A DNA stretch of 63,383 nt, the filler included, from Chrysochromulina tobinii (lineage: Eukaryota): the NCBI GenBank assembly GCA_001275005.1. It is 8 parts of 8 records of this genome, joined end to end, with 100 filler letters (N's around TTAATTAATTAA, not from the genome) between each part and the next. Parts side by side here need not be neighbours in the genome. Positions count along the whole stretch, not along the records: positions 40,499 to 51,664 come from JWZX01000302.1; 7 more parts are not named here. The stretch is one strand, 5' to 3'. The notes under the pieces are model-generated. The model worked only from the letters and a program-made list of their open reading frames with translations. It was not told where the DNA came from and searched no databases. The position numbers were made by a program, and so were the translations under genes. This document shows, piece after piece, positions 1-63,383 of this stretch; the stretch's first letter is position 1; each line of letters starts with the position of its first letter.

Positions 1-9192: not shown

Positions 9193-12100
9193 TCAAAAAC
9201 CCCACTGTGAAGCGTTGAAACTATGCCTCTCCCAACCCGTGGACACCGCCACGATATATCCGTCACTAGATGCAGACGTCTCGTGCAAGCACTGAGACGC
9301 AGCAAATATCGCTGGCCTCACTCTGCCTGTGCTTGCAATTCCCATAGGGATGGCAAGATCCAGGTCGGACATCAGGATGAAAGCGCCATCCACCGACTCA
9401 CCCTGAACTACAGGGAGTGGAAGACACGCGGATGGGGACAAGTGCTCCCCACCCGATGTCTTCTTGGCCATCACGGAGCAATCTCTGTGGGCATCCATAC
9501 CGGGAGCAGCCGATAGGCTCAGCTCCATCCTGGGGGAGCGCGTTTGCGGACACTTTGCCGCGGCAAGGCTTCGCAACGCCACACGCGGGAAGATACTTTG
9601 CAGCCGGAGCTGCTCGTCATCGCGCACGCTCACGACCGTCGTAGCAGCATCCAAAAGACTCCCAAGATCGTGAGCAAACCGGCACAGGGACATGCGCAAT
9701 GTGGCTTCAAACCATTCGGCTTCCTCAGAACACCCATACTTGGAAGCGAGCTCAAAATAGGCCTTCGTCTCCAAGTGGAACGCGCTCTTGTCCGGAACAT
9801 TCGACGCCGCTTCGTGCACCATGGTGCGAACCCGACCACGCTCGCACTTGGTGTAAACCTGCTTTGCCATGTAAGATGTGCTGCTCGAACCTGGAATAAA
9901 GATTGAGTCGACGCGCGCATCGCGGCGGAGCTGCAGCCTCTCCACCGAGAAGACGCCACTGCTCCCCGCGCACAGTGTCGTGGCAGCGTGAAATGATGGG
10001 TCGACCAATGCCTTGCTGTACATCTGGGCAATCGGAGCAATGCGCCATGCTGCACCAGCTTCACGAGGCATTCCAGGCCAACAGGCAGGCGCCAACCCCC
10101 CCACTATCTGAAGCGTATCTCCACGAATTTCTCCCACGAGAAGACCACAATCGTCCTCAAGAGAGACACCCTGATGCCATGTGCCAGGCACTGCCTTTGT
10201 CCCAGGGGACGCCTCCTTTGGCATGCGCCCCACGACGACGTACCGCACGCCGTTTATGGCCATCTCGGACTGAAAAGGAAGCGGCCCCTGTTCCGACCGG
10301 CGCTCGGCCTGTTGTGCCGCTTTCACCTCGAGCGCTTTGGCTTCAGATGTGTGGTTGGCACACAGATTAGGTCTCCATTCCACTGTCGCCACCACACGTC
10401 GCTTACCATCTCGCACTGCCCAGACAGTCTGCAATTCTCTGCGACACGCACCGCATTGATTGCGTCCGCATTTCAGGCAGAGCTCCAGGCAGAGCTCCAG
10501 AGCGCCACCGCACCGCGTACAGCTGCGATGAGGATCAACCGAGGCCTCAGTGGGAGGAGAGCGGTGAGCCCTGAGAATGGTCTGCCTCTGCTCCACAGCG
10601 GCTGCGCACGAATGCCACTGGGGTCCGTCGCCTTCATGTTCCACGAGCGCAGCGGCTTCCGAGCACTCGTTGATCTTCGCTGCAACTTCATCACGCAAAA
10701 GCTCACGCCCCAGCTCATCAGAGCGCAGCGCTTTGAGCCGCTCTGGTGAGGGCACGCAAACGGACTCCTGCTGACGCTTCATGTCCTGGGCCTTCATCCC
10801 GGCACGAGCGCCCTCTGCAAAAGATTGAGACGCGATTGTAGCTGCTGCTCGCCCCCTTCGTCGTTTCGCCTTGGTAGTGTGCCCTTTTTGCGACGCAGCG
10901 CGCTCATCATTCCGCTTCTGCCCTGCTCCCACTCGATGAGACACAGAAATGCCCTGAGAAGCAGAACTGCCCTGGCCCAGATGCGCCACAAAGGCAGCCG
11001 CGCCCTGATCGACTTGCATGACCGCCTCGCCCTCACCCTCGCCCGCGCCCTCACCCTCATCCTCGTACCCGTCCTCGTTCTCATAGACACACGGAGGTGT
11101 GCAGGCTCCATCAGAGCTCCTGGGTGTGGCAGCAGCCCCATCGAGCTCAGACACCGCGGAGCTCATCACAGCGGCGGCCGCGACAGCGTTGGGCACAGTG
11201 GCCTGCATGCCGCCACGGAGACGCACCACGGAGACGCAATGATGGCGCACGCGCAGATCGGGGAAGGGATCCTCAGCCACATTTTGTTTGGCCACAGCAA
11301 GTCGGGCCGTGACTCCGGGTAGCGCCTTAGATGGAGGAGGTGGTGAGGAGGCTGCCTGGGCCTTGCGGAGATTCATCCTGTGGTGCCGTCGCCGCAGGCA
11401 GCTGCGCAGGCAGAATGGATGCGTCTTGCGCAGGCGCTCGCGGCCGAGAGCGCGCAGCCGCAAGACGTAGCGGCTCAACAGCTCGGTGTGGCGCGTGCTC
11501 GGTGAGGAGGGTGAGCACGGCACGCTAGGGGAGCCGCTGTCGACCGAGCGAGAGAAGGCGGAAGCGGCGAGGGCCTCATTAATCAGCCGCCACTCGGAAG
11601 CCGTCGCCGCGCGCTTCGTGGCGCGAGAGGCACGCCGCCGCGCAAGCCGCTTCGCAAACGCACCGCTCCGCGTCGTCGACGGTATCGAGCCGGGCAACGC
11701 GCTTTGGGAGGGGGGTGGGAGTTTTCGAGCGGGCGGAATCAAGCCCGGCAGAGCAGTCGCGTTCGTGCGGCTAATCCACTGGATGAGCCGGACGAACACT
11801 GCGATGCGCAAAATGCACAGCTTGCGCAAGATGAACCAGATACACAAGATGCTGATGGCGATTTCCACGGCGCGGTAGACCACGTGTGCGACAGCGGTAG
11901 TCTTGCTCGCCTCTCCGCCTGCCGCCGCCTTCGTGCCGTCCTCCTCCTTGTCGTCGAGCACCAGCGAGCCGACGCCGCTGGCGATCGCTCGTGTGAGTGT
12001 AATGCCAGAGCCGGCATTTGGCACGGAGAGCCCGGCACTCACAATGGGGGTGATAACTGTGACGATAGTCCCAATGGCGATGGTTGGTGCGGACGTCGTC

Positions 12101-12567
12101 GTCACCCCAAAGAAGGAGCTCACCGCGAACGTCTCCGCAAACACGGAGGTAGACAGCATTAGCTCGCCGTCGGTAGTGGCGCTCGCCGTCGGCGTGCTCT
12201 CGATGATGGTCACCTGGGTAGACGCCGGGCTCGCTGTCACATTGATAATGCTTCGCACGGCGGAATAGGAAGCGCAAACAGTGGGGTACATTGTGAAGTA
12301 GTTGCACGGCACGGGAAAGTCCCTCGAGTACAACAAGCCGCTGTTGATCAACTGATTGGTGCAGAACGGCTGTGGTTCCGGTGGAGGCGCTTGGTTGCGG
12401 GGGCCAAAATCCACGCAGTCCATTCCGAAGGCGCAGTCAAAGTACTGTCGGCCCGGGCCACCGTCGTCGCAATTTCCGTCTGAGCCGTATTTGCAGGTGT
12501 TGGTGCTAGTCTGCCCCGCGGCTTGAAGCACGAGGCTGAGTACAAAGCCAACGACCATCTTCAGCAT
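9193..12567 (-). CDS. Intronless chimeric protein: signal peptide, Cys-rich CDDGGPG module, TM helix, internal RLRGG, Cys cluster, C-terminal TET/JBP-like 2OG-Fe(II) dioxygenase fold
   Basis: Open frame of 1271 codons; likely ATG 12567 (MLKMVVGFVLSLVLQAAG). Motifs: CKYGSDGNCDDGGPGRQYFDCAFGMDCVDFGPR; TM AVEIAISILCIWFIL; CTRC..CLKC..CGAC; AHRD (9481-9492); IFAASQCLHETS (His 9283-9285). Confidence 0.55.
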   Translation of the reverse strand: MLKMVVGFVLSLVLQAAGQTSTNTCKYGSDGNCDDGGPGRQYFDCAFGMDCVDFGPRNQAPPPEPQPFCTNQLINSGLLYSRDFPVPCNYFTMYPTVCASYSAVRSIINVTASPASTQVTIIESTPTASATTDGELMLSTSVFAETFAVSSFFGVTTTSAPTIAIGTIVTVITPIVSAGLSVPNAGSGITLTRAIASGVGSLVLDDKEEDGTKAAAGGEASKTTAVAHVVYRAVEIAISILCIWFILRKLCILRIAVFVRLIQWISRTNATALPGLIPPARKLPPPSQSALPGSIPSTTRSGAFAKRLARRRASRATKRAATASEWRLINEALAASAFSRSVDSGSPSVPCSPSSPSTRHTELLSRYVLRLRALGRERLRKTHPFCLRSCLRRRHHRMNLRKAQAASSPPPPSKALPGVTARLAVAKQNVAEDPFPDLRVRHHCVSVVRLRGGMQATVPNAVAAAAVMSSAVSELDGAAATPRSSDGACTPPCVYENEDGYEDEGEGAGEGEGEAVMQVDQGAAAFVAHLGQGSSASQGISVSHRVGAGQKRNDERAASQKGHTTKAKRRRGRAAATIASQSFAEGARAGMKAQDMKRQQESVCVPSPERLKALRSDELGRELLRDEVAAKINECSEAAALVEHEGDGPQWHSCAAAVEQRQTILRAHRSPPTEASVDPHRSCTRCGGALELCLELCLKCGRNQCGACRRELQTVWAVRDGKRRVVATVEWRPNLCANHTSEAKALEVKAAQQAERRSEQGPLPFQSEMAINGVRYVVVGRMPKEASPGTKAVPGTWHQGVSLEDDCGLLVGEIRGDTLQIVGGLAPACWPGMPREAGAAWRIAPIAQMYSKALVDPSFHAATTLCAGSSGVFSVERLQLRRDARVDSIFIPGSSSTSYMAKQVYTKCERGRVRTMVHEAASNVPDKSAFHLETKAYFELASKYGCSEEAEWFEATLRMSLCRFAHDLGSLLDAATTVVSVRDDEQLRLQSIFPRVALRSLAAAKCPQTRSPRMELSLSAAPGMDAHRDCSVMAKKTSGGEHLSPSACLPLPVVQGESVDGAFILMSDLDLAIPMGIASTGRVRPAIFAASQCLHETSASSDGYIVAVSTGWERHSFNASQWGF

Positions 12568-12739
12568 GTTGTGAAGCGGGTACGCGCGCACAACGCGCGC
12601 CGATTCGTCTTTTGGCTGGCAAGGCACGCGCGAAAGCGCTCGCACCGCGCGCCCGGCGTGCGAAACTTGGGAGCAACACTTGTACCGGGTACCGGCAAAA
12701 GACTTCCCCCGTCGTCTTTTTACCGGCAAAAGACACCTG

Positions 12740-12900
12740 GGGGAGCCGGGACACACACGGGACACACACGCCGTAGCACCGGTTGTCGCGTTTGTCGTGT
12801 TAACGTTCACACACGGGACACACACACGGGACACGCGCTCACGCGGGCGCACATCAGGTAAGGAGCCGGGACACACACGGGACACACACGGGACACACGG
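12740..12900 (+). repeat. Dispersed GGGACACACAC-type repeats with a duplicated GGAGCCGGGACACACACGGGACACACACG block
   Basis: Block visible at ~12742 and ~12862, with further units at ~12810-12835. Confidence 0.8.
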
Positions 12901-14421
12901 TTCACACAGACGAACCTCACGCCATCCAAACCCACCTACCACCAATTGTACTGCACATCTACATGTACCGGTTTCATGTACCGAAAATGACCTCCAATAG
13001 TCTAACAATAGTCAATCAGTCAGTCAGTCAGTTTTGTCGCGATCCCCACGCGCTCACCACACCACCATCTCAAAGGACGGCTCCGCTCCCCTCGGTCAAC
13101 ACCCTACACAACTCCAGTCGATGAGTAGTAGTATACTCTCCGAGCTCGACAGCATGCTCGAGCCTCGACGCTCTCGGGCGAACGATCCGGGCTAGATCGG
13201 GCGTTATTAGCCGTTACCCTGATGAAGCGTACTGCACACAGTACAATGAATCAATGTCACAGTAGCAATGCACAATAGTCTACTCGAACCACATTTCGAA
13301 GGGCCAAGGTTGAAATACAAAACCCCCCTCCACCGCTCTCGCTTTCCCACGACCCGCGACTGAAACGTGGACATGCTTGGACTGGCCAGGCAAACACAAC
13401 CCCGAGAACCCCCTCTGTACTCGCAACTCGCTCTGCTCACGGCTCACTACTCTTCAAACATCTGGACGAGGACGGAAAGAGCTTGGCCCGTCGTCAGCCC
13501 CTTTGCCTTGATTTTGAGGCCGGGGACCATCGCCTTGGCGGCCTCCGGCGGGTAGAAGCGGTGATTGTGTGACCCTCCGCCTGTCCCTTTGTCAGCTCCG
13601 ACACCGGTGGGCTCGGAGTGGTTGTGGCGCCAACCAGCTTGGTGAGCAGCCCCCGAGATGAGCCGTGGGTCATCGACGCCTTCGTCGCCGTACATCTGAC
13701 AATTTTAGGATTCGAACGAGCAGCAAACCGTCAAGCGCAGCGGCAAGATAGTGGGTGCGCGGCAAGCGAGTACCTCAAAAAGTTTGCTCATGAACTTTCT
13801 GTATTGCTGCGAGAACATGGACAGCGGCTTCTCCTTCTTGGAGTAGCGTGTCGCGAGGGGCTTATACCCATTCCCAACTCCGCCGAGACCTCCCACGTAC
13901 TTCTTGAACTCGACGCACGTATTCTTGTGGCCGCCCCATTCGGGCTTCGTGAGGACCGCCCTGTCCCACTCTTCGTCTGCAAGCCTCGCGCGCTTGGCCT
14001 TCTTGGCTTCGCAAGAGTCTCCACCACATCGGTCGTCATCACCACCGACGCTCATCACCACCCTCGAGGAGCGGCTTCGAATTCGTGGATTATGGGCGGT
14101 GCTAATGTCGGAACTTCCGTGTTCCGGCCGTCAGTGTTCACAGCCAATGTTTAGAATTAGACACCCTGGTTCACAAGCCAAAGTCTCTCGTAATGTAGTG
14201 GCTATTATGAACCGGTAAAAATCGACGATGCTGTTGTAAAGAGAGGGAGGATTTTGAATGGTGCAGATCGAGAACGAGCCAACAAGACCTCTTTATTTTT
14301 GCTCGACTGTAGCCTTCACACGGAAGAAGTTTCCCTTCATCCTTGAACGAAACCTTCATTTTGATGATGGAGCCAGCCTCCGCCCGAACGGCATCAGGTC
14401 TCACTCCCCTTCTAGCCCGAC

Positions 14422-16125
14422 ATGCGAGGCGTCCTTCACATCATCGTAGACGATCTGCGCCCGGAGCTCGGCGCGTATGGCCTCACCGGGCGTGCAACGC
14501 CGAACATCGACAGCCTCGCGACCACGGGTGTAACGTTTGACCGTGCATACGCCCAGATCGCCGTATGTGGCCCCTCTCGCAATAGCTTCATGACGGGCCG
14601 CAGACCGGACCGCTCGCGCTCCTGGAACTTCATCAATTCGTTTCGCGAGGATCATCCTGATTGGACGACACTGCCGGGCCTATTCCTCAAGGCGGGTGGC
14701 GTGGCGCTTGGGGTCGGCAAGGTGTTCCACCCGATGCTGCCGCCCGCGTATGATGGGCCCTCCTCATGGAGCTCCTCGGCACTGCCGTATTTCAACCCGT
14801 GCTGGAACACGGCCGATCTTCCCGAGGCGGTTCACGCATGCGCGGGTAAGGCACAGTCCGCCAAGTGCGACGGCGGCCTCCCCTGCGTGCCATGCCCGAT
14901 CGACATTCAGAACGGGTTCGACAAGTGGCGTTCCGGGCACGGGAACAACGTGAGTGTTGCCAATGAGTTCTGCGAGATCGACGCCATTGAGGATATACGC
15001 ACCGTCGAGCACGCCATCGCGCACTTGCGCGGAGAGGCTGTGGCGGCTGCCGTTGCCGCGGGTCTGCCCTGGTACCTTGGCGTCGGCATGCACAAGCCGC
15101 ATATGCCATGGCAGGCGGCGCCGCACGACTGGTCACAGCATCCGCTCGAGTCGATCGAGCTGCCCACGCATCAACAGCCTCCCATCGGCATGCCCGCGCT
15201 CGCATACCATTTTAGTGATCCAGTCGACGGCCACATAGACCCATGGACTCCGCTGCCCCCTCACGACGTACGTGCGGCGCGCCGTGCGTACCGTGCCGCG
15301 ACAACAGGCATGGACCGCAAGTTGGGTGCGCTGCTCACAGAGCTCGATGTGTTGAGGCTCACCGCGAGTACGGCGGTCGTGCTGCACGGGGACCATGGCT
15401 GGCATTTGGGCGAGGGCGGCGCGTGGCAAAAGTTCACCAATTTTGAGGCGGCGACCCGCGTGCCCCTCATCATCCGTGCTCCGTGGCTCATCAGCGCTCC
15501 TCAAGACACGTCAAGGGTTCTCAGTGGCGGCGCCATCTGGACGGATGGCGGGACGAGCAGCACAGACGGGACAGGTGGTGCAGGGCTGGTGGCGCCCAGG
15601 GCCGCCTCGCTTGTAGAGCTGGTCGACGTGTTGCCCACCATTGCGGCGCTTGCAGGCGTAGCATTGCCCGCCAACGAGACCTTTGATGGTGCCTCGATGG
15701 TGCCACTGCTGAAGGCGGCCCTGGGCGGAGGGACTAGCCCCGCCGCCGCAGGCTGGATCGATAAGGCGGCAGCCTTCTCGCAGTACCCTCGACGAGTGAC
15801 TGACCCGTTACGGCCGTGGTATGACAATTCGATCATCCACAACAACCGGTCGACGTTCACGCACATGGGCTACACAGCACGCGCCGTTGGGTGGAGGTAC
15901 GTCGAGTGGGTGGCATGGAATAGCACGACACTCGCTCCTGAATGGGACCACGTGGCAGCGCGGGAACTCTACGACCACCGGCTTGAGCCGAGCTTCCCAA
16001 CGGACTTCGATGCGGGCGAGCTCGTCAACCTGGCCGACGAGCCCGAGTACAACACCACGGTCGCAAACCTGTCGAGGCTTGTGCGTGAGCAGTTCGGAGC
16101 AGTTCGGGAGGTAGAATTCTTGTGA
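14422..16125 (+). CDS. Formylglycine-dependent (S1) sulfatase, iduronate-2-sulfatase-like
   Basis: VLHIIVDDLRP, CGPSRNSFMTGR (CxPxR), GKVFH, HKPHMPW, GDHGWHLGE, ELYD motifs. No signal peptide; a pyrimidine-rich TAG at 14413-14415 may be an acceptor for an upstream exon. Confidence 0.9.
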   Translation: MRGVLHIIVDDLRPELGAYGLTGRATPNIDSLATTGVTFDRAYAQIAVCGPSRNSFMTGRRPDRSRSWNFINSFREDHPDWTTLPGLFLKAGGVALGVGKVFHPMLPPAYDGPSSWSSSALPYFNPCWNTADLPEAVHACAGKAQSAKCDGGLPCVPCPIDIQNGFDKWRSGHGNNVSVANEFCEIDAIEDIRTVEHAIAHLRGEAVAAAVAAGLPWYLGVGMHKPHMPWQAAPHDWSQHPLESIELPTHQQPPIGMPALAYHFSDPVDGHIDPWTPLPPHDVRAARRAYRAATTGMDRKLGALLTELDVLRLTASTAVVLHGDHGWHLGEGGAWQKFTNFEAATRVPLIIRAPWLISAPQDTSRVLSGGAIWTDGGTSSTDGTGGAGLVAPRAASLVELVDVLPTIAALAGVALPANETFDGASMVPLLKAALGGGTSPAAAGWIDKAAAFSQYPRRVTDPLRPWYDNSIIHNNRSTFTHMGYTARAVGWRYVEWVAWNSTTLAPEWDHVAARELYDHRLEPSFPTDFDAGELVNLADEPEYNTTVANLSRLVREQFGAVREVEFL

Positions 16126-16390
16126 GCGGAGCGAGACGCGTCCGATGATCAATGACAAGTCGACTCTATTTCGAATTATCTTCTAAGAGTTCTTGCGATG
16201 GATCCATTGGATGGATCCAAGCAGAATTTTGCCGAAACACGCCTCGAGACTCTCACAGCCACGACATAACCGGGGCGGGTCGCGGGATAAAGTCGATACG
16301 GACATACAAGATCCGTGATTCCGGTTTCCGCCGCCAAACGCCGGTCGCCGCCGCCAACCGCCGCCGCCAAAACCGCCGCGCCTCGTCTCA

Positions 16391-16707
16391 TCACTTCTTC
16401 TTCGCGTCCGTCGTCACGTTGAACTTGAAAAAGATGATGTCCTTGTCCAGCACGACATAATTCTTGCCCTCCTGCCGGTACTTGCCCGCCTCCTTCACAG
16501 CCGCCTCGGAGCAGCCATTTTCCTTCCAGTCCTTGAAGTTGTAAACTTCGGCCTTGATGAATCCGCGCTCAAAGTCTGAGTGGATGACGCCCGCCGCCTT
16601 GGGTGCCATCCAGCCGTTGCGGATGGTCCAGGCGCGCACTTCGGTGGGCCCCAACGTAAAATAGAAGATGAGCTGCAGCGTGTGGTACCCATCGACCACG
16701 ATCTTGC
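16391..16707 (-). CDS. OLA1: Obg-like ATPase OLA1/YchF, last exon (TGS domain); gene truncated by contig end
   Basis: [40 protein letters not shown]...[24 protein letters not shown]. Acceptor AG at 16708-16709. Confidence 0.95.
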
Positions 16708-16779
16708 CTGAGGACGGAGAGAAGGACGGAGAGAGCGTCGGGAAGGGCCTCAGGGAGGCCTAAGGGAGGCCATCCGAGG

Positions 16780-16949
16780 AGGGGCCATCCGAGGCGATCC
16801 GAGGCGCGATCACGAGGCGATCAAGAGGCGATCAAGAGGCGATCAAGAGATGATCAAGAGACCATCAAGAGGCCATCGAGAGGTCATCAAGAGGCCATCG
16901 AGAGGTCATCAAGAGGCCATCGAGAGGCCATCGAGAGGCTATCAAGAGG
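16780..16949 (-). repeat. Intronic 10-11-bp array (TGATGGCCTC/TGATCGCCTC/TGATGACCTC variants) in the OLA1 intron
   Basis: GAGGCGATCA, GAGGCCATCG and GAGGTCATCA units on +, running into the assembly gap. Confidence 0.85.
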
Positions 16950-17049
16950 NNNNNNNNNNNNNNNNNNNNNNNNNNNNNNNNNNNNNNNNNNNNTTAATTA
17001 ATTAANNNNNNNNNNNNNNNNNNNNNNNNNNNNNNNNNNNNNNNNNNNN
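16950..17049. other. Artificial contig spacer
   Basis: N44-TTAATTAATTAA-N44. Confidence 0.99.
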
Positions 17050-17055
17050 CGGGGT

Positions 17056-17086
<31 letters not shown>

Positions 17087-19216
17087 GAAGATGAGCTCTC
17101 CACAAGCGAGCGAACGGCGGCGAGGGCCGCCCAAGGAGCGGCGAGGGCCGCCGCCGCCGCCGTGGGCACTTCGATCCCGGTGACAGGACGCGCCGCAGCC
17201 CTCTCTCGAGGACCATCCTCCCTTTCCCTTCTTGCTGGCACCTCGCCTCTTCCTGGCAGCCCTGCCTCCGCTGCCTTGACCGCCGGCGCGGCCTTGCCAG
17301 TCGGCTTTCCCTCGCTCCCGCGCTGGACTATCCCACAGCTGCGCTCGGCGCTCGAGGTCGCCGGCGCCGCCCTGCCGCCTCGCGACGCATACGAACGCAG
17401 CGCTCTCGAGAGCCTCGCCCTAGAGCGAGGGCTGATCTCGCGCGCCGTGACGAGCACATCTCCTGAGGCGGCCGCGAGCGCCGCCGAAGGCGCCGACGGC
17501 TCCATCGGCTCCAACGGCTCCTTCGCCGCCGCCGCCGCTGCTGGTGCGCACATCAGCGCCTCGGCTGCGCCACTGCAGGTGATGGACTTTACAAGAGGGG
17601 GGGCGCGGGTGGGGGGTCGATCGCCGGCGTCGTCCTCACAAATGGCAGGCTCGCATGCCCAGCATGTGCCGCCCCTCGTCATCGCCGTCCCTTCCACGGA
17701 CGCGACGCCACCAGGCTCGCCCCGCGGCTCAGCGCCGTATCGAGCACCCCTCGGCTCTCCACCCCCTGCATCTCTAAGTGCTCAGCGCCGTATCGAGCGC
17801 CTCTCTTGGATGCAGAAAGCCATGCCACCGCCCTCCATGGCCTGGTCGGAGCTCTATGCCATTGCCGCCGCGGCCGCAGGCAGTGGGGAGCACTGGCAAG
17901 GCCTCCCGCAGAGCAGGATCGTCGACAGCCGCGTCGGGATGCTGATGGCAGCCGCGGGCGGCTCAGCCGCGGTGCAGGGTGCAAGCAACCGTCCTTATTC
18001 GGGCGAGGAGGACGAGGACGAGGACGAGGACGATGAGGACGACGAGGACGACGAGGACGACGAGGACGAGGACGGCGAGAGCGTCTCGCGCGCGGCGCAC
18101 ACGGCGCCCATAGACGTGGCCATCGCTGCCTGCGTGGTGCAGCCGATCGAGCAGACGCACATGTGGCTCGGGCACGCGTCGGTGATGCTCATGCTTCACG
18201 AGCATCGTCTGCGGCCGCTCCTCGGGGCTCTGCGCCGCTTCGCCCTCGGCGGCTCGGCGGACTTTGGCACGGCCCTGGTCGACTCGTTGCAAGAGGACCT
18301 GCGCAAGGGAAGGTCCCTGACCTCCCGCAGGCACGGCGTGCTCCGGCGGGCGCTCGATACGGCGCTCCGACTCTCGGAGGTCGATGACGAGAGCGGCGAG
18401 GAGCTCGCGCCGTATGCAGCGACGCTGGCGCTCGTGTGTGCGCCAGACGAGGGCGCTGGGCTCGGTGGGGGCGCTAACGCTCACGACGGCGCGAACGCTG
18501 GGACGGCGGCTGGCGCTGGGCGGCTGGCGGCGTCCGCAGCGACGAGCGGGGCGTCTCCAGAGGAACTCAGGCACCGCATCGGCGCTTTCGACGCGCTGCG
18601 CCTCGAGCTGCCCATCCCGGCGCCGTTGGATGCGGTCATCAGTGCAAAGGCGATGGACCAGTACGCAAACCTCTTCCGTCTCATCCTGCGCGTGCGGCGC
18701 GCGGCGGCCGCGCTCAGCGCGATCTGGACGACCCTGCAGCACGAGCACAAGCCGCACGACCACCAGGGCCGGGGCGACCTCGAGGAGGCGCATGCGTGGC
18801 ATTTGCTCCGGCTGCACGTGCACGAGCTGCGCCACTTTGTGAACAGCATGCAGGCGCACTTCATCGCGTACGTGTGTGGCCACTGCTACACAGAGCTTGA
18901 GAGCGCCATCGTGAGCGCCACGTCCGTGCGCGAGCTACATGCGGCGCACGACGCCTACCTGCACGCAGCGACGAGCCGTTGCCTCTTGCATGCCGCCGGG
19001 CTGCCCACCGCCTCACTGATCACCGCGGTGCTCGCCCTGGTCCTGTCCCTTCATCGTGAGGTGTGCACCGAGGGAGCGCTACCCGTCGGCGCGGCTTGGG
19101 CCGGCCTCGTCGACGCGTCGCGCCGCCAATTCGCGATGCTCGTGAGTGCGCTCGCGCGCCAGCCGCTCACGCCGCATGAGCTCGTGGCCCACCAAGTGCA
19201 CGTAGGGCTGACCTGA
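17050..19216 (+). CDS. Gamma-tubulin complex component (Spc97/Spc98 GCP family, GCP5/6-like), 5' truncated
   Basis: C-terminal GRIP2 motifs FDALRLELPIPAPLDAVIS..MDQYANLFRLILRVRRA..L..IW, LRHFVNSMQAHF and ELHAAHDAYLHAATSRCLL, preceded by a long low-complexity insert. Confidence 0.8.
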
Positions 19217-19429
19217 GCCTCCGCTGAGTTTGACATGCGCAAACACGCAAACGTGTTGCGGTTTCAAATTTGTATCTTCTATTTAGCGTCCCTGTTGCCT
19301 GTGGGGACTGTGGGAAACTAAATAGACATGCAAAAAGCTCGAGGGGCGCCGAGAAGAGTCAGAAGACGCACGAACGAGCACATCCCAACCCAAAGCCCAC
19401 CCCCCCTGCCGCAAAGCACCCCTCAACCA

Positions 19430-20031
19430 ATGTGGGCGTGCCAAGTATGCACTCTCGAGCAATCCGACAGGAGGCAGACGTGCGCCGCATGCCTGTCGGT
19501 TCGCCCCGACGCGATATCAACAGAATATCTAGAGCATCTCTCATCCATGTCCGGGTTTCGGAACTACAAGGATTTGGCCAAGAAATTCTCGTCCAAGAAG
19601 ATCCGAGGGCGCGTCGACGCGATGAGCAACAAGCCGTGCCCTCTGCACGATCAAGGCCGGAAACGGCCGTGTATGCAGGCGAACAACCCCCTCGACATCT
19701 GCGTGCACTTCCAGCCCAATCGGAGCAGGTGTGCGCCGCCGCCGAGCGTGTGTCTCCCACCTGCACGCACCGCTCGCCGCGCGTTCACGCCCGCTTGCTC
19801 GCTCGCGTTCGCAGATCCACGTCAGCGCTGCATGCGCCGCCCGTGCCGCTACACGACGATGGCATGGAGGGTACAGACGAGCTGGCGTGCGGGGCCAGGG
19901 GCTCTGATATGGCGCCCGATCGCGTTCTGGCCGACACTGGCACCGGAGCAACAGAGGCGGCCTCCGTTGCATCGACCCACAGGGACGTACTGGTAGGCGA
20001 GAGCGCCGGTGAGGGCGCTGGCGGCGGAGAG

Positions 20032-20076
<45 letters not shown>

Positions 20077-22536
20077 AGTGGCGGCAGAGAGCAGCGGCCT
20101 ATGCGCACGCACAAGCCCGCGAAGCGCATGGGCATCGACGACGTCGAGGCCGCAATGAGCCAGGCGGAGCGTCAACACCTGCGTCTCGCGCTGCGCAATT
20201 CGCAGCTGATCGACCGCATGAACGACGTCGAGCTTCCAGAGGCTCCGACCTTCTACCCGACGGTCGCCCAGTTCCAAGACCCGATCGGGTACATTGCGCA
20301 CGTGCGGCGCGAGGCGCAAGCGTTCGGCGCATGCAAGATCGTACCGCCGGACGGATGGCGCGAAAAGGCGTTCGAGCTGCCCGATTCGATGGCCTTCGAG
20401 CCACGGCTTATGCCGCTGCACAAGCTGCAGCAGGGGTGCAGCTTCCAGATGGCGCCCAGCACGACGCTCGCCGCCTTCCGCGCCCAGGCTGAGGAGATGA
20501 AGGCTGCCTTTTGCGAGCGCCACCGCGTCGGCCCGTACACGGAGAACGTTCACACGGACCCCAACGACACCCTGGCCGCCGCCGACGCCGACACCGCCGT
20601 ACATGAGGAGCGTGCGGTCAAGCGGCGGCGCCAGCAGGCAGCTAAGGAGGCGGCCGTGGCGGACGTCGTGCCGCCGGGGGGCCCGAAGTCGGTGAGCGCG
20701 GCGCAGCGGCAGGAGGAGAAGGAGCTCGAGCGCCTTTTCTGGCGCCTCGTGCGGACCGAGAGCGAGCACCTCATCGTGCCCTACGGCGCAGACCTTGACA
20801 CGTCCACCCACAGGTAGAGTCACCTTGCACGCGCATGGCCGCCGACTCCCCCCCCCAACTCCCCCCCAACCATCCCCCCCCACCGCCGCCGGTCGCCACC
20901 GCCGCCGGTCGCCGCCGCTGCTGGCCGCCGCCGCCCTGTGCGCCACCCGCTGACCAACGCCCCGCGCTCGATCTCCCGCAATCTCCCCGCAATCTCCCCG
21001 CAATCTCCCCGCAATCTCCCCGCAATCTCCCCGTGCTCCCCGCCGCTCTCGTTCGCCCCCTCGCTCACCGCCGCTCTCGTTCGTCCCCGTGCTCGCAGCT
21101 CGGGCTTCGACGGCCTTGACGGCGGCGCGTGGAATCTCAAGAATCTCGCTCGCGCCAAAGGCTCATTGCTCGACGAGACGGTCGATGTGCCGGGGGTCTC
21201 GTCGCCCTGGCTCTACGTGGGCGGCCTCTTTGGCGCCTTCTGCTGGCACACGGAGGACCTGTGGATGTTCTCATGCAGCCATCTGCATGCAGGAGCCACC
21301 AAGACATGGTACGTAGTGCCGGCAGTGGCGGCGTCCAAGTTCGAAAAGGCGACGCGCGCGCTGCTGCCCTCAGTCTTCCAGGATGCGCCCGACTTGCTCT
21401 ACCAGCTCGTCGCGATGGTCGCGCCCGCCGACCTCGAGGCACAGGGCGTGCCCGTGTACACTCTGCAACAGCGCGCGGGAGAGTTCATCGTCACTTTCCC
21501 TCGCGCCTATCACGCTGGCTTCTCTCACGGCTTCAATGTGGCAGAAGCAGTCAACTTTGCCTCGGCCGACTGGCTCCCGTTTGGGCGGAATGCGATGCAG
21601 TGCTACGTGCGCCATCGGCGAACGCCCGTCTTCTCTGTCGAGCGCCTCCTGTGGCGGCTCGCGCTCGCCACAACGCCACCCATCTCGCTTTCGACCGCGG
21701 ATTGGGTTCTGCCAGAGCTGACGGCGGTCGTCGAGGAGGAGCTCCGTAGCCGGGAGACCCTGCCCACTGGCTGCCGCCATCTGCTGCTGCTCGGTCACTC
21801 GCCGGTGGACACTGCCGTGCTCGCGCACCTCGCAGCCGCATGCAACATCGACCAGCGGCGCCAAGAAAAGGTGACGGCCCGCATCGCAAAGGAGGCGTGG
21901 CGTGAGCACGGCAAGGACCCAAGAAAGCAGCCGCTCCACAGACTCCATTGGGCTCCACCGCCCAAGGAGCACTGCGACGAGTTCTGCAGCCTGGGACGCG
22001 CGACAAATGGCTTCCAGACCTTTGAGGAGGACGCGCTCACTTGCCTTGAGTGCGGCCGCGACCTCTTCCTAAGCGGCGTCACCGCCCTCGAGCCTCCTCC
22101 AAAGAGCTCCGCGGGTGCGGGCGGCGCCGCCGCCGCCGCCGCCGCGCGCTCCACGATCGGTGTGCCACTCTCTGCGTGCCTCCAGCACGCTGATAGCCTC
22201 CTGCGCTTGTACGAGAGCGCGCGCACCGCCGCCGAGCCCCCGCCATCGGATGCCCACGGGGGCAGCGCGGGGGCAGCCGCCCTCTCCGCGGACATGGCTG
22301 TGAATTCACACCTCTCTATGGACATGGCGGTGCTTCACGCCGCTCAGGTGCTTCAACTGCACTCGGGGACGTCGGAGACGAAGGCGGAGGCGGCGGAGGG
22401 AGCCGCTGCGCGCGCCGGGCGCAGCTTTGCGAGCGAACGGCATTGCGGCCGAGTTGTCGCGTGGCAACGGCACGAGAAGCACCTTCTCGAGATGATGGTG
22501 CAACGGCTGAGCGCGCGGCTCAACGACATCCTCTGA
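19430..22536 (+). CDS. KDM5/JARID-like JmjN-JmjC histone demethylase with N-terminal RanBP2-type zinc finger; exons 19430-19728, 19815-20813, 21099-22536
   Basis: WACQVCT...CAAC; JmjN EAPTFYPTVAQFQDPIGYI...GACKIVPP; YGADL..SGF..WNLKNL; JmjC FCWHTED...RAYHAGFSHGFNVAEAVNF; partial C5HC2 finger. Both GT-AG introns restore the frame. Confidence 0.88.
20969..21033 (+). repeat. 11-bp tandem array (CAATCTCCCCG)n in JmjC intron 2
   Basis: About 6 units visible directly. Confidence 0.9.
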
Positions 22537-23049
22537 AAGAGGTGGAGGAGCCTGCCAGGATGGTCCTCCGGAGGGCGCGCCTGGAGCTGGATGCAGTTCC
22601 GAGGGCGGCTACCTCGGAAGGCCTCGGAGATGGGCAGATATGGGCATGTGCGCATATGGGTTGGGACGGGTGGCTCGGAGCGACCACAAGCGCTCCTGGA
22701 CGCCGGGCGCCTCGCACCTGGAGGTCACCTGCAATGCTGCGGTAAGCTGAGGCATTCAAGTGGATACCAACATGCCATGCAGCATGTGTGACACGACCGA
22801 GATCACGAGGCCAGGTGCCGCCTGCCGGCTCGAGCAACATCAGAATTGGTGTGCGCCCCCCTGTTCGCTGTTGGCTTTCACGGGTTTGAGTTTAAACGGT
22901 TTTCCACGACGGCTACAAAATTCGGAAAATACGAGCTTTTTGCTTTAGCTTTTTAGGGCGTAGCGCGTAGGAACGCGTCTCGCGTGGTCGTCCCGCGCGC
23001 GGGGTCCGGCGTGTGCCTGTGGCCGGGACCTTCGCCGGCGGGCGGGTGG

Positions 23050-23231
23050 GGTGCGGGCAGCGGGCTGGGCGTGCGCCGAGGCACGGGACGCGGGGGCGAC
23101 GAACGCTCGGGTTCGATACGGTTAAAATGGAACGGCGAGTGGTGCGGGCAGCGGGCTGGGCGTGCGCCGAGGCACGGGACGCGGGGGCGACGAACGCTCG
23201 GGTTCGATACGGTTAAAATGGAACGGCGAGT
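23050..23231 (+). repeat. Perfect 91-bp tandem duplication, followed by a (CACT)n microsatellite at ~23281-23353
   Basis: GGTGCGGGCAG...AACGGCGAGT at 23050-23140 and 23141-23231. Confidence 0.92.
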
Positions 23232-23627
23232 ACAACAGAGTAGAACCGGAACCAAACGAACGCCTGTTAGCTGTTGTGAGCTCACTGACCACTCACTCAC
23301 TCACTCTTGACTCTACACTCACTCACTCACTCACTCTCACTCACTCACTCACTGTTACTGTAGGTGTAGCTGTTATGTGATACGTCTGTGCACACGTCTC
23401 CCCTTGCACGTCTCAGAACTAACTCAGAACCTCTCTTGAAGGTGTACAGTGGGTCACACCGCGAGAAATTTACGAGCGAACCCGAACGTACGTGTAGCAG
23501 GGGATCGGATAGTCGATAGATGTATGGGTTCGCTGAGTTGCGAGTACAGTGATGATGAATTTAAGTACAAGGTTCCAGTACGGTTTGAGTTTATGACACT
23601 GAACGATTGTTTAGAGTGTACACATGT

Positions 23628-24826
23628 TCACATGGATACGGCACAAAAACAACTCCTCTCTGTGATGAGCGCCATGCTGGCCATTGCCACCCACTCGTCC
23701 TTCGCCGGATCGTACTGCTCGACGGAGCTGAACCGGCCTTGGCCGTCATAGCCGCCCATCACATACAGCTTGCCATCAGACACCGCCGCCGCCGAAGCGG
23801 CTCGTGCCGTGGACATCGGTGCGACTGCCTCCCAGGCATTCTTCGCCGGATCGTATCGCTCGACGGAGCTGAGCAGGTGTTGGTGGTCATAGCCGCCCAT
23901 CACATACAGCTTGCCATCAACCACCGCCGCCGCCGGAGCGTCTCGTGCCATGGACATCGGTGTGACTGCCTCCCAGGCATTCTTCGCCGGATCGTACCGC
24001 TCGACGGAGCTGAGCGACTCATCATCTGCATCCATGCCGCCCATCACATACAGCTTGCCATCAACAACCGCCGCCACCAAACCGATTCGTGCCGCGGACA
24101 TCGGCGCGACTGCCTCCCAGGCATTCTCCTCCGGATCGTACCGCTCGACGGAGCTGAGCGACTTATCATTATCATCTGCACCATTGCCGCCCATCACATA
24201 CAGCTTGCCATCAACCACCACCGCTGCCGAACAGAATCGTGCCGTGGGCATCGGTGCGACTGCCTCCCAGGCATTCTCCTCCGGATCGTACCGCTCGACG
24301 GAGCTGAGCGACTTATCATTATCATCTGCACCATTGCCGCCCATCACATACAGCTTGCCATCAACCACCGCCGCTGCCGAACAGAATCGTGCCGTGGGCA
24401 TCGGTGCGACTGCCTCCCAGGCATTCTCCTCCGGATCGTACCGCTCGACATAGCTGAGCGACATATCATCTGCACCATTGCCGCCCATCACATACAGCTT
24501 GCCATCAACCACCGCCGCCGCCGGAGCGCATCGTGCCGTGGACATCGGCGCCATCGCCTCCCACACATTCGCCATGGAGTCGTACCTGTAAAAGGTGGCC
24601 AACGCATCACCGCCATTGGCGAGCCCGCCCACAATGTAGAGCTTCTCAAAGCCCACACGACGACGCGCCGAGTCGCCATGCAGTGCGCCAAGCAAGGACT
24701 GACTAAGCACCTGCATGCCAGCAAATGTCCTCAGCAATGGCTCGTTGTGCACCGTCTCTTGCACAAACTCGCGACTCAGCAGCGGAAAGCGCACCAGCCG
24801 AAGCAGTGCCAGCGCGTCGTCCTCGG
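23628..24826 (-). CDS. Kelch-repeat protein (probably BTB-BACK-Kelch), 5' truncated, 7 Kelch repeats
   Basis: End of a BACK domain (VRFPLLSREF), then repeats of LYVMGG...SSVERYDP..NAWEAVAPM..AR....AAVVDGK. Confidence 0.92.
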
Positions 24827-24926
24827 NNNNNNNNNNNNNNNNNNNNNNNNNNNNNNNNNNNNNNNNNNNNTTAATTAATTAANNNNNNNNNNNNNNNNNN
24901 NNNNNNNNNNNNNNNNNNNNNNNNNN
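24827..24926. other. Artificial contig spacer
   Basis: N44-TTAATTAATTAA-N44. Confidence 0.99.
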
Positions 24927-27791
24927 CCCTTCGGCGGAGCCACTCGACGAGCCTCTCGACGAGCCCGTTGTGGCGGAGGAGGATCCGGCAGCAGCCTTGG
25001 CCCAAGCGGCAGCAGCCCAGGCCGAGACGCCCCAAGATTGGCTGCCCCCCACCCCCCGCGCATTGGCGCCCATCCCACTGCTGCCCATCGTACTGCCAAC
25101 GTGGTCGCCCATGCCCGTACGCGTGCGCCACGTCATCTTTTGGAGCGCCTCGCGCACCTCCGAGATCGAGGGCAGCCGTTGGACGGCCGAGTTGTGCAGC
25201 CAGGCGAGCATCTGCGAGACTTCGTGCAGCTCCTCGAGCGACACGGCGTGCCCCGGCTCGTACGCACGCGGGTTGATGGCGAGCGACTGCACGAAATCGA
25301 GCGCGGGCACCTTGCCAAGGATCGAGCAGTAAAAGGCATCAGAGGTCATCAGGGAGGTCATCAGGAAGGTCATCAGAGGTCATCATGGGTCATCAGAGGT
25401 CATCAGAGGTCATCAGAGATCATCATAGGTCATCAGAGGTCATCAGAGGTCATCAGAGGTCATCAGTGGTCGTCAGAGATCATCAGAGGTCATCAGGGAG
25501 GTCATCATGAACCCTCACCTTGCCGAGGATCTTCGAGTGCAAATCGACGCAGTGCTCGGCGCCCCGAAGCGCGTCCGCACTTTCCATATTTGGGGCGCGG
25601 CAATGCAGGTAGTGCAGAGCGACGCACTCGTCAGAGCGCCCCTTGTAATTGAGCGGATGCACCGTCGAGAGCGGCGAGGCACACCGGCGCTGGTGCGCCC
25701 ACGCCTCGCACACGCTCTCTGCCGTCCGGAGAGGCAATCAGAGGCAATCAGAGGCAATCAGAGGCAATCAGAGGCAATCAGGGGCAATCAGAGGAGAGGT
25801 CCACGCCTCGCACACGCTCTCTGCCGTCCGGAGAGGCAATCAGAGGCAATCAGAGGCAATCAGAGGCAATCAGAGGCAATCAGAGGCAATCAGAGGAGAG
25901 GTCCACGCCTCGCACACGCTCTCTGCCGTCCGGAGAGGCAATCAGAGGCAATCAGAGGCAATCAGGGGCAATCAGAGGAGAGGTCCACGACTCGCACACG
26001 CTCTCTGCCGTCCGGAGAGGCACTGTGCCGTCACAAGAGGTCATCAGAGGCAATCAGAGGTCCTCATCAGAGCTCATCAAAAAGCAGCTCCTCACCTGCC
26101 GACCGGAGAGGCACCGTGCCGTCACCGTCCTCATACTGAGTGACGCAAGGTTCCTCGTTCATATTCTTAGGCCACGGCTCCGTGTACAGGAAAGAGGTCT
26201 GCGTGGGCTTGCCGGAGCCCATGTAGCACACGACGGGGATCGGTGGCGCACGCCAGATGTCGAGGAGCTCAAGGGAGGCATCGTACGCCGCCACCATCTC
26301 GCTCTTCGCGTCCGTGGGCGAGTACCTGACAAAGGAGGCAATCATCAGAGGTCATCAGAGGTCATTAGCCTTGCTCTTCGCGTCCGTGGGCGAGTACCTA
26401 ATGATGATGGGCGCCATCAGAGCTCATCAGATGGCAGAGCTCACCAAGATGGTGATGATAGGCGCACTCAGAGCTCATCAAGATGGTGATGATGGGCGCA
26501 CTCAGAGCTCATCAGCGCTCCTCAGCGGCACGCATTCGCCATCAGAGGCAATCAACTTACGCTTCGATTTTTCGTAAGAGACGACGCAGATCCGCGCGCG
26601 TGCCTCGATAGTACTCGGCACCAAATACGGACGCCGCGCCGTCGGCGCCCGTCGCGGCGCGCCCGCCATAGCGCGGCAGAGTTGACGCCCCGATCAGAGG
26701 TGCATCGCCTCCATGGAGCGACAAGATGGTCGTGTTGCCCCAGACGCGTTCATGGGGGAGCAGCATGAAGGCCGAGCCCATCTTGCGAGAAAAGTCACGT
26801 GTCTCTGCATTGGAGATGAGCAGATGCGCGGCGACCAGGGCAGTCGGACGCAATCAGGTATTGCAGGGTGCACGGATTGCTGCACGGACGTGTACACTCC
26901 GAGGTACACTCAGAGGTACAATCAGAGGTAGTGGGCTTCTAGGGGCGTCTGATATCAATCTTCAACAAATCGGTTCCTCACTCGGCACCTTTCGGCACGC
27001 TCGGAATGATTTGGCAATTCATCCTTCGCCACGGAGGTGCAATCAGAGGTGCAATCAGAGGTGCAAGCAGAGGTGCAATCAGAGGAGCCCTCGCCTGCAT
27101 CGGTGATGATCATTCGAGAGACCATCTCGGCGCCGGAGAGGAGGACCCGCGCGACCTGCGGCGAGCCCGCGAACGGCGGGGCGATCGCGACGAGCGCGCG
27201 CATCAGCGACGTCGTCTCCGGCCCAAACACCTTTTGGATGCAGTAGAGGATCTGAAGATTGCCGAGCGAGTGGCCAACCACAATCGCCTTGCGGTGGGCA
27301 GTGTCATTCGTGGCGAGGTGCAGCGTGCGCGCCAGATCGGCACACAGCTTATTCTCCGTCGGAGGCAGCCGCCAGTCAAAGGGAACGCCGAACAGATTCG
27401 TGCCCGCACGGAAGCCGGCGCGCTCGAGCTGCCCAATCATGTCCCAATACACCTTGGCCGTCGAGACGCACTCGCGCCCGACCTTGAGCAAGCATGCGAC
27501 ACCCTTGATGCCAAAGTTGGTGAAGTCTGGCTCGATGCGATGGCCAGGGCGGGGCGCCTTCGGATCGAGGGAGGCCACCCAGTCGAAGTAGAGCGACGCA
27601 CTCAGCGGTCCCATGGCTGCGGAGCGCTGCAGTAATCGATGTGACTCCGGAAGCCAGAGATGGCGTGACACTGTCTCGATCGATCCCGGCAAACGCACGT
27701 GCTCTCGCAGCCTGCTGCCCATAACGCCCGGCACTAGAATGACGGGTTGGCAAGCGCCTCGGGCGTTGCAAGCCGGCCCAGGCGCCGACAT
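24927..27791 (-). CDS. LCAT/group XV phospholipase A2 family acyltransferase; introns 26805-27094 (GC-AG), 26326-26560, 25719-26095, 25311-25518; 3' truncated
   Basis: PVILVPGVMGSRL, LFGVPFDWRL, VVGHSLG nucleophile elbow, IAPPFAGS, EDGDGTVPLRSAESVCEAW. All four splices restore one frame. Start may be 27791 or 27839. Confidence 0.88.
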
Positions 27792-28364
27792 CGCTTCCGT
27801 CCGACGAGATTGCGTTTCGTCTTGGTCGACTCCAATCATGATATGAATACTTTTCACGTTAATTTGCCATCTCGGCAAGACGCACGACCACCGGTCCCAC
27901 GGCACTGCTATGGCGTATGGGTTGAGGGTTCGCGCGGCCAGGGGCGAGGTCAGTTGGACGCCGCACCGGGCGGCCCGGTGGCCGGGAAAAGTCAAGTCAA
28001 GTCGATGCTCATACTCATATCAGTTGTAGTTCATACAAGGGAGGCGAACGTTCGGCCGTGTCGGCGGAGCGATTAATCGGATGACGGCGGCGCGACGTCG
28101 TCGTCGATCTCGATGTCTCGGGGATCGTCAAGACTCAAGTCCCGAAGCGCGAGGGTTAACGCGAGGGGAGCGACCGAGTCCGGCGAGATCGGCACGCGCG
28201 TACGTCGAGGCGCACGCTTAGTTATCAACGAATCAAAATCGAAATAACGAAAGCCCTTTCGGGACACGAGTTTACATGCACGTAATTCGGCGCTCCCCTA
28301 CGCTCCGAACCCGCGGAGGGGGGCGCTCGTGGCGGCGCGTCGGCACCCGGGGCACCTCTTGCTC

Positions 28365-29525
28365 CTACGAAAGGTCGCTCCGCACGACGGGGATGTCAAA
28401 GGAGGCGAGGGCGTGCTCGAGATCGGTCTCCTCGACCAGAGAGACGTTGGTCGAGAAGGTCGAGATGTTGAGCAGTGGCAAGCCCTCCTCGTACGGCGTG
28501 AACATCTTCGCGACGACGCCGACCTCATCGAATCCAAAGATTCCCGATAAGCGCAGCGGGCGCCAGCGCGTGGTGGTCCCCACGATCGCGGCCTCCGGAA
28601 AGGACGCGAGCGAGCACTCGTCCAAGATGAGCGAGATCTCATCGTCCGAGAGCGTGTACGACCAGAAGCAACCCGCTCCCGACGCTGGCGCGAAGAGCAT
28701 TCGTTGGATGAGAGCGTGCGCGCATGCCTGTAACATTGAGAACTGGAGGCGAACGACCACGAGCGTCGTGGGGAGCACCTGCACGAAGAGCCCTCGCTCG
28801 CTGCCAAAGACGCGCCCCTCGCTGCTGCTCGGCGCACCCGCCTCCGAGCTAGTGCCGCTTGCGCTGCTCGCTGCTGTCGCGGAAGGCCCCGCCGCCGCCG
28901 AAGCGCCTGTGCTCCCCTCGCCCTCGGCGCCGCCGCCGACGGCACTGGTGCCGTTGGCGCTGCCCTGGTGGCCATCGTCGAACGCGTCGTCGTCAAACGT
29001 GTTCTCCGAGCGGCGCACCATCGCCTTGTGCGAGATGTCGGCCTTGAGACCGACAACGTCGTGCTGCAGCCGCTCCAGAATGACACGCGTGGCCGAGGCG
29101 ACGTCCGATTCTTGGACGAGCATGAAGTCACGGTCGTTGGACGACAGGTTTAGGATCGACACCTTGCTCTCCGCCATGAGCGTCGCGAGGAAGCACACGA
29201 GGCCGGGCACCTCCCACGCGAGTGAGCCCAGGTGCAGCTCGAGCACGCGCCAGCGGTTCGGAGCGTACTCGATGGCGGCCACGCCGGCCGCCTCGTCGAA
29301 GGCGGCACGGCAGCGATCGTCCATGATCAGCGTCGCCTCGGTCGCATCCTGCGTCAGGCTGAAGAAGCCTGACGGCCCTTTGCCCTCCCCGCCGCCGAAC
29401 ATGGCCTTGAGCAGCGGCCACGCGCACGATTTGAGGTCGTTGGGCAGGATGCGCCCGACGCTCACCTCTCCCGGCAGCATGCTGATCGTGAAGTTGGAGT
29501 TGGACACAATGTCATACGAGCTCAT
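28365..29525 (-). CDS. CASTOR/GATS-like protein with four ACT domains
   Basis: Two homologous halves: FFSLTQDATEATLIMD...WRVLEL...PGLVCFLATLMAESKVSILNLSSNDRDFMLV and FWSYTLSDDEISLILD...WRPLRL..FGFDEVGVVAKM...LLNISTFSTNVSLV. Confidence 0.85.
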   Translation of the reverse strand: MSSYDIVSNSNFTISMLPGEVSVGRILPNDLKSCAWPLLKAMFGGGEGKGPSGFFSLTQDATEATLIMDDRCRAAFDEAAGVAAIEYAPNRWRVLELHLGSLAWEVPGLVCFLATLMAESKVSILNLSSNDRDFMLVQESDVASATRVILERLQHDVVGLKADISHKAMVRRSENTFDDDAFDDGHQGSANGTSAVGGGAEGEGSTGASAAAGPSATAASSASGTSSEAGAPSSSEGRVFGSERGLFVQVLPTTLVVVRLQFSMLQACAHALIQRMLFAPASGAGCFWSYTLSDDEISLILDECSLASFPEAAIVGTTTRWRPLRLSGIFGFDEVGVVAKMFTPYEEGLPLLNISTFSTNVSLVEETDLEHALASFDIPVVRSDLS

Positions 29526-29850
29526 CTCAGATGAGGCCAGCTCCAAAAGCAAGTGGGCCGACCAGTGGGCCCGTCACACGTTGCACCTCCAAGGGGCTCG
29601 TGGCGGTGTGCAGTGAAGATTGGATTGTCATCAAACAATCAGACGCAAATATTTTCAATCACATCGACCTCCTACGCCCACGCTTAGGCCGCCCCTTCCC
29701 CGTGACACACTCACGCTGCGTGCGCCCTGGCTCACGCCTTCATTTGACCCGCCGGGTCCCCCTCTCTGTGACATGATGCAGCGCCGGCGGCCAAAGTTGA
29801 CTCTCGCGCACGCGGGCCAACTACACACTTGTTGCCGGGTGGCCAGCGGC

Positions 29851-31008
29851 TTACTCGCCGGAGCTGCCGCCCTCGAAGCCAAGCGCGCGCTTGATCTCGT
29901 CATAGCCGACGAGCACAAGAGCGCCGCCGAGGGTGCGCAGCACGTTGGCAGCGAAGCCCTTGAACATGGCGCCCATGCCCTCGTTCTTGACGATCTTGAC
30001 GGCGCAATCGAGGGTGCCGTTGTAGAGCCACTTCTCCTTGGGCTTCTCGGCCTGCATCTGGAGGCGGCGGCGCACCGTGTCGAAGGGGTAAGAGATGAAG
30101 CCCGCGATGATCGCGGTGGTCTGAGCGATCGCGAACACGGACAACATCCGGAGGGGGCCCTCCGCCTTCTTCCACGGGTTGATGTCCTTGAGAGTATCGA
30201 AGACGCCGAAGTAGGGGCCACGGTAGGCGACGATGCCGACGACGGAGACGCCGAAGCCCGCGTACATCGAGAAGAAGCCGCCCTGCTGGATGGTCTTGGC
30301 AATGCAGTCGCCGAGACCTGAGAACTGGGGCGTGCCAGAGCCCACATCCGAGGCGAGGCGGGTGCGCGCGTAGTCAAGCGGGTACACAATGGTGAGCGAG
30401 CCGGCGCCGGCGAGGCCGCCCGACGCCATGTTGGTAGCGAAGAACTTCCAGAACTCCTTCTTCGAGTTGTACTTGGGGAAGAGACCCTTGATCGTGTCCT
30501 TGAACGCAAAGTTGAAGGCTTGGGTGGGGAAGTAGCGGATGACGTTCACGGTGTTGCCACGCCAGAACGCCGCGAAGCCCTGCTCCGAGGCAACGCGGGT
30601 GAAGCAGTTGACGATGCCCGTGTAGCGGGCAACCTCGCCCGAGATGATCTTCGGGTTCGCGTCCTGCGTCTGGATGAGCAGCTTCACGCGCTCGATCGGC
30701 GCGGTCGCGGTCTTCGCGACAGCGCCCGCAACACCGCCGGCGCAGAAGTCAACGAGAAACGAGACGACCTTCGAGCCGCCCTCAGCGGGCGCCGGAGCGG
30801 CGTAGGCCTTGTTCTCGCGGGAGAACACGCTGTCGCAGCAAAGGAGCCATGAGGGAAGGGTCTGACGATTAGTCGCCAAGCGGGCGCAAAGCGGGGCAGC
30901 GATCACTGTTGCAGTGACGAGTCTGACGCGCTGGGCTACTAGGCAGGTGGGGTGCCGCGCTGGGCAGCCAGGCAGCTAGGGTGCCGCGCCTCACCTCGGG
31001 AAGAACAT
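29851..31008 (-). CDS. AAC: Mitochondrial ADP/ATP carrier; exons 31008-30995 and 30829-29851
   Basis: AKTATAPIERVKLLIQTQ, NVIRYFPTQAFNFAFKD, YPLDYARTRLASD, YPFDTVRRRLQM. GT-AG intron 30830-30994 joins MFFPS|VFSREN in frame. Confidence 0.95.
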
Positions 31009-31458
31009 GTTCGGGCTAGGATCCGCGCGATGCAAGGTGAACTTGATGATGCCACGTCTGCACTGTGGAATCTGCGGCACCTCTTTCGTATCGTTTTTGT
31101 GTAACGGCTTTGCGGAAACGAAGGGGATCGGGGTGCCGGTAGCGAAGTTGTAATGTTGGCGCAGCCGCAGGGCCAGGGACGAGGTGTACTTCCTCGGCGC
31201 CGCGTGGCCGTGGGCGCGGAACTGGCGCGCCAATGGGGCGGGGCGGGCGGCCGCGCGGCGCTACACCTTGGCGCTACATGTACATCGAACGGCGATCCCA
31301 TGCATACAATTGTAGGAACACGCCACAGAAGAGCTTCCGGAGCAGTATGTCCGCTTTGCGGCGAACGAAACAGATAGAGACCAACTTTAGGGCTGGAAAA
31401 ACGTTTCTTTCTGAAACGTAGACTTCAAGCTCAACACGGGCCAAGCAAGCAATCAATC

Positions 31459-34284
31459 ATGCCGCCAACACTGGCGTCCCCCCCTTGGTCGCCCAGGTCC
31501 GTCAACAGCATCGGCATCGACATACGCTCACCAAGAGCAAGCAGCGAACTGTTAGAGAGCGTCGGACGAGGGCGGACCCAATCGTTGGACATGTCCAATG
31601 GACGGCGCCGGAGCTCCGGTGACTCCTTCATGAGTCCACAGGCCAGCTTAGACTCGCTGAATCGCTCCAAAGAGCTGCTACAGCAATCGTCGACCGAGTC
31701 GATCAGATTTCTCTATCGGCACGACTCGTTTGTGCAGGAGGTTCAGGAAGAACGGGAGCGAGTGTTAAAGGAGGCCCGACTGCTGCAGGATAAGCAGGAT
31801 GAGGTCGAGCAGTCACTTAGACGCCATCTCATACTCAAGCGGCACTTCGGCAGGTTCAGGCACTACTACTCCAAGACGAATAGTCTGCTTATGGCCTGCA
31901 ACGTGTTCCTCAACAAGACAATTGCGCTAGGGTGGCAACATTTTCAGACCTGGACGGTCGTCCTGAAGAAGGACAACCAGCTCAAGCGGCGAGCGTTGGC
32001 TGCACTGGTGAGCGGCAACTTCAGGAAAGCTTGGAGCACCTGGAGAGCTGCGGCCGCCGCCTTGGCAGTATCCTCGCGGCGCAGGCGAGTAGCTATTCAA
32101 GAGTGGGCGGGTGCAGGCCGACGTGCAGCCTGGCTGACCTGGCAAGAGGCGACAGTGGAGTGGAAGATGCTCATGCGCGCTGCTCTGGCCTTCATCACAC
32201 CAGCTATGCGCAGAGGGCTTCTCGCGTGGACGAGGGCCGTCAAGGAGAAGGCAGAAAAGCTCATGAAGCTGCAGAGCGCAGCCGCGTCAATGCTGGACTT
32301 CGATCTACGACGAGCCCTCAACTCCTGGGTCGAGCAAGCGCGTGCAGAAGTGGAGAAGGCCCGTCGCATGCGAGCAGCCGCTCTAGAGATCCTCGGCGGC
32401 AAGCAGCGAGCTGCATGGAGAAGCTGGAAAGAGCTTGTTGACGAGCGTCGCAAGCTGCGCCACGCTGCCAAGGGCCTCACATCGCCGGGGTTGCGCCGAG
32501 CCATGACGACATGGATCGAGATGGCTATCGCATCGAAGAGCAACAGAGATATGCTCCGCCGAGGCATGAGCAGCATGCGCAACATCCCCGTACGCAAAGC
32601 GTACAACTCGTGGCATGCCCAGACCCAGCAGCTCATTCACATGCGCAGGGCGTTCAAGGCCATCGTGCATCGGGGGAAGCGTCTGGCGATGAACGTATGG
32701 CTCGAGACGGTGGCGCATGACAACGAGAGCCTTGCCATCCGCAAACGCGCGCTGTCCTCGATCAAAAACAAGCCGCTGCGCCAGGCTTTCAACGGCTGGC
32801 ACGAGCTAGCCAGTGGGCGCTCAGAGACCCTGCGCAAGATGCGCATGGTGATCTCTTCCATGCGCAACAAGGGCCTTCGAGCGGCGATGAACGCTTGGGT
32901 AGAGCAAGCTACCGAGCGCTCAGAAGCACTGCGCAAGATGCGCAAAGCGTCGGCCTCCATGCGCAACTCGGGTCTAGCAGCGGCGATGAATTCATGGGTG
33001 GAGCAGGCCACCCACCAGGCCAACGTCCAGCGCAAGATGAAGGATGCTCTGAGCCAGATCAGGGGAGGCAAGCGCCGTGCCGCGTGGGCGACATGGCTGG
33101 AACTTGCCGACGAGCGTCGCAAGCTGCGCCACGCTGCCAAGGGCCTCACATCGCCGGGGTTGCGCCGAGCCATGACGACATGGATCGAGATGGCTATCGC
33201 ATCGAAGACTAACAGAGATATGCTCCGCCGATGCATGAACAGCATGCGCAACGTCCCCGTACGTAAAGCGTACAACACGTTGCGCGCCATGTGGGAGCAG
33301 CTCTGTTGGATGCGCAAGGCGTTCGCATCGATGATCTACGCGCAGGCACGTCGGGGGCTGAACGCTTGGATGGCCAGGCATCTGGCCCTCCGCAATGCCA
33401 CGCGTGAAAGCCGCAAACTTGCTATTTTTGCTGCCCGGCTGCTGAAGGGAGGCAAGGTTAAGTACGGCTTCGACGTGTGGCGCCAGGTCTGCCGACGGGA
33501 GCGGGAGGATTCTGAAGCCAAGCGCATTTTCAGAATGATCTTCCGGTCGAAGATGCTCAAGTTCTTGTACAGGTGGATCCGCAACGGGAGCAACTGGAAG
33601 ATTGACCTCGTCTGCTCGAGGCTCGCGCAGACGGAGGCGGATCTGCACGAGGTGAGGCGAGCAGCGAAGGTGATGGAGGCCGAAGCAATCGAGCTCCGTC
33701 GAATGCTCGGAGACCACAACGAGGAGCGAAAGTCGAACCTGCGGCTCGAGGCGGAGGCGAATCACCTTCGCAGCTCGCTGGCGGAGACGCGGGCGCTCAA
33801 CAAGCAGCTCGAAGAGCGCGCCAGCCACTTTGACACACAGTATCGGCGCCTTTGGCGTGCCACGCACGACCCTACGTATATCAGTTCCATCCAAGAGGAG
33901 AAGAGGCTCCACACGTATACCCCAGGCAGCAGGTCCCGAGTGGACGAGATGCAGCACCGGAGAGAGCAAGAGGATGCGGCGCTCGCCGACCATGAGCCGA
34001 AGAGCGATGACTTTCTGAACATCAAGCAAATCCCGGGCGAGCCTGCTCTTCGGTGCTCTCGATCGAGCGTGATGGCGGTCTCTACCTTCTCGTCGCGCCA
34101 AATGCGTTCGCCCTCAGCCTCACCAATCCGCGCACGCTCACCAGGATTGAACGGAGAGCTCCAGCGCTTCAGCGAGCTACGGCAGTGGCGCGAGGCGCAG
34201 CTGACGCCCAGCGCGCACTCCCCAGCGCTCGTGTCTACGAGCGTCGGGGGCACTGTGTCGTCGGGTCGAATTCGGAGTAGGTGA
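31459..34284 (+). CDS. Sfi1-like repeat (centrin-binding) coiled-coil protein
   Basis: 941-aa intronless ORF with many R(K/R)A(W/F/M)xxW motifs at ~29-33 aa spacing and a C-terminal coiled coil. Confidence 0.65.
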   Translation: MPPTLASPPWSPRSVNSIGIDIRSPRASSELLESVGRGRTQSLDMSNGRRRSSGDSFMSPQASLDSLNRSKELLQQSSTESIRFLYRHDSFVQEVQEERERVLKEARLLQDKQDEVEQSLRRHLILKRHFGRFRHYYSKTNSLLMACNVFLNKTIALGWQHFQTWTVVLKKDNQLKRRALAALVSGNFRKAWSTWRAAAAALAVSSRRRRVAIQEWAGAGRRAAWLTWQEATVEWKMLMRAALAFITPAMRRGLLAWTRAVKEKAEKLMKLQSAAASMLDFDLRRALNSWVEQARAEVEKARRMRAAALEILGGKQRAAWRSWKELVDERRKLRHAAKGLTSPGLRRAMTTWIEMAIASKSNRDMLRRGMSSMRNIPVRKAYNSWHAQTQQLIHMRRAFKAIVHRGKRLAMNVWLETVAHDNESLAIRKRALSSIKNKPLRQAFNGWHELASGRSETLRKMRMVISSMRNKGLRAAMNAWVEQATERSEALRKMRKASASMRNSGLAAAMNSWVEQATHQANVQRKMKDALSQIRGGKRRAAWATWLELADERRKLRHAAKGLTSPGLRRAMTTWIEMAIASKTNRDMLRRCMNSMRNVPVRKAYNTLRAMWEQLCWMRKAFASMIYAQARRGLNAWMARHLALRNATRESRKLAIFAARLLKGGKVKYGFDVWRQVCRREREDSEAKRIFRMIFRSKMLKFLYRWIRNGSNWKIDLVCSRLAQTEADLHEVRRAAKVMEAEAIELRRMLGDHNEERKSNLRLEAEANHLRSSLAETRALNKQLEERASHFDTQYRRLWRATHDPTYISSIQEEKRLHTYTPGSRSRVDEMQHRREQEDAALADHEPKSDDFLNIKQIPGEPALRCSRSSVMAVSTFSSRQMRSPSASPIRARSPGLNGELQRFSELRQWREAQLTPSAHSPALVSTSVGGTVSSGRIRSR

Positions 34285-34878
34285 GATGTGCCGACGTGTT
34301 GGACATTGCCGGCTGCGAGTCCACCATGGTGCATGGATGTACAATGTGAAGAACACGTTCGACGTGCGGTGACAGGCGCTGCGCCGGGCTGCGCACGTAG
34401 AGCCAGCGCCTCAGGTACAGCTGAATCGTGCATGTGTTTGTGTGAGCGCGTGTGCGGGTGAGTGTCCTCTCCGGTGCTGCCGCGGAGCTCGTCGAGCCGG
34501 AGCAACGAGGGCTCTCAGTTTTGCGCGCACGTGTCTCTACGGTCTTACTGTAACGTGTACATGTAAAGTTGTAAGCGTGTATGTATCGTGTGCTTGCGCC
34601 CGGTCGGCGTCGTCTGCCCGGGCCGCGGGGCGGATCGGGCATCGCCTATCCGGCGTGCCACTGCCAGGTGCCAGCGAGCGAGCGTCTCGGACTTTCGAGG
34701 ATGTTCCATCTCGGATGGCGGGTGCTGCCTTATCCGATTCTGATTTCTCTGTAATTTTTCAAATGTCTCAGAGGCTCCTCGCGGTCTCTCCGGTCCCGCC
34801 GCGCCGCCCGCTCTGCGCTCTCCGCGCGGCGTTGGCCGTTGCGTCCTCGCACACATCGCATCGCTCGCCAGCATTGAG

Positions 34879-35922
34879 TCATGACGCCGCCGCATCCAAT
34901 GAGCCGAGCTCCTCGAGCATCTGTTGGATGCCCTTCATCTGGGCACCAAGGGCGACCGTCTTCTGCAACTGCGCGCGCCGCTGCTCGAGTGCATCCTCAA
35001 GCGTGCGCACGCGTGCTTCCCGCTCCGCTAGCGCCGCGACATGCGCCTCGTGCTCGGCCTGAGCGTCGGCCTTGGCTCTGGCCTGCGCCTCTTTGAGCAC
35101 TGCTAATTGGTCCGCCGCACGCGCGAGCGCGCCGCGCAGCTCTTCCTCGGCGGCCACCCGCTCCCGTAGAACCGCCTCTTTGCTTCGCAGCGCCACGCGC
35201 ATTTCGTCAAGCGCCTTGGCCTGTTCCTCGCACTGGAGGCGCAGCGCATCGTGCGCGTGCTGCACGCGATCGGCGCGCTCCTCGGCGTGCCGCGCGCGCT
35301 CGCCCGCCTCGCGCAGCCTCGCATCCAAGCGCACCGCCGCCTCCGCCGCGTGCCCCTCCGCCTGCGCCGCCTGCGCACGCAGCTTGCTTAGCTCGGCCGA
35401 GTGGCGCTCCTCGGCAGCGTTGAAGGCCGCCGCGGCGCGCTCGTTGGCGGCTCGGCCTCGCTCAGCCTCGATGAGCCGCTCGTTGAGCGCGGCCTCTCGC
35501 GTCGCCGCCGCTGCCACGTGCTCCTCCTGCTCTCTGTGCGACCGAGCGATCAGCATGAGCTGCTCCTTGACCTTCTTGAGCTCCGTGTGCCATGCCTCCG
35601 CGCGCGCCTCGACGGAACGATACTGCTCGAGCTGCGCCGCCGACGCTTCTGCCGCGTGCTTCGCCATGTCGAGCTTTCGCTCCAGCCACTCGCACCGCTC
35701 CGAGGCCTCTCCTGCCAGCCGCTCGGCGCGCCGCTGCTTGGCGGAGGCGTGCTCGGCCTCGCGCGTCGCTCGGCCAAGAGCAGCCTCCTGCTCCTGCAGC
35801 CTACCCTCCATGCACGCCACGGTGGCGCGTAGTGGCGCGAGCACCTCGGCTCGCCAAAGCATGTCATCCGCACCCGCTTCACGCGCTGCTTCCGTCATTT
35901 CGACACCTACCGGTATCGGCAT
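34879..35922 (-). CDS. Coiled-coil protein of unknown function
   Basis: 347-aa E/A/R/L-rich heptad ORF with GC3-rich codon usage. Confidence 0.65.
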   Translation of the reverse strand: MPIPVGVEMTEAAREAGADDMLWRAEVLAPLRATVACMEGRLQEQEAALGRATREAEHASAKQRRAERLAGEASERCEWLERKLDMAKHAAEASAAQLEQYRSVEARAEAWHTELKKVKEQLMLIARSHREQEEHVAAAATREAALNERLIEAERGRAANERAAAAFNAAEERHSAELSKLRAQAAQAEGHAAEAAVRLDARLREAGERARHAEERADRVQHAHDALRLQCEEQAKALDEMRVALRSKEAVLRERVAAEEELRGALARAADQLAVLKEAQARAKADAQAEHEAHVAALAEREARVRTLEDALEQRRAQLQKTVALGAQMKGIQQMLEELGSLDAAAS

Positions 35923-36003
35923 CCGGATATGAATTCACTCCTGGTGCATGGGAGCATGGGTCCCGCCTCTCTACTACAAAAGATGACACGACAGCGCTTC
36001 CCT

Positions 36004-37903
36004 CTACTCGCCCGGCTTGCGCTGCGCGTCGCGCCACACGTCTGACTCGAGGCGCTGTCCCGAGCCGATCTGAGCACTCTCAGTCGCTTCGACGACGGCG
36101 CGCATGCCGTCGGTTACACGGCGCAGCTCAGCGGCGGTCATGATGAAGGGGGGCATGGTGTAGAGCAGACGCCCAAAGGGTCTAAGCCACACGCCTCTCT
36201 CAACGAGCATCGCGCTCACGGTAGGCATGTGGATGGGCTCCTTCATCTCCACCACCCCAATGGCGCCCAGCACGCGCACGTCCTTGACAGCCGACGAGGC
36301 GGCCAGCGGGCGCAGCTCAGCCTCGAGCTGCGCCGAGATTGCACGCACACGCGCCTGCCAGGGGGTTGCGAGCAGCAGCTGCACGGATGCATGCGCCACC
36401 GCGCATGCCAGAGGGTTGGCCATGAAGGTGGGGCCGTGCATCAACGGCACCGGCCGCACGGCACCGCGCCCGCCCGAGGCTCCTTCGGCGACGGCATCGG
36501 TGGCGAGGGTCGCACCCATTGTGAGGTATCCTCCGGTGAGAGCTTTGCCGAGGCAGAGGATATCCGGTGCGATCCCCGCGTGGTCGCAGGCGAACAGCGC
36601 GCCAGTCCTTCCAAAGCCGGTGGCGATCTCGTCCAAGATGAGGAGCACGCCTGATGAAGGAGGCAATCAGGGAGGCGATTAGAGAGGCAATCAGGTGGCG
36701 ATCTCGTCCAAGATGAGGAGCTCGCCTGATGAGGGAGGCCATCAGACGGTCGCACAGGTCAGGCCTGATGAGGGAGGCCATCAGACGGTCGCACAGGTCA
36801 GGCCTGATGAGGGAGGCCATCAGACGGTCGCACAGGTCACAGCACAATCTCAAAATCTCAATCTCTCAAAATCTCAAAAGCCACCAGAGCCGGGCATACG
36901 AGGCACGCGGAGGCCCTCAAATGCCAGCAGAGGTCACACGAGGCAAGCACAAGCAGCGTTCGGAGCCGCTTCCATATTAGGCAAGCACAAGCAGCGTTCG
37001 GAGCCGCCTACCGTGCTGATTGCAGAGCTCTCGCACGCGCCGCAAATAGTCTGCCGAGTAGAAATGCATGCCGCCCGCGCCCTGCACGATCGGCTCGAGG
37101 ATCACCGCCGCGAGCTCGTGCTCGTGCTCGCGCAGCATCGTCGCAAACTCCTCGACGTCCTTCTCAGCACAAGGCTGCCCGAAGAGCGGAGCTGGGCGCG
37201 GCGCGAAGAGATGCTTCGCGAGCACGCCGCCAAACATCTCGGCATGCATGCCATTGACCGGGTCGCACACGGCCATCGCACCGAACGTGTCGCCGTGGTA
37301 GCCGCCGCGCACTGTCAGCAGGCGCGAGCGCCCCTCGATGCCGCGCGCGCGCCAGTACTGTAGCGCCATCTTGATCGCGACCTCGACGGCGATCGAGCCG
37401 GAGTCGCAAAGGAACACGCGCTGCAGCGGCTCGGGCGTGACCTGGACGAGCAGTTCGGCGAGCCGTACAGCCGGCCGGTGAGTCAGCCCACCGAACATGA
37501 CGTGCGCCATCGAGCCCAGCTGCTGCGACGCGGCCTCGTCCAGCTCAGGCACCGCGTAACCGTGCACGGCAGCCCACCATGAGGACATTCCGTCGATGAG
37601 CTCGCGGCCGTCCTCGAGGGTGAGCGTCACACCTGAGGCGTGCGATACCGCGAGGCACGGCACGGGCTGCGTCGCGCTGGTGTACGGGTGCCACAGCCGC
37701 CGTACATCGGCTGCAAGCAGTCTTTCGGTCGCGAGCGAGTTGTCGCGGTCAGCGTTGGCGCCGGCGGTCGCGTCGATGCGAGCGTTGAGGTACGGACACG
37801 ACCGGCTGCGGTCGGCCTGCGTGCTCAGTGTTCGGCGCGTACTGCAGCAGGGCGGTGGCCGTGCCAGCCAGCGCGCAGTCTGACGGAAAAGGTTGCGACG
37901 CAT
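36004..37903 (-). CDS. bioA: Adenosylmethionine-8-amino-7-oxononanoate (DAPA) aminotransferase, with a predicted mitochondrial presequence; intron 36651-37011
   Basis: [65 protein letters not shown] (PLP Lys), [13 protein letters not shown]. Arg-rich, acid-free N-terminus. Confidence 0.93.
36724..36839 (-). repeat. 3 x 39-bp tandem repeat in the bioA intron, each ending in an acceptor-like CCTCCCTCATCAG
   Basis: GCCTGATGAGGGAGGCCATCAGACGGTCGCACAGGTCA repeated three times on +. Confidence 0.9.
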
Positions 37904-38110
37904 GAAGGAACTCCTCGTGAACGTTACTGCTGCTGCTGTGAAACACAAACGGTAACAGGACTACACAATCGGTGGTAGATATGGCGAGGGCAACCACCTC
38001 ACCACTTGTAACACGACAGACGCGACAACCGGTGCACTCGTGTACAATCACACCCCCTGGAGAAACTGACTTTCGTCGCCTCCTCCGCTCCCTCTCCCTT
38101 TCGTTCGGCT

Positions 38111-39370
38111 TTACGGGTTCGGGTGTCCCCTCGTGCGTCGTGGCGGCTTCTGTCGTGTGGTCGGTCGATTTTTGGGAGGATCTGGAATCGAATGAATCGC
38201 TGCACCGAGCGCGGCGTCGAAGTGATCGAATGCAAATCGGATGATAGCTTGGCGCCGCCGATCCTTGAACGTCGGGCGGCTGCATCCGGTCTCCAGAGCC
38301 CCCGCGTCGCACATATCAAAACTCTTCGTCGTCCAGTGGCCCCCGTAGCGGCACAGTGCGCCACCCTTTTTTCGTTTCATTGCGAAGAAGAGCGGCACGC
38401 CGCCCACCGGCTGCGCATACTGCGCAGGGTCGATCTTCGACGCCTGGCTTAGTCGCGGTTTTCCCTCGCCAAGCCACCACTCGAAGGGCGCCGTCATGTC
38501 ACTCGGCAAGTCGTTCCACTCGCCAGCCCCCACATTGAAGGTGAGATGAGAGACCACGCCATCCCTGGTGGAGACGACTGGTACGCCGAATTTCGCTGAG
38601 AGTCCCGGGAGCGTACCACGAGCCACCGCCTCGTTGAGCTGTTCACGCGTGCGTCCAGCCGACTTTGGGATGGTGCTGGTTTCGAGCTGCTCTTCCGCAG
38701 AGCGCGAATCTCCTTCGCCAGGTTGCTGCAACGTGGCTGGTGTCGGCGCCGAGGCGGGCGTGGATGCAGCATCGGCAGCTGAGACTGCATCAGAGGAAGA
38801 GGGTCGCCCTGCAGACGAGGAGACGGTCGCACGCAGCGGCGGAACGCGCGCGCCCGCGTCTCGAGGAAGCACGCACGCGCGCACCAACGGGCGAGTCTCC
38901 TTTCCAAGCCCAGCCCCTAGGCCGAGAATGGACTTCTCCAGGAGGCTATCTTCTCCGGGGACGTAGATCTGCAGCAAGCCGAGGGATGTGTGCCCGACGA
39001 CGGGGCAATACTCATTCCAGCGATTCCCAGCGTCGTCACGACGCGCGATCAGCACTTCGCACTCTCCCACCTGGTAGTCGCGAATGCTCGACTGGGTGGC
39101 AGGCGGCTCACGGCGCGGGCGCTTTGACATGGACTGTGCATCCACGTCGGAGGCGGTGGTCACCAGCGGCGCAGAGACAGCGACTGCTTCTCCAATCACA
39201 ACCATCCCAACCGCTGGTACAGCTGGCTTTGCAATTAGCTGGTTGACCTGCTCAATCATCGCAGCGATGCACGCCAGCGCCTCATCGTCGCCCGCGTATG
39301 TGTTGGCAAGCACTTCGAGCGAGCTGACAGCCGCGATCTTGGCCGCTCGGCGAAGCGAGTCGCGGTCCAT
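38111..39370 (-). CDS. Hypothetical protein; possible Tudor/SH3-like middle region and SRA/PUA-like C-terminal domain
   Basis: 419-aa ORF from ATG. The C-terminal pattern WNDLP..FEWWLGEG...GVPLFFAMKR...CRYGGHW is a by-eye fold resemblance only. Confidence 0.5.
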   Translation of the reverse strand: MDRDSLRRAAKIAAVSSLEVLANTYAGDDEALACIAAMIEQVNQLIAKPAVPAVGMVVIGEAVAVSAPLVTTASDVDAQSMSKRPRREPPATQSSIRDYQVGECEVLIARRDDAGNRWNEYCPVVGHTSLGLLQIYVPGEDSLLEKSILGLGAGLGKETRPLVRACVLPRDAGARVPPLRATVSSSAGRPSSSDAVSAADAASTPASAPTPATLQQPGEGDSRSAEEQLETSTIPKSAGRTREQLNEAVARGTLPGLSAKFGVPVVSTRDGVVSHLTFNVGAGEWNDLPSDMTAPFEWWLGEGKPRLSQASKIDPAQYAQPVGGVPLFFAMKRKKGGALCRYGGHWTTKSFDMCDAGALETGCSRPTFKDRRRQAIIRFAFDHFDAALGAAIHSIPDPPKNRPTTRQKPPRRTRGHPNP

Positions 39371-39704
39371 GCCGCGCGGGGGGCGTCCGTATTTATAATG
39401 TTTACCGGTACCAAGTCTTCTCTGTGCATCACACTTGTTAGGGATGTTAAGTAATAATCAGCCCCGAGAGCTGGCCTTGTGAGGCCGAGCTCTGAGTCCC
39501 TGTGAGTGTGAGGCGCCGAGAGACGGCGGTTAGGACGGAGGTTAAGGTGGTCGGGCGGTGTCGTGCGGTCACTGGTTTGAATCCCCCCATGGGTGGGTGG
39601 GTGGTTGTTTGTGGGCAGCTGGTGTAGTCCAAGCCTGCCATTTGAAGACGAGGTTAAGACGAGGTGCCGCAGTTGCCCTCGTGCTGGTAAGGGTGCTGCT
39701 CCTC

Positions 39705-40398
39705 TGCCGAGAGCAAGATAAGCAGCGTTGATCGAGAGAGCGTTGCCGCGCAGCTGCGGCGGCGAGCGTCACACCCGACAGGGCGATCAGCGGTGCACAC
39801 GCGAGCAGCGAGCGGCCTGTGCCGCTCAAGCTTCCGAGAGCGAGAGCAGCAGCTTCATCGAGAGCGTTGCCGACGCAGCTGCGCACACCCGACAGGGAGA
39901 TGAGCCGTGCAGACACCGAGCACCGAGCGGCCTGTGCCGCTCAAGCTTCCGAGAGCGAGAGCAGCAGCGTTGATCGAGAGCGTGGCCGACGCAGCTTCGG
40001 CGGCGAGCGTCACACCCGACAGGGCGATCAGCGGTGCAGACACCGAGCAGCGAGCGGCCTGTGCCGCCCAAGCCTCCGAGAGCGAGGGCAGCAGCGTTGA
40101 TCGAGAGCGTGGCCGACGCAGCTTCGGCGGCGAGCGTCACACCCGACAGGGCGATCAGCGGTGCAGACACCGAGCAGCGAGCGGCCTGTGCCGCCCAAGC
40201 CTCCGAGGGTGAGAGCAGCAGCTTTGATCGGGAGCGTTGCCGATGCAGCTGCGGCGCGGCGAAGCGGCATTGATCGAGACTGTTGCCGACGCAGCTGCGG
40301 CGGCGAAGCGGCGTTGATCGAGAGCGTTGCCGACGCAGCTGCGTCGGTGAGCTTCACATCCGACAGGGCGATCAGCGGTGCAGACACCGAGCAGCGGG
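39705..40398. repeat. Minisatellite with 127-bp period (about 5 degenerate units), running into the gap
   Basis: GTGCAGACACCGAGCA recurs at 39907, 40034 and 40161 (127-bp spacing), with variant units on either side. Confidence 0.9.
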
Positions 40399-40498
40399 NN
40401 NNNNNNNNNNNNNNNNNNNNNNNNNNNNNNNNNNNNNNNNNNTTAATTAATTAANNNNNNNNNNNNNNNNNNNNNNNNNNNNNNNNNNNNNNNNNNNN
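40399..40498. other. Artificial contig spacer
   Basis: N44-TTAATTAATTAA-N44. Confidence 0.99.
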
Positions 40499-43400
40499 GG
40501 GCGCCGGCGGCGCGGCGGACGGCGACTCACCGGTCGGATCCGCAAACGTGGACAGGAGCGCGTTCGTCGCGGAGTCGACGTGACCATCTGCCTCCGCGAG
40601 GGCCTTGGCCGCTCTCTCCTTGGAGAACCCCATGTCGACGAGCTGCTGGACCTTGGGCGGCAGAGCCGTTCGGGGGGAGCCGGCGAGGCGGAAGGAGCCG
40701 TTACGTGTCAAGGTGCCGCTGCGCGTCGACAGGCGCACCGGCGCTGCCGCGGGCGCGCCAGGCGCCGTCCCGGGCGCCATGGGTGCAAGCGCGCCGGCCG
40801 TCCTATCCTCGTCCTCGTCGGCACTCCCGATGAGGGCCGCGACCGCTTTGCTCAGATCATTGGCGTGAGCCTCGAGGGCGGCGCATGCCTGGTCGCGACT
40901 GAAGCCCATGTCCATCAGCCGCTTCCGTTCGGGCGGGTCGGCGTCATGCTGGGCGCCCAGCGCGCCATGCTGGGCGCCCAGCGCGCCCTCGGCGGCATGC
41001 ATCGGTGCCTGCATCGGCGCATGCATCTCGGGCGTGGGCGCGCGCATGGGCGCGGCCTGGTGCGCCGTGAGGAGCGCCGCCTCCTCGTCCTTTTGAATAC
41101 GCAGCTGATCGCGCTCGCTCTGGCGCAGCGCCGCGTGCTCATTCGCGCGCTCAAACTGCTCGTCCAGAGTGGCGTGCTCACGTGAGAGCTTGGCCACCGC
41201 GTCCGAGGCGAGGGCGCGCAGCGAGGCGTACGTGTCGGCGGCGAGGCGCAGCCGCTTGAGGTACTCCTGCTTCTCCATGCACTCTGTGTCGCTGATGCGC
41301 GCCTGTGTGAACTCGGCGTTCGTCGCGACGAGCGTGCTCAGGACACGCTCGTACTCACTCACCAAGGCTGCGGCCTCGGCCTGCACGGGCGCGAACTTGC
41401 CCAGGTGTGCACGCACCACGTCCATTGGAGGTGTGTCACCACAGTAGATGAGCGCGTTGATGAGGGACTGCCCAGGCACAGGGGCGGGGCGAGCAGGGCG
41501 AGATGCTGGGAGATGGGGCGGAGGTCAGGGGAGATCAGGGGAGATCATAGGAGATCAGGGGAGATCAGGGCCGCGAGAGGGGCAGTCTCAGTTTGGGGCG
41601 TGGATCCACTTTGGGGGGCAGTCTCAGGGGGGGGAAGGGGGGGAAGGGGGAGAAGGGGTGGGAAGGGTGCATGCCCATGCCGTGCAAGCCTGCATGAAGG
41701 CAAGCACCTGATCGTGGGCGGCACGCTGCACGAAGAGGTCGATGGGCGCGGGGGCGAGCGATCGGATGAGGTCGGAGGCTTGCTGATGGAAGGTCGCTTC
41801 CTCGTCGTTGATCTTGAGGATGATATCTCCGACGTTCACACCTGCCTTTGCCGCTGGTCCGTCGGGCTCGCACGAGGCGACACGCACGCCTTGCTCTTCC
41901 TTGGGGGTGTCGACGAGGATCATGCCTACGAGCCCGTCCGCATTACGCTCGATACGAATCGATCTCGTCAATCCGATCATTGACGAAGCGCGCAGAGTGA
42001 GCGCGTCGCGCGTCGTCTTGAGCGTCTCGAGCTGGTCGAGCTGCTCGCGCAGCGTGCGAAAGACGGGCAGCTTGGCCACAGGAGAGCCCCCCGCGTGAGG
42101 CAGCTGATCGATCAGGTCGGCCATGCTGAGCTCGAGCATGCTCAGCTCGCCTGATGAGGGAGGCAATCCATCTAATTAGGGAGGCAATCAAAGGCCATGC
42201 TGAGCTCGAGGGTGCTCAGCTCGCCTGATGAGGGAGGCAATCGAGATGCACTCAGAGATGCACGCAGCCAAGCTGGACGCCTGCCCACACGAGAGCACTC
42301 ACTCGACTCACCAGTGGCCGCCTCGGCGAATCCACTCGCCAGGTCCGCGTACAACCTCGCTGCGCAGGCGACCTTGTCCTCGGACGCGCTCAGCACGGCG
42401 CGAATGGCCGTGATGGTCGCCGCGCCGTCCGATGCGAGCAGTTCCCATTCGGGTCCAAACTCGCGCCGCATTTGGACTTCGCGCTCGTCCTCGAGCGCGA
42501 GAAGCTCGCCCACCTGATGAGGGAAGCAATCAATCGCGTCATCAGAGGTCATCCGAGGTCATCCGAGGTCATCAGAGGTCATCAGAAGTCATCAGAAGTC
42601 ATCCGAGGTCATCCGAGGTCATCAGAGGTCATCAGAGGTCATCAGAGGTCATCTCGAGAGTGTCGCCCACTGATGAGGCAGGCAATCGGGCACACTCACC
42701 AGTCTGATGAGGGAGGCAATCGGGCACACTCAGCGGCAATCATCGCTCGTCAGCAGCTCGCTCACCTCGGCCGCGCGCGTGGCGCACTGCTTGATGAGGA
42801 GCGACGCCTTGGCCACCTGATCATGGAGGCGATCAATGGCGTCATCAGAGGCAATCAGTTCTCATCGGCCACCTCCGTTCGCAATCAATGGCGTCATCAG
42901 AGGCCATCAGTGGCGTCACCAGAGGCCATCAGTGGCGTCATCAGAGGCCATTTTCTCATCAGCCACCTCCGTTCGCAGCGCAGGCACGCCGCCGTTGGCA
43001 TGCGCCGCCCCAATTGAATCGCGAAGCTCCCTTGGCAACCCCTCGCCTGTGGGGAGAGGAGGGGGGGGGCGCCGTGGTGAGCACTTGCATGCACGCCAAT
43101 TGAGTCGCGAAGCTCCCTTGTTGACCCCTCGCCTGTGGGGAAGGCGGGGCGCCGTGGTGAGCCCTCGCCTGTGTCGGCCTCCACGGCTTGCAACGCCCAC
43201 GGCAGGTCGTTGTCTCGCAGCACGCCCTCGCCGTGCGCGACCGCCTGTGCGAGCTGCTCCTGCAGCGCGCTCACGAGGGCGCGCTCGAGCTCATCGTACT
43301 CGACGAGCAGCGCGCGCGTCGCCTGGGGCACGATGAAAACGAACGGATCCTCCGTCGCTAGCAGCGGCGCGGTGAGCGCCGTCGTGGGCGTCGGCTTGGA

Positions 43401-44604
43401 CACTACGAGCGGCTGGATATGCTCGAGCGTCGACGCGGCCGGCACGACCTCCAGATACAGCACGTCGTTATCCTTACACGCCTGCGCGTACGCCGACGCG
43501 ACCTTCGCGAACGAGTCGCGGTAGTTGGCGCGAATAGTCTCGGTGGCGCCCCGAGAGCGCTCATCACGGCGCTCGGACTCGTCCACTACGCCCTGGAGCA
43601 GGCCGTGCGCGAGGGCGAGCCGGCACACCTGCTTGCCGTACCGGAACTCGTCCGCGTCGATCGCCGCCGCATGCAGCTGCGAGAGCGCCGCATAGGTCCG
43701 ACGGTTCCAGCCCACCACCTGCGCCCACACGGGCGGCGTCACCTCCCGTAGAGGCGTCGTGTTGAGCGCATGCGCGACCTCAGCGTAGGCGACGGCGAGC
43801 TGCGCGGCGATGCGCGAGAGCAGCTTGGGCGACATGCCGTCCAGGCTCGCACGCTCGTAGAAGCAAAGCTGTGCCTGCGCGAGCATGAGCCTCTTGAGCA
43901 TCGAGAGTGACTGCGGGCTCAGGTCGATCGTCGTGCGAGCGGCCCAAGGGCAGCCCCTGATGTAGTCGCTCAGGTGCTCGAGCAGCCCCGCCGCCTGCTG
44001 GTACAGGTTGCACGCCACTCGGAGCCCCTCGGCGACCAGCTGGTGGCTCCGCACCGCGTAGAGCGACACCTCGGCCGCATAGTTGAAGAGCGCGACTGCC
44101 GCCTCGAACTTGATGTCGGACTCGCCCTGCTTGACGACGTGGCTGTACGCGTCGCGCCAGACGAAGTGCATGCGCAGCTCATCAGCGTCGAACCGCAACT
44201 CCATCGCGCACAGCAGCCGAAAGTACTCGGCGAGCGCTCGCATCTTGGCCTCGCTGCCGACCGTGGTCGTGGTCGTGGTGGTGGTGGCGCGGCGGTCGGA
44301 GCTCGTCTCCTCGCCGAGCGTGGTGGCGCGCATCGTGGCCACCTGCGCAAATTGCTCGCGGTGCTGCTCCGCCTCCTCGGCCGAGTACTTGCGCTTGATG
44401 TACTTGTACAACGATGCCTCCCAGTCCAACCGTTTCGTTAGGGTGAGCGTGTCCTGTGCAAAGCCTCCCCGATCGGGACTCTGCGGCAGCGGGTGGCGGT
44501 GATGCACGGTGGCCCGTGGGCGGACGACGAGCACAAGGGGCTGGGAGAGGCGGTGGGCTTGGTCGCGGCGGCGTGCGGCGCACCTTGGCGGGGATGGCAA
44601 GCAT
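40499..44604 (-). CDS. BRO1/ALIX-like ESCRT accessory protein with an inserted PDZ domain and two UBA domains; introns 44454-44583, 43047-43168 (GC), 42817-42966, 42514-42765, 42151-42311, 41468-~41707; 3' truncated
   Basis: BRO1 motifs FVWRDAY, FEAAVALFNYAA, YQQAAG, LMLAQAQLCF, KDNDVLY; V-domain LPWAL and REFGPEW; PDZ GLVGMIL...DGPAAKAGVNVGDIILKIND; two MGFS UBA motifs. Splices restore the frame. Confidence 0.87.
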
Positions 44605-45068
44605 TCCAAGTTCGTGTTCACAAACCGTTCACACTCGGATTTTCCATGCCAAGGGTCCACCGGGTACGGTACCCCAGCGGAAATTCTCGAAGCACGCATG
44701 TGAGGTATCACGCCGCCCCTGTAAGCTTCGACTTGACGAGACTTGACTCTCAACACAACAGGGCAGCAGCAGCACAACCCAGGGAAGAAGCCGCAGCTTC
44801 GACCATCTCCACCCACGTGCGCTTCACTACCACTTGACTGCCCAGTCCTGAGACCCCGAGCTGGGCTGCCTCTCTCAAGGGCATGTGACTCTTCGTTCGC
44901 GAAGAGCTTCGGAGCCACATGCCGCACTCATCCTTGCGGCACGCTGTTGGCTGTTGCATGTCTGCGCCTTTCGGAACTTGCAGCCGCGCTGTGCTGTGAT
45001 CCCATATCTCCACGCTGCCAAATGCACGCATGCAGCCTAAGCATCTCTTCTTCTCTCTTGTTCGCAGG

Positions 45069-46569
45069 ATGATCGCGACGCTCATCAAATGTGTAACGGA
45101 GAAGACCAGCGCCCACAGCGGCGCATCAATCGATTGGGTCGCCTTTTCCCAAGACGGGACCAAGCTTGTCTCGGGATCGGATGACACTAGAGGGAAATAC
45201 AGTAGGTGTCCCGGGATCAAAGTCTGGGATTCGGGTGCGCTGTCCCCTCAAATCGCGCCTCCTTGGCCAAAACTGACCCCTGCTGGCTTGTCTGGCAGAT
45301 GCGCTGGGGCTGTTGAGCGAGAAGACGAACGTCCACAGCGTTATCCACAGCGCGGACCTCAGCTCGGTCGCGTTCTCCCCGGACGGGACCAAGATTGTGT
45401 CGGGATCGGCTGACAGGACGATCAGAATCTGGGACTTGGGTGCGCCGCGAGCCCTCAAAATCGCCCCTCCTTGGCCAAAACTGACGACTGTTGGCTTGCC
45501 TGGCAGATGCCCTGGGGCTGTTGAGCGAGAAGACGAACGCGCACGGCTACTCCATCAGGTCGGTGGTATTTTCCCCGGACGGGACCAAGATTGTGTCAGG
45601 ATCGTCCGATGGGACGATCAGGGTCTGGGATTCCGGTGCGCCGGAGCCCTCAAAATCGACCCTCCTTGGCCAAAACTGACCCCTGCTGGCTTCTCTGGCA
45701 GATGCGCTGGGGCTGTTGAGCGAGAAGACGGACGCGCACAGCGCCCGGGTCATGTCAGTGGCATTTTCCCCGGACGGGACCAAGATCGTGTCTGGATCGG
45801 CTGACAAGACGATCAAAGTCTGGGATTCAGGTGTGCGCCGGAGCCCTCAAAATCGCCCCTCCTTGGCCAAAACTGACGACTGTTGGCTTGTCTGGCAGCT
45901 TTGGAGCTGATCAGCGAGAAGATGAATGCCCATAGCACTTATATCTTCTCAGTGGCGTTTTCCCCGGACGGGACCAAGATTGTCTCTGGATCGGGCGACA
46001 GGACGATCAAAGTATGGGATTCGGGTGCGCCGGAGCCCCCAAAATCGCCCCTCCTTGGCCAAAACTGACGCCTGTGCTGGCTTGTCCGGCAGATGCGCCG
46101 GGACTGTTGAGCGAGAAGCCGAACGCGCACAGTCTCTACATCCACTCGGTGGCGTTTTCCCCGGATGGCACCAAGATCGTGTCCGGATCGGCCGACAAGA
46201 CGATCAAAGTTTGGAATTTGGGTGCGCCGAGCCCTCAAAATCGCCCCTCCTTGGCCAACACTGATGCCTGCTGGCTTGTCCGGCACAGATGCGCTGGAGC
46301 TGGTGCTGATGAGCAAGAAGTCGAAAGCCCATAAGAGCACCGTTAATTCGGTGGCGTTTTCGCCCGATGGGACCAAGATCGTGTCGGGATCGAACGACGG
46401 GACGATCAAAGTCTGGGAAATGGTCGAGTGGTCTCGCAAAGATCATTTGATGTTCAACATCGCCACCCAGCGATTTGTCTTGCGGCTGCTGTGGCTGAAC
46501 AAGTACAGCATGAAGTTTCCTGATGATGTGCTTGATCTGCTCGTTCGAGCTTGCTTGCAAAGCAGGTGA
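45069..46569 (+). CDS. Seven-bladed WD40 protein, one repeat per exon (45069-45234, 45299-45439, 45507-45635, 45702-45830, 45899-46024, 46093-46221, 46289-46569), with a C-terminal F-box-like tail
   Basis: Repeats of H....[22 protein letters not shown]. Six phase-1 GT-AG introns of 64-68 nt restore a single frame. Confidence 0.9.
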
Positions 46570-47206
46570 GGCGGGGTATAGCTGGAGCCCGCGACGCTCG
46601 TGCAGCACGGCGCCGCCGTGATAGGCGTCGTTGTGGGCACGTCCAAGCCCGCAAATGACTCGCCCCTCAACCCACACGCGAAGCCTTTCCAACCGACTAC
46701 GGGAGGCGCGCCGTTGTCGGCCAAGGCGGCCACTGGCAGCGGCGGAGGCGGTCGCAGTGGCGGCGCCGGCGGAGGCTGAGGCGCTGCCGCCGGCGCAGAG
46801 CGGAAGCGCGACCTCAAAGCTCAATGCGAGGCTCGAGCACTAGAAGTCTAGGGCGTGCACCCCGGTGGCGGTGGCGGTGGTGGCGGTGGCGCCAGACCGT
46901 GGTGGAGACGCTCGGATCCTTCGGGACGACGGTGACGGGAAGTTTGGTCAAAAGCGCCTCCGACATGACACCGATGTGCGAACTGCGATGAACCCGTGTG
47001 CTGTGTGAATGTCATTGTCAATGGGAACGTCGTGTCGATTGGTTTCTCCTATTTAACACAGAAAGACCCTACACAGATGTTCACAGCCATCGCACGACAT
47101 TCGCCAAGTTCTACTCCCCTTGCTCACCTCACCATGCCCCCTCAGTCTGCGGTTCTTGCCCACACTTCTCACTTGCGTGCGCCCTGGCTATGGCGCCCAT
47201 CGCGCC

Positions 47207-50200
47207 TTAGGCTGCTGCTGCGGCCTGGACCTCCCGTTGACGCCGCTCGCGATTACGGATCGTACGCTGCAGCCAGCGCACCGCAAACTTGCGAGCCTGC
47301 TGTTCTGCGTGCTGTGCGCGGATAGAGCGACCCGCCATGCGAGCATGCAATTTGCTCAGCGTCTCCTGCCGTGTGCGCTCCTGCTGTCGCAGGCGCGCGG
47401 CCGCCTCGGCTGCCTCCTTCGCGGCCGCCTCGGCAATCGCCTGCTGCTCGTTGCGCCGCCTTGCAGCAGCGTCCCTTGCGGCCGTTGCGGCCGCCGCGCG
47501 CTGCGCCGGCGTCTCACCCTGTCTGACCGCCGTCGTCGCCACATCAGTCGGCTCGTCAGTCGCCACGTCAATTGCAAAAGAAAGTGCCATGTCAGTCGGC
47601 TCGTCCGCCGCGCACTGCACCGGGACATCGCTCTGCACGTCTGCCGCGGCCGCCACGTGCTTCGCACCCGAGTCATCCACCCCCGCCATATCCGACGCAC
47701 CATCCACATCTTCAACGTCTGCGCCGAGCTCGGTCGCGTGCGCTTCAAGGTCGATCACGTCAACCCTTGAAGCGGAGTGTGCAATTTTGTCGACCCTGTC
47801 CGCGCGGCCATCGTTGCGGCCATCCCCGCGGCTCGAACGCCCGCGCGCCCGCGATTGCAGACGCGTCGCCGCTGCCTCCTTCTCGTCCATCCCCGCGCCA
47901 CCCTCATCCGCCTGATTGCCACCCTCATCCGCCTGATTAGGGGCGTCATCCGCCTGATTTGGGGCGGCGGTCCTCGCATCTCTGCTACTGGCAAGCCGCT
48001 GCGCGTCGGCAAGCCGCTGCGCGTCGGCAAAGTGTTGCGCGTCGGCAAAGTGCTGCACGTTGGCAAGGCAGCCGCGCGCAAACGGATCAAGTATCGGGTC
48101 GTTGAGCTCGATGATCGCCTGCAGCCGCTCGAGCCCGCCACAGCGCTTTAGCTGCTCGACACACGTGATCTCGGTGCACAGGTTCTGAAGGGCACCTAGG
48201 GCGTACACCAGGGTCAGCCGGTCCTGGTCATCAGCGAAGAGGTGCGGCAACACGAGGCCGAAGGCGCCCGCCGCCCTGAGTAGCGCCTTCGTCTCCTCGG
48301 CGTGCGGGTCGACAGCCTCGCATGCAAGGTCGGCCACGAGCATGAGGGCCATCCGATGCACCTGATGAAGGAGGCAATCGTGAGTCATCAGTGATCATCA
48401 GAGGTCATCAGCCACGAGCATGAGGGCCATCCGATGCACCTCGGCTGAGGGGTTTCCAAGCAGCCCGACGATGAGCTCGACGCCGCCCGTGGCGCGCAGG
48501 CCCTCGCACAGCGCGATCGCATCGTCGCCGTAGCTGCCGTTGGCAAGCAGAGCGAGCTGGTGCAGCGCCTTGCCCTTGTCCGCCTCGCTGCTGCTGCTCA
48601 GCCGAAGAACTCCGACGAGACCCATCAGCTCCCGCGCGGGCGTCTGCACGGGGGGTAGCTCTGGTCGAGCTTCGACCGCTTCCGGAAGACGAGCGGTGCT
48701 TTCCACGGCCGTGTGCGCCGCAGCTGCTTGCATGATCGCCCATCCTCGCTTCCATTCATCCAGGTCAATGTCGCCGTTGTCGTCGATGTCGAGTTCGGCG
48801 TCGAGGCTGCTAAGCACCTCCTCCTTCACGTCGCCGCGCTGGCGCAGGTATTCCTTCATCGATTCGATCGGGATGCGGGCCGATCCCTCGGCCACGACCT
48901 TGAACAGACTCTCAGCGACCAGAAGATCCATTTCCGAGGCGGGTGGAACAGGCTCTGTTTCGCCCTTGGGCTTGGCAGACGGTGCTACGGCCACCGGCGC
49001 GGCGCCGGCGGCGGATCCCTTAGGCAGCTGCCGCGCGGGGGGGCGAAGGGCCGCTGCGGCGGAGGCGGGTGTGGCCACCGCCTGCGCGGTGCTGATTGGC
49101 AGCACGAGCGGGAGGATGCGTGGCGAGCGGGAGTGAATCTCGGAGTGTATCTCGGAGGCAAGCGGGAGGATGCGTGACGAGCGGGAGTGTATCTCGGAGG
49201 CAAGCGGGAGGATGCGTGGCGAGCGGTACACTCCCTCGGAGCCGCCGTGCACGTGGCCGAGGGGTAGGTCGAGGGGCGTGCCGTCGGAGGCGATCGGCAC
49301 GATCTGAAAGGGAGCGTACTTTCTCGTGATCGACGGCGGAGCTGTCCATGCGCCGTCGTGAGCGCCGTCGTCGCCGTCCACTACGTCCACGCTCTTCGTC
49401 CGATTGCGACATCGCTTGGACACAAAGAACCACGAGAGGAAAGCGACAGCGAGGAGGACGATCAGGCCCAGGATCGCCGCCACGCTCGCCGGCAGCTCCT
49501 CGGGAGCTACGTCGATCTGACCGTACTCGGCCGTTAAAAGGGGCATGCCCAATACGGCGCTCTCGCCCCCAGGGAATAGCCACGCGGAGGCCGCGCTCGC
49601 ACTCGCGACGGCCGGGGCGAGGGCCCCATACACAAGCGCCGCCGCCGGCACCGAGGAGACCGTGATCGTCGCGTCGATGACCATCGAGGCAGCGCCGAAC
49701 CTCAGCTGGACGGCATCGCTTGGCACGGAAGCGGTGGTGGCGATGGTGCTTTGCATGTCGCTCCGCCGCAGCTCATCGAACGCGCTCAGCTCGGCGTCGC
49801 ACACGACGCGCAGCCGGATGAGTACGGAGCGTAACGTCTCCCAGCTTCTCAAGGGCGGCAGCGTGGCCACCGTTGTCGTCGGGCGGCTGGCCTCGCCCGC
49901 CGCGCGGCAATACATCGGCTCATGGATCGTCACAGGCGGCTCTGCGCGTGTCGCAACGGCAGCCGCGCACCGCGCCGCATCGCCCTCCCAGCCAGCGCAC
50001 CCAAAGTTGACAGCAGCACGGTCGAGGCAACCATACACACGCGCGTAGCAGCTGCCGTCATTCACGGTCGCGTGCGCGTCGAAGTTGATCGCCGACGGCG
50101 TCGTGCATCCGTACCGCTCCCACCGGCACATCGAGGGCACATGCACCGTCGCCGCCGCGTTGTACGTGGCGGAGCCCCCAAAGTCGACCCTACGGCCGAC

Positions 50201-51664
50201 GCTGCTGCGTGCCGCCCCTGCCCCGGAACCAGGCATCATGCAGCCGCGCACGCTCGGCACGCACCACGTGCGTGTGTTGAGCGTCGCGTCAGGGTCGTAG
50301 TTGGCGGCGCTCGAGTCGGTACATCCCTCGATGCGGAGGACGCAGCCGGAGAGCACGGTGGCAAAGTCGAGGTAGTTGAGCGCCGGAGACTCCAAACCCA
50401 ACTCCCCCGGCCGTCCCATGGGAACCGCCGACGACGCGTTGGTCATCAGAGGGCTGAACACAGCCCTCTGGCTGGCGCTGGGTTTGAGGGTGCACCCAGC
50501 GATGGCCTCGACGCAAGAGCCGTCGTCGTGCGTAGCGCGCGAGTTGAAGTTGACTGCTGTGGCGCTCGTACAGCCCGGCGTCGCGTACCGGCAAAAGGAG
50601 GACTGTCGCGCGTCGGGCTGGTAGTTGAGTGCCCCTGGGAAGAGGCAGCCGGGGAAGAACGGAGCGGGCACCGCGCACAACTGGGGCACGTGCACGTCGG
50701 CACTCGGCTCGTACTGCGCATCGGTGGGCACGAGGCAGCCGGCGAAGGGCAGGCGAATCGTGTGGACCACCGTGCCCGTCGCGCCGCCGTGTAGGACGGG
50801 GCTGCCACGGGGGCACCTTCGCGGCGCATTCGCGGTGTTGATCGGGGCGCCCGTCGCGCTGCGCGGGTAGGTCGCGATGGTGGTGCCGCACTCAACCTGA
50901 CCCTCCGCCGACTCGTAACAGATTCCTCGCCCTCCGTGGCAGAGGGAGCCGATGTACTCTGCGGCGCTGCGGTTCGAATGGATGGCGCACCGGCCGAACG
51001 CGAGGCAGCGCGAGAAGCCGTAGTGGAGCGAGAGGCTCGCGGCGCGCGGCTCGAGAGTCATGCCCCCGCTCTGATATGAGGCGACCATTGTGACGTTACG
51101 ACTCACCCAATGAGAGCCATGCCCCCGCTCGGAGACGGCGTACGTGCCGAGGGAATAGTACGAATCGACCCGCACACGACGTGCGTTGCGCGCCTCGGTG
51201 CTCACGCCGAGGTATTCCTCATCGAGCGCGCCCACGTAGCCTGCCGCACCGCGCGCATCCGTGCCCACGATGGTGTCGGAGATGGGCGCGTTGGCCATGC
51301 CAGGGCGCGACGCATAGATCCAGTGGCGAGCGCCAAGGACCTCGTCGGTCATGGCAGGGTGCACGTACCTGTGGGGAAGGGCGAGGCGCCGTGATGAGCA
51401 CTTGCATGCTAGGTCACGGCAGGGTGCAAGTATGTTGGCATCGACGAGATTGACGAGATGGCATCGACGAAACTCATGGGAGGGTGCACGTACGTTGGCA
51501 TCGACGAGCGAACGTCGGTGGCGTACAGACACATGCGTCGGCAGTCTTGCGCGGGCGGCGGCGGCGTGGGCGGCGGGAAGGGCGGCGGCGAGGGCGGCGG
51601 CGAGGGGGGCGGCGGCAAGGGCGGCGGCCGCCTGGGGGGCGGCGGCTTGGGCGGCGGCCGGGGA
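47207..51664 (-). CDS. Large single-pass membrane protein: Pro-rich linker, Cys-rich GC..A.N(Y/F)...A..DDGSC repeats, TM, EF-hand, ARM-like repeats, IQ motif; introns 51369-51493 and 48362-48439; 5' truncated
   Basis: GCTSATAVNFNSRATHDDGSC-type repeats; TM VAAILGLIVLLAVAFLSWFFV; DIDDNGDIDLDE; ARM-like GGVELIVGLL and YALGALQNL; AATRLQSRARG. Confidence 0.75.
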
Positions 51665-51764
51665 NNNNNNNNNNNNNNNNNNNNNNNNNNNNNNNNNNNN
51701 NNNNNNNNTTAATTAATTAANNNNNNNNNNNNNNNNNNNNNNNNNNNNNNNNNNNNNNNNNNNN
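51665..51764. other. Artificial contig spacer
   Basis: N44-TTAATTAATTAA-N44. Confidence 0.99.
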
Positions 51765-51802
51765 AACTAAACCCCTCTCCGTTCCCACTACACATTCACA
51801 CA

Positions 51803-52077
51803 TGTGACCAGAATCCCTGAGATCTTGCTGGACCTCTAGCGAGCCCACTGAGCAGGTATCAGCTGATTACCTGACTCATCTCGCGACACACCCCCGCAGC
51901 AAGACAAACGTAATGGCAAAGGTTGTGGGAAGGAGCACAGGCACGCGCAAGTATCCAGCTGGTCAGCTGAATGAACTGTAAGCGCGCTGCTCAGGGTCAC
52001 GATGGAGCTGTTCTGTGATAGTCGAGCCATTTTGTCCACCCTGTAACTCTTTTATCCACTCGTTGAGCCATTCTCCA
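51803..52077 (-). mobile_element. Possible 3' LTR of an LTR retrotransposon
   Basis: On the - strand, a PPT-like ACGGGGG is immediately followed by TG (52077), a TATA-like GATAAAAG and a terminal CA (~51803). GC is lower than in host genes. No second copy in the window. Confidence 0.3.
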
Positions 52078-52206
52078 CCCCCGTAATCGATTCACCCCCG
52101 TAATCGATTAGGATCCAATCATTATGTGGCGAAACATAGTGAAGGTCAGGTAGAGGACTGGTGATGAAAGATGTCGGTTGACGTCTTTCGCGGAGTACTA
52201 CACGGT

Positions 52207-54081
52207 TCATCCATTTGGATACGTGAGTCTAGTGTCGTGCTCGTCGCTCGCGTACGTTGGAAGTCCAGACTCCCAAAGGTAAGGTGCCCCACCCTCAACT
52301 CGTAGCCGAGACACAAGCGGAGGGAGCAAATCTCGGGTAAATCGAGTGCCTTCTAGCACCATCCCGTAGGCTCGGCCATCCTCATTGATAGAAGGGCGGG
52401 AAACCCAATCTTGCATCCAACACCGGGGTGGTAGCCAGCGTGTCTGATGGGTAATCAGGTTGACAAAGAACACGCAGCCATAGGCGGTTCGCAGGCTGAT
52501 CCACGGGGCTGAACGCACGCAGCCGGTCTCAGTATGGAGCATGAGCACTTTGCTCTCGCAGTCCTCAAAGAGGGGTACCCACGGAGTGCCTCGAAGTGAG
52601 TAGAGACCCAACCCAGGAGGAAAACAGGGCGGCGGCTCAGTGAAGGGAGCGGCTGCACCCGGCAAAAACTGCACGCTCTGGAGATGGATGGCTCCATGCC
52701 GAGTAGACCCAGGCGGAGGGTCCCAACTGACCATCCCACTGCCATCATCATAGTAACAGATGGCACCGGACCGATCGGCACAGAGACGGACAACGCAGCC
52801 ATCCGGTGGCAGCAACGGAGGGGCTGTCGATCCGTCCGCGAGGAGTGCATGTCCGATGCAATCATTGGTGCCTTGTTTGCATGACATTGGGTGAAGCTTC
52901 GAGATGACTCCAAGTTCTGAACGATAAAGGAGCTCTCCGTCCACTGAGCCCACATCAAAGGAGATTATTGGCTGAGGTGACGATGCCCGTATCGCAAGGA
53001 TGCGCTCTCGGCGGGCAGAAGCAGCACGGCGAGCAGCCGCTGTAGGAGATGCAGCTGCACGGCGGCGAAGGCGGTAAGCGGTGTCAAGAGCAGCCCAAAT
53101 GTGGACTGGGACTGCCGCGAACATTCGGCCTGCAGCAGCACGCGCCCTTCCGGCTGCGGCATGGGTAGCTGTCCTCTTGGTCTGTGGAGCTGACAACGGT
53201 ACAAGCCCATTGCGCACAGCGGCTAAGGAAGTAATCGCGGCAGTCAGCTCGCTAGCGAATTGCACCTGAGAAGATCGCGCTCTGTTCCTTGCTACTCTAT
53301 CCGGCGTCGCTGCTAGCTCTGGTGGGGAGCAAGGAGGAGATGGCGGGAGCGAGCCTGTTGGGACGGCGACGAGTGTCGACTGTGATAACTGAAGGGGCCC
53401 TGCCTGTTCCAGTGGGTTTCGCCGGACAGCAGCCTGAGCTGCCTCTAACCCATCTGGCTCATCCGTGCATTTCACTGGTGAGAGTGAGAGTCTGTATGGG
53501 CCACGCGGCAGCAGGCTCTGGTTGACAGCGTCGGCTGCAGGTGCCAGCCAGGTGGGATAGCTGACGGTGTAGCCTGCGGCTTCGATGCCCTCAGCTTCAT
53601 CGACTTGCTCGTACCACCCTTGGCATAGTGCCAGTGCCTCACGGCGTTGAAGAGCATAACCCCTGGATGCTGGATTTGGTGAAGAGTTGCTATCAGCGGT
53701 CCGTAAGGAACGGCGATGCCAGAGGAATGCGAGACGTTCGAAGAGGTAAAGGCTAGACGCGTCTCGTCCCATGACACGCGCCAACTCGGGTGCGCCCCCC
53801 TTCTTTGATAGTGTGCGCGTAGAGACGACTGGCGTCACATCGGTGAGTGCCGTCGCACCCCCTTGCTTAGACGCATAGTTGTCAATGGTGCCTGTCGACT
53901 CATGTTGACTGGTCGACTCGACAACCAATTCCACCCCCTGCGTCGACAGCTGGGGTCGGCGACGGACTGCTCGGCGCCACCGAGATTGTATTGTCCGTGC
54001 CGCTGAGGACTGGGATGTTGAAGGCGGTGAAGGCGGTGACGACGTAGCCGTTGAATGCCTTGCTGCTACTGTCGCCACCAA
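52207..54081 (-). CDS. Intronless ORF with tandem WW-like domains, possibly TE-borne; 5' end uncertain
   Basis: GAICYYDDGSGMVSWDPP, WVPLFED...MLHTETGCVRSAPW and GCVFFVNLITHQTRWLPP; IQ-like AARTIQSRWR. Codon usage atypical of the host genes. Confidence 0.55.
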   Translation of the reverse strand: MVATVAARHSTATSSPPSPPSTSQSSAARTIQSRWRRAVRRRPQLSTQGVELVVESTSQHESTGTIDNYASKQGGATALTDVTPVVSTRTLSKKGGAPELARVMGRDASSLYLFERLAFLWHRRSLRTADSNSSPNPASRGYALQRREALALCQGWYEQVDEAEGIEAAGYTVSYPTWLAPAADAVNQSLLPRGPYRLSLSPVKCTDEPDGLEAAQAAVRRNPLEQAGPLQLSQSTLVAVPTGSLPPSPPCSPPELAATPDRVARNRARSSQVQFASELTAAITSLAAVRNGLVPLSAPQTKRTATHAAAGRARAAAGRMFAAVPVHIWAALDTAYRLRRRAAASPTAAARRAASARRERILAIRASSPQPIISFDVGSVDGELLYRSELGVISKLHPMSCKQGTNDCIGHALLADGSTAPPLLPPDGCVVRLCADRSGAICYYDDGSGMVSWDPPPGSTRHGAIHLQSVQFLPGAAAPFTEPPPCFPPGLGLYSLRGTPWVPLFEDCESKVLMLHTETGCVRSAPWISLRTAYGCVFFVNLITHQTRWLPPRCWMQDWVSRPSINEDGRAYGMVLEGTRFTRDLLPPLVSRLRVEGGAPYLWESGLPTYASDEHDTRLTYPNG

Positions 54082-54216
54082 CGCATCTGCAAAAGCCCGT
54101 CGTTGTTGGTATGCAGCTTCCCACTCAGGGGCTTAGGCAATGGTCCGTTGGCAGTTCCCGCGGTGCTAGCTTCGCTACTAGCCTGCGCGTCAAGTCTGCC
54201 GACACCCTTCGAGCCA

Positions 54217-54316
54217 NNNNNNNNNNNNNNNNNNNNNNNNNNNNNNNNNNNNNNNNNNNNTTAATTAATTAANNNNNNNNNNNNNNNNNNNNNNNNNNNN
54301 NNNNNNNNNNNNNNNN
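54217..54316. other. Artificial contig spacer
   Basis: N44-TTAATTAATTAA-N44. Confidence 0.99.
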
Positions 54317-56053
54317 GGCGCTTCTCCGGACGTGCTGAACGCACAGGGTAAAACAGCGCTCGCGCTGGCGAGGGACAAGAACCACTTAGCAATCGTCGAA
54401 ATTCTCGAGAGGGCGTCGAGCCCCTCTGCAATCCCGCCCAATGCCGTGCCCCCGCCGACGATGGCTGAGGCGAATCTGACGACCTGGAGCGTGGAATACA
54501 ACGGACGATTCGAACCCTTTGATGCCGTGGCATCGGAGCGCCTCGAGTCTGCGTATCAAATGGCGGAGCGGCCCGCGACCGTCTCGGTCACCTTTCAACA
54601 CGAAACCCACAAAGTACACTTGTCCACCATGGAGATGTGTGCGCGGGGAGCACAATACCAGGTGCTGCGGCTCGAAGATGCCGAACCATCCGGCAGGAAG
54701 CGATCTATGCCATCGGATGCAGGCGCGTCCTCCTCAGCGAGGCCGGCCACTTCCAAAGACATGGATTCGATCGACTGGGACCGCCTCGTGATCATGTACG
54801 ACGCCGATGCGAACGGGCTCCTTGACCCAAGTGAGCTCGTCTGCTTCGTGCGTGATGCAATCAGCCTCGTCATCGGCGAGCGCATCGATTATGATCTTGC
54901 GACCGAGGTGACCTTTTCGCAGATCGCGGGGCGCCGCGAGTGCTGGCCGAGGCGTGACGTGCGCGTCGACGCGATCAATGGCGATCAGCTCCGGCTCGCG
55001 GCGGCGCGGGGCGTCTTCAGCGAGCTCCGACTCGCCAGAGCCGCCGCAGGACCGTTGGGGGACTTCAGGTCCTCCGACGCCGACCTTGCGAAGCGATTGC
55101 AAGAGGAAGAGTACGCCGAGTCCATGGCGGCCGACGGCGGCGCATCGGTGGGCAGCAGCCTGCTGGGTGCCTCCAGCGACAAGCTCCCGAGAGTGGTGTC
55201 GGTTATGGTACCGCACCTGCAGCTGCTCTGCTTATCATTTGATCTGAAGCGATGGAAGGGAGCGGGCGAGGGTGCGGAGGGCACGCAAGAAGATGTGGGT
55301 GTGAGAGCGGTAGGCAGACTCAAGGGCGTACTCGTCGCGTCGATGCTCGCGAGGACGCTCAAGCGGAGCGCGCTAGTTGACAAGGCGAACCCTGATTTCG
55401 ATGCTGCCCTCGCCGGCATGGACGCGAGTGCGGATGTGCCACCGACCCCTGCGCGGCAGAGCTCCTCGAGGTCTTCATTGGACTCGCTGCTCGCCGGGAT
55501 CTCCCAAGGGCTGATCGTACGCCGCTCCGTCTCCGCCGCCCTCCGGGAGTCCCAAGCTGCGGACGCAGAACCCGCCGCCGCTGGTGCAGGGTCGTGCGTG
55601 GCGGTGGCGGCCTCGGCCTCGGCACACCTCACGACAATGTCAGACGGCACATCTCATCAGGCCAATCGCTTCAAGATGGACGCTGCCAGTGCTGAGGTCT
55701 CGGCGCGCCTGCCGCTTGGGGAGCTTATGCGGCGTGCTCGGCTCGCGGGCGCTGCACCCGAGGAGATCGAAGATGCGGTGGATAGCGACGAGCCCAAGGT
55801 GGCGCTTCTCGCGCTCATCGAGGCAACTTTGCCGGCCGGGAGCGAGGCGCCTCGCCTCGCCGATGGGAGCCTTGGAGGAGGAGGAGGTGGTGTGAATGAG
55901 GCGCCGGACGACGGCATGCTCGGTGTGAATGACGACGGCATGCTCGGTTGCGGTATCTGCACTGAGCAACGGCCGCGCAAGCACTTTTACGGAGGCCGCA
56001 CCGGGCTGCCGACTGCATGCGGCTGTGAGATGGGCAAGCTGAGAAAAGCTTAA
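54317..56053 (+). CDS. Ankyrin-WWE-EF-hand-UIM protein ending in a truncated RING-like motif; 5' truncated
   Basis: GKTALALARDKNHLAIVEIL (ankyrin); WSVEYNGRFEPFD..SERLESAY..VHLSTM (WWE); DADANGLLDPSE (EF); DADLAKRLQEEE (UIM/MIU); CGIC...CG then stop. Confidence 0.72.
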   Translation, partial: GASPDVLNAQGKTALALARDKNHLAIVEILERASSPSAIPPNAVPPPTMAEANLTTWSVEYNGRFEPFDAVASERLESAYQMAERPATVSVTFQHETHKVHLSTMEMCARGAQYQVLRLEDAEPSGRKRSMPSDAGASSSARPATSKDMDSIDWDRLVIMYDADANGLLDPSELVCFVRDAISLVIGERIDYDLATEVTFSQIAGRRECWPRRDVRVDAINGDQLRLAAARGVFSELRLARAAAGPLGDFRSSDADLAKRLQEEEYAESMAADGGASVGSSLLGASSDKLPRVVSVMVPHLQLLCLSFDLKRWKGAGEGAEGTQEDVGVRAVGRLKGVLVASMLARTLKRSALVDKANPDFDAALAGMDASADVPPTPARQSSSRSSLDSLLAGISQGLIVRRSVSAALRESQAADAEPAAAGAGSCVAVAASASAHLTTMSDGTSHQANRFKMDAASAEVSARLPLGELMRRARLAGAAPEEIEDAVDSDEPKVALLALIEATLPAGSEAPRLADGSLGGGGGGVNEAPDDGMLGVNDDGMLGCGICTEQRPRKHFYGGRTGLPTACGCEMGKLRKA

Positions 56054-56097
56054 ACACGGTTTCGCTGCGGGTTTTTTACCTCGTCTTGTTCACAAGC

Positions 56098-57360
56098 ATG
56101 GGCGCGGGCGAGTCGACTGCTGTCGTGGCGGCGCCCACACTCGACGCCTTACCGCCGGAACTGCAGCGAAATTTATTTCGCTCGGTCGAGATGATGGCTC
56201 GCCGCGATGCCGCGACGCCGGGCCGCTTTTCCCTTGCCGCCTTCCGTGAGGTGCACGCGTCGATGCCTGCAGACCTCTCAGAAGCCCTCTGGCGCGCGCT
56301 GTGCCTCGGGGCGCAGGCGTCCGTGGACGCGACGCTCGATCTAAATGCCATCGTGCGCACAATCGTGCCGCTCAGAGTCGGCGGCAACCGCGTGCTAGCG
56401 GCCCGCAAGCACCTCGAAGCTTGCTTTGAAAATGATGTTGAGCGTGGCGTGAAGGTTGCGTTTGAGGAGGCGGTCCCGTGGCTCGAGGCGATGCAGGAAC
56501 TGCCGCTGCGGCCATCGTCGCGCAGCTTGCCGGCCGCCGAAGCCATCCTTGCCGCCGCCGCGTGCGCCGCGTGGCTGCTCGACCTGCGTGAGCTCGAGCC
56601 ACTGCCCGTGCTAGCGGAGGGCACGTCGCGGCTGCTCACTGAGGAGGATGTTCGCCTCTTGAGCGCCCAGCTGCCCCTCGAGCAGCGGCGGCGCTGGCGA
56701 CTCCTCTTCAGCTCGACACGCGACGGCACCTCCTTCACGCGCTTCATCGCCCTCGGCGCGCGTCGTGCGCCCTGCCTCATCGTCGTGCGCGAGGGAGCCT
56801 TGCCCCCAAGCGTCGCCCCGGGCATGCCTCCACCCCCCAATGCGGTCTGTAGCATCTTCGGCGGCTTCTCGTCGAAGCCGTTGCAGCCCTCGCCCCAGTT
56901 TGGGGGCGACTACGGCTCGTTCCTCTTTAAGCTCGGCGCGGCGCCAGCGGTCTTCCGATCCAGTGGGAAGAACTCCAACTTTGTGTACCTCAACGCGGGC
57001 ATGGACCTCCTTCCGAACGGGCTGGCCTTCGGTGCCAACGGCTCACTCGACGATCACTTCTTTGGGCTGTGGCTCAGGGACGATCTTGAGACGGGGCGGT
57101 CTGACGCGCCGTGCGCCACCTTTGGCGACTCGCCTTGCCTCGCCATGGCCACGGAATTCCGTGTGGAAGAGGTGGAGCTCTGGGCTGTCGCTGAGGACCC
57201 GCCTCCTCCTTCCGACGAAGAGCAAGCTGCGGCCCGGGGCGAGAATGCACTCACGGCTGTGGGCGTCCTCAGCACGAAGCACGAGGAGACGCGCAAGTTC
57301 CTCGAGATTGCGACGGGCAAGGGCCAGGCGTCGGCGGACCTAGGCGTCACCAAAGAGTGA
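56098..57360 (+). CDS. MEAK7: TLDc-domain protein, MEAK7/TLDC1-like
   Basis: Myristoylation-type MGAGES start; WRLLFSSTRDGTSF, IFGGF, SFLFKL, NFVYLN..LPNGLAFG, FGLWL, CATFGDSP, VEEVELWAV. Confidence 0.85.
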   Translation: MGAGESTAVVAAPTLDALPPELQRNLFRSVEMMARRDAATPGRFSLAAFREVHASMPADLSEALWRALCLGAQASVDATLDLNAIVRTIVPLRVGGNRVLAARKHLEACFENDVERGVKVAFEEAVPWLEAMQELPLRPSSRSLPAAEAILAAAACAAWLLDLRELEPLPVLAEGTSRLLTEEDVRLLSAQLPLEQRRRWRLLFSSTRDGTSFTRFIALGARRAPCLIVVREGALPPSVAPGMPPPPNAVCSIFGGFSSKPLQPSPQFGGDYGSFLFKLGAAPAVFRSSGKNSNFVYLNAGMDLLPNGLAFGANGSLDDHFFGLWLRDDLETGRSDAPCATFGDSPCLAMATEFRVEEVELWAVAEDPPPPSDEEQAAARGENALTAVGVLSTKHEETRKFLEIATGKGQASADLGVTKE

Positions 57361-57571
57361 AAACGGCTTTGGTGCTGATAAGCTGATGTATGCGTAGAGG
57401 CAGCTCTACATACACCAGGGGAGAGCAAGCCTTCAACCAAAGACTACCGATAGCAAACCAAGGCTTTGATGATTCTAGTAACGTCAGATTTTTTAAGATC
57501 GCGATCTTCTTCTGAGCTTCTCTTCGAATGCATCGCGCAATTCGTCACACTGAAGCGGATCGCTCGTCACA

Positions 57572-58297
57572 ATGCTTGCAGATGTTGCGCTCGCCGACGA
57601 CGAGCTGAGGCGTGCTCTTGGCTCTGCCAAACAGGAGCATCCGACCAAACAGGAGCTTCCGACCAAGCGCTCGTACGACTCCGGACCAGCTATGCCGTCG
57701 CCCGCTATCTCGTACCGGGGCGACGCCAAACCGGCCTCGTACGACTCCACGATGACCGAATTCGAGGCGGAGCAGGCAGTGCAGGATGCGCTGAACTGCC
57801 CAGTCGAGTTGGCACTCATAAAGGGCGCGCCTCGATGGCAACTGCTGCAGGATCTGCTTGACAGTAGGAGGTCGCGCAGCTCCTATTCGGCAGCAGCCGA
57901 GCGGCTCATCAAGAACCACGCATACGTGTTGCGTGACCTGACCAACCCACATCCCATATCGCAGCTCGAGCTCGTCCGTGTCAGCCAGGCCGCAGCGGAG
58001 CACGCCGACCAAGCGCTACGCGAAGTTGCACGTCGGCTGCTTAAGAAACGAACCGGTGCTGAGACGATCGAGGAGCACCTCGACACCTCCGACGAGCAGG
58101 CCGTTGCCACATGGGCTGCGACGGCCAAGTACCTCGACAGCCGCATCCAGTCGCAGCCTCACGAACGTCCAGGTCGTGCTCCCGACATGAATCCGAACGA
58201 GGCGACCGCGATGCGCCAGGCGCTCCAAGAGATTTGGTGGCAAGCTCACCAGACTGCCAGATCATTCAGTACCACTCACGTGCCGAGACGGCGTTAA
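57572..58297 (+). CDS. Hypothetical protein
   Basis: 241-aa ATG ORF with helical composition; no recognisable motif. Confidence 0.45.
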   Translation: MLADVALADDELRRALGSAKQEHPTKQELPTKRSYDSGPAMPSPAISYRGDAKPASYDSTMTEFEAEQAVQDALNCPVELALIKGAPRWQLLQDLLDSRRSRSSYSAAAERLIKNHAYVLRDLTNPHPISQLELVRVSQAAAEHADQALREVARRLLKKRTGAETIEEHLDTSDEQAVATWAATAKYLDSRIQSQPHERPGRAPDMNPNEATAMRQALQEIWWQAHQTARSFSTTHVPRRR

Positions 58298-58593
58298 ACT
58301 CTCGGGCATGCACATCCATCCGCATGGCCAGAAATCCGAGCGTGTCGGTGTGAGCCCGCGTGAATAATCCGATGGATGTGGGATGCCGTGCGTCCTCCCG
58401 CCGCTCGTGTACGTGCATTATTGTGAGCACGAGAAGGCGCGTGGTCGCCGTGCGAGGCGGGAACCGGGACGTCACAGTCTGAGTGACATATGTACCTTTT
58501 GTGGCCTACGTATGGGTCTGGACTCCGTCGTGTGCGTCCAAGGTTTGGTTAGCCTCGCGGGGCTGTTTTCTGTTAGGCTCCCCTTGCAAAGTT

Positions 58594-59187
58594 TCATAGT
58601 ACGTTATGTGAATGCGGGTTTCCGGTGCGGCCCGATAGAAGCGCGTTTAGCGCCCCCTCACGATCTCCGCCATGATCGGCGAGCGCAGTTGCGACCTGCG
58701 AGGCGTCGAAGCCGAGCGAGCTCAATTGCTCAAAGTCTGCAGAGGCGCGCTCACGATTGGTCACAGGGAGAGCCGCAGACGGCACGCCCGCTGCAGCGCA
58801 CGGTGCGGTGGTGCTGCTCGTGCGCCTGCCCTGGCTCCTAGGTCTTCTCACCGGAAACGGGTCCGGTGACGGGCCCGCCTCGTGCGCGGGCGTCGCGCCC
58901 GCGCACGCCGCAACGACGGTGACCCACGCTCGTATGCAGCGGCGGGTGAATTTCTGAAGGAAGATGAGCGATGCTGTGAGCGCGGCGGCACCCAGCAGCA
59001 CTTGCCAGCGCGCCAGGTAATACTCCTCGCCTACCTGGTACCAGGTAGGCGTCGCAAGCACGCGCCCTTGCAGCCACCTAGTGAGCTCAACAACCCCGAA
59101 CGCAATCGCGTTGTTTCTCGTCACAGGGATAGGTGCGTTTGGCGGCGAAGCCCAGCCGGGAGGAGTAGAAGGTTTGGAGGCACCCAT
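58594..59187 (-). CDS. Small membrane protein with a C-terminal UBA domain
   Basis: Hydrophobic WQVLLGAAALTASLIFL; UBA FEQLSSLGFDASQVATALADHGGDREGALNALL. Confidence 0.65.
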   Translation of the reverse strand: MGASKPSTPPGWASPPNAPIPVTRNNAIAFGVVELTRWLQGRVLATPTWYQVGEEYYLARWQVLLGAAALTASLIFLQKFTRRCIRAWVTVVAACAGATPAHEAGPSPDPFPVRRPRSQGRRTSSTTAPCAAAGVPSAALPVTNRERASADFEQLSSLGFDASQVATALADHGGDREGALNALLSGRTGNPHSHNVL

Positions 59188-59300
59188 CGATCAGTCTTCA
59201 CAGTTGACTCGTGGCACAGTCCCGCCTCAAGATTTCATGCGCAAAAATACACAACGCTCATGAAGATACGTGTGACGGCAGTGGATGTGAAGATACGTTG

Positions 59301-60401
59301 TTAGATGAGGTCCGGCGCGTGCTCGCGTGTGCCGACTCCTGACGGCTCGACGGGGAATTGCGTTTGCGCCATCGCTCCGCGATACATGATTGCCACCACT
59401 TCCGCATCATCGGCCATCTCACCTTCACACAAGGGCTCGGCCAGTCCAAGCGTGACCGCTAGAGCGGCTAAGCGAGGCAGGCCCGCTCGCTCGCATTGCT
59501 CAGAGTACACGACGCGCGCGTCTAGCGCCTCAGCATCGGCAAACAGCGACACCATTTCAGGTTGAGATTGGACAGCACCGAGCCCCCCCGTCGGATTGGT
59601 CCTGAGCATGGGTGCGAGCGTGCGCAGAGAAGACGAGGCGCTGCGGTCACTTTCGCCGGCGTCTCGTTTGCGCAGCCTTTCGAGCCATGCCGCTTGCTCG
59701 GCTGCACCCGCATCGATGCTGCTTTCCTCCGGCTCTTCATCTAGCGGGCCAGGCCACAGGTCCTTGTACACCTTGGCAACTTCGGGCAGCCCTTTGAACT
59801 GAGCTGGGATTTGCGTGGCGGGCGGCGCAAGCGTTCTGAACGGCTCACCGACCGATTCGAGCTGTTCGCGATACGCCTCGGCCATCCAAGCAACTGCTGA
59901 GCGCACCTGCTGCGATTCGCTGCCAGGATCAGCACGGTGCTGATCGAATTGTTGTTGGGGTGAGGTGTTCGTCCACTCGATGCCGTCGAGCCATTCCGCA
60001 TCTTGCCGTGCAACTGCTCTATCGTGTGCCCGACAGCATACGAGAACGCACTGCAGTGTGAAGAGCAAGCGCGAGATTCCCCATGCATTTGGTTGCAAAA
60101 TCTTGGCAACGGTCACATCGCCGAGGGACGGGTCATCCGGTGAGATGGTGGGCCACACGCGAATGATGCCGTCGATGAGCTCCGCATCTGTCATCTCAGG
60201 GCTGAAAAGGCAGCCTGCTGCCTCGCAGGTCTCAGCAAGCGCCTCCGAGAAACGGGTGAACAGGTAGCGGAGGATGGGCAGGCAGGCCTGCGGGCCGCCA
60301 GCACGGAGTGCGATCTCGTCGATATCATCATCATACGCGATGATCTGGCAGCGATGGATGAGCAGCGCCGCTGCTTGTTCTACGCCGAGGTGCCAGGCCA
60401 T
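59301..60401 (-). CDS. CEP44-like centrosomal protein (N-terminal CEP44 domain)
   Basis: ALRAGGPQACLPILRYLFTRFSEALA...TDAELIDGI...GISRLLFTLQCV...H parallels CEP44 GLIRGDPAAFLPIISYSFTSYS...NDLRFIDTV. Confidence 0.65.
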   Translation of the reverse strand: MAWHLGVEQAAALLIHRCQIIAYDDDIDEIALRAGGPQACLPILRYLFTRFSEALAETCEAAGCLFSPEMTDAELIDGIIRVWPTISPDDPSLGDVTVAKILQPNAWGISRLLFTLQCVLVCCRAHDRAVARQDAEWLDGIEWTNTSPQQQFDQHRADPGSESQQVRSAVAWMAEAYREQLESVGEPFRTLAPPATQIPAQFKGLPEVAKVYKDLWPGPLDEEPEESSIDAGAAEQAAWLERLRKRDAGESDRSASSSLRTLAPMLRTNPTGGLGAVQSQPEMVSLFADAEALDARVVYSEQCERAGLPRLAALAVTLGLAEPLCEGEMADDAEVVAIMYRGAMAQTQFPVEPSGVGTREHAPDLI

Positions 60402-60723
60402 CTCGTGCGGCGAATGCGCGTAAAGACGAGACCAGTGACGCACGACCGCAAGTTTCCGATTCGATGGGTGCTTGCCTTTTCCGGAGGCATCAAAGAACGC
60501 GCTCCGCGCGTGAAGGCCAGCCCGGCCACATTGAGCTCCTGCGTGAGAACAACGCGTGATACTTTCCCCTGTTTCCGGGTAAGGACATGTACAATGTACA
60601 AAAGGGGCGCAAGGTTTACCGGTACGTCATTAATAATTCGGCCGCTCAGCAGTGTTTGTCAGCAGGTGCGTGGCGCTTTCGGCGTTGGGCCCGCAGCTCG
60701 CTTCTTCCGGCCGGCAACAGGCG

Positions 60724-60887
60724 ATGGATTCGCCCACGCCGCGCTCTCCGGCGCTGTTGGCCGTGCAGGATGACAACTGCAATTGCGAATTCACTCGGCC
60801 CTGCGAGTGCGATGAGGACAGCATGCCCGCGACGCGGCGCTTCTATATGTCGGGGTTTGAGCCACCAGTTCTCGCCGCAGATGATTT

Positions 60888-60920
<33 letters not shown>

Positions 60921-61650
60921 CCAGCACCAGCACCACCAGCACCACCAGCACCACCAGCACCAGCAGCACCACCAGCAGCAGCAACTCGCTTCCTCGGCCA
61001 CGTTGCCACATCCCACGCCTTCAGCAATCGCCTCGACGTCAGTGGGCGATGCAGGCAGAGCACCGTCGACCTCGCCGCCTCTGCCGCAGCCTCTGCCGGC
61101 GCCCTTGCTCCCGATTCCGATACCGAGTGGCGAAGCCTCCGCCACGGGATCCGTGGAGGCACCCGTCGCGCTGCAAGCGCGCAGATCGCAGCAGCAGCAG
61201 AACGACGAGTATGCGTCTGAGCTGCGGCAGCCGCAGCCGCAGCCGCAGCCGCAGCCGCAGCCGCGGCCGCGGCAGCAGCAGCAGCAGGTGGCGAGCGAGG
61301 TGGCCGGTGGCGAGAAGCCGCCGGCGGCACCTGCGCCGATCCCACCTCGAGGATACGAGCGCGTCGACATGCTAGGCCGACGCCGACTCTTCTTCAGTCG
61401 CAAGGAGTCCGCATTACACAACCAATGCCACGACTGCTGGTTGATCGCGCATGGGAAGGTGTATGACGTGACTGCGTTCATGTCGCGCCACCCCGGGGGT
61501 GATAGGGCCATCCTGCGCAAGGCCGGCGCCGACGTGACCGTCGACTACGACTTCCACTCCTCGCGAGCGCAGAAGATGTGGGAAAGATTCATGATCGGGT
61601 ACGACGAGCCGGCACCCGGCCAATCGAGCGGAGACTGCGTGCTGAGTTGA
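60724..61650 (+). CDS. Cytochrome b5 heme-binding domain protein with polyQ/QH/QP tracts
   Basis: HNQCHDCWLIAHGKVYDVTAFMSRHPGG...AGADVTVDYDFHS; CAG/CAC repeats at ~60889-60983. Confidence 0.85.
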
Positions 61651-61927
61651 GAGTGAAGCAGGGCACCTGAGGTTGCGCCCCACACGCGCAGCTTTACCAC
61701 TCGGAGGTTTACTACACGGTCTAGACCTAAGTGACGAAACCCCTGGTAGCCTAATTATATCCACGGATGCGTCCACGACCCATACACCTCTCTTGAGGGT
61801 GCTTGCCCGGACCCATGTCAGACTGTTTACTGCATGTTATAGCTCGGTCAGACGGCCTGGGGAGCGAAAATTGCCCATCGCCAAAATGATCAATTCTGAT
61901 GATGTCTCTATGGATTAAGGGTGCCCT

Positions 61928-62027
61928 NNNNNNNNNNNNNNNNNNNNNNNNNNNNNNNNNNNNNNNNNNNNTTAATTAATTAANNNNNNNNNNNNNNNNN
62001 NNNNNNNNNNNNNNNNNNNNNNNNNNN
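61928..62027. other. Artificial contig spacer
   Basis: N44-TTAATTAATTAA-N44. Confidence 0.99.
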
Positions 62028-62232
62028 AAGAACACCGCGAATCGAATCAACCGATGCATACCCGCAACAGATAATGAATCGCACCACACCTGCTTCAACA
62101 TGTTGCTCTAAAGTTGGGAGCACTCCTCGAGCCGGTTGGACGTTGGGTAAGCAGACCCAGGGCGTCTTGAACGCTCCGGCTTGCTGCAACCGCCATGGAG
62201 CGCCTCCGCGTGCTGTCCACGTGCACATCCCC

Positions 62233-63320
62233 TCACGCCTCGAATATGTGAACGTGGCCCGACCCGGTCGCACAGGCCACCGCACGCCCTCTCACGTGCG
62301 TCGCGATGCGCGAAGGGACTGCAGTCATCAGGCTGGAAGAGAGGCTCGCAAGGTGCTCACCGGTAGAGGCCGAGAAGACTTCGCACGTGCGTTCCATCCC
62401 GCCGCAGAGGATGGCGTCTGCCCCTGTGCAGTCCAGCTCACACCCGGAGAGGAACGCCATCTCAGGGGCCATCTCGTATCGCAGGGGCCATCAACAAGGA
62501 CCGTCAGGGACTGGCAGTGAAAGGTCCTCCACAGGGGCCATCAACAAGGACTGTCAGGGACTGGCAGGAGAGGTCCTCCACGGCCACCGGTGAGTTTCAA
62601 GAGGCCAGCTGAGGAGCACACACCTGCAGTCCAGATGGCCCGAAACGGGAGGAGCCAGCGCCCCGTGCTAGTACGGTGGGTGATGAGAGGTTCAGCCTCA
62701 GGCGCCGTGATTGGATCCCCCGTGATTCGATCGCCCAAGGGCAAGATTCGCAGGCGGTCGTCGAAGCACGTCACCGCAAGGCGGCCAGAGCCGTCGGGGG
62801 CCCATTCGGCTGCCTGCGTGGCCTTGGGTAGCGCGATCGTCACGACCGGACCTGCTCGCGCTCCCATATTGCGCACGTCCCATACCTGTAGAGGGGTTCC
62901 GAGCTCGAGAACGTGACTCAGAATCCGTCAGGCCGCCTTCAGCCGTGGCCGTGAGAGCGATGGGCATCCACGGACCTTGACGGACGCATCCGAGCTCGAG
63001 GAAGCCAAGAGCCAAGGCCGCCCATGGTCATCCAGCGAGAGTGAGTTGATCTTCAGGCCATGGCTCCGCACCACCTTTTCGCACACGAGACCCGTCCGGG
63101 GGTCCACAGCGCAAAGGCTACCCTCGTTCGTCCCCAGCCACATCGTCGCCGCCGCACCATCCAACGCGAATGCGGACCACGCGTGCTCCGTTGAGACATG
63201 CAGCGTCTCAAAGGCGCGCATCTCCACATTCAAGCAACGTACGGTGCCATCATACGAGGCGCAAAAGAGCGCATCCGTTGAGCGCAGGCCCCACCGGAGC
63301 CCCGAGATGCCCTGGCGCAC
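62233..63320 (-). CDS. WDR76: WDR76/Cmr1 (DDB2-related) WD40 protein, 3' part; exons 63320-62976, 62885-62624, 62423-62233
   Basis: SYDGTVR, SSSDASVK|VWDVR, HRTSTGRWLLPFRAIW, MERTCEVFS, AVPSRIATH, ATGSGHVHIF. The upstream intron ends in TGATTACTTCCCTCATCAG (63321-63339). Confidence 0.82.
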
Positions 63321-63383
63321 CTGATGAGGGAAGTAATCAACAGGCCGTTGGGTGCAGTCAGCTCAACGTGGCAAGCCGTATTG

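What the first reader, a model, noticed from the sequence alone, without database searches (positions are those of the whole stretch)
25311..25518. The intronic decamer is strand-biased and looks like a ready-made splicing and NMD cassette
SEEN: ~17 units of TGATGACCTC fill this intron. In every intron that carries it, the decamer family (TGATTGCCTC, TGATGACCTC, TGATGGCCTC, TGATCGCCTC, TGATGAGCTC) reads TGAT on the host sense strand: + at 5993, 6347, 6950, 7222; - in OLA1, LCAT, bioA, BRO1, the 47-51 kb gene and WDR76. Unit junctions create CTGAT, a CURAY branch-point match. The 10-nt period puts a TGA stop in all three frames within three units. The common terminus TGATTGCCTCCCTCATCAG supplies a pyrimidine tract plus AG, and TCATCAG is the reverse complement of the CTGATGA that starts several inserts. 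INFERENCE: the repeat is self-sufficient for 3' splice-site definition and triggers NMD if retained, which would explain why insertions in coding exons are tolerated.
Basis: partly seen in the sequence, partly recalled or inferred. Interest (0 to 1): 0.72.

Follow-up and report, generated by a model that had tools for sequence, protein, structure and literature searches.

The report
Minisatellite insertions that create new introns
In a haptophyte alga, this spliced intron is a run of 10-base repeats sitting between two copies of 16 bases of its own gene, a footprint that recurs at many other repeat-filled introns and likely records an ongoing way of making new introns by pasting repeats into genes.

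Summary
The intron is real: RNA contigs skip exactly 25311-25518 (minus strand, LCAT-like gene) and it holds 17 decamer units. Sense-strand bias holds beyond the window: 128 of 134 confidently oriented repeat clusters. The 'self-sufficient cassette' reading fails: four of five unit types contain no AG, and this intron's acceptor is a copy of the upstream exon end (15/16 direct repeat across both splice sites). That exon echo is the real finding: 76 of 227 clusters lie between 12-67-base direct repeats (control 0 of 227); typically exon | duplicate beginning GT/GC - array - CCCTCATCAG | duplicate. Near-identical alleles lacking such an insertion appear at 5 of 12 sites looked up, one on a 45.8-kb contig. 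Rare antisense insertions survive in frame in coding sequence. Best reading: repeat insertion with long, variable target-site duplication creates introns, and selection likely makes the strand bias. Enzyme and template unknown; NMD untested; no empty allele found for this intron itself. The scan noted the same footprint before on other DNA of this genome (e1-2577349).

The parts
25311..25518 (-). Focal intron, 208 nt, GT...AAG, in an LCAT-like gene
   Evidence: RNA contigs of X1 and X2 skip 208 nt, CT..AC; reading frame continues HSKILGK|VPALDF
25337..25507 (-). Decamer array, 17 units (10 exact TGATGACCTC); no AG, stops in all frames, CTGAT at unit junctions
25516..25531 (-). First copy of the 16-nt direct repeat: end of upstream exon plus GTG donor
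25308..25323 (-). Second copy of the direct repeat (15/16): supplies the AAG acceptor and first 3 exon bases
24927..28019 (-). Host LCAT-like gene (runs into the assembly gap); four repeat-bearing introns
   Evidence: Pfam PF02450; RNA contigs; a >=90% cluster member is labelled Chrysochromulina tobinii LCAT
25719..26095 (-). Inferred intron: 30-nt copy of the upstream exon end (26096-26125 vs 26005-26034), then amplified array+junction units
26326..26560 (-). Intron with an older acceptor (26398), a 25-nt copy of the next exon start, more units and a second acceptor; the second unit is absent in some alleles
   Evidence: RNA joint in X1, X2, X4; P0268, P0272
26805..27094 (-). GC-AG intron with 12-mer variants of the repeat
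   Evidence: RNA joint in X1, X2, X4
36651..37011 (-). bioA intron (inferred): 32-nt copy of the next exon start (36694-36725 vs 36619-36650) between terminus copies
42151..42311 (-). BRO1-gene intron with 32-nt copy of the next exon start (42193-42224 vs 42119-42150)
   Evidence: RNA joint
42514..42765 (-). BRO1-gene intron; first 11 nt match the next exon start 10/11; ends in the terminus
   Evidence: RNA joint
42817..42966 (-). BRO1-gene intron with an internal copy of exon end plus donor
   Evidence: RNA joint
48362..48439 (-). Clearest example (inferred intron, 78 nt): perfect 29-nt duplicate starting GT (48411-48439 vs 48333-48361), array, terminus
   Evidence: not covered by RNA contigs
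7211..7293 (+). Inferred GC-AG intron bracketed by a perfect 22-nt repeat spanning AG|GC (7192-7213 vs 7275-7296)
6343..6417 (+). Inferred GC-AG intron with a 10-nt repeat spanning AG|GC and a variant array
5982..6157 (+). Inferred GT-AG intron with a variant decamer array, no clear echo
6938..7029 (+). Inferred GT-AG intron with degenerate units
16708..16949 (-). 3' part of an OLA1/YchF intron with an 11-mer array; ordinary pyrimidine-rich acceptor

Best explanation
This stretch is a spliced intron made of decamer repeats between two copies of 16 bases of the host exon, and it likely arose, like many introns of this alga, when a repeat tract was inserted into coding DNA together with a duplication of about 10-40 bases of the target site. 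Inferred steps: a free 3' end at a staggered nick or break anneals through a few matching bases to a decamer template (another array, or intron RNA), is extended through several units, often up to the terminus CCCTCATCAG, and rejoins the target upstream, leaving duplicate-array-duplicate. In exons a sense insertion, full of stops, would survive only if it is spliced cleanly: the duplicate begins with GT/GC and the insert brings the AG (commonest class), or the duplicate itself holds the AG or spans AG|GT (this intron). The AG-free array would pass 3' splice-site choice to the first AG behind it and could supply the branch point. Antisense insertions have no stops and many AGs and would persist mainly as rare in-frame peptide inserts, so the strand bias is likely a result of selection rather than a built-in cassette. 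Later slippage or unequal exchange between the duplicates amplifies or removes units. Shown: splicing, the duplications, strand bias, allele differences in predicted proteins. Not shown: enzyme, template, direction of each event, branch points, NMD.
For: Splicing with one copy of the repeat left. Direct repeats at 76 of 227 clusters vs 0 of 227 cross-locus controls; 151 of 351 arrays vs 1 of 351 and 10 of 300 array-free sites. Of 72 testable clusters with the terminus, 39 have the next exon's start copied at the intron's start, control 6 of 352; 22 of 38 copies perfect. Exons after the terminus start GT/GC in 80 of 93 cases, 38 of 47 even without a detectable echo, vs 99 of 602 after YAG in ORFs and 0 of 5 RNA-confirmed repeat-free window introns. 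Microhomology at the duplicate|array junction: >=3 nt in 7 of 15 vs 9% of controls. Alleles continuous across the site while reading into a neighbouring intron at 5 of 12 sites: EF-hand gene L006 (five proteins, 99% identical, one on a 45,771-bp contig), L025, L020, NDUFS1 L018, second unit of window intron 26326. At L025 three proteins begin at a second site 23 codons downstream, two of them with the terminus read-in, where locus DNA is empty and reads G|GTGCGC. More distant NDUFS1 relatives with apparent intron read-through elsewhere are continuous at that site (P0123, P0147). Three antisense duplicate-array-duplicate inserts lie in open frames with periods 57, 69 and 60 nt.
Against: No empty allele was found for the focal intron or the 48362 intron; 7 of 12 sites gave no informative spanning member among the at most 15 listed. 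Empty alleles are read from predicted proteins, not DNA: partly spliced RNA assemblies exist (P0173), small-k assembly could collapse duplicate-array-duplicate, and recombination between the duplicates would also give a clean empty site; at L006 the empty state occurs on two haplotypes. Two thirds of clusters show no echo. A few of the 76 echoes are repeat-internal or Kelch repeats. The microhomology test used 15 of 38 cases and its mean (3.5) falls to 2.6 without one repeat-internal case. No transposase or reverse transcriptase was found near arrays in the ORFs scanned (150 of 405).
Confidence: 0.62

Rival explanations
1. The inserts are a true non-autonomous non-LTR retroposon (SINE-like): a short repeat RNA, possibly the 3' end of spliced introns, is copied at a nick by a LINE-type reverse transcriptase, giving variable target-site duplications. 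This is a specific version of the best explanation.
For: Variable duplication length (10-50 nt), one fixed end (CCCTCATCAG) and one ragged end with microhomology; variable TSD and truncation are typical of non-LTR insertion (own knowledge); about 5% of classified introners are non-LTR (PMC12130899, passage).
Against: 189 of 268 clusters lack the fixed end; mirror cases carry a donor and take the acceptor from the duplicate; no body beyond repeats; no partner enzyme found.
Confidence: 0.15
2. The intron positions are old; the arrays expanded inside them and the exon echoes arose later, by local slippage or by break repair templated on spliced mRNA that copied across the exon junction. Empty alleles would be losses.
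For: Local amplification clearly occurs (L006, L020, L069; unit-number differences between strains; polymorphic second unit in intron 26326). Both mirror classes contain a junction identical to spliced mRNA. Loss by recombination between duplicates is easy.
Against: GT/GC exon starts also after echo-free termini (38 of 47) but not after repeat-free introns (0 of 5); a new acceptor at a site empty in most alleles (L025); duplications with arrays where no splice junction exists, including antisense in-frame ones; distant NDUFS1 relatives continuous at the site.
Confidence: 0.14
3. One reading: the decamer is itself a ready-made 3' splice-site and NMD cassette, which is why exon insertions are tolerated.
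For: Strand bias; CTGAT at 17-40 nt from acceptors; stops in all frames; NMD-assisted intron gain is argued for Drosophila (PMC2809761, passages).
Against: No AG in four of five units; focal acceptor comes from exon copy; terminus in 79 of 268 clusters; internal termini skipped; the TGATGA/TGATGG terminus is predicted to fold a 7-bp hairpin pairing CTGAT with the AG (-6 to -7 kcal/mol); NMD function is questioned in E. huxleyi, where 89% of inspected introns showed reads (PMC4028052, passages).
Confidence: 0.06
4. The echoes are assembly artefacts at repeats.
For: Short-read assemblies of tandem repeats are error-prone; the window is stitched from contigs.
Against: Same geometry in many independent metagenome assemblies; 16 of 38 copies differ from their partner; gene calls reading into the same echoes recur on many contigs; spliced RNA removes exactly one copy.
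Confidence: 0.03

Closest known systems
Introner-like elements of Symbiodinium and Polarella glacialis, classes 4/5 and 6/8/10 (bioRxiv 10.1101/2020.10.14.339549; parts 1-2 of 4 read) and Gozashti et al. 2022 (PMC9860276; passages and supplement rows)
   Same: Element brings the 3' splice site, the 5' splice site is taken from the target-site duplication; downstream exons start with a donor-like dinucleotide; several splice geometries from one family.
   Different: Their duplications are fixed at 3-9 nt and the elements are alike end to end; here duplications are 10-50 nt and variable, the body is a minisatellite of variable length, and the 5' end is locus-specific. That screen removed low-complexity families; C. 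tobinii is in its genome list and its name occurs nowhere else in the stored (cut) file. The Chrysochromulina MAG introner it shows has a 4-nt TSD and carries the 5' site.
Intron gain by staggered double-strand-break repair in Daphnia pulex (PMC4202315, passages; review PMC3443670, passages)
   Same: Polymorphic new introns with a direct repeat of the adjacent exon at the opposite intron end, and secondary internal duplications.
   Different: Daphnia repeats are 4-12 nt and fillers are of mixed or unknown origin; here repeats have a median near 20 nt and the filler is one genome-wide repeat family with a recurrent terminus.
Intron gain by tandem duplication of an AG|GT site (PMC3443670, passages)
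   Same: In the focal intron both splice sites come from a duplicated AG|GT.
   Different: Only 16 nt are duplicated; the body of the intron is foreign repeat, not duplicated exon.
10-11-bp intronic tandem repeats of Emiliania huxleyi (Read et al. 2013; recalled, paper not held)
   Same: As recalled: short tandem repeats concentrated in haptophyte introns.
   Different: I could not check that text; I do not recall it describing target-site duplications or intron gain.
NMD-enabled intron gain (Farlow et al. 2010, PMC2809761, passages)
   Same: New introns rich in premature stops.
   Different: Not tested here; every array of three units has stops, so the 3n test is uninformative.

Membership tests
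Introner / ILE (Gozashti 2022 definition) | Many introns similar in sequence up to both splice boundaries | tested here: not met
   5' ends are locus-specific exon copies; only the array and 3' terminus are shared
Introner / ILE (Gozashti 2022 definition) | Not low-complexity or microsatellite sequence | tested here: not met
   Body is a decamer array; such families were filtered out
Introner / ILE (Gozashti 2022 definition) | Splice site recruited from a target-site duplication, precise removal | tested here: met
Introner / ILE (Gozashti 2022 definition) | Fixed short TSD (3-9 nt) and/or terminal inverted repeats | tested here: not met
   Duplications 10-50 nt, variable; only a 7-nt complementarity between unit and terminus
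Introner / ILE (Gozashti 2022 definition) | Empty sites in related alleles | tested here: inconclusive
   Candidate empty alleles at 5 of 12 sites from predicted proteins; none for the focal intron; RNA, loss or assembly collapse not excluded
Non-LTR retroposon (SINE-like) | Variable-length TSD with microhomology at one junction | tested here: met
   (15 testable junctions)
Non-LTR retroposon (SINE-like) | Defined element body and an autonomous reverse-transcriptase partner | tested here: inconclusive
   No body beyond repeats; no RT among 150 of 405 flanking ORFs or; no genome to search
Staggered-break repair intron gain (Daphnia type) | Direct repeat of adjacent exon at the opposite intron end, above background | tested here: met
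   76 of 227 vs 0 of 227; array-free sites 10 of 300
Staggered-break repair intron gain (Daphnia type) | Dependence on end-joining repair | not testable with these tools
   needs genetics
Tandem duplication of AG|GT | Intron body consists of duplicated exon | tested here: not met
   16 of 208 nt are duplicated
NMD-enabled intron gain | Retained intron carries premature stops | tested here: met
   9/8/16 stops per frame
NMD-enabled intron gain | Working NMD that removes retained transcripts | not testable with these tools
   No genome; paper search for haptophyte + UPF1 + nonsense-mediated gave 0

The most novel reading that the evidence does not exclude
A self-propagating minisatellite with no element body is an active intron factory: existing introns template new ones by microhomology-primed copying of their repeat-rich 3' ends (possibly from spliced intron RNA) into staggered breaks with 10-40-nt duplications, segregating today in lake and culture populations, a class invisible to introner screens.
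Probability: 0.4. Interest if true: 0.85.

Novelty: new variant of a known kind. Interest (0 to 1): 0.68.

Why it matters
How new spliceosomal introns arise is a long-standing question, and most recent gains have no known source. Here a culturable alga appears to carry many young, partly polymorphic introns whose donor sequence (a decamer array) and insertion footprint (long variable duplication with microhomology) are both readable, with antisense in-frame insertions as a built-in control for selection. That makes the mechanism testable by long-read population sequencing and repair or reverse-transcriptase genetics. It also matters for annotation: a public gene model in the LCAT cluster reads into these introns (P0280).

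Tried and rejected
No whole genome was available, so no genome-wide count. Viral contigs held neither pattern. The prokaryote genome scan gave two hits: a 1.4-kb contig with array and terminus in a Gemmatimonas MAG, likely contamination, and an isolated array in a Desulfobacter chromosome. A donor-motif test of orientation was positive but blunt (82 vs 26 of 349 within 30 nt) and was replaced by codon and Pfam tests. The terminus pattern also matched the opposite strand at 33 of 268 clusters, likely because CTGATGAG occurs in arrays. A search for paralogous empty sites among my loci returned only tandem copies of the same unit. Three strain pairs showed unit-number differences but no intron presence/absence. 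A search for longer relatives of the exon after the focal intron found none; exact look-ups for the exon before it were absent. Intron length modulo 3 was flat. Depth in array bins and unspliced BRO1 contigs were not used: contig depth cannot rank expression and DNA may be present. Lack of RNA cover on the 47-51 kb gene is no evidence. The filamin-like look of the plus-strand gene is recalled; Pfam gave no such hit. Paper searches for a description of this repeat or footprint in haptophytes found none among the listings; subscription papers and bioRxiv supplements were not visible, and the one supplement read was cut.

Full report
Setting. The window is GC-rich eukaryotic DNA stitched from contigs by seven N-spacers. 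The ADP/ATP carrier at 29.9-30.8 kb has Phaeocystis and Prymnesium proteins as closest named relatives (83-84%), and a member of the 90% cluster of an LCAT exon is labelled Chrysochromulina tobinii: a prymnesiophyte haptophyte.

The observation. RNA contigs of runs X1 and X2 skip 25311-25518; X1, X2 and X4 skip 26326-26560 and 26805-27094. The focal intron has 17 units, stops in all frames and CTGAT adenosines 29, 39 and 51 nt from its end. In 11 RNA-confirmed window introns 33 units are sense and 2 antisense. In the loci plus window, 268 array clusters were defined; of 216 testable, a codon model trained on window genes (leave-one-out 83 of 85) sense and 27 antisense, with a margin 128 and 6, and 57 of 59 with one cluster per locus. 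Of 29 clusters next to a Pfam-oriented ORF (first 150 of 405 ORFs scanned) 26 agree; two disagreements come from one weak DUF hit opposite an AMP-binding gene and one is real. The strand bias is therefore real but not absolute.

The focal intron does not end in the 'common terminus'. Its last 13 nt plus the next 3 repeat the end of the upstream exon plus GTG (15 of 16). Its only AGs are at nt 4 and nt 207, and four of five unit types have no AG on the sense strand. Such exon echoes are general: in the window at 7211, 6343, 25719, 26326, 36651, 42151, 42514 and 48362, and at 76 of 227 clusters against 0 of 227 cross-locus controls (median 20 nt; a few are repeat-internal or Kelch repeats). At array level the figures are 151 of 351, 1 of 351 and 10 of 300 array-free sites. 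Only 79 of 268 clusters carry the terminus; among 72 testable, 39 read exon | duplicate - array - terminus | duplicate, 4 follow an older acceptor, 29 show no echo (control 6 of 352). With a wider definition (93 termini) duplicates are 10-50 nt, 22 of 38 perfect, and exons after the terminus start GT/GC in 80 of 93 cases, 38 of 47 even without echo, against 99 of 602 after YAG in ORFs and 0 of 5 repeat-free RNA-confirmed introns. Mirror cases exist in which the insert starts with a donor and the duplicate ends in AG (L023, L032, L059, L077). At the duplicate|array junction 7 of 15 testable cases share 3 or more bases with the repeat lattice against 9% of controls. Removing the intron restores open frames with sensible motifs.

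Gain or remodelling. I looked up predicted proteins for twelve echo sites that returned clusters. At the L006 EF-hand gene five proteins, 99% identical to the spliced product, run across the site yet read into the next intron, one on a 45,771-bp contig; eight others show the intron. Single such proteins exist for L025, L020 and NDUFS1, and two LCAT proteins lack the second unit of intron 26326. At L025 three proteins start 23 codons further on, two of them with the terminus read in, at a site that is empty in the locus DNA and reads G|GTGCGC. Two more distant NDUFS1 relatives with apparent intron read-through elsewhere are continuous at the site. Seven sites were uninformative, and nothing was found for the focal intron. 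These are gene calls, not DNA: partly spliced RNA (P0173), assembly collapse and loss by recombination between duplicates can mimic empty alleles; at L006 the empty state sits on two haplotypes. The long contig and the extra L025 site are the strongest items.

Why sense. Antisense units are stop-free and AG-rich. Three of 218 clusters are antisense duplicate-array-duplicate inserts in open, coding-like frames with periods 57, 69 and 60 nt (L014, L116, L130; the frame filter itself favours 3n), and L027 has an antisense array inside a 638-aa TIR ORF. So insertion with duplication happens in both orientations and without splice sites; the bias is most simply selection (inference). An RNA-coupled contribution is not excluded.

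Mechanism. Best reading (0.62): microhomology-primed copying of a decamer template into a staggered nick or break, with return to the target upstream; exonic sense insertions persist when duplicate and insert together give GT/GC and AG; the AG-free array passes acceptor choice to the first AG behind it and may give the branch point; later slippage between duplicates amplifies units (L006, L020, L069; strain differences). Enzyme and template are unknown. Against the cassette: internal termini are skipped in three RNA-confirmed introns, a repeat-free intron without YTRAY is spliced, and the terminus can pair CTGAT with the AG in a predicted hairpin. NMD was not tested; lengths are flat modulo 3.

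Comparison. It works like dinoflagellate introners that take the donor from a target-site duplication (bioRxiv 10.1101/2020.10.14.339549, parts 1-2 read) but fails the family's tests of end-to-end similarity, complexity and fixed short TSD (PMC9860276, passages). It resembles Daphnia staggered-break gains (repeats 4-12 nt; PMC4202315, passages) with longer repeats and one filler family. The C. tobin genome paper mentions introns once (PMC4580454, passages). That E. huxleyi has intronic 10-11-bp repeats is recalled (paper not held). Seven searches (listings only) showed no description of this footprint; subscription papers were not searched.

Verdict. Observation largely right, interpretation partly. 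A new variant of insertion-driven intron gain, with candidate polymorphism and an antisense control added here. Interest 0.68.

Noticed in passing
window 3798-3897, 16950-17049, 24827-24926, 40399-40498, 51665-51764, 54217-54316, 61928-62027: Seven identical 100-base spacers (N runs around a six-frame stop linker): the window is joined contigs, so genes across spacers need not be neighbours.
   Followed up: yes
L004:175-1700 and L037: Element with about 20-bp terminal inverted repeats and subterminal repeats at two different loci; carries a decamer array, and about 380 bp of its interior differ between the copies. No Pfam hit. A DNA transposon could carry arrays around.
   Followed up: partly
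L014:1255-1294, L116, L130, L027:1207-1246: Antisense arrays read through in frame as short peptide inserts (such as EAIRGNQRQS) inside open frames.
   Followed up: partly
L134:1009-1097: A 1.4-kb contig in a Gemmatimonas MAG has array plus terminus inside a radical-SAM gene: likely algal contamination of that bin.
   Followed up: partly
L133:3001-3040: Four or five similar decamers in an intergenic-looking stretch of a Desulfobacter chromosome; probably independent.
   Followed up: no
window 7862-7902 vs 7278-7319: Inverted 42-bp copy (88%) of an exon junction region, preceded on the minus strand by degenerate units and a terminus.
   Followed up: partly
window 41508-41570 and 20971-21033: Other short-period families: a CTGATC-type 10-mer in the RNA-confirmed intron 41468-41707 and an 11-mer between the two Jmj ORFs.
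   Followed up: no
window 45215-46418: WD40 gene built of about 197-bp exon-plus-intron tandem units; two 67-68-nt introns confirmed by RNA; an 82% similar copy lies in L062.
   Followed up: partly
P0280 (cluster of window 26070-26345): The public LCAT gene model reads into intron 26805-27094, skips an exon and stops in the next intron, unlike the RNA-supported structure.
   Followed up: partly
window 42139-42311: RNA-library contigs of X1, X2 and X4 cover parts of this BRO1 intron unspliced; retention, pre-mRNA or DNA not told apart.
   Followed up: no

What the first reader, a model, noticed from the sequence alone, without database searches (positions are those of the whole stretch)
36618..36839. 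Stacked insertions at existing acceptors create AG|GY zero-length exons (possible recursive splicing), with donor-improving substitutions
SEEN: inside the bioA intron an internal CCTCCCTCATCAG (AG 36726-36727) is followed by a 32-bp copy of the next exon start, then decamers and the real acceptor (36651-36652). The copy reads GCGAGCTCC where the exon reads GCGTGCTCC, i.e. its single difference makes a better GCGAG donor. The same design occurs at 26326-26397 (AG|GTACTC), 42151-42224 (AG|GCGAGC) and 43047-43132 (AG|GCGAGG). At 42765 the duplicated donor reads GTGAGC versus exon GTGGGC. At 26398 and 36726, using only the inner acceptor reads into a stop. INFERENCE: the process re-targets its own junctions, and these compact introns may be removed in two recursive steps. 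Recursive splicing is known mainly from very long animal introns.
Basis: partly seen in the sequence, partly recalled or inferred. Interest (0 to 1): 0.75.

Follow-up and report, generated by a model that had tools for sequence, protein, structure and literature searches.

The report
Stacked intron insertions in an alga
In the alga Chrysochromulina, many introns contain a copy of the start of the next exon plus a shared repeat ending in a splice acceptor; repeated events of this kind likely stack back-to-back splice sites as a by-product, and the intron is likely cut out in one step rather than two.

Summary
The anatomy is real: inside the bioA intron an acceptor (36726) is followed by a 32-nt copy of exon 2's start, decamers and the true acceptor (36651). 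The organism is Chrysochromulina tobinii-like. The design is genome-wide: 162 of 364 such acceptors in related DNA have a 10-76-nt upstream copy of their own exon start (control 5), and one such intron is absent in near-identical strains. Stacks come from tandem doubling or repeated insertion. The 'donor-improving' claim fails: inner copies change at donor positions no more than elsewhere (10/276 vs 24/696; 2 up, 1 down, 4 neutral). Recursion is not needed: bioA holds two more near-perfect acceptors that must be skipped, and 36 of 64 stacked introns have no usable inner site. One RNA contig joins straight to the outer acceptor at 26326, but contigs cannot show intermediates. For recursion: inner units are intron-sized (median 78 nt). 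Verdict: intron-gain process with long variable duplications, noted before by this scan on other DNA (e1-2577349); recursion unproven, about 0.22.

The parts
37012..37903 (-). bioA (aminotransferase class III) exon 1
   Evidence: ORF; PF00202 model 8-223; identical to C. tobinii KOO53277.1
36651..37011 (-). bioA intron, 361 nt, GT donor 37011-37010, outer acceptor 36652-36651
   Evidence: junction not seen in RNA (table cut, depth low)
36724..36839 (-). three 39-nt tandem copies of the acceptor cassette; AG at 36804, 36765 (followed by GCCTGA) and 36726 (followed by GCGAGC)
   Evidence: all three read into stops
36694..36725 (-). 32-nt copy of exon 2 start, one mismatch at +4
   Evidence: spanned by DNA contig
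36651..36693 (-). decamer-type cassette ending in the outer acceptor
36004..36650 (-). bioA exon 2 (first 32 nt are the original of the copy)
   Evidence: PF00202 model 225-402
26326..26560 (-). LCAT-like gene intron, inner AG at 26398, outer unit 26397-26326 (72 nt)
   Evidence: RNA contig of X11 joins the flanking exons in one joint; weak PF02450 hit (E 4.5e-4, under cut-off)
25719..26095 (-). next intron of the same gene: three inner AG|AG acceptors (26005, 25923, 25821) made of copies of both exon ends; no GY after them
   Evidence: only 25719 keeps the frame; array not spanned by a listed contig
42151..42311 (-). inferred intron with inner AG at 42225 and 74-nt outer unit
   Evidence: inferred from frame, no RNA
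42514..42765 (-). inferred intron whose true donor is a 14-nt copy of the next exon start (GTGAGC vs GTGGGC)
   Evidence: no RNA
43047..43168 (-). inferred intron of the second cassette family: 36-nt first unit (43168-43133) and 86-nt outer unit (43132-43047)
   Evidence: no RNA; the 36 nt could also stay in the mRNA in frame
48362..48439 (-). single-unit intron of the same design (copy supplies GT donor, cassette supplies acceptor)
   Evidence: inferred

Best explanation
The bioA site is one of many stacked units made by what is likely an active intron-creating process in Chrysochromulina, and its back-to-back AG|GC is likely a by-product that the spliceosome likely skips in a single step. 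Shown: each unit is a 10-76-nt direct copy of the exon sequence beginning at GT or GC, followed by decamer repeats and a shared 3' end (CCCTCATCAG, or a second family ending CCCCACAG); alone, the copy supplies the donor and the cassette the acceptor; such units are present in some strains and absent in others. Inferred: a staggered break is filled in (giving the copy) with filler templated from the common intron 3' end. Shown: stacks arise as near-exact doublings (17 of 43) or carry a different cassette (26 of 43). Because about 80% of exons after these acceptors already begin with GY, any second event at the same junction yields AG|GY. Inferred: the last acceptor is chosen directly, perhaps because an AG closely followed by decamers is not read as an exon start; the A at +4 in bioA is one ordinary mutation (or a relic of a time when that unit was the whole intron).
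For: Copy frequency and controls. GT/GC after 244 of 316 cassette acceptors. Empty site: 3 of 15 listed members of the ProRS cluster (47 members) read through the junction while keeping a downstream intron, 8 end in the copy, 4 do not cover it; 9 differences in 565 aa to L006. bioA and NDUFS1 relatives read through their junctions. No substitution bias in 46 inner copies. Inner GT hexamers no more donor-like than other exon starts (1.69 vs 1.78, p=0.39). 36 of 64 introns with inner cassette acceptors have none usable as a recursive site (non-GY or unit under 55 nt), 26 all usable, 2 mixed (about 4 of the 36, including 42151, are split by a short sub-repeat and are arguably mixed). bioA must skip 36804 and 36765 even on the recursive route. 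Coding examples with non-GY inner acceptors: L017 (six AG|GG), L044 (AG|GA), window 26005-25821. Mature RNA uses the outer acceptor at 26326. At a second ProRS intron the outer unit is the older, stand-alone intron and the 69-nt unit 5' of it is missing in 4 and present in 3 sequences, which explains intron-sized outer units without recursion in that class.
Against: Inner units with a different cassette have the length of stand-alone introns (median 78, n=23, vs 80, n=43; KS p=0.74) and copy and cassette lengths offset each other (rho -0.39, p=0.065 with all 23; -0.55, p=0.008 and SD permutation p=0.0014 after dropping one 145-nt unit; 1 of 23 under 60 nt vs 3.1 expected, p=0.087), while they look younger than stand-alone units: this is what selection for separate splicing would give. 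Inner GC hexamers are more donor-like than other GC exon starts (2.55 vs 1.68, n=11 vs 31, p=0.025; 2.38, p=0.11 without the three window sites). Long inner units are GY in 37 of 40 vs 164 of 202 (p=0.11). A mature junction says nothing on the path, the bioA junction itself was not seen in RNA, and no RNA was laid on the 42-43 kb gene. Loci were fetched by the cassette motif, so frequencies are not genome-wide rates. The break-and-filler step is inferred; no enzyme or template was found.
Confidence: 0.66

Rival explanations
1. Recursive splicing: short-intron definition pairs the donor with the inner acceptor, regenerates a GY donor and removes the 60-90-nt outer unit in a second step (or outer unit first); long stacks survive only if each unit can be spliced.
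For: Every long GY stack is formally two complete introns back to back; GCGAG is a real donor here (RNA joint at 27094); intron-sized inner units and length offset; stronger inner GC hexamers; 26 of 64 stacked introns have only usable inner sites; at the second ProRS intron the old donor keeps its old upstream context.
Against: No substitution bias; inner GT hexamers not stronger; 36 of 64 stacked introns cannot use the route; first or second steps of 36-39 nt at 43168, L006, L051 and in bioA; long non-GY stacks exist (L076, window 26005-25821); no intermediate among the 15 of 127 joints shown (weak).
Confidence: 0.22
2. The units are copies of a true mobile element (SINE-like, target-primed reverse transcription of an intron-derived RNA) rather than break-repair filler; stacks are still by-products. 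This rival concerns only how a unit is made.
For: Fixed 3' end, ragged 5' end, long variable duplications, slight excess of microhomology at the copy/cassette joint (mean 0.72-0.98 vs 0.36-0.38); cassette depth about 1000-fold over single copy; unit from one family stacked on an acceptor of the other (L027).
Against: Only about 19 nt are shared, the rest is locus-specific minisatellite; no poly(A) tail, inverted ends or enzyme seen in the units read; mirror-image units that copy the upstream exon end also occur (window 26095, 25518; L006), which a one-way element explains poorly.
Confidence: 0.25
3. Assembly artefact from repeats.
For: Arrays of 39-102 nt period are not spanned by listed contigs.
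Against: Single DNA contigs span the bioA and 26 kb copies; copies differ from exons; the design recurs in many assemblies and lakes and varies between strains.
Confidence: 0.02

Closest known systems
Introners / introner-like elements that carry the 3' splice site and take the 5' site from the target duplication (Symbiodinium, Polarella glacialis classes 4, 5, 6, 8, 10; PMC9860276 and bioRxiv 10.1101/2020.10.14.339549, passages read)
   Same: Acceptor brought in, donor recruited from duplicated exon, mRNA unchanged, many loci.
   Different: Duplications there are 3-9 nt and fixed per class; here 10-76 nt and variable; body is minisatellite, not a conserved element. The Chrysochromulina sp. 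introner in PMC9860276 has a 4-nt duplication and carries the donor. C. tobinii is listed with 0 introner families in a supplement row of PMC12130899 (files 13-14 not searched).
Intron gain by staggered double-strand-break repair in Daphnia pulex, including staggered-then-staggered secondary inserts (PMC4202315, passages read)
   Same: Direct repeat of adjacent exon at the far end of a new intron, presence/absence among populations, repeated hits in new introns.
   Different: Repeats there are 4-12 bp and inserts unrelated; here longer repeats and one recurring acceptor cassette.
Intron gain by tandem genomic duplication of AGGT-bearing exon (PMC3443670, passages read)
   Same: Duplication puts AG|GT-like sites in series; explains the 17 doubled stacks and the mirror-image units.
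   Different: Here the acceptor mostly comes from added cassette, not from the duplicated exon.
Recursive splicing at zero-nucleotide ratchet points (Drosophila, bioRxiv 10.1101/006163; human, PMC10156609; passages read)
   Same: Intronic AG|GY juxtaposition.
   Different: Those are shown by intermediates and lariats, are conserved, and lie in kb-long segments; here 60-90-nt units, young, polymorphic, no intermediates shown.
Fungal stwintrons (search listings and abstract starts only)
   Same: Short introns removed by consecutive reactions; sequence-similar families that spread.
   Different: There the inner intron splits a splice signal so two steps are forced; here units abut and one step suffices.

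Membership tests
Recursive splice site (ratchet point) | Intronic acceptor directly followed by a donor (AG|GY) | tested here: met
Recursive splice site (ratchet point) | Reads joining upstream exon to the inner site; lariats of the sub-introns | not testable with these tools
   only contigs of RNA runs were available; none among 15 of 127 joints shown
Recursive splice site (ratchet point) | Regenerated donor stronger than decoy sites | tested here: inconclusive
   GT no (p=0.39), GC weakly yes (p=0.025; 0.11 without window sites); substitution bias not met
Recursive splice site (ratchet point) | Conservation of the site across species | tested here: not met
   bioA relatives at 79-87% identity read through the whole intron position; a ProRS stack differs between strains. 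Whether close strains share the bioA inner unit was not seen.
Introner (DNA-transposon type) | Recent gain at new positions with splice sites from insert and target | tested here: met
   empty ProRS site in near-identical strains; NDUFS1 and bioA relatives lack the introns
Introner (DNA-transposon type) | Short fixed-length target duplication | tested here: not met
   10-76 nt, variable
Introner (DNA-transposon type) | Family of end-to-end similar intron sequences | tested here: not met
   shared part is the last ~19 nt and decamer motifs; rest differs per locus
Introner (DNA-transposon type) | Terminal inverted repeats / mobilising enzyme | not tested
   none evident in units read by eye; no whole genome held
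Stwintron | Inner intron interrupts a donor, branch point or acceptor of the outer one | tested here: not met
   units abut at AG|GY; outer donor and acceptor are intact

The most novel reading that the evidence does not exclude
An intron-making process that keeps hitting its own junctions builds zero-length exons, and the alga removes these 60-90-nt units one after another, so that recursive splicing is created wholesale by intron gain in a compact genome and is what lets stacked insertions survive.
Probability: 0.22. Interest if true: 0.8.

Novelty: new variant of a known kind. Interest (0 to 1): 0.5.

Why it matters
A culturable alga with ongoing, strain-polymorphic intron gain by a route that introner surveys missed (0 families listed for C. 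tobinii) makes the origin of new introns directly testable by strain comparison. The stacks also pose a clean splicing question: introns with up to seven near-identical acceptors must use the last one. If two-step removal were shown, it would extend recursive splicing to 70-nt units and tie its origin to intron gain. The stacks also mislead gene models (KOO53277.1 carries six extra residues at this junction).

Tried and rejected
No whole genome was held. The cassette motif gave 0 hits in viral contigs. A motif-free scan for repeat pairs was swamped by coding repeats and replaced by acceptor-anchored parsing. Pairwise alignment of five overlapping locus pairs showed decamer copy-number changes (80 nt, 10 nt) but no empty intron site. 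A first substitution count dropped bioA through a filter error and was redone. L069 was first read as a non-GY stack of exon-start copies; it is a repeat of the upstream exon end and was set aside, with L044 and L064, before the length tests on 23 units. Gapped identity did not separate doubled from new cassettes, so the 17/26 split rests on ungapped identity. F-versus-inner divergence within 16 stacks was uninformative (6, 3 and 8 shared changes in 260 sites). Absence of RNA cover or joints at bioA is not used as evidence. Literature: searches listed no paper describing this intron design in Chrysochromulina (titles and abstract starts only); the genome paper PMC4580454 mentions introns once (passages); the supplement of PMC9860276 is cut in storage, bioRxiv supplements and subscription papers were not seen. 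Scan notes: nothing for recursion or relatives.

Full report
Setting. The window is eukaryotic DNA (63% GC) made of contigs separated by N runs; no whole genome was held. Both bioA exons are identical in translation to Chrysochromulina tobinii KOO53277.1, and a C. parva model of 512 aa joins them at the outer acceptor. Pfam PF00202 ends at model position 223 in exon 1 and resumes at 225 in exon 2, so the intron is 37011-36651.

Observation. All coordinates check. The inner acceptors read into stops (11 codons at 36726; 14 at 26398). DNA contigs of one run span the bioA and 26 kb copies at depth about 40, and decamer arrays draw depth up to 45,000, so the cassette is genome-wide. One RNA contig (X11) joins 26561 to 26325 in one joint, i.e. 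the outer acceptor; the bioA junction is not among the 15 of 127 joints shown and RNA depth there is low. No RNA was laid on the 42-43 kb gene.

What it is. After cassette acceptors the exon begins GT or GC in 244 of 316. Of 364 clean terminal acceptors 162 have an upstream copy of their own exon start, against 5 in each of three shuffles and 32 of 345 for exon sequence 60 nt further in. In 92 of 120 first copies the copy begins GT or GC and is the apparent donor; copies are 10-76 nt long and most single units are 66-88 nt. A further 34 of 154 acceptors without a long copy have a 6-9-nt one (control 4%). A second cassette family ends in CCCCACAG, and mirror-image units copy the upstream exon end. 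Gain is recent: at a ProRS gene 3 of 15 listed cluster members (47 in all) read through the junction yet keep a downstream intron, 8 stop in the copy, 4 do not cover it, with 9 differences in 565 aa (partly spliced RNA is a weaker alternative, contigs are 2.8-4.8 kb). NDUFS1 relatives (up to 78% identity, contigs to 19 kb) and bioA relatives (79-87%) read through their junctions.

Stacks. 64 of 364 introns hold inner cassette acceptors. Among 43 stacks with an exon copy (4 more skipped), 17 have an outer cassette at least 0.9 identical to the sequence before the inner AG (doubling, likely by misalignment of the repeats) and 26 do not (new cassette; bioA, 42151 and 43047 among them). The other order also occurs: at a second ProRS intron a 69-nt unit 5' of an older intron is present in 3 and absent in 4 sequences.

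Donor-improving changes. In 46 unique inner copies from 41 stacks, mismatches are 10/276 at +1 to +6 and 24/696 at +7 to +30 (p=0.85); 7 hexamers differ: 2 up (bioA is one), 1 down, 4 neutral on a simple U1-match score of my own. True donors show only a trend (10 up, 4 down, 6 neutral of 92; p=0.18).

Is recursion needed? No. In 36 of 64 stacked introns no inner site is usable (non-GY, or unit under 55 nt), in 26 all are, 2 are mixed (about 4 of the 36 are split by short sub-repeats). L017 has six AG|GG sites, L044 AG|GA, and the window's own LCAT-like gene three AG|AG sites, each out of frame or stopped (arrays not independently spanned). In bioA the first step of a recursive route would itself skip two near-identical acceptors. 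So last-acceptor choice is a general ability here (inferred from frames, shown by RNA at one site only as the end product).

What speaks for recursion. New-cassette inner units match stand-alone introns in length (median 78 vs 80) with copy and cassette lengths offsetting (p=0.065 for all 23, 0.008 without one outlier; 3 non-GY cases had been set aside); inner GC hexamers are more donor-like (p=0.025; 0.11 without the window's three); long inner units are GY in 37 of 40 (p=0.11). GCGAG is a real donor in this alga (27094). These could also come from the insertion mechanism or from outer units having been stand-alone introns. I put regular two-step removal at about 0.22.

Mechanism committed to. 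Staggered break at a G|GY site, fill-in giving the copy, filler templated from the common intron 3' end (inferred; slight microhomology excess); survival where donor and length allow splicing; second hits and doublings give AG|GY; single-step splicing to the last acceptor.

Comparison. It works like acceptor-carrying introners (PMC9860276, bioRxiv 10.1101/2020.10.14.339549; passages) and like staggered-break intron gain in Daphnia (PMC4202315; passages), but fails the fixed short duplication and end-to-end family tests; C. tobinii is listed with 0 introner families (PMC12130899 supplement row) and appears in the PMC9860276 supplement only once, in the list of surveyed genomes (file cut). It meets only the AG|GY feature of ratchet points (bioRxiv 10.1101/006163, PMC10156609; passages). 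Searches listed no description of this design. This scan had noted the single-unit family on another piece of the genome (e1-2577349); new here are the stack analysis, the empty site and the test of the recursion claim. The labels BRO1/PDZ, LCAT motif and sialidase-like are recalled, apart from the weak LCAT Pfam hit.

Noticed in passing
window 36765-36803 and 36726-36764; protein P0126 (KOO53277.1): The public C. tobinii model has six extra residues (LTCLTC) at this junction, matching two 9-nt micro-exons called inside the 39-nt repeats; the C. parva model has none. Likely a gene-prediction error caused by the stack.
   Followed up: partly
window 25312-25518 and 25719-26095: Mirror-image design: the acceptor is supplied by a copy of the upstream exon end; the 26095 intron holds copies of the spliced exon-exon junction.
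   Followed up: partly
window 43133-43168: 36-nt unit is in frame and stop-free; it could stay in the mRNA as 12 extra residues with the donor at 43132.
   Followed up: no
L006 9960-10110 and about 8850-9010 (minus strand), ProRS: A 38+38-nt doubled intron absent in three near-identical sequences; a second intron with a polymorphic 69-nt unit stacked on its donor.
   Followed up: yes
L069 (minus strand 2890-3310): Four internal 20-nt pseudo-exons (AG...GT) repeating the upstream exon end in a PDZ-like gene (label recalled); all must be skipped.
   Followed up: partly
L002/L004, L050/L106: Decamer arrays differ by 80 nt and 10 nt between strains: unstable minisatellites.
   Followed up: partly
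window 36004-37903: Stand-alone bioA whose next relatives after a few algal sequences are bacterial at 63-69% identity; several relatives have DCIATG in place of DEIATG.
   Followed up: no
window 27094 and 30994: RNA-supported introns: a GC-AG intron of 290 nt and a GT-AG intron of 165 nt without the cassette end.
   Followed up: partly
window 39766-40343; 23747-24570; 45215-46418: High-copy 127-nt repeat (DNA depth about 10,000) and long coding-type tandem repeats of 150 and 197 nt period.
   Followed up: no

What the first reader, a model, noticed from the sequence alone, without database searches (positions are those of the whole stretch)
45069..46569. WD40 gene built from interchangeable exon+intron cassettes with hypervariable binding-face residues (exon-shuffling receptor candidate)
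SEEN: seven blades, each on its own exon (internal exons 126-141 nt, all multiples of 3). They are separated by six near-identical phase-1 introns (consensus GTGCGCCGGAGCCCTCAAAATCGCCCCTCCTTGGCCAAAACTGAC...TGGCTTGTCTGGCAG) with an invariant palindromic core TTGGCCAA. The framework [18 protein letters not shown] is nearly constant, while residues after the His vary in every blade (SGASIDW, SADLSS, GYSIRS, SARVMS, STYIFS, SLYIHS, KSTVNS), as does SGS-x-D. KNOWN: these are the positions diversified in fungal HET-E/HNWD NLR WD40 repeats, and one-repeat-per-exon shuffling is described for Ectocarpus ROCO-LRR and NB-ARC-TPR genes. INFERENCE: a diversity-generating recognition protein without an NTPase domain. 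Its tail W..KDHLMF...LLWL...[10 protein letters not shown] resembles an F-box-like E3 adaptor motif, hinting at variable substrate (e.g. viral protein) degradation.
Basis: partly seen in the sequence, partly recalled or inferred. Interest (0 to 1): 0.8.

Follow-up and report, generated by a model that had tools for sequence, protein, structure and literature searches.

The report
Algal propeller genes sharing swappable blades
A freshwater alga carries dozens of genes that build a ring-shaped binding protein with one blade per exon, share identical blades between different genes including immune-receptor-like ones, and vary fastest at the predicted gripping surface, so they likely form a variable recognition library, with this copy predicted to send what it binds for destruction.

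Summary
Observation confirmed: seven WD40 blades, one per exon, six 64-68-nt phase-1 introns 92% alike, a 366-aa product. The gene belongs to a spliced Chrysochromulina family (35 distinct loci seen in culture-type assemblies, about 48 estimated). The same intron-plus-blade unit builds stand-alone propellers with a conserved 49-aa tail (22 loci), NACHT-WD40 NLR-like genes (7), and an insert in a U-box-dynamin gene. Blades form one pool: they are as distant within as between genes or classes, and identical 190-232-nt tracts sit at different positions of different genes, NLRs included. The three most variable codons are the known top-face binding positions; between alleles pN there is 0.25 against pS 0.10. 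Corrections: exchange does not respect exon borders, wild alleles of this locus keep their blade order, the palindrome is not invariant, and the upstream AG ends a 5'-UTR intron in a paralog. The tail resembles a one-helix C-terminal F-box but matches no profile; Skp1 binding is untested. It works like fungal HNWD repeats combined with brown-algal exon-per-repeat genes. This scan noted related cases on other DNA. New variant of a known kind.

The parts
44800..45067 (+). 3' part of a 5'-UTR intron shared by the stand-alone class; acceptor AG at 45066-45067 (start of the range approximate)
   Evidence: Aligns with the upstream DNA of 14 other stand-alone loci (last 300 nt 85% alike on average). 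In paralog L055 the transcript-type record L059 splices two non-coding exons onto this acceptor, with no upstream ATG in its 136 nt. RNA pieces begin at 45068 in 2 of 4 runs, one piece in a third run starts at 45051. The window locus's own first exon differs from the family's and was not mapped.
45068..45234 (+). Exon 1 of the coding region: ATG at 45069, blade 1 with an 11-codon insertion after the b-c turn
   Evidence: 183-nt RNA piece with 0 differences (run X13)
45235..45298 (+). Intron 1 (64 nt, phase 1)
45299..45439 (+). Exon 2, blade 2 (141 nt)
45440..45506 (+). Intron 2 (67 nt)
45507..45635 (+). Exon 3, blade 3 (129 nt, the family's standard length: 138 of 155 internal exons)
45636..45701 (+). 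Intron 3 (66 nt)
45702..45830 (+). Exon 4, blade 4 (129 nt); most changed blade in wild allele L076 (27 differences)
45831..45898 (+). Intron 4 (68 nt)
45899..46024 (+). Exon 5, blade 5 (126 nt)
46025..46092 (+). Intron 5 (68 nt)
46093..46221 (+). Exon 6, blade 6 (129 nt)
   Evidence: RNA pieces start at the acceptor with 0 and 2 differences (runs X11, X12)
46222..46288 (+). Intron 6 (67 nt)
46289..46419 (+). Exon 7, blade 7
   Evidence: Pfam WD40 E 1.3e-12
46420..46569 (+). Exon 7, conserved 49-aa helical tail and stop codon; F-box-helix-1-like motif FPDDVLDLL at about 46516-46542
   Evidence: 35 distinct tails, 16 invariant columns; pN 0.06 vs pS 0.21; predicted helices 8-11, 14-29, 35-47, pLDDT 73; divergent relatives read LPEEILDML, LPDELLDLV, LPDEVLDMI

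Best explanation
This is an intact, spliced seven-blade WD40 gene of a Chrysochromulina family whose genes share identical blade-sized tracts, likely through gene conversion or unequal crossover, and whose fastest-changing residues are the predicted binding-face positions, so it likely acts as a variable non-self sensor whose conserved tail is predicted to recruit a cullin ubiquitin ligase. SHOWN: gene structure; family size; one blade pool shared by stand-alone propellers, NACHT-WD40 genes and a dynamin gene; excess amino-acid change at five codons per blade; conserved tail. INFERRED (about 0.85): the 194-nt unit is homogenised by ectopic conversion in tracts from tens of nucleotides to about one unit, the near-identical introns lengthen the homology and keep every swap in frame, and selection retains new binding-face combinations. 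INFERRED (about 0.65): the ligands are parasite (for example giant-virus) proteins or other non-self proteins. PREDICTED, untested (about 0.4): the tail is a truncated C-terminal F-box that binds Skp1, so stand-alone copies would mark bound targets for degradation while NACHT copies would signal.
For: Pool: mean exon distance 19.9 of 129 nt within loci, 20.7 between; stand-alone/stand-alone 20.5, NACHT/NACHT 20.9, across classes 20.6; same position 20.3, different position 20.2 (137 exons). Class and position labels on a blade tree do not differ from shuffled labels (101 and 441 of 500 shuffles as low). A 192-nt identical tract sits in four loci (NACHT locus L009 blade 5, seen in two assemblies; L040 blade 4; L057 blade 5; L067 blade 2) and a 232-nt tract in L020 blade 5 and L057 blade 3, while neighbouring blades differ at 7-17 of 69 nt in 7 of 8 comparisons, 36 in the eighth. 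Selection: among 220 unique exons codons 14, 15, 17, 33, 35 have pN 0.43-0.73, exon-wide pS 0.28, framework pN 0.06; over 10 allele pairs pN 0.253 (135 of 534 sites) against pS 0.10-0.11, framework pN 0.029, introns 0.027. Codons 15, 17 and 33 are R1-2, R1 and D-1, the top-face hotspots defined in PMC3419727 (passages); the D-H-S-W tetrad is kept in 210-220 of 220. All 155 internal exons parsed from culture-type loci are in frame and stop-free. NACHT members: PF05729 above cut-off, NPHP3_N E 3.7e-29, APAF1_C. Tail: purifying selection, helix-loop-helix model, LP(D/E)E(V/I/L)L in divergent relatives (F-box consensus recalled); a C-terminal F-box cut to one helix can bind Skp1 (cowpox CP77, PMC4353913 passages). 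C. parva has lytic giant viruses (PMC6459981, listing and abstract start).
Against: No ligand, infection response or phenotype is known. The tail has no F-box, SOCS or other Pfam match in 35 close and 6 distant members and ends right after the helix-1-like segment. Short-read assemblies are unreliable for near-identical WD40 repeats (PMC12222747, passages), so mosaic arrays from wild samples and some identical tracts could be assembly products; L057, which holds four of the long tracts, was seen in one assembly only. Blades show slight clustering by locus (8 of 500 shuffles). The variable codons were picked from a pool that overlaps the allele set, codons are not independent, and 3 of the 10 pairs were called alleles from array similarity alone. 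Arrays are identical between repeated culture-type assemblies, so nothing points to somatic rearrangement. That all culture-type records are one strain was not established record by record.
Confidence: 0.55

Rival explanations
1. Same variable recognition family, but the tail is not a ligase adaptor: it is an oligomerisation or docking helix pair, and the stand-alone propellers act as decoys, co-receptors or partners of the NACHT-WD40 proteins.
For: No profile or fold match for the tail; the tail was found only behind WD40 blades or in fragments of the family (17 of 18 hits among 1.84 billion representatives, 1 spurious); stand-alone and NACHT genes share blades, so could bind the same ligands.
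Against: The LPxE(I/L/V)L-type motif at the very C-terminus behind a repeat domain is the layout of poxviral ankyrin/F-box proteins.
Confidence: 0.27
2. The stand-alone genes are mainly a reservoir of blades for the NACHT-WD40 receptors (donor loci), with little function of their own.
For: Blades are exchanged across classes.
Against: They are spliced, intact, 15 of 19 complete copies hold exactly seven detected blades, the tail is under purifying selection and is kept in relatives at 39-59% identity.
Confidence: 0.08
3. Diversified recognition for a non-immune purpose, such as mating or self-recognition between strains, prey handling in this mixotroph, or control of selfish elements.
For: Podospora HNWD repeats with the same signature serve allorecognition; sequence data cannot name the ligand.
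Against: No signal peptide or membrane segment is evident in the stand-alone protein, and the pool is shared with NLR-like and dynamin genes.
Confidence: 0.07
4. Neutral recent expansion plus assembly artefact: tandem duplication of one exon-intron unit, relaxed constraint on surface loops, and chimeric short-read contigs.
For: Array introns (86-88% alike) are no more conserved than the 5'-UTR intron between paralogs (85%); repeats of this kind mis-assemble.
Against: pN exceeds pS about 2.5-fold at five codons, which relaxed constraint cannot give; arrays recur identically in up to five assemblies.
Confidence: 0.03

Closest known systems
Podospora HNWD/NWD NLRs (het-d, het-e, het-r, nwd genes) with high-internal-conservation WD40 repeats (PMC12222747, PMC13449251, PMC4986451; passages read)
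   Same: Repeats about 80% or more alike, a few hypervariable binding-face codons under diversifying selection, identical repeats in different genes; the Chrysochromulina NACHT-WD40 class has the same domain order.
   Different: This gene has no NACHT or HET domain; each blade has its own exon behind a homogenised intron (the word intron does not occur in two of the three fungal texts); Podospora repeats differ more between paralogs than within, whereas here distances are about equal within and between genes; unicellular haptophyte.
Brown-algal ROCO-LRR and NB-ARC-TPR genes (PMC3341825, PMC11378527; passages read)
   Same: One repeat per exon in one phase, positive selection on the binding face, proposed immune role in an alga.
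   Different: WD40 closed propeller instead of LRR/TPR solenoid; phase 1; 64-68-nt near-identical introns with no orphan or inverted exons found; blade number mostly seven; no GTPase or NB-ARC; alternative splicing not shown here.
Tetrahymena 90-bp-exon LRR genes (PMC6564038; passages read)
   Same: Unicellular eukaryote, exon-per-repeat arrays, near-identical exons in different genes, arrays fused to other domains, ectopic recombination proposed.
   Different: Tens of genes instead of thousands; WD40; no retrotransposon link found.
Poxviral ankyrin/F-box (PRANC) proteins with a truncated C-terminal F-box (PMC4353913; passages read)
   Same: Repeat domain followed by a short C-terminal helical motif; one helix can suffice for Skp1 binding.
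   Different: Host-encoded, WD40, hypervariable; no profile match and no binding evidence here.

Membership tests
NWD/HNWD NLR (NACHT-WD40) | NACHT/STAND NTPase in the same polypeptide | tested here: not met
   ATG directly precedes blade 1; upstream exons are non-coding in paralog L055/L059; the upstream ORF in the window is a BRO1 gene on the other strand. Met by 7 other loci of the family (NACHT region read in 5 of them).
NWD/HNWD NLR (NACHT-WD40) | WD40 repeats with high internal conservation (80-100%) | tested here: met
   81% mean nucleotide identity in this gene, range 75-85%, at the low edge; about 84% family-wide.
NWD/HNWD NLR (NACHT-WD40) | Diversifying selection on a few binding-face codons per repeat | tested here: met
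   The match to HET-E positions 10-14, 30, 32 rests on my recalled HET-E numbering.
NWD/HNWD NLR (NACHT-WD40) | Repeat exchange between paralogs | tested here: met
   for the family; no long tract shared with another locus was found for the window gene's own blades (closest: exon 6, 9 of 129 nt from L123).
Exon-per-repeat shuffled receptors (Ectocarpus ROCO-LRR / NB-ARC-TPR, Tetrahymena LRR) | Each repeat on its own symmetric exon of near-fixed length | tested here: met
   (138 of 155 internal exons are 129 nt, all multiples of 3)
Exon-per-repeat shuffled receptors (Ectocarpus ROCO-LRR / NB-ARC-TPR, Tetrahymena LRR) | Spare, inactivated or inverted repeat exons in or beside the gene | tested here: not met
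   No unit outside the array in the window; the only opposite-strand units in 124 loci belong to a second gene in L019. Many loci are short.
Exon-per-repeat shuffled receptors (Ectocarpus ROCO-LRR / NB-ARC-TPR, Tetrahymena LRR) | Alternative splicing that recombines repeats | tested here: inconclusive
   Joints in RNA contigs skip or go back but cannot be told from paralogs; three transcript-type records keep genomic order where matched and retain single introns (they were selected for holding an intron).
F-box protein (SCF substrate adaptor, incl. truncated C-terminal type) | F-box profile or fold match | tested here: inconclusive
   No Pfam or PDB sequence match; a one-helix remnant would be too short for these tests.
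F-box protein (SCF substrate adaptor, incl. truncated C-terminal type) | Helix-1 motif LPxE(I/L)L (recalled consensus) on a helix | tested here: met
   FPDDVLDLL here, LP(D/E)E(V/I/L)L in 3 divergent relatives; helix 35-47 in the model. Judged by eye.
F-box protein (SCF substrate adaptor, incl. truncated C-terminal type) | Binds Skp1 and assembles on Cul1 | not tested
   No co-folding or experiment was run.
SOCS/VHL-box protein (WSB-like WD40 plus C-terminal box) | BC-box (S/T/P)LxxxC motif before the cullin box (recalled consensus) | tested here: not met
   The long tail helix has neither the leading Leu nor the Cys in the alignment; judged by eye.
Introner / intron-generating transposon | The same intron at unrelated sites in unrelated genes | tested here: not met
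   120 of 124 loci with the intron core have it beside a WD40 blade, at the same codon position wherever parsed; the other 4 are unrelated chance matches.

The most novel reading that the evidence does not exclude
A single-celled alga keeps one genome-wide library of interchangeable binding blades wired to several outputs: NLR-like switches (predicted N-myristoylated, with a RelA/SpoT-like nucleotide-signal domain inside the NACHT region), stand-alone ubiquitin-ligase adaptors, and a dynamin. A specificity selected in one class would be copied into the others by conversion, coupling 'alarm' and 'destroy' responses to the same viral target.
Probability: 0.3. Interest if true: 0.85.

Novelty: new variant of a known kind. 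Interest (0 to 1): 0.64.

Why it matters
How bloom-forming haptophytes recognise their giant viruses inside the cell is open. This family gives concrete candidates in a cultured host with isolated viruses, with five named codons per blade as the specificity code and wild alleles to correlate with resistance. It also joins two diversification designs known apart (fungal near-identical WD40 repeats; exon-per-repeat genes of brown algae and ciliates) and suggests that a recognition repertoire can be shared between NLRs and non-NLR effectors. The short, 84%-alike blades make the conversion mechanism easier to trace than in fungal HNWD genes.

Tried and rejected
No whole genome was held for this window, so copy number comes from metagenome records. 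Palindrome as a recombination signal: rejected, 37 of 88 unselected introns keep it and its column diversity is like the rest of the intron. Intron RNA structure: z-scores -0.72 to 0.85 for 6 of 6 introns. Introns as unusually conserved: they match the 5'-UTR intron level between paralogs; it is the exons' synonymous sites (0.23-0.28) that are more diverse. Introner: rejected. Viral origin: 0 intron-core matches and 0 tail relatives in viral contigs. Tail identity: Pfam none or noise, PDB sequences best E 0.075 and none, fold search best Z 5.8 among unrelated helical bundles, viral models none under E 0.001, protein atlas no usable hit; none of these excludes an F-box remnant. Co-folding of the tail with a stand-in Skp1 (90-sequence alignment; no haptophyte Skp1 identified) was not available and nothing was folded. 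The model of C. parva P0179 was low-confidence (pLDDT 63, TM about 0.2 to propellers) and was not used. P0015 (window exon 1 joined to L055 exons 6-7) and L051 (mosaic of L028 and L065) look like recombinants but were not counted: 48 identical nt span the P0015 junction and L051 is a single wild contig. Pair L028/L054 (one blade missing) was left out because the register changes. The 5' end of the window locus's own transcript remains unmapped. Literature: no paper in the held library has Chrysochromulina with NACHT and WD40 (0 papers); searches listed no description of this family. The C. tobinii and C. parva genome papers and all supplements were not read and could mention it.

Full report
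1. Observation. The region holds a 197-nt tandem array. Cutting at GT..AG gives six introns of 64-68 nt, all phase 1, and exons 2-6 of 141, 129, 129, 126 and 129 nt; the joined frame is open for 366 aa from ATG 45069 to TGA 46569. Introns are 92% alike, exons 81%. The intron core occurs 6 times against 0 in shuffles. The last exon scores as WD40. Neighbours are eukaryotic genes (BRO1, JmjC, Kelch, mitochondrial carrier). Relatives of the tail are named Chrysochromulina tobinii (P0006) and C. parva (P0179) by their sources, and locus L123 carries the same three blades as P0006, so the organism is a freshwater Chrysochromulina.

2. Expression and 5' end. RNA contigs laid at 85% likeness are far deeper over exons than introns and show exon-exon junctions at the predicted borders; two pieces match this gene without a difference (183 nt of exon 1, 100 nt of exon 6). 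Most of the depth belongs to paralogs. Transcript-type record L059 equals DNA locus L055 at 99-100% with four of six array introns and two 5' introns removed; its two upstream exons hold no ATG. The AG at 45066-45067 is therefore most likely the end of a 5'-UTR intron, and the protein has no N-terminal domain. This is shown for the paralog and inferred for the window gene, whose first exon differs from the family's.

3. Family. Of 124 loci, 120 have the intron beside a WD40 blade and 4 are chance matches. They reduce to 72 distinct arrays. In the culture-type assemblies, which share identical arrays, there are 35 distinct loci, about 48 by Chao1, a lower bound. Twenty-two are stand-alone propellers with the same head or tail; 15 of the 19 complete ones have seven detected blades. 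Seven end in a different tail; their upstream exon encodes NACHT, NPHP3_N and APAF1_C matches, a weak RelA/SpoT match inside the NACHT region (E 0.046, below cut-off) and a candidate start MGAGAS in 5 of 5 loci checked (myristoylation reading recalled, start not verified). One array sits inside the ARM repeats of a U-box-dynamin gene. Five loci are too short to class. All 155 internal exons parsed are in frame and stop-free.

4. Selection. Among 220 unique 129-nt exons, codons 15, 33, 17, 14 and 35 have entropies 3.9, 3.5, 3.4, 3.1 and 2.2 bits and pN 0.43-0.73, against exon-wide pS 0.28 and framework pN 0.06. By the rule of PMC3419727 (passages) codons 17, 15 and 33 are R1, R1-2 and D-1, the top-face hotspots; Trp, Tyr, Arg, Asp and Met dominate them. 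Three wild alleles of the window locus (L037, L046 by 97%-alike flanks; L076 by upstream DNA and order) keep blade order but have pN 0.23-0.35 at the five codons against framework pS 0.07-0.09. Over 10 allele pairs: pN 0.253, pS 0.10-0.11, framework pN 0.029, introns 0.027. In pair L032/L049 all seven blades differ at the loops (pN 0.54) while introns differ by 5%. Limits: sites were chosen on overlapping data, and three pairs rest on array similarity only.

5. Exchange. Exons are about as far apart within a gene (19.9 of 129) as between genes (20.7), between classes (20.6) or between positions (20.2-20.3). On a blade tree, class and position behave like shuffled labels, locus shows a small signal (trees of short recombining sequences are only descriptive). 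Identical tracts of 190-232 nt join different loci and positions, running from the end of one exon through the intron to near the end of the next exon; one 192-nt tract is in an NLR-like locus and three stand-alone loci, with unlike neighbours. Sharing the first loop predicts the second loop of the same exon (24 of 133 pairs, 4.8 expected) but not the loop across the intron (4 of 89, 3.1 expected). But 109 of those 133 pairs differ at the second loop, r-squared falls from 0.05 to 0.018 within 15-30 nt, and rare half-blade markers pair with many partners across classes. Exchange follows homology and does not stop at exon borders. The introns help by adding homology and keeping the frame; they are no better conserved than the paralogs' 5'-UTR intron (86-88% against 85%), do not fold, and the palindrome is variable. 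Short-read assemblies can fail on such repeats (PMC12222747, passages); identical arrays in up to five assemblies argue for accuracy here, but long reads are needed, and these same identities give no sign of somatic rearrangement.

6. Tail. The 49 aa are under purifying selection (pN 0.06, pS 0.21; 22 tails) and are predicted to form a short helix, a long helix and a last helix that begins at the invariant Pro. A profile search of 1.84 billion representatives gave 18 hits, 17 of them family members or fragments, the distant ones again behind a WD40 blade. Those read LPEEILDML, LPDELLDLV and LPDEVLDMI, like helix 1 of an F-box (consensus recalled). Poxviral C-terminal F-boxes are truncated and one binds Skp1 with helix 1 alone (PMC4353913, passages). 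No profile or fold search named the tail. I put the ligase reading at about 0.4.

7. Mechanism. Shown: structure, family, shared pool, site-specific amino-acid excess, conserved tail. Inferred: ectopic conversion among 194-nt units supplies variation and selection keeps new binding faces. Inferred: non-self ligands, with giant viruses the obvious pressure since C. parva has them (PMC6459981 and bioRxiv 10.64898/2026.01.07.698126, listing and abstract start). Predicted: stand-alone copies deliver targets to an SCF-type ligase while NACHT copies signal.

8. Known and new. Near-identical WD40 repeats with hypervariable sites and intergenic exchange are known from Podospora (PMC12222747, PMC13449251, PMC4986451; passages). 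Exon-per-repeat shuffling is known from brown algae (PMC3341825, PMC11378527) and Tetrahymena (PMC6564038). The gene works like these but is not an NLR. New here: the two designs combined in WD40, in a haptophyte, with one pool feeding NLR-like, stand-alone and dynamin genes. Six searches showed no description of the family; the genome papers and supplements were not read. Earlier notes of this scan report exon-per-blade WD40 genes judged static and an intronless case of two protist families trading WD40 repeats; I did not test them and they did not change the scores. Verdict: real, new variant of a known kind, interest 0.64.

Noticed in passing
window 23631-24824, minus strand: End of a Kelch gene with seven intronless blades, about 89% alike, varying at loop residues; the stretch before it looks like a BACK domain (recalled), which would make it a second near-identical-repeat propeller of ligase-adaptor type in the same organism.
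   Followed up: partly
L021 1878-2300; L009, L019, L043, L063: NLR-like class has a RelA/SpoT-like segment (E 0.046) inserted in the NACHT region and a candidate MGAGAS start; possible nucleotide second-messenger output.
   Followed up: partly
L008 428-4300: Seven-blade array with the same introns inserted into the ARM repeats of a U-box-dynamin gene; junctions lie inside blade exons.
   Followed up: partly
L041 1-3183: NACHT-class gene with an internal duplication of the helical region and an unrelated insert, joined through a copy of the same intron.
   Followed up: no
L059, L099, L095: Transcript-type records retain single array introns; intron 2 of L055 is 63 nt, stop-free and retained in two records, so may add 21 residues in frame; 45 of 153 family introns are multiples of three.
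   Followed up: partly
P0006: The public C. tobinii model named UDP-N-acetylglucosamine diphosphorylase joins a three-blade family member to an enzyme; locus L123 has a stop after the tail, so the model is probably a mis-fusion.
   Followed up: partly
window 44430-45069: The gene lies head to head with a BRO1-domain gene, about 0.5 kb apart, and its first exon region differs from the promoter region shared by other stand-alone copies.
   Followed up: no
window, several places: The window holds regular short N-bounded joints and looks like several contigs placed end to end, so distant genes in it need not be true neighbours.
   Followed up: no
L125-L132: Skp1-like genes in viral contigs, three of them with apparent introns in very large genomes.
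   Followed up: no

What the first reader, a model, noticed from the sequence alone, without database searches (positions are those of the whole stretch)
48333..48441. Candidate intron-generating system: short repeat inserts flanked by long duplications of the exon junction
SEEN, cleanest case: a perfect 31-bp direct repeat (48333-48363 = 48411-48441; - strand AGGTGCATCGGATGGCCCTCATGCTCGTGGC) brackets a 47-bp insert of decamers (TGATGACCTC TGATGATCAC TGATGACTCA CGATTGCCTC CTTCATC). Removing 48362-48439 as a GT-AG intron exactly restores the pre-insertion coding sequence. The same logic, with perfect to decayed duplications of ~10-38 bp, recurs at 6343-6417, 6938-7032, 7211-7293 (22-bp perfect), 25311-25518, 25719-26095 (28/30), 26326-26397 (27-bp), 26805-27094, 36651-36725, 42151-42224, 42514-42765, 42817-42966, 43047-43132, 51369-51493 and 62424-62623. 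There are two polarities: either the duplicated downstream exon supplies the donor, or the duplicated upstream exon supplies the acceptor AG. KNOWN: Introners (e.g. Micromonas, Aureococcus) are mostly fixed-length elements with short TSDs, and duplication of an AG|GT proto-splice site is a classical intron-gain model. INFERENCE: long variable duplications plus variable-number decamer cores point to staggered-break repair with reiterative templated synthesis (telomerase-/TPRT-like or Pol-theta-like), generating introns over a range of ages. No autonomous partner is visible here.
Basis: partly seen in the sequence, partly recalled or inferred. Interest (0 to 1): 0.92.

Follow-up and report, generated by a model that had tools for sequence, protein, structure and literature searches.

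The report
Copied intron ends make new introns
In a freshwater haptophyte alga, 42-49-base pieces that look like the back end of an intron sit in genes behind a 20-37-base duplicate of the gene's own sequence, are missing from matching RNA contigs as spliced introns would be, and are present in some strains but absent in others, which likely marks an ongoing way of making introns that a published introner survey did not record for this species.

Summary
A perfect 31-bp repeat brackets a 47-bp insert; removing 48362-48439 (GT-AG) opens the frame, and a lake RNA contig lacks exactly those 78 nt. The organism is Chrysochromulina tobinii or a near relative. Five RNA joints match predicted introns. 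Read-through ORFs from other assemblies show presence/absence both ways: a window intron is missing in a sister lineage, a sister-lineage intron is missing in the window, and one unit varies among close strains. The focal insert itself is shared by 30 of 31 informative ORFs, so it is not very young. Corrections: there are two module families; four listed 'introns' are sub-units stacked on larger introns; telomerase-like synthesis is not supported. Best reading: a 42-49-nt branch-plus-acceptor module copied in trans with a long target duplication, likely by reverse transcription; DNA-templated repair is the main rival. No enzyme was found. The scan noted the same footprint before on another piece of this genome (e1-2577349). 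New variant of introner-type intron gain.

The parts
48362..48439 (-). Focal GT-AG intron, 78 nt: 29-nt copy of the downstream exon plus 49-nt family-A module (decamer units, branch-like TGAT, acceptor ...CCTTCATCAG)
   Evidence: RNA contig X14 record 26 skips 78 nt, unique GT-AG reading; in 30 of 31 informative read-through ORFs
48411..48441 (-). Upstream copy of the 31-bp direct repeat (AG + donor + 27 nt)
48333..48363 (-). Downstream copy of the 31-bp direct repeat (acceptor AG + exon start)
   Evidence: the X14 allele differs at 48332, which would lengthen the repeat to 34 bp (table 5, my reading)
47207..51541 (-). Host gene, large protein without Pfam hit; open frame of 1,377 codons over the part modelled after removing 48362-48439 and 51369-51493
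51369..51493 (-). Intron, 125 nt: two copies of the exon start, one of the upstream exon end, 43-nt family-B module; target lacks AG, module supplies it
   Evidence: X14 skips 125 nt
49983..50001 (-). Empty site in the window: a sister lineage has a family-A intron between 50001 and 50000 with a copy of about 18 exon bases (inferred from protein read-through)
   Evidence: 23 ORFs filled, 8 empty, 9 uninformative of 40
43047..43168 (-). BRO1/ALIX gene: two stacked family-B units (86 + 36 nt), removed as one 122-nt block; absent in a sister lineage
   Evidence: 29 filled, 17 empty, 2 uninformative of 48 ORFs
42817..42966 (-). Older family-A intron with only a 7-nt boundary repeat; the internal copy of exon end + donor is absent in L007 (local duplication)
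   Evidence: skipped in X15, retained in X13
42514..42765 (-). Family-A intron, 252 nt, decayed 12/14 duplication, long decamer array
   Evidence: RNA X13 skips 252 nt
42151..42311 (-). Intron block, 161 nt, ending in the stacked 74-nt unit 42151-42224 (1 copy in the window, 2 in L007, 4 in L005)
   Evidence: X14 skips 161 nt
36651..37011 (-). BioA intron block ending in the stacked 75-nt unit 36651-36725 (31/32 duplication + 43-nt module)
   Evidence: Pfam PF00202 positions 223 then 225, frame, C. parva model P0103; no RNA laid
26326..26560 (-). LCAT-like gene: old intron 26398-26560 plus stacked unit 26326-26397 whose module is unlike the old acceptor; unit absent in some close strains
   Evidence: 8 filled, 2 empty, 4 uninformative of 14 ORFs; no RNA laid
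25311..27094 (-). Other LCAT introns (26805-27094, 25719-26095, 25311-25518) with upstream-exon copies and decamer arrays
   Evidence: frame opens when removed; scores; no empty site seen for the two that were covered
6343..7293 (+). Three predicted introns (6343-6417, 6938-7032, 7211-7293); the last has a 22-bp perfect repeat spanning AG|GC
   Evidence: splicing not tested
62424..62623 (-). Predicted intron with a 50-bp tandem repeat; boundary duplication not above background when ungapped

Best explanation
A 42-49-nt module holding a branch-like motif and an AG acceptor sits behind a 20-37-nt copy of the exon that follows it, and it was likely copied in from elsewhere by reverse transcription of an RNA that ends at that AG. 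Inferred steps: the host gene is nicked on both strands 20-37 nt apart; the nick next to G|GY primes reverse transcription on the RNA's AG end (target-primed, as for non-autonomous non-LTR elements); copying stops after about 45 nt; fill-in duplicates the target. Where the duplicate starts with GT or GC, it serves as donor and the coding sequence is restored exactly, so the insertion survives. The same event at an existing acceptor gives the stacked units. Shown here: splicing at five blocks, presence/absence at three sites, lack of a local source for several modules, and later local amplification of units. Not shown: the enzyme, the RNA template, and the direction of change at each polymorphic site.
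For: Fixed 3' end at AG with variable 5' end and variable long duplication in 6 of 6 units measured (29, 32, 25, 32, 37, 22 nt duplicated; 49, 43, 47, 42, 49, 43 nt module). Best match of the module is distal rather than local in 5 of 6 (focal 25 vs 8.5). Empty sites with one copy of the duplicated segment: BRO1 17 ORFs, all 17 reading on into the next unspliced intron; reciprocal site empty in the window; LCAT unit absent in 2 ORFs that start in the old acceptor. Repeats lie only in the sense direction (101 sense, 0 antisense hits in 19 stretches) and 18 of 19 decamer clusters lie in sense-strand introns, none in clear intergenic DNA, which points to a link with transcripts. RTE retrotransposons are a precedent for 3'-partial copies with simple repeats and 20-bp duplications (PMC2887409, passages).
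Against: No reverse transcriptase in the window (24 ORFs scanned; one atlas search gave only WW-domain leads) and no genome to search. Fixed AG end and sense orientation are also what selection for splicing leaves, whatever the mechanism. Plain target-primed insertion should leave many neutral intergenic copies; none was seen in 63 kb. Modules show no stable fold (z 0.5 to -1.3 in 7 of 7). 5'-junction microhomology is only suggestive (P = 0.06). Long direct repeats also allow precise loss, so empty sites can be deletions; no outgroup was obtained (one search gave no informative distant locus; the search never finished). Only six units were measured, chosen by me.
Confidence: 0.42

Rival explanations
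1. DNA-templated repair: a staggered break or stalled fork switches by microhomology to another intron's DNA, copies about 45 nt and returns upstream, giving the duplication (polymerase-theta or template-switch type). No element is needed.
For: Local duplication is common here: 30 loci with exact repeats of 18 nt or more, 15 without family words. Junctions of three stacked units lie within 9-20 nt of tail homology. Exon ends resemble module words at several 5' junctions (ATGGCC, GATCGCC, ATGACC, GCATGC; seen). Thousands of donors exist (summed depth 742,795 vs 107 at the array, not a copy number). Staggered-break gain is proposed for Daphnia (PMC4202315, passages).
Against: Daphnia repeats are 4-12 bp and inserts are not one family. 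It does not explain the narrow module length, the shared CCTTCATCAG tail variant in three young-looking units, or the lack of intergenic copies. Microhomology test P = 0.06.
Confidence: 0.25
2. Two-step local origin: an ordinary short-duplication introner inserts, local slippage then duplicates acceptor plus exon start, and the first unit is lost, leaving an apparent long duplication.
For: 42817-42966 fits a 4-nt duplication followed by CT and an inverted CTGATGAG/CTCATCAG end, the Symbiodinium pattern (10.1101/2020.10.14.339549). Unit 42151-42224 is in 1, 2 or 4 copies; the internal exon-end copy in 42817-42966 is absent in L007. Marine Chrysochromulina have 4-bp-TSD introners.
Against: The LCAT unit's module is unlike the neighbouring old acceptor and the unit is polymorphic. 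The long BRO1 unit holds more family-B consensus than the short one beside it. Three clean cases need an extra precise loss each.
Confidence: 0.15
3. Rolling-circle (HUH) transposition, Replitron- or Helitron-like, with one fixed end at an RG target and a variable duplication.
For: Replitron-1 inserts orientation-specifically at RG with variable-length duplications, and one Replitron protein was recovered from C. tobinii (PMC10288648, section 9 and passages).
Against: No terminal direct repeat or hairpin, no 'fuzzy end' of parental flank seen, elements there are 0.9-3.6 kb; that paper saw no duplications in other Replitron families.
Confidence: 0.07
4. Telomerase-like reiterative synthesis from one small RNA template.
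For: Variable numbers of 10-mers; a CCTC overlap could allow realignment (sequence).
Against: Units inside the focal insert differ from each other beside a perfect duplication; variant words such as CACTGATGAC and CCTTCATCAG recur in unlinked introns; family B has no decamers; array length changes by local slippage.
Confidence: 0.05
5. Old introns invaded by a minisatellite, or assembly artefact.
For: Most introns here carry some repeat array; most sites tested are shared by all close strains listed; assemblies do mis-join at family-B tails (L004).
Against: Empty genomic-type sites in both directions; BioA is of bacterial type (E 3.7e-160 to solved bacterial-type BioA), so its intron is likely a gain; identical structure in two other assemblies and matching RNA joints.
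Confidence: 0.06

Closest known systems
Introners with short target duplications (Symbiodinium, Polarella classes 4-15; marine Chrysochromulina MAG family 5; 10.1101/2020.10.14.339549 parts 1-2 of 4 read; 10.1101/2022.06.06.494994 passages)
   Same: One splice site carried, the other recruited from the duplicated target; coding sequence unchanged; GC donors common.
   Different: Their duplications are fixed at 3-8 nt; here 20-37 nt and variable, the carried part is only an intron 3' end with internal repeats, and it also lands on existing acceptors. C. tobinii is listed with 0 introner families (PMC12130899, supplement file 7 row 1838).
Non-LTR-derived introners (about 5% of classified families, PMC12130899 passages) and 3'-partial RTE copies with simple repeats (PMC2887409 passages)
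   Same: Fixed 3' end, variable 5' end, long duplication, repeat units.
   Different: No homology to a known element, no poly(A), no autonomous partner found; the 3' end is the splice acceptor itself.
Intron gain at staggered double-strand breaks in Daphnia pulex (PMC4202315 passages)
   Same: Direct repeat of exon ends, polymorphic new introns, repeated gains at one position.
   Different: Repeats of 4-12 bp there; here longer, and the filler belongs to two genome-wide families.
Tandem genomic duplication of AGGT and reverse-transcription template switching (PMC3443670 passages)
   Same: Duplicated proto-splice site gives exact intron; homology to other introns.
   Different: Here duplication and an imported branch/acceptor module occur together and repeatedly.
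Replitron-1 of Chlamydomonas (PMC10288648 section 9)
   Same: RG target, one fixed end, variable duplication.
   Different: No terminal direct repeats, hairpin, parental flank or transposase seen.

Membership tests
Introner (intron-generating mobile element, broad sense) | Copies are spliced out as introns | tested here: met
   5 of 5 RNA joints examined map to one GT/GC-AG reading; contigs only; 42817-42966 skipped in X15, retained in X13
Introner (broad sense) | Similar sequence at many unrelated gene positions | tested here: met
   family words shared among unlinked introns; heavy pile-up of contigs from other loci
Introner (broad sense) | Empty orthologous sites | tested here: met
   three sites by protein read-through; DNA of the empty alleles seen only for the window's own empty site
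Introner (broad sense) | Gain rather than loss (outgroup polarity) | tested here: inconclusive
   L009 lacks the region; search did not finish; reciprocal pattern needs either gains or two losses
Introner (broad sense) | Near-identical, full-length, similar-length copies | tested here: not met
   5' part of each intron is locus-specific; shared part 18-45 nt and variable; introns 65-377 nt
TIR DNA-transposon introner (MITE type) | Short fixed target duplication | tested here: not met
   22-37 nt in six units; only 42817-42966 fits 4 nt
TIR DNA-transposon introner (MITE type) | Terminal inverted repeats | tested here: inconclusive
   7-8-nt CTGATGA(G)/(C)TCATCAG in some family-A inserts, but it is part of the decamer; folds not above shuffles; absent in family B
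Non-LTR / SINE-like retroelement | Fixed 3' end, variable 5' end, variable duplication | tested here: met
   6 of 6 units, all filtered by selection for splicing
Non-LTR / SINE-like retroelement | Autonomous partner sharing the 3' end; longer master copy | not testable with these tools
   no genome held; none in 24 window ORFs
Non-LTR / SINE-like retroelement | Copies in both orientations outside genes | tested here: not met
   0 antisense hits in 19 stretches, no clear intergenic cluster in 63 kb; small sample
Replitron / Helitron | Terminal direct repeat or hairpin, HUH transposase | tested here: not met
   transposase elsewhere in the genome not testable

The most novel reading that the evidence does not exclude
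There is no separate element: the 3' ends of the alga's own excised introns (free AG-3'OH) are the templates, copied back into transcribed genes at G|GY sites and at existing acceptors with a 20-37-nt duplication, so that intron ends breed new introns, stacked units are removed by recursive splicing, and the long repeats let each new intron be lost precisely again.
Probability: 0.2. Interest if true: 0.92.

Novelty: new variant of a known kind. Interest (0 to 1): 0.7.

Why it matters
How new spliceosomal introns arise is still open outside a few transposon-derived cases. Here gains and empty sites segregate among strains of a cultured alga with small genome, so the mechanism can be caught by comparing genomes or by mutation-accumulation lines. 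The footprint (long variable duplication, short shared core) would be missed by searches for near-identical full-length introns, which may explain the zero count for this species and suggests undercounting elsewhere (inference). The stacked units also mislead gene prediction: three NCBI models carry extra or truncated sequence at these junctions (P0032, P0100, P0138).

Tried and rejected
No whole genome was held, so no genome-wide count. Viral contigs: four pattern scans gave 0, 2, 0 and 1 loci; two are AT-rich chance matches, L012 is a chimeric end with a family-B tail. GTDB scan: 3 hits in bacterial sequence, read as chance. Search for longer BRO1 homologues found one distant protein. Three of 10 exact look-ups were not in the collection, among them the exon after the focal intron. 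Logan DNA contigs cannot tell filled from empty at a 31-bp repeat. X12 and X11 did not bridge the focal site. Stem-loop in the modules: rejected. 5' microhomology: not significant. Atlas search for the 1,272-aa ORF 9196-13011 did not complete. Outgroup search with P0074 stayed in the queue. P0074, the one empty-type ORF at the focal site, was not counted as proof: it may be a true empty allele, a precise loss or a collapsed assembly.

Full report
Observation. The two 31-bp stretches are identical and cannot be extended; 48362-48439 on the minus strand begins GT and ends AG; removing it gives an open frame, leaving it gives two stops. Fourteen of the 15 listed sites score above a background of 19,690 random donor/acceptor pairs (p <= 0.0033); 62424-62623 does not. 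The sites were chosen for their repeats, so this overstates significance. An unbiased scan found 30 loci with exact repeats of at least 18 nt, 20-450 nt apart; 15 hold family words and 15 do not, so local duplication is common in this genome.

Organism and data. No genome was held. Window proteins fall in the same clusters as annotated proteins of Chrysochromulina tobinii and C. parva. Holders of the DNA are mixed-culture and freshwater runs. Two other assemblies match the window across the focal site; they may be the same culture.

Splicing. A 4,249-nt contig of poly(A) lake run X14, 2-4% different from the window, skips 78 nt at the focal site and 125 nt at 51369-51493. Its codons next to the site read S-P-T, as in genomic read-through ORFs P0054 and P0080 that carry the insert, so the skip is most likely splicing and not an empty allele. 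In the BRO1/ALIX gene, run X13, with no differences from the window over its long pieces, skips 122 and 252 nt, X14 skips 161 nt, and DNA run X2 runs through unspliced. Each of these five joints has one GT/GC-AG reading, the predicted one. Intron 42817-42966 is skipped in X15 but retained in X13. All of this is from contigs, not raw reads. For BioA and the LCAT-like gene only frame and Pfam continuity support the introns.

Anatomy. Two modules exist: family A (10-12-nt units such as TGATTGCCTC and TGATGACCTC, ending CCCTCATCAG or CCTTCATCAG) and family B (GCATGCAAGTGCTCACCACGGCGCC, pyrimidines, CACAG). That these hold branch sites is my inference from the CTGAY/CTCAC consensus (recalled). In six units that I chose, 22-37 nt of the downstream exon precede 42-49 nt of module. 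Two are free-standing (focal, 51369); four sit at the acceptor of a longer block. The module's best match is distal in five of six. Variant words recur in unlinked introns. All 101 decamer hits in 19 stretches are in the sense direction (strand of 7888 taken from the motif itself).

Presence and absence. Gene callers that ignore introns read into them, which shows the state of a site in other assemblies. Among listed cluster members (at most 15 per cluster; not independent samples): BRO1 43047-43168 filled in 29, empty in 17, uninformative in 2 of 48, and all 17 read on into the next unspliced intron; a site at 50001/50000 filled in 23, empty in 8, uninformative in 9 of 40, with the window empty; LCAT unit 26326-26397 filled in 8, absent in 2, uninformative in 4 of 14; the focal site filled in 30, empty in 1, uninformative in 9 of 40 (annotated models P0032 and P0138 left out). 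The focal insert therefore predates the split from a lineage about 4% away. Other sites were shared by all close strains listed. These are protein-level readings; DNA of the sister lineage was not obtained, and no outgroup fixes the direction.

Later change. Unit 42151-42224 occurs once, twice or four times; one ORF shows three BRO1 units; the internal exon-end copy in 42817-42966 is missing in L007. So some long boundary repeats, perhaps including the 'upstream-exon' cases, arise by local slippage at older introns.

Mechanism. The fixed AG end, variable 5' end and long variable duplication are the pattern of target-primed reverse transcription (established knowledge; RTE precedent in PMC2887409, passages). 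I put it at 0.42, including the variant in which the RNA is an excised intron. Against it: no enzyme, selection alone can give the fixed end and the orientation, and no intergenic copies were seen although about 60% of this genome is non-coding (40% coding in PMC4580454, passages). That absence, if it holds genome-wide, favours a transcript-coupled route. DNA-templated repair (0.25) and a short-duplication introner reshaped by slippage (0.15) remain open. Telomerase-like synthesis is unlikely.

Comparison with print. Ten full-text searches found no paper describing this footprint in Chrysochromulina; subscription journals are not covered, and I recall, unchecked, that the Emiliania huxleyi genome paper mentions 10-11-bp repeats and GC donors in introns. 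Described algal introners have 3-8-nt duplications; haptophyte rows of the 2025 survey give 2-5 nt where given, one E. huxleyi family with '10bp terminal direct repeats', and 0 families for C. tobinii (supplement files 13-14 not searched). I saw only part of the Chrysochromulina rows of the 2022 supplement, which was cut when stored. Direct repeats of 4-30 bp near splice sites are reported generally (PMC11782384, abstract only). The bioRxiv supplements were closed. The scan's own note e1-2577349 describes the same footprint on another piece of this genome; its count of over a hundred related introns was not checked here.

Verdict. A real, spliced, strain-variable intron-making process with an unusually long duplication and a minimal acceptor module; works like an introner, is not a member of the short-duplication TIR type, and its enzyme is unknown. 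New variant of a known kind; interest 0.70.

Noticed in passing
window 47897-47966: In-frame 21-nt exon repeat (three copies; RNA contig X14 lacks 42 nt) reads on the opposite strand as a 16/18 match to the family-A tail; may be an antisense copy kept in frame or chance after duplication. No fair control was run.
   Followed up: partly
window 7888-7975: Family-A tail on the - strand next to an inverted 42-nt, 88% copy of 7278-7319; no gene assigned.
   Followed up: partly
   Followed up: no
window 17727-17798: 19-bp perfect repeat around a 34-nt pyrimidine-rich insert resembling part of intron 42225-42311; no exact GT/GC-AG reading found by eye.
   Followed up: partly
window 36725, 42765, 7211, 25518: Intron copies of the exon start differ from the exon so as to read GYGAG, a better donor; at 36725 this lies inside a larger block, as recursive splicing would favour.
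   Followed up: no
table 5c, tables 5 and 5c: Contigs from other loci join family A and family B modules through 12-40 unrelated letters, as expected for mixed stacking elsewhere in the genome.
   Followed up: no
L004:1400-1480, L008:737-744, P0057: Chimeric or rearranged contigs: L004 leaves BRO1 at a family-B tail; L008 joins BRO1 to the focal gene; P0057 and P0093 carry the focal exon end and insert behind a different N-terminus.
   Followed up: no
window 45215-46418: WD40-like repeat array of about 197 bp period; each unit seems to hold its own short intron (my reading; not tested).
   Followed up: no
window 52207-54132 and 9193-13011: Long ORFs (641 and 1,272 aa) in lower-GC DNA without a passing Pfam hit; could be mobile-element remnants.
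   Followed up: partly
window N runs (e.g. 40399-40498): The window is eight contigs joined by N-TTAATTAATTAA-N linkers, so neighbours across them are not linked.
   Followed up: yes
L012:2850-3060: Haptophyte-like end on a viral contig: 30-bp repeat around a different decamer array, then a family-B tail.
   Followed up: no
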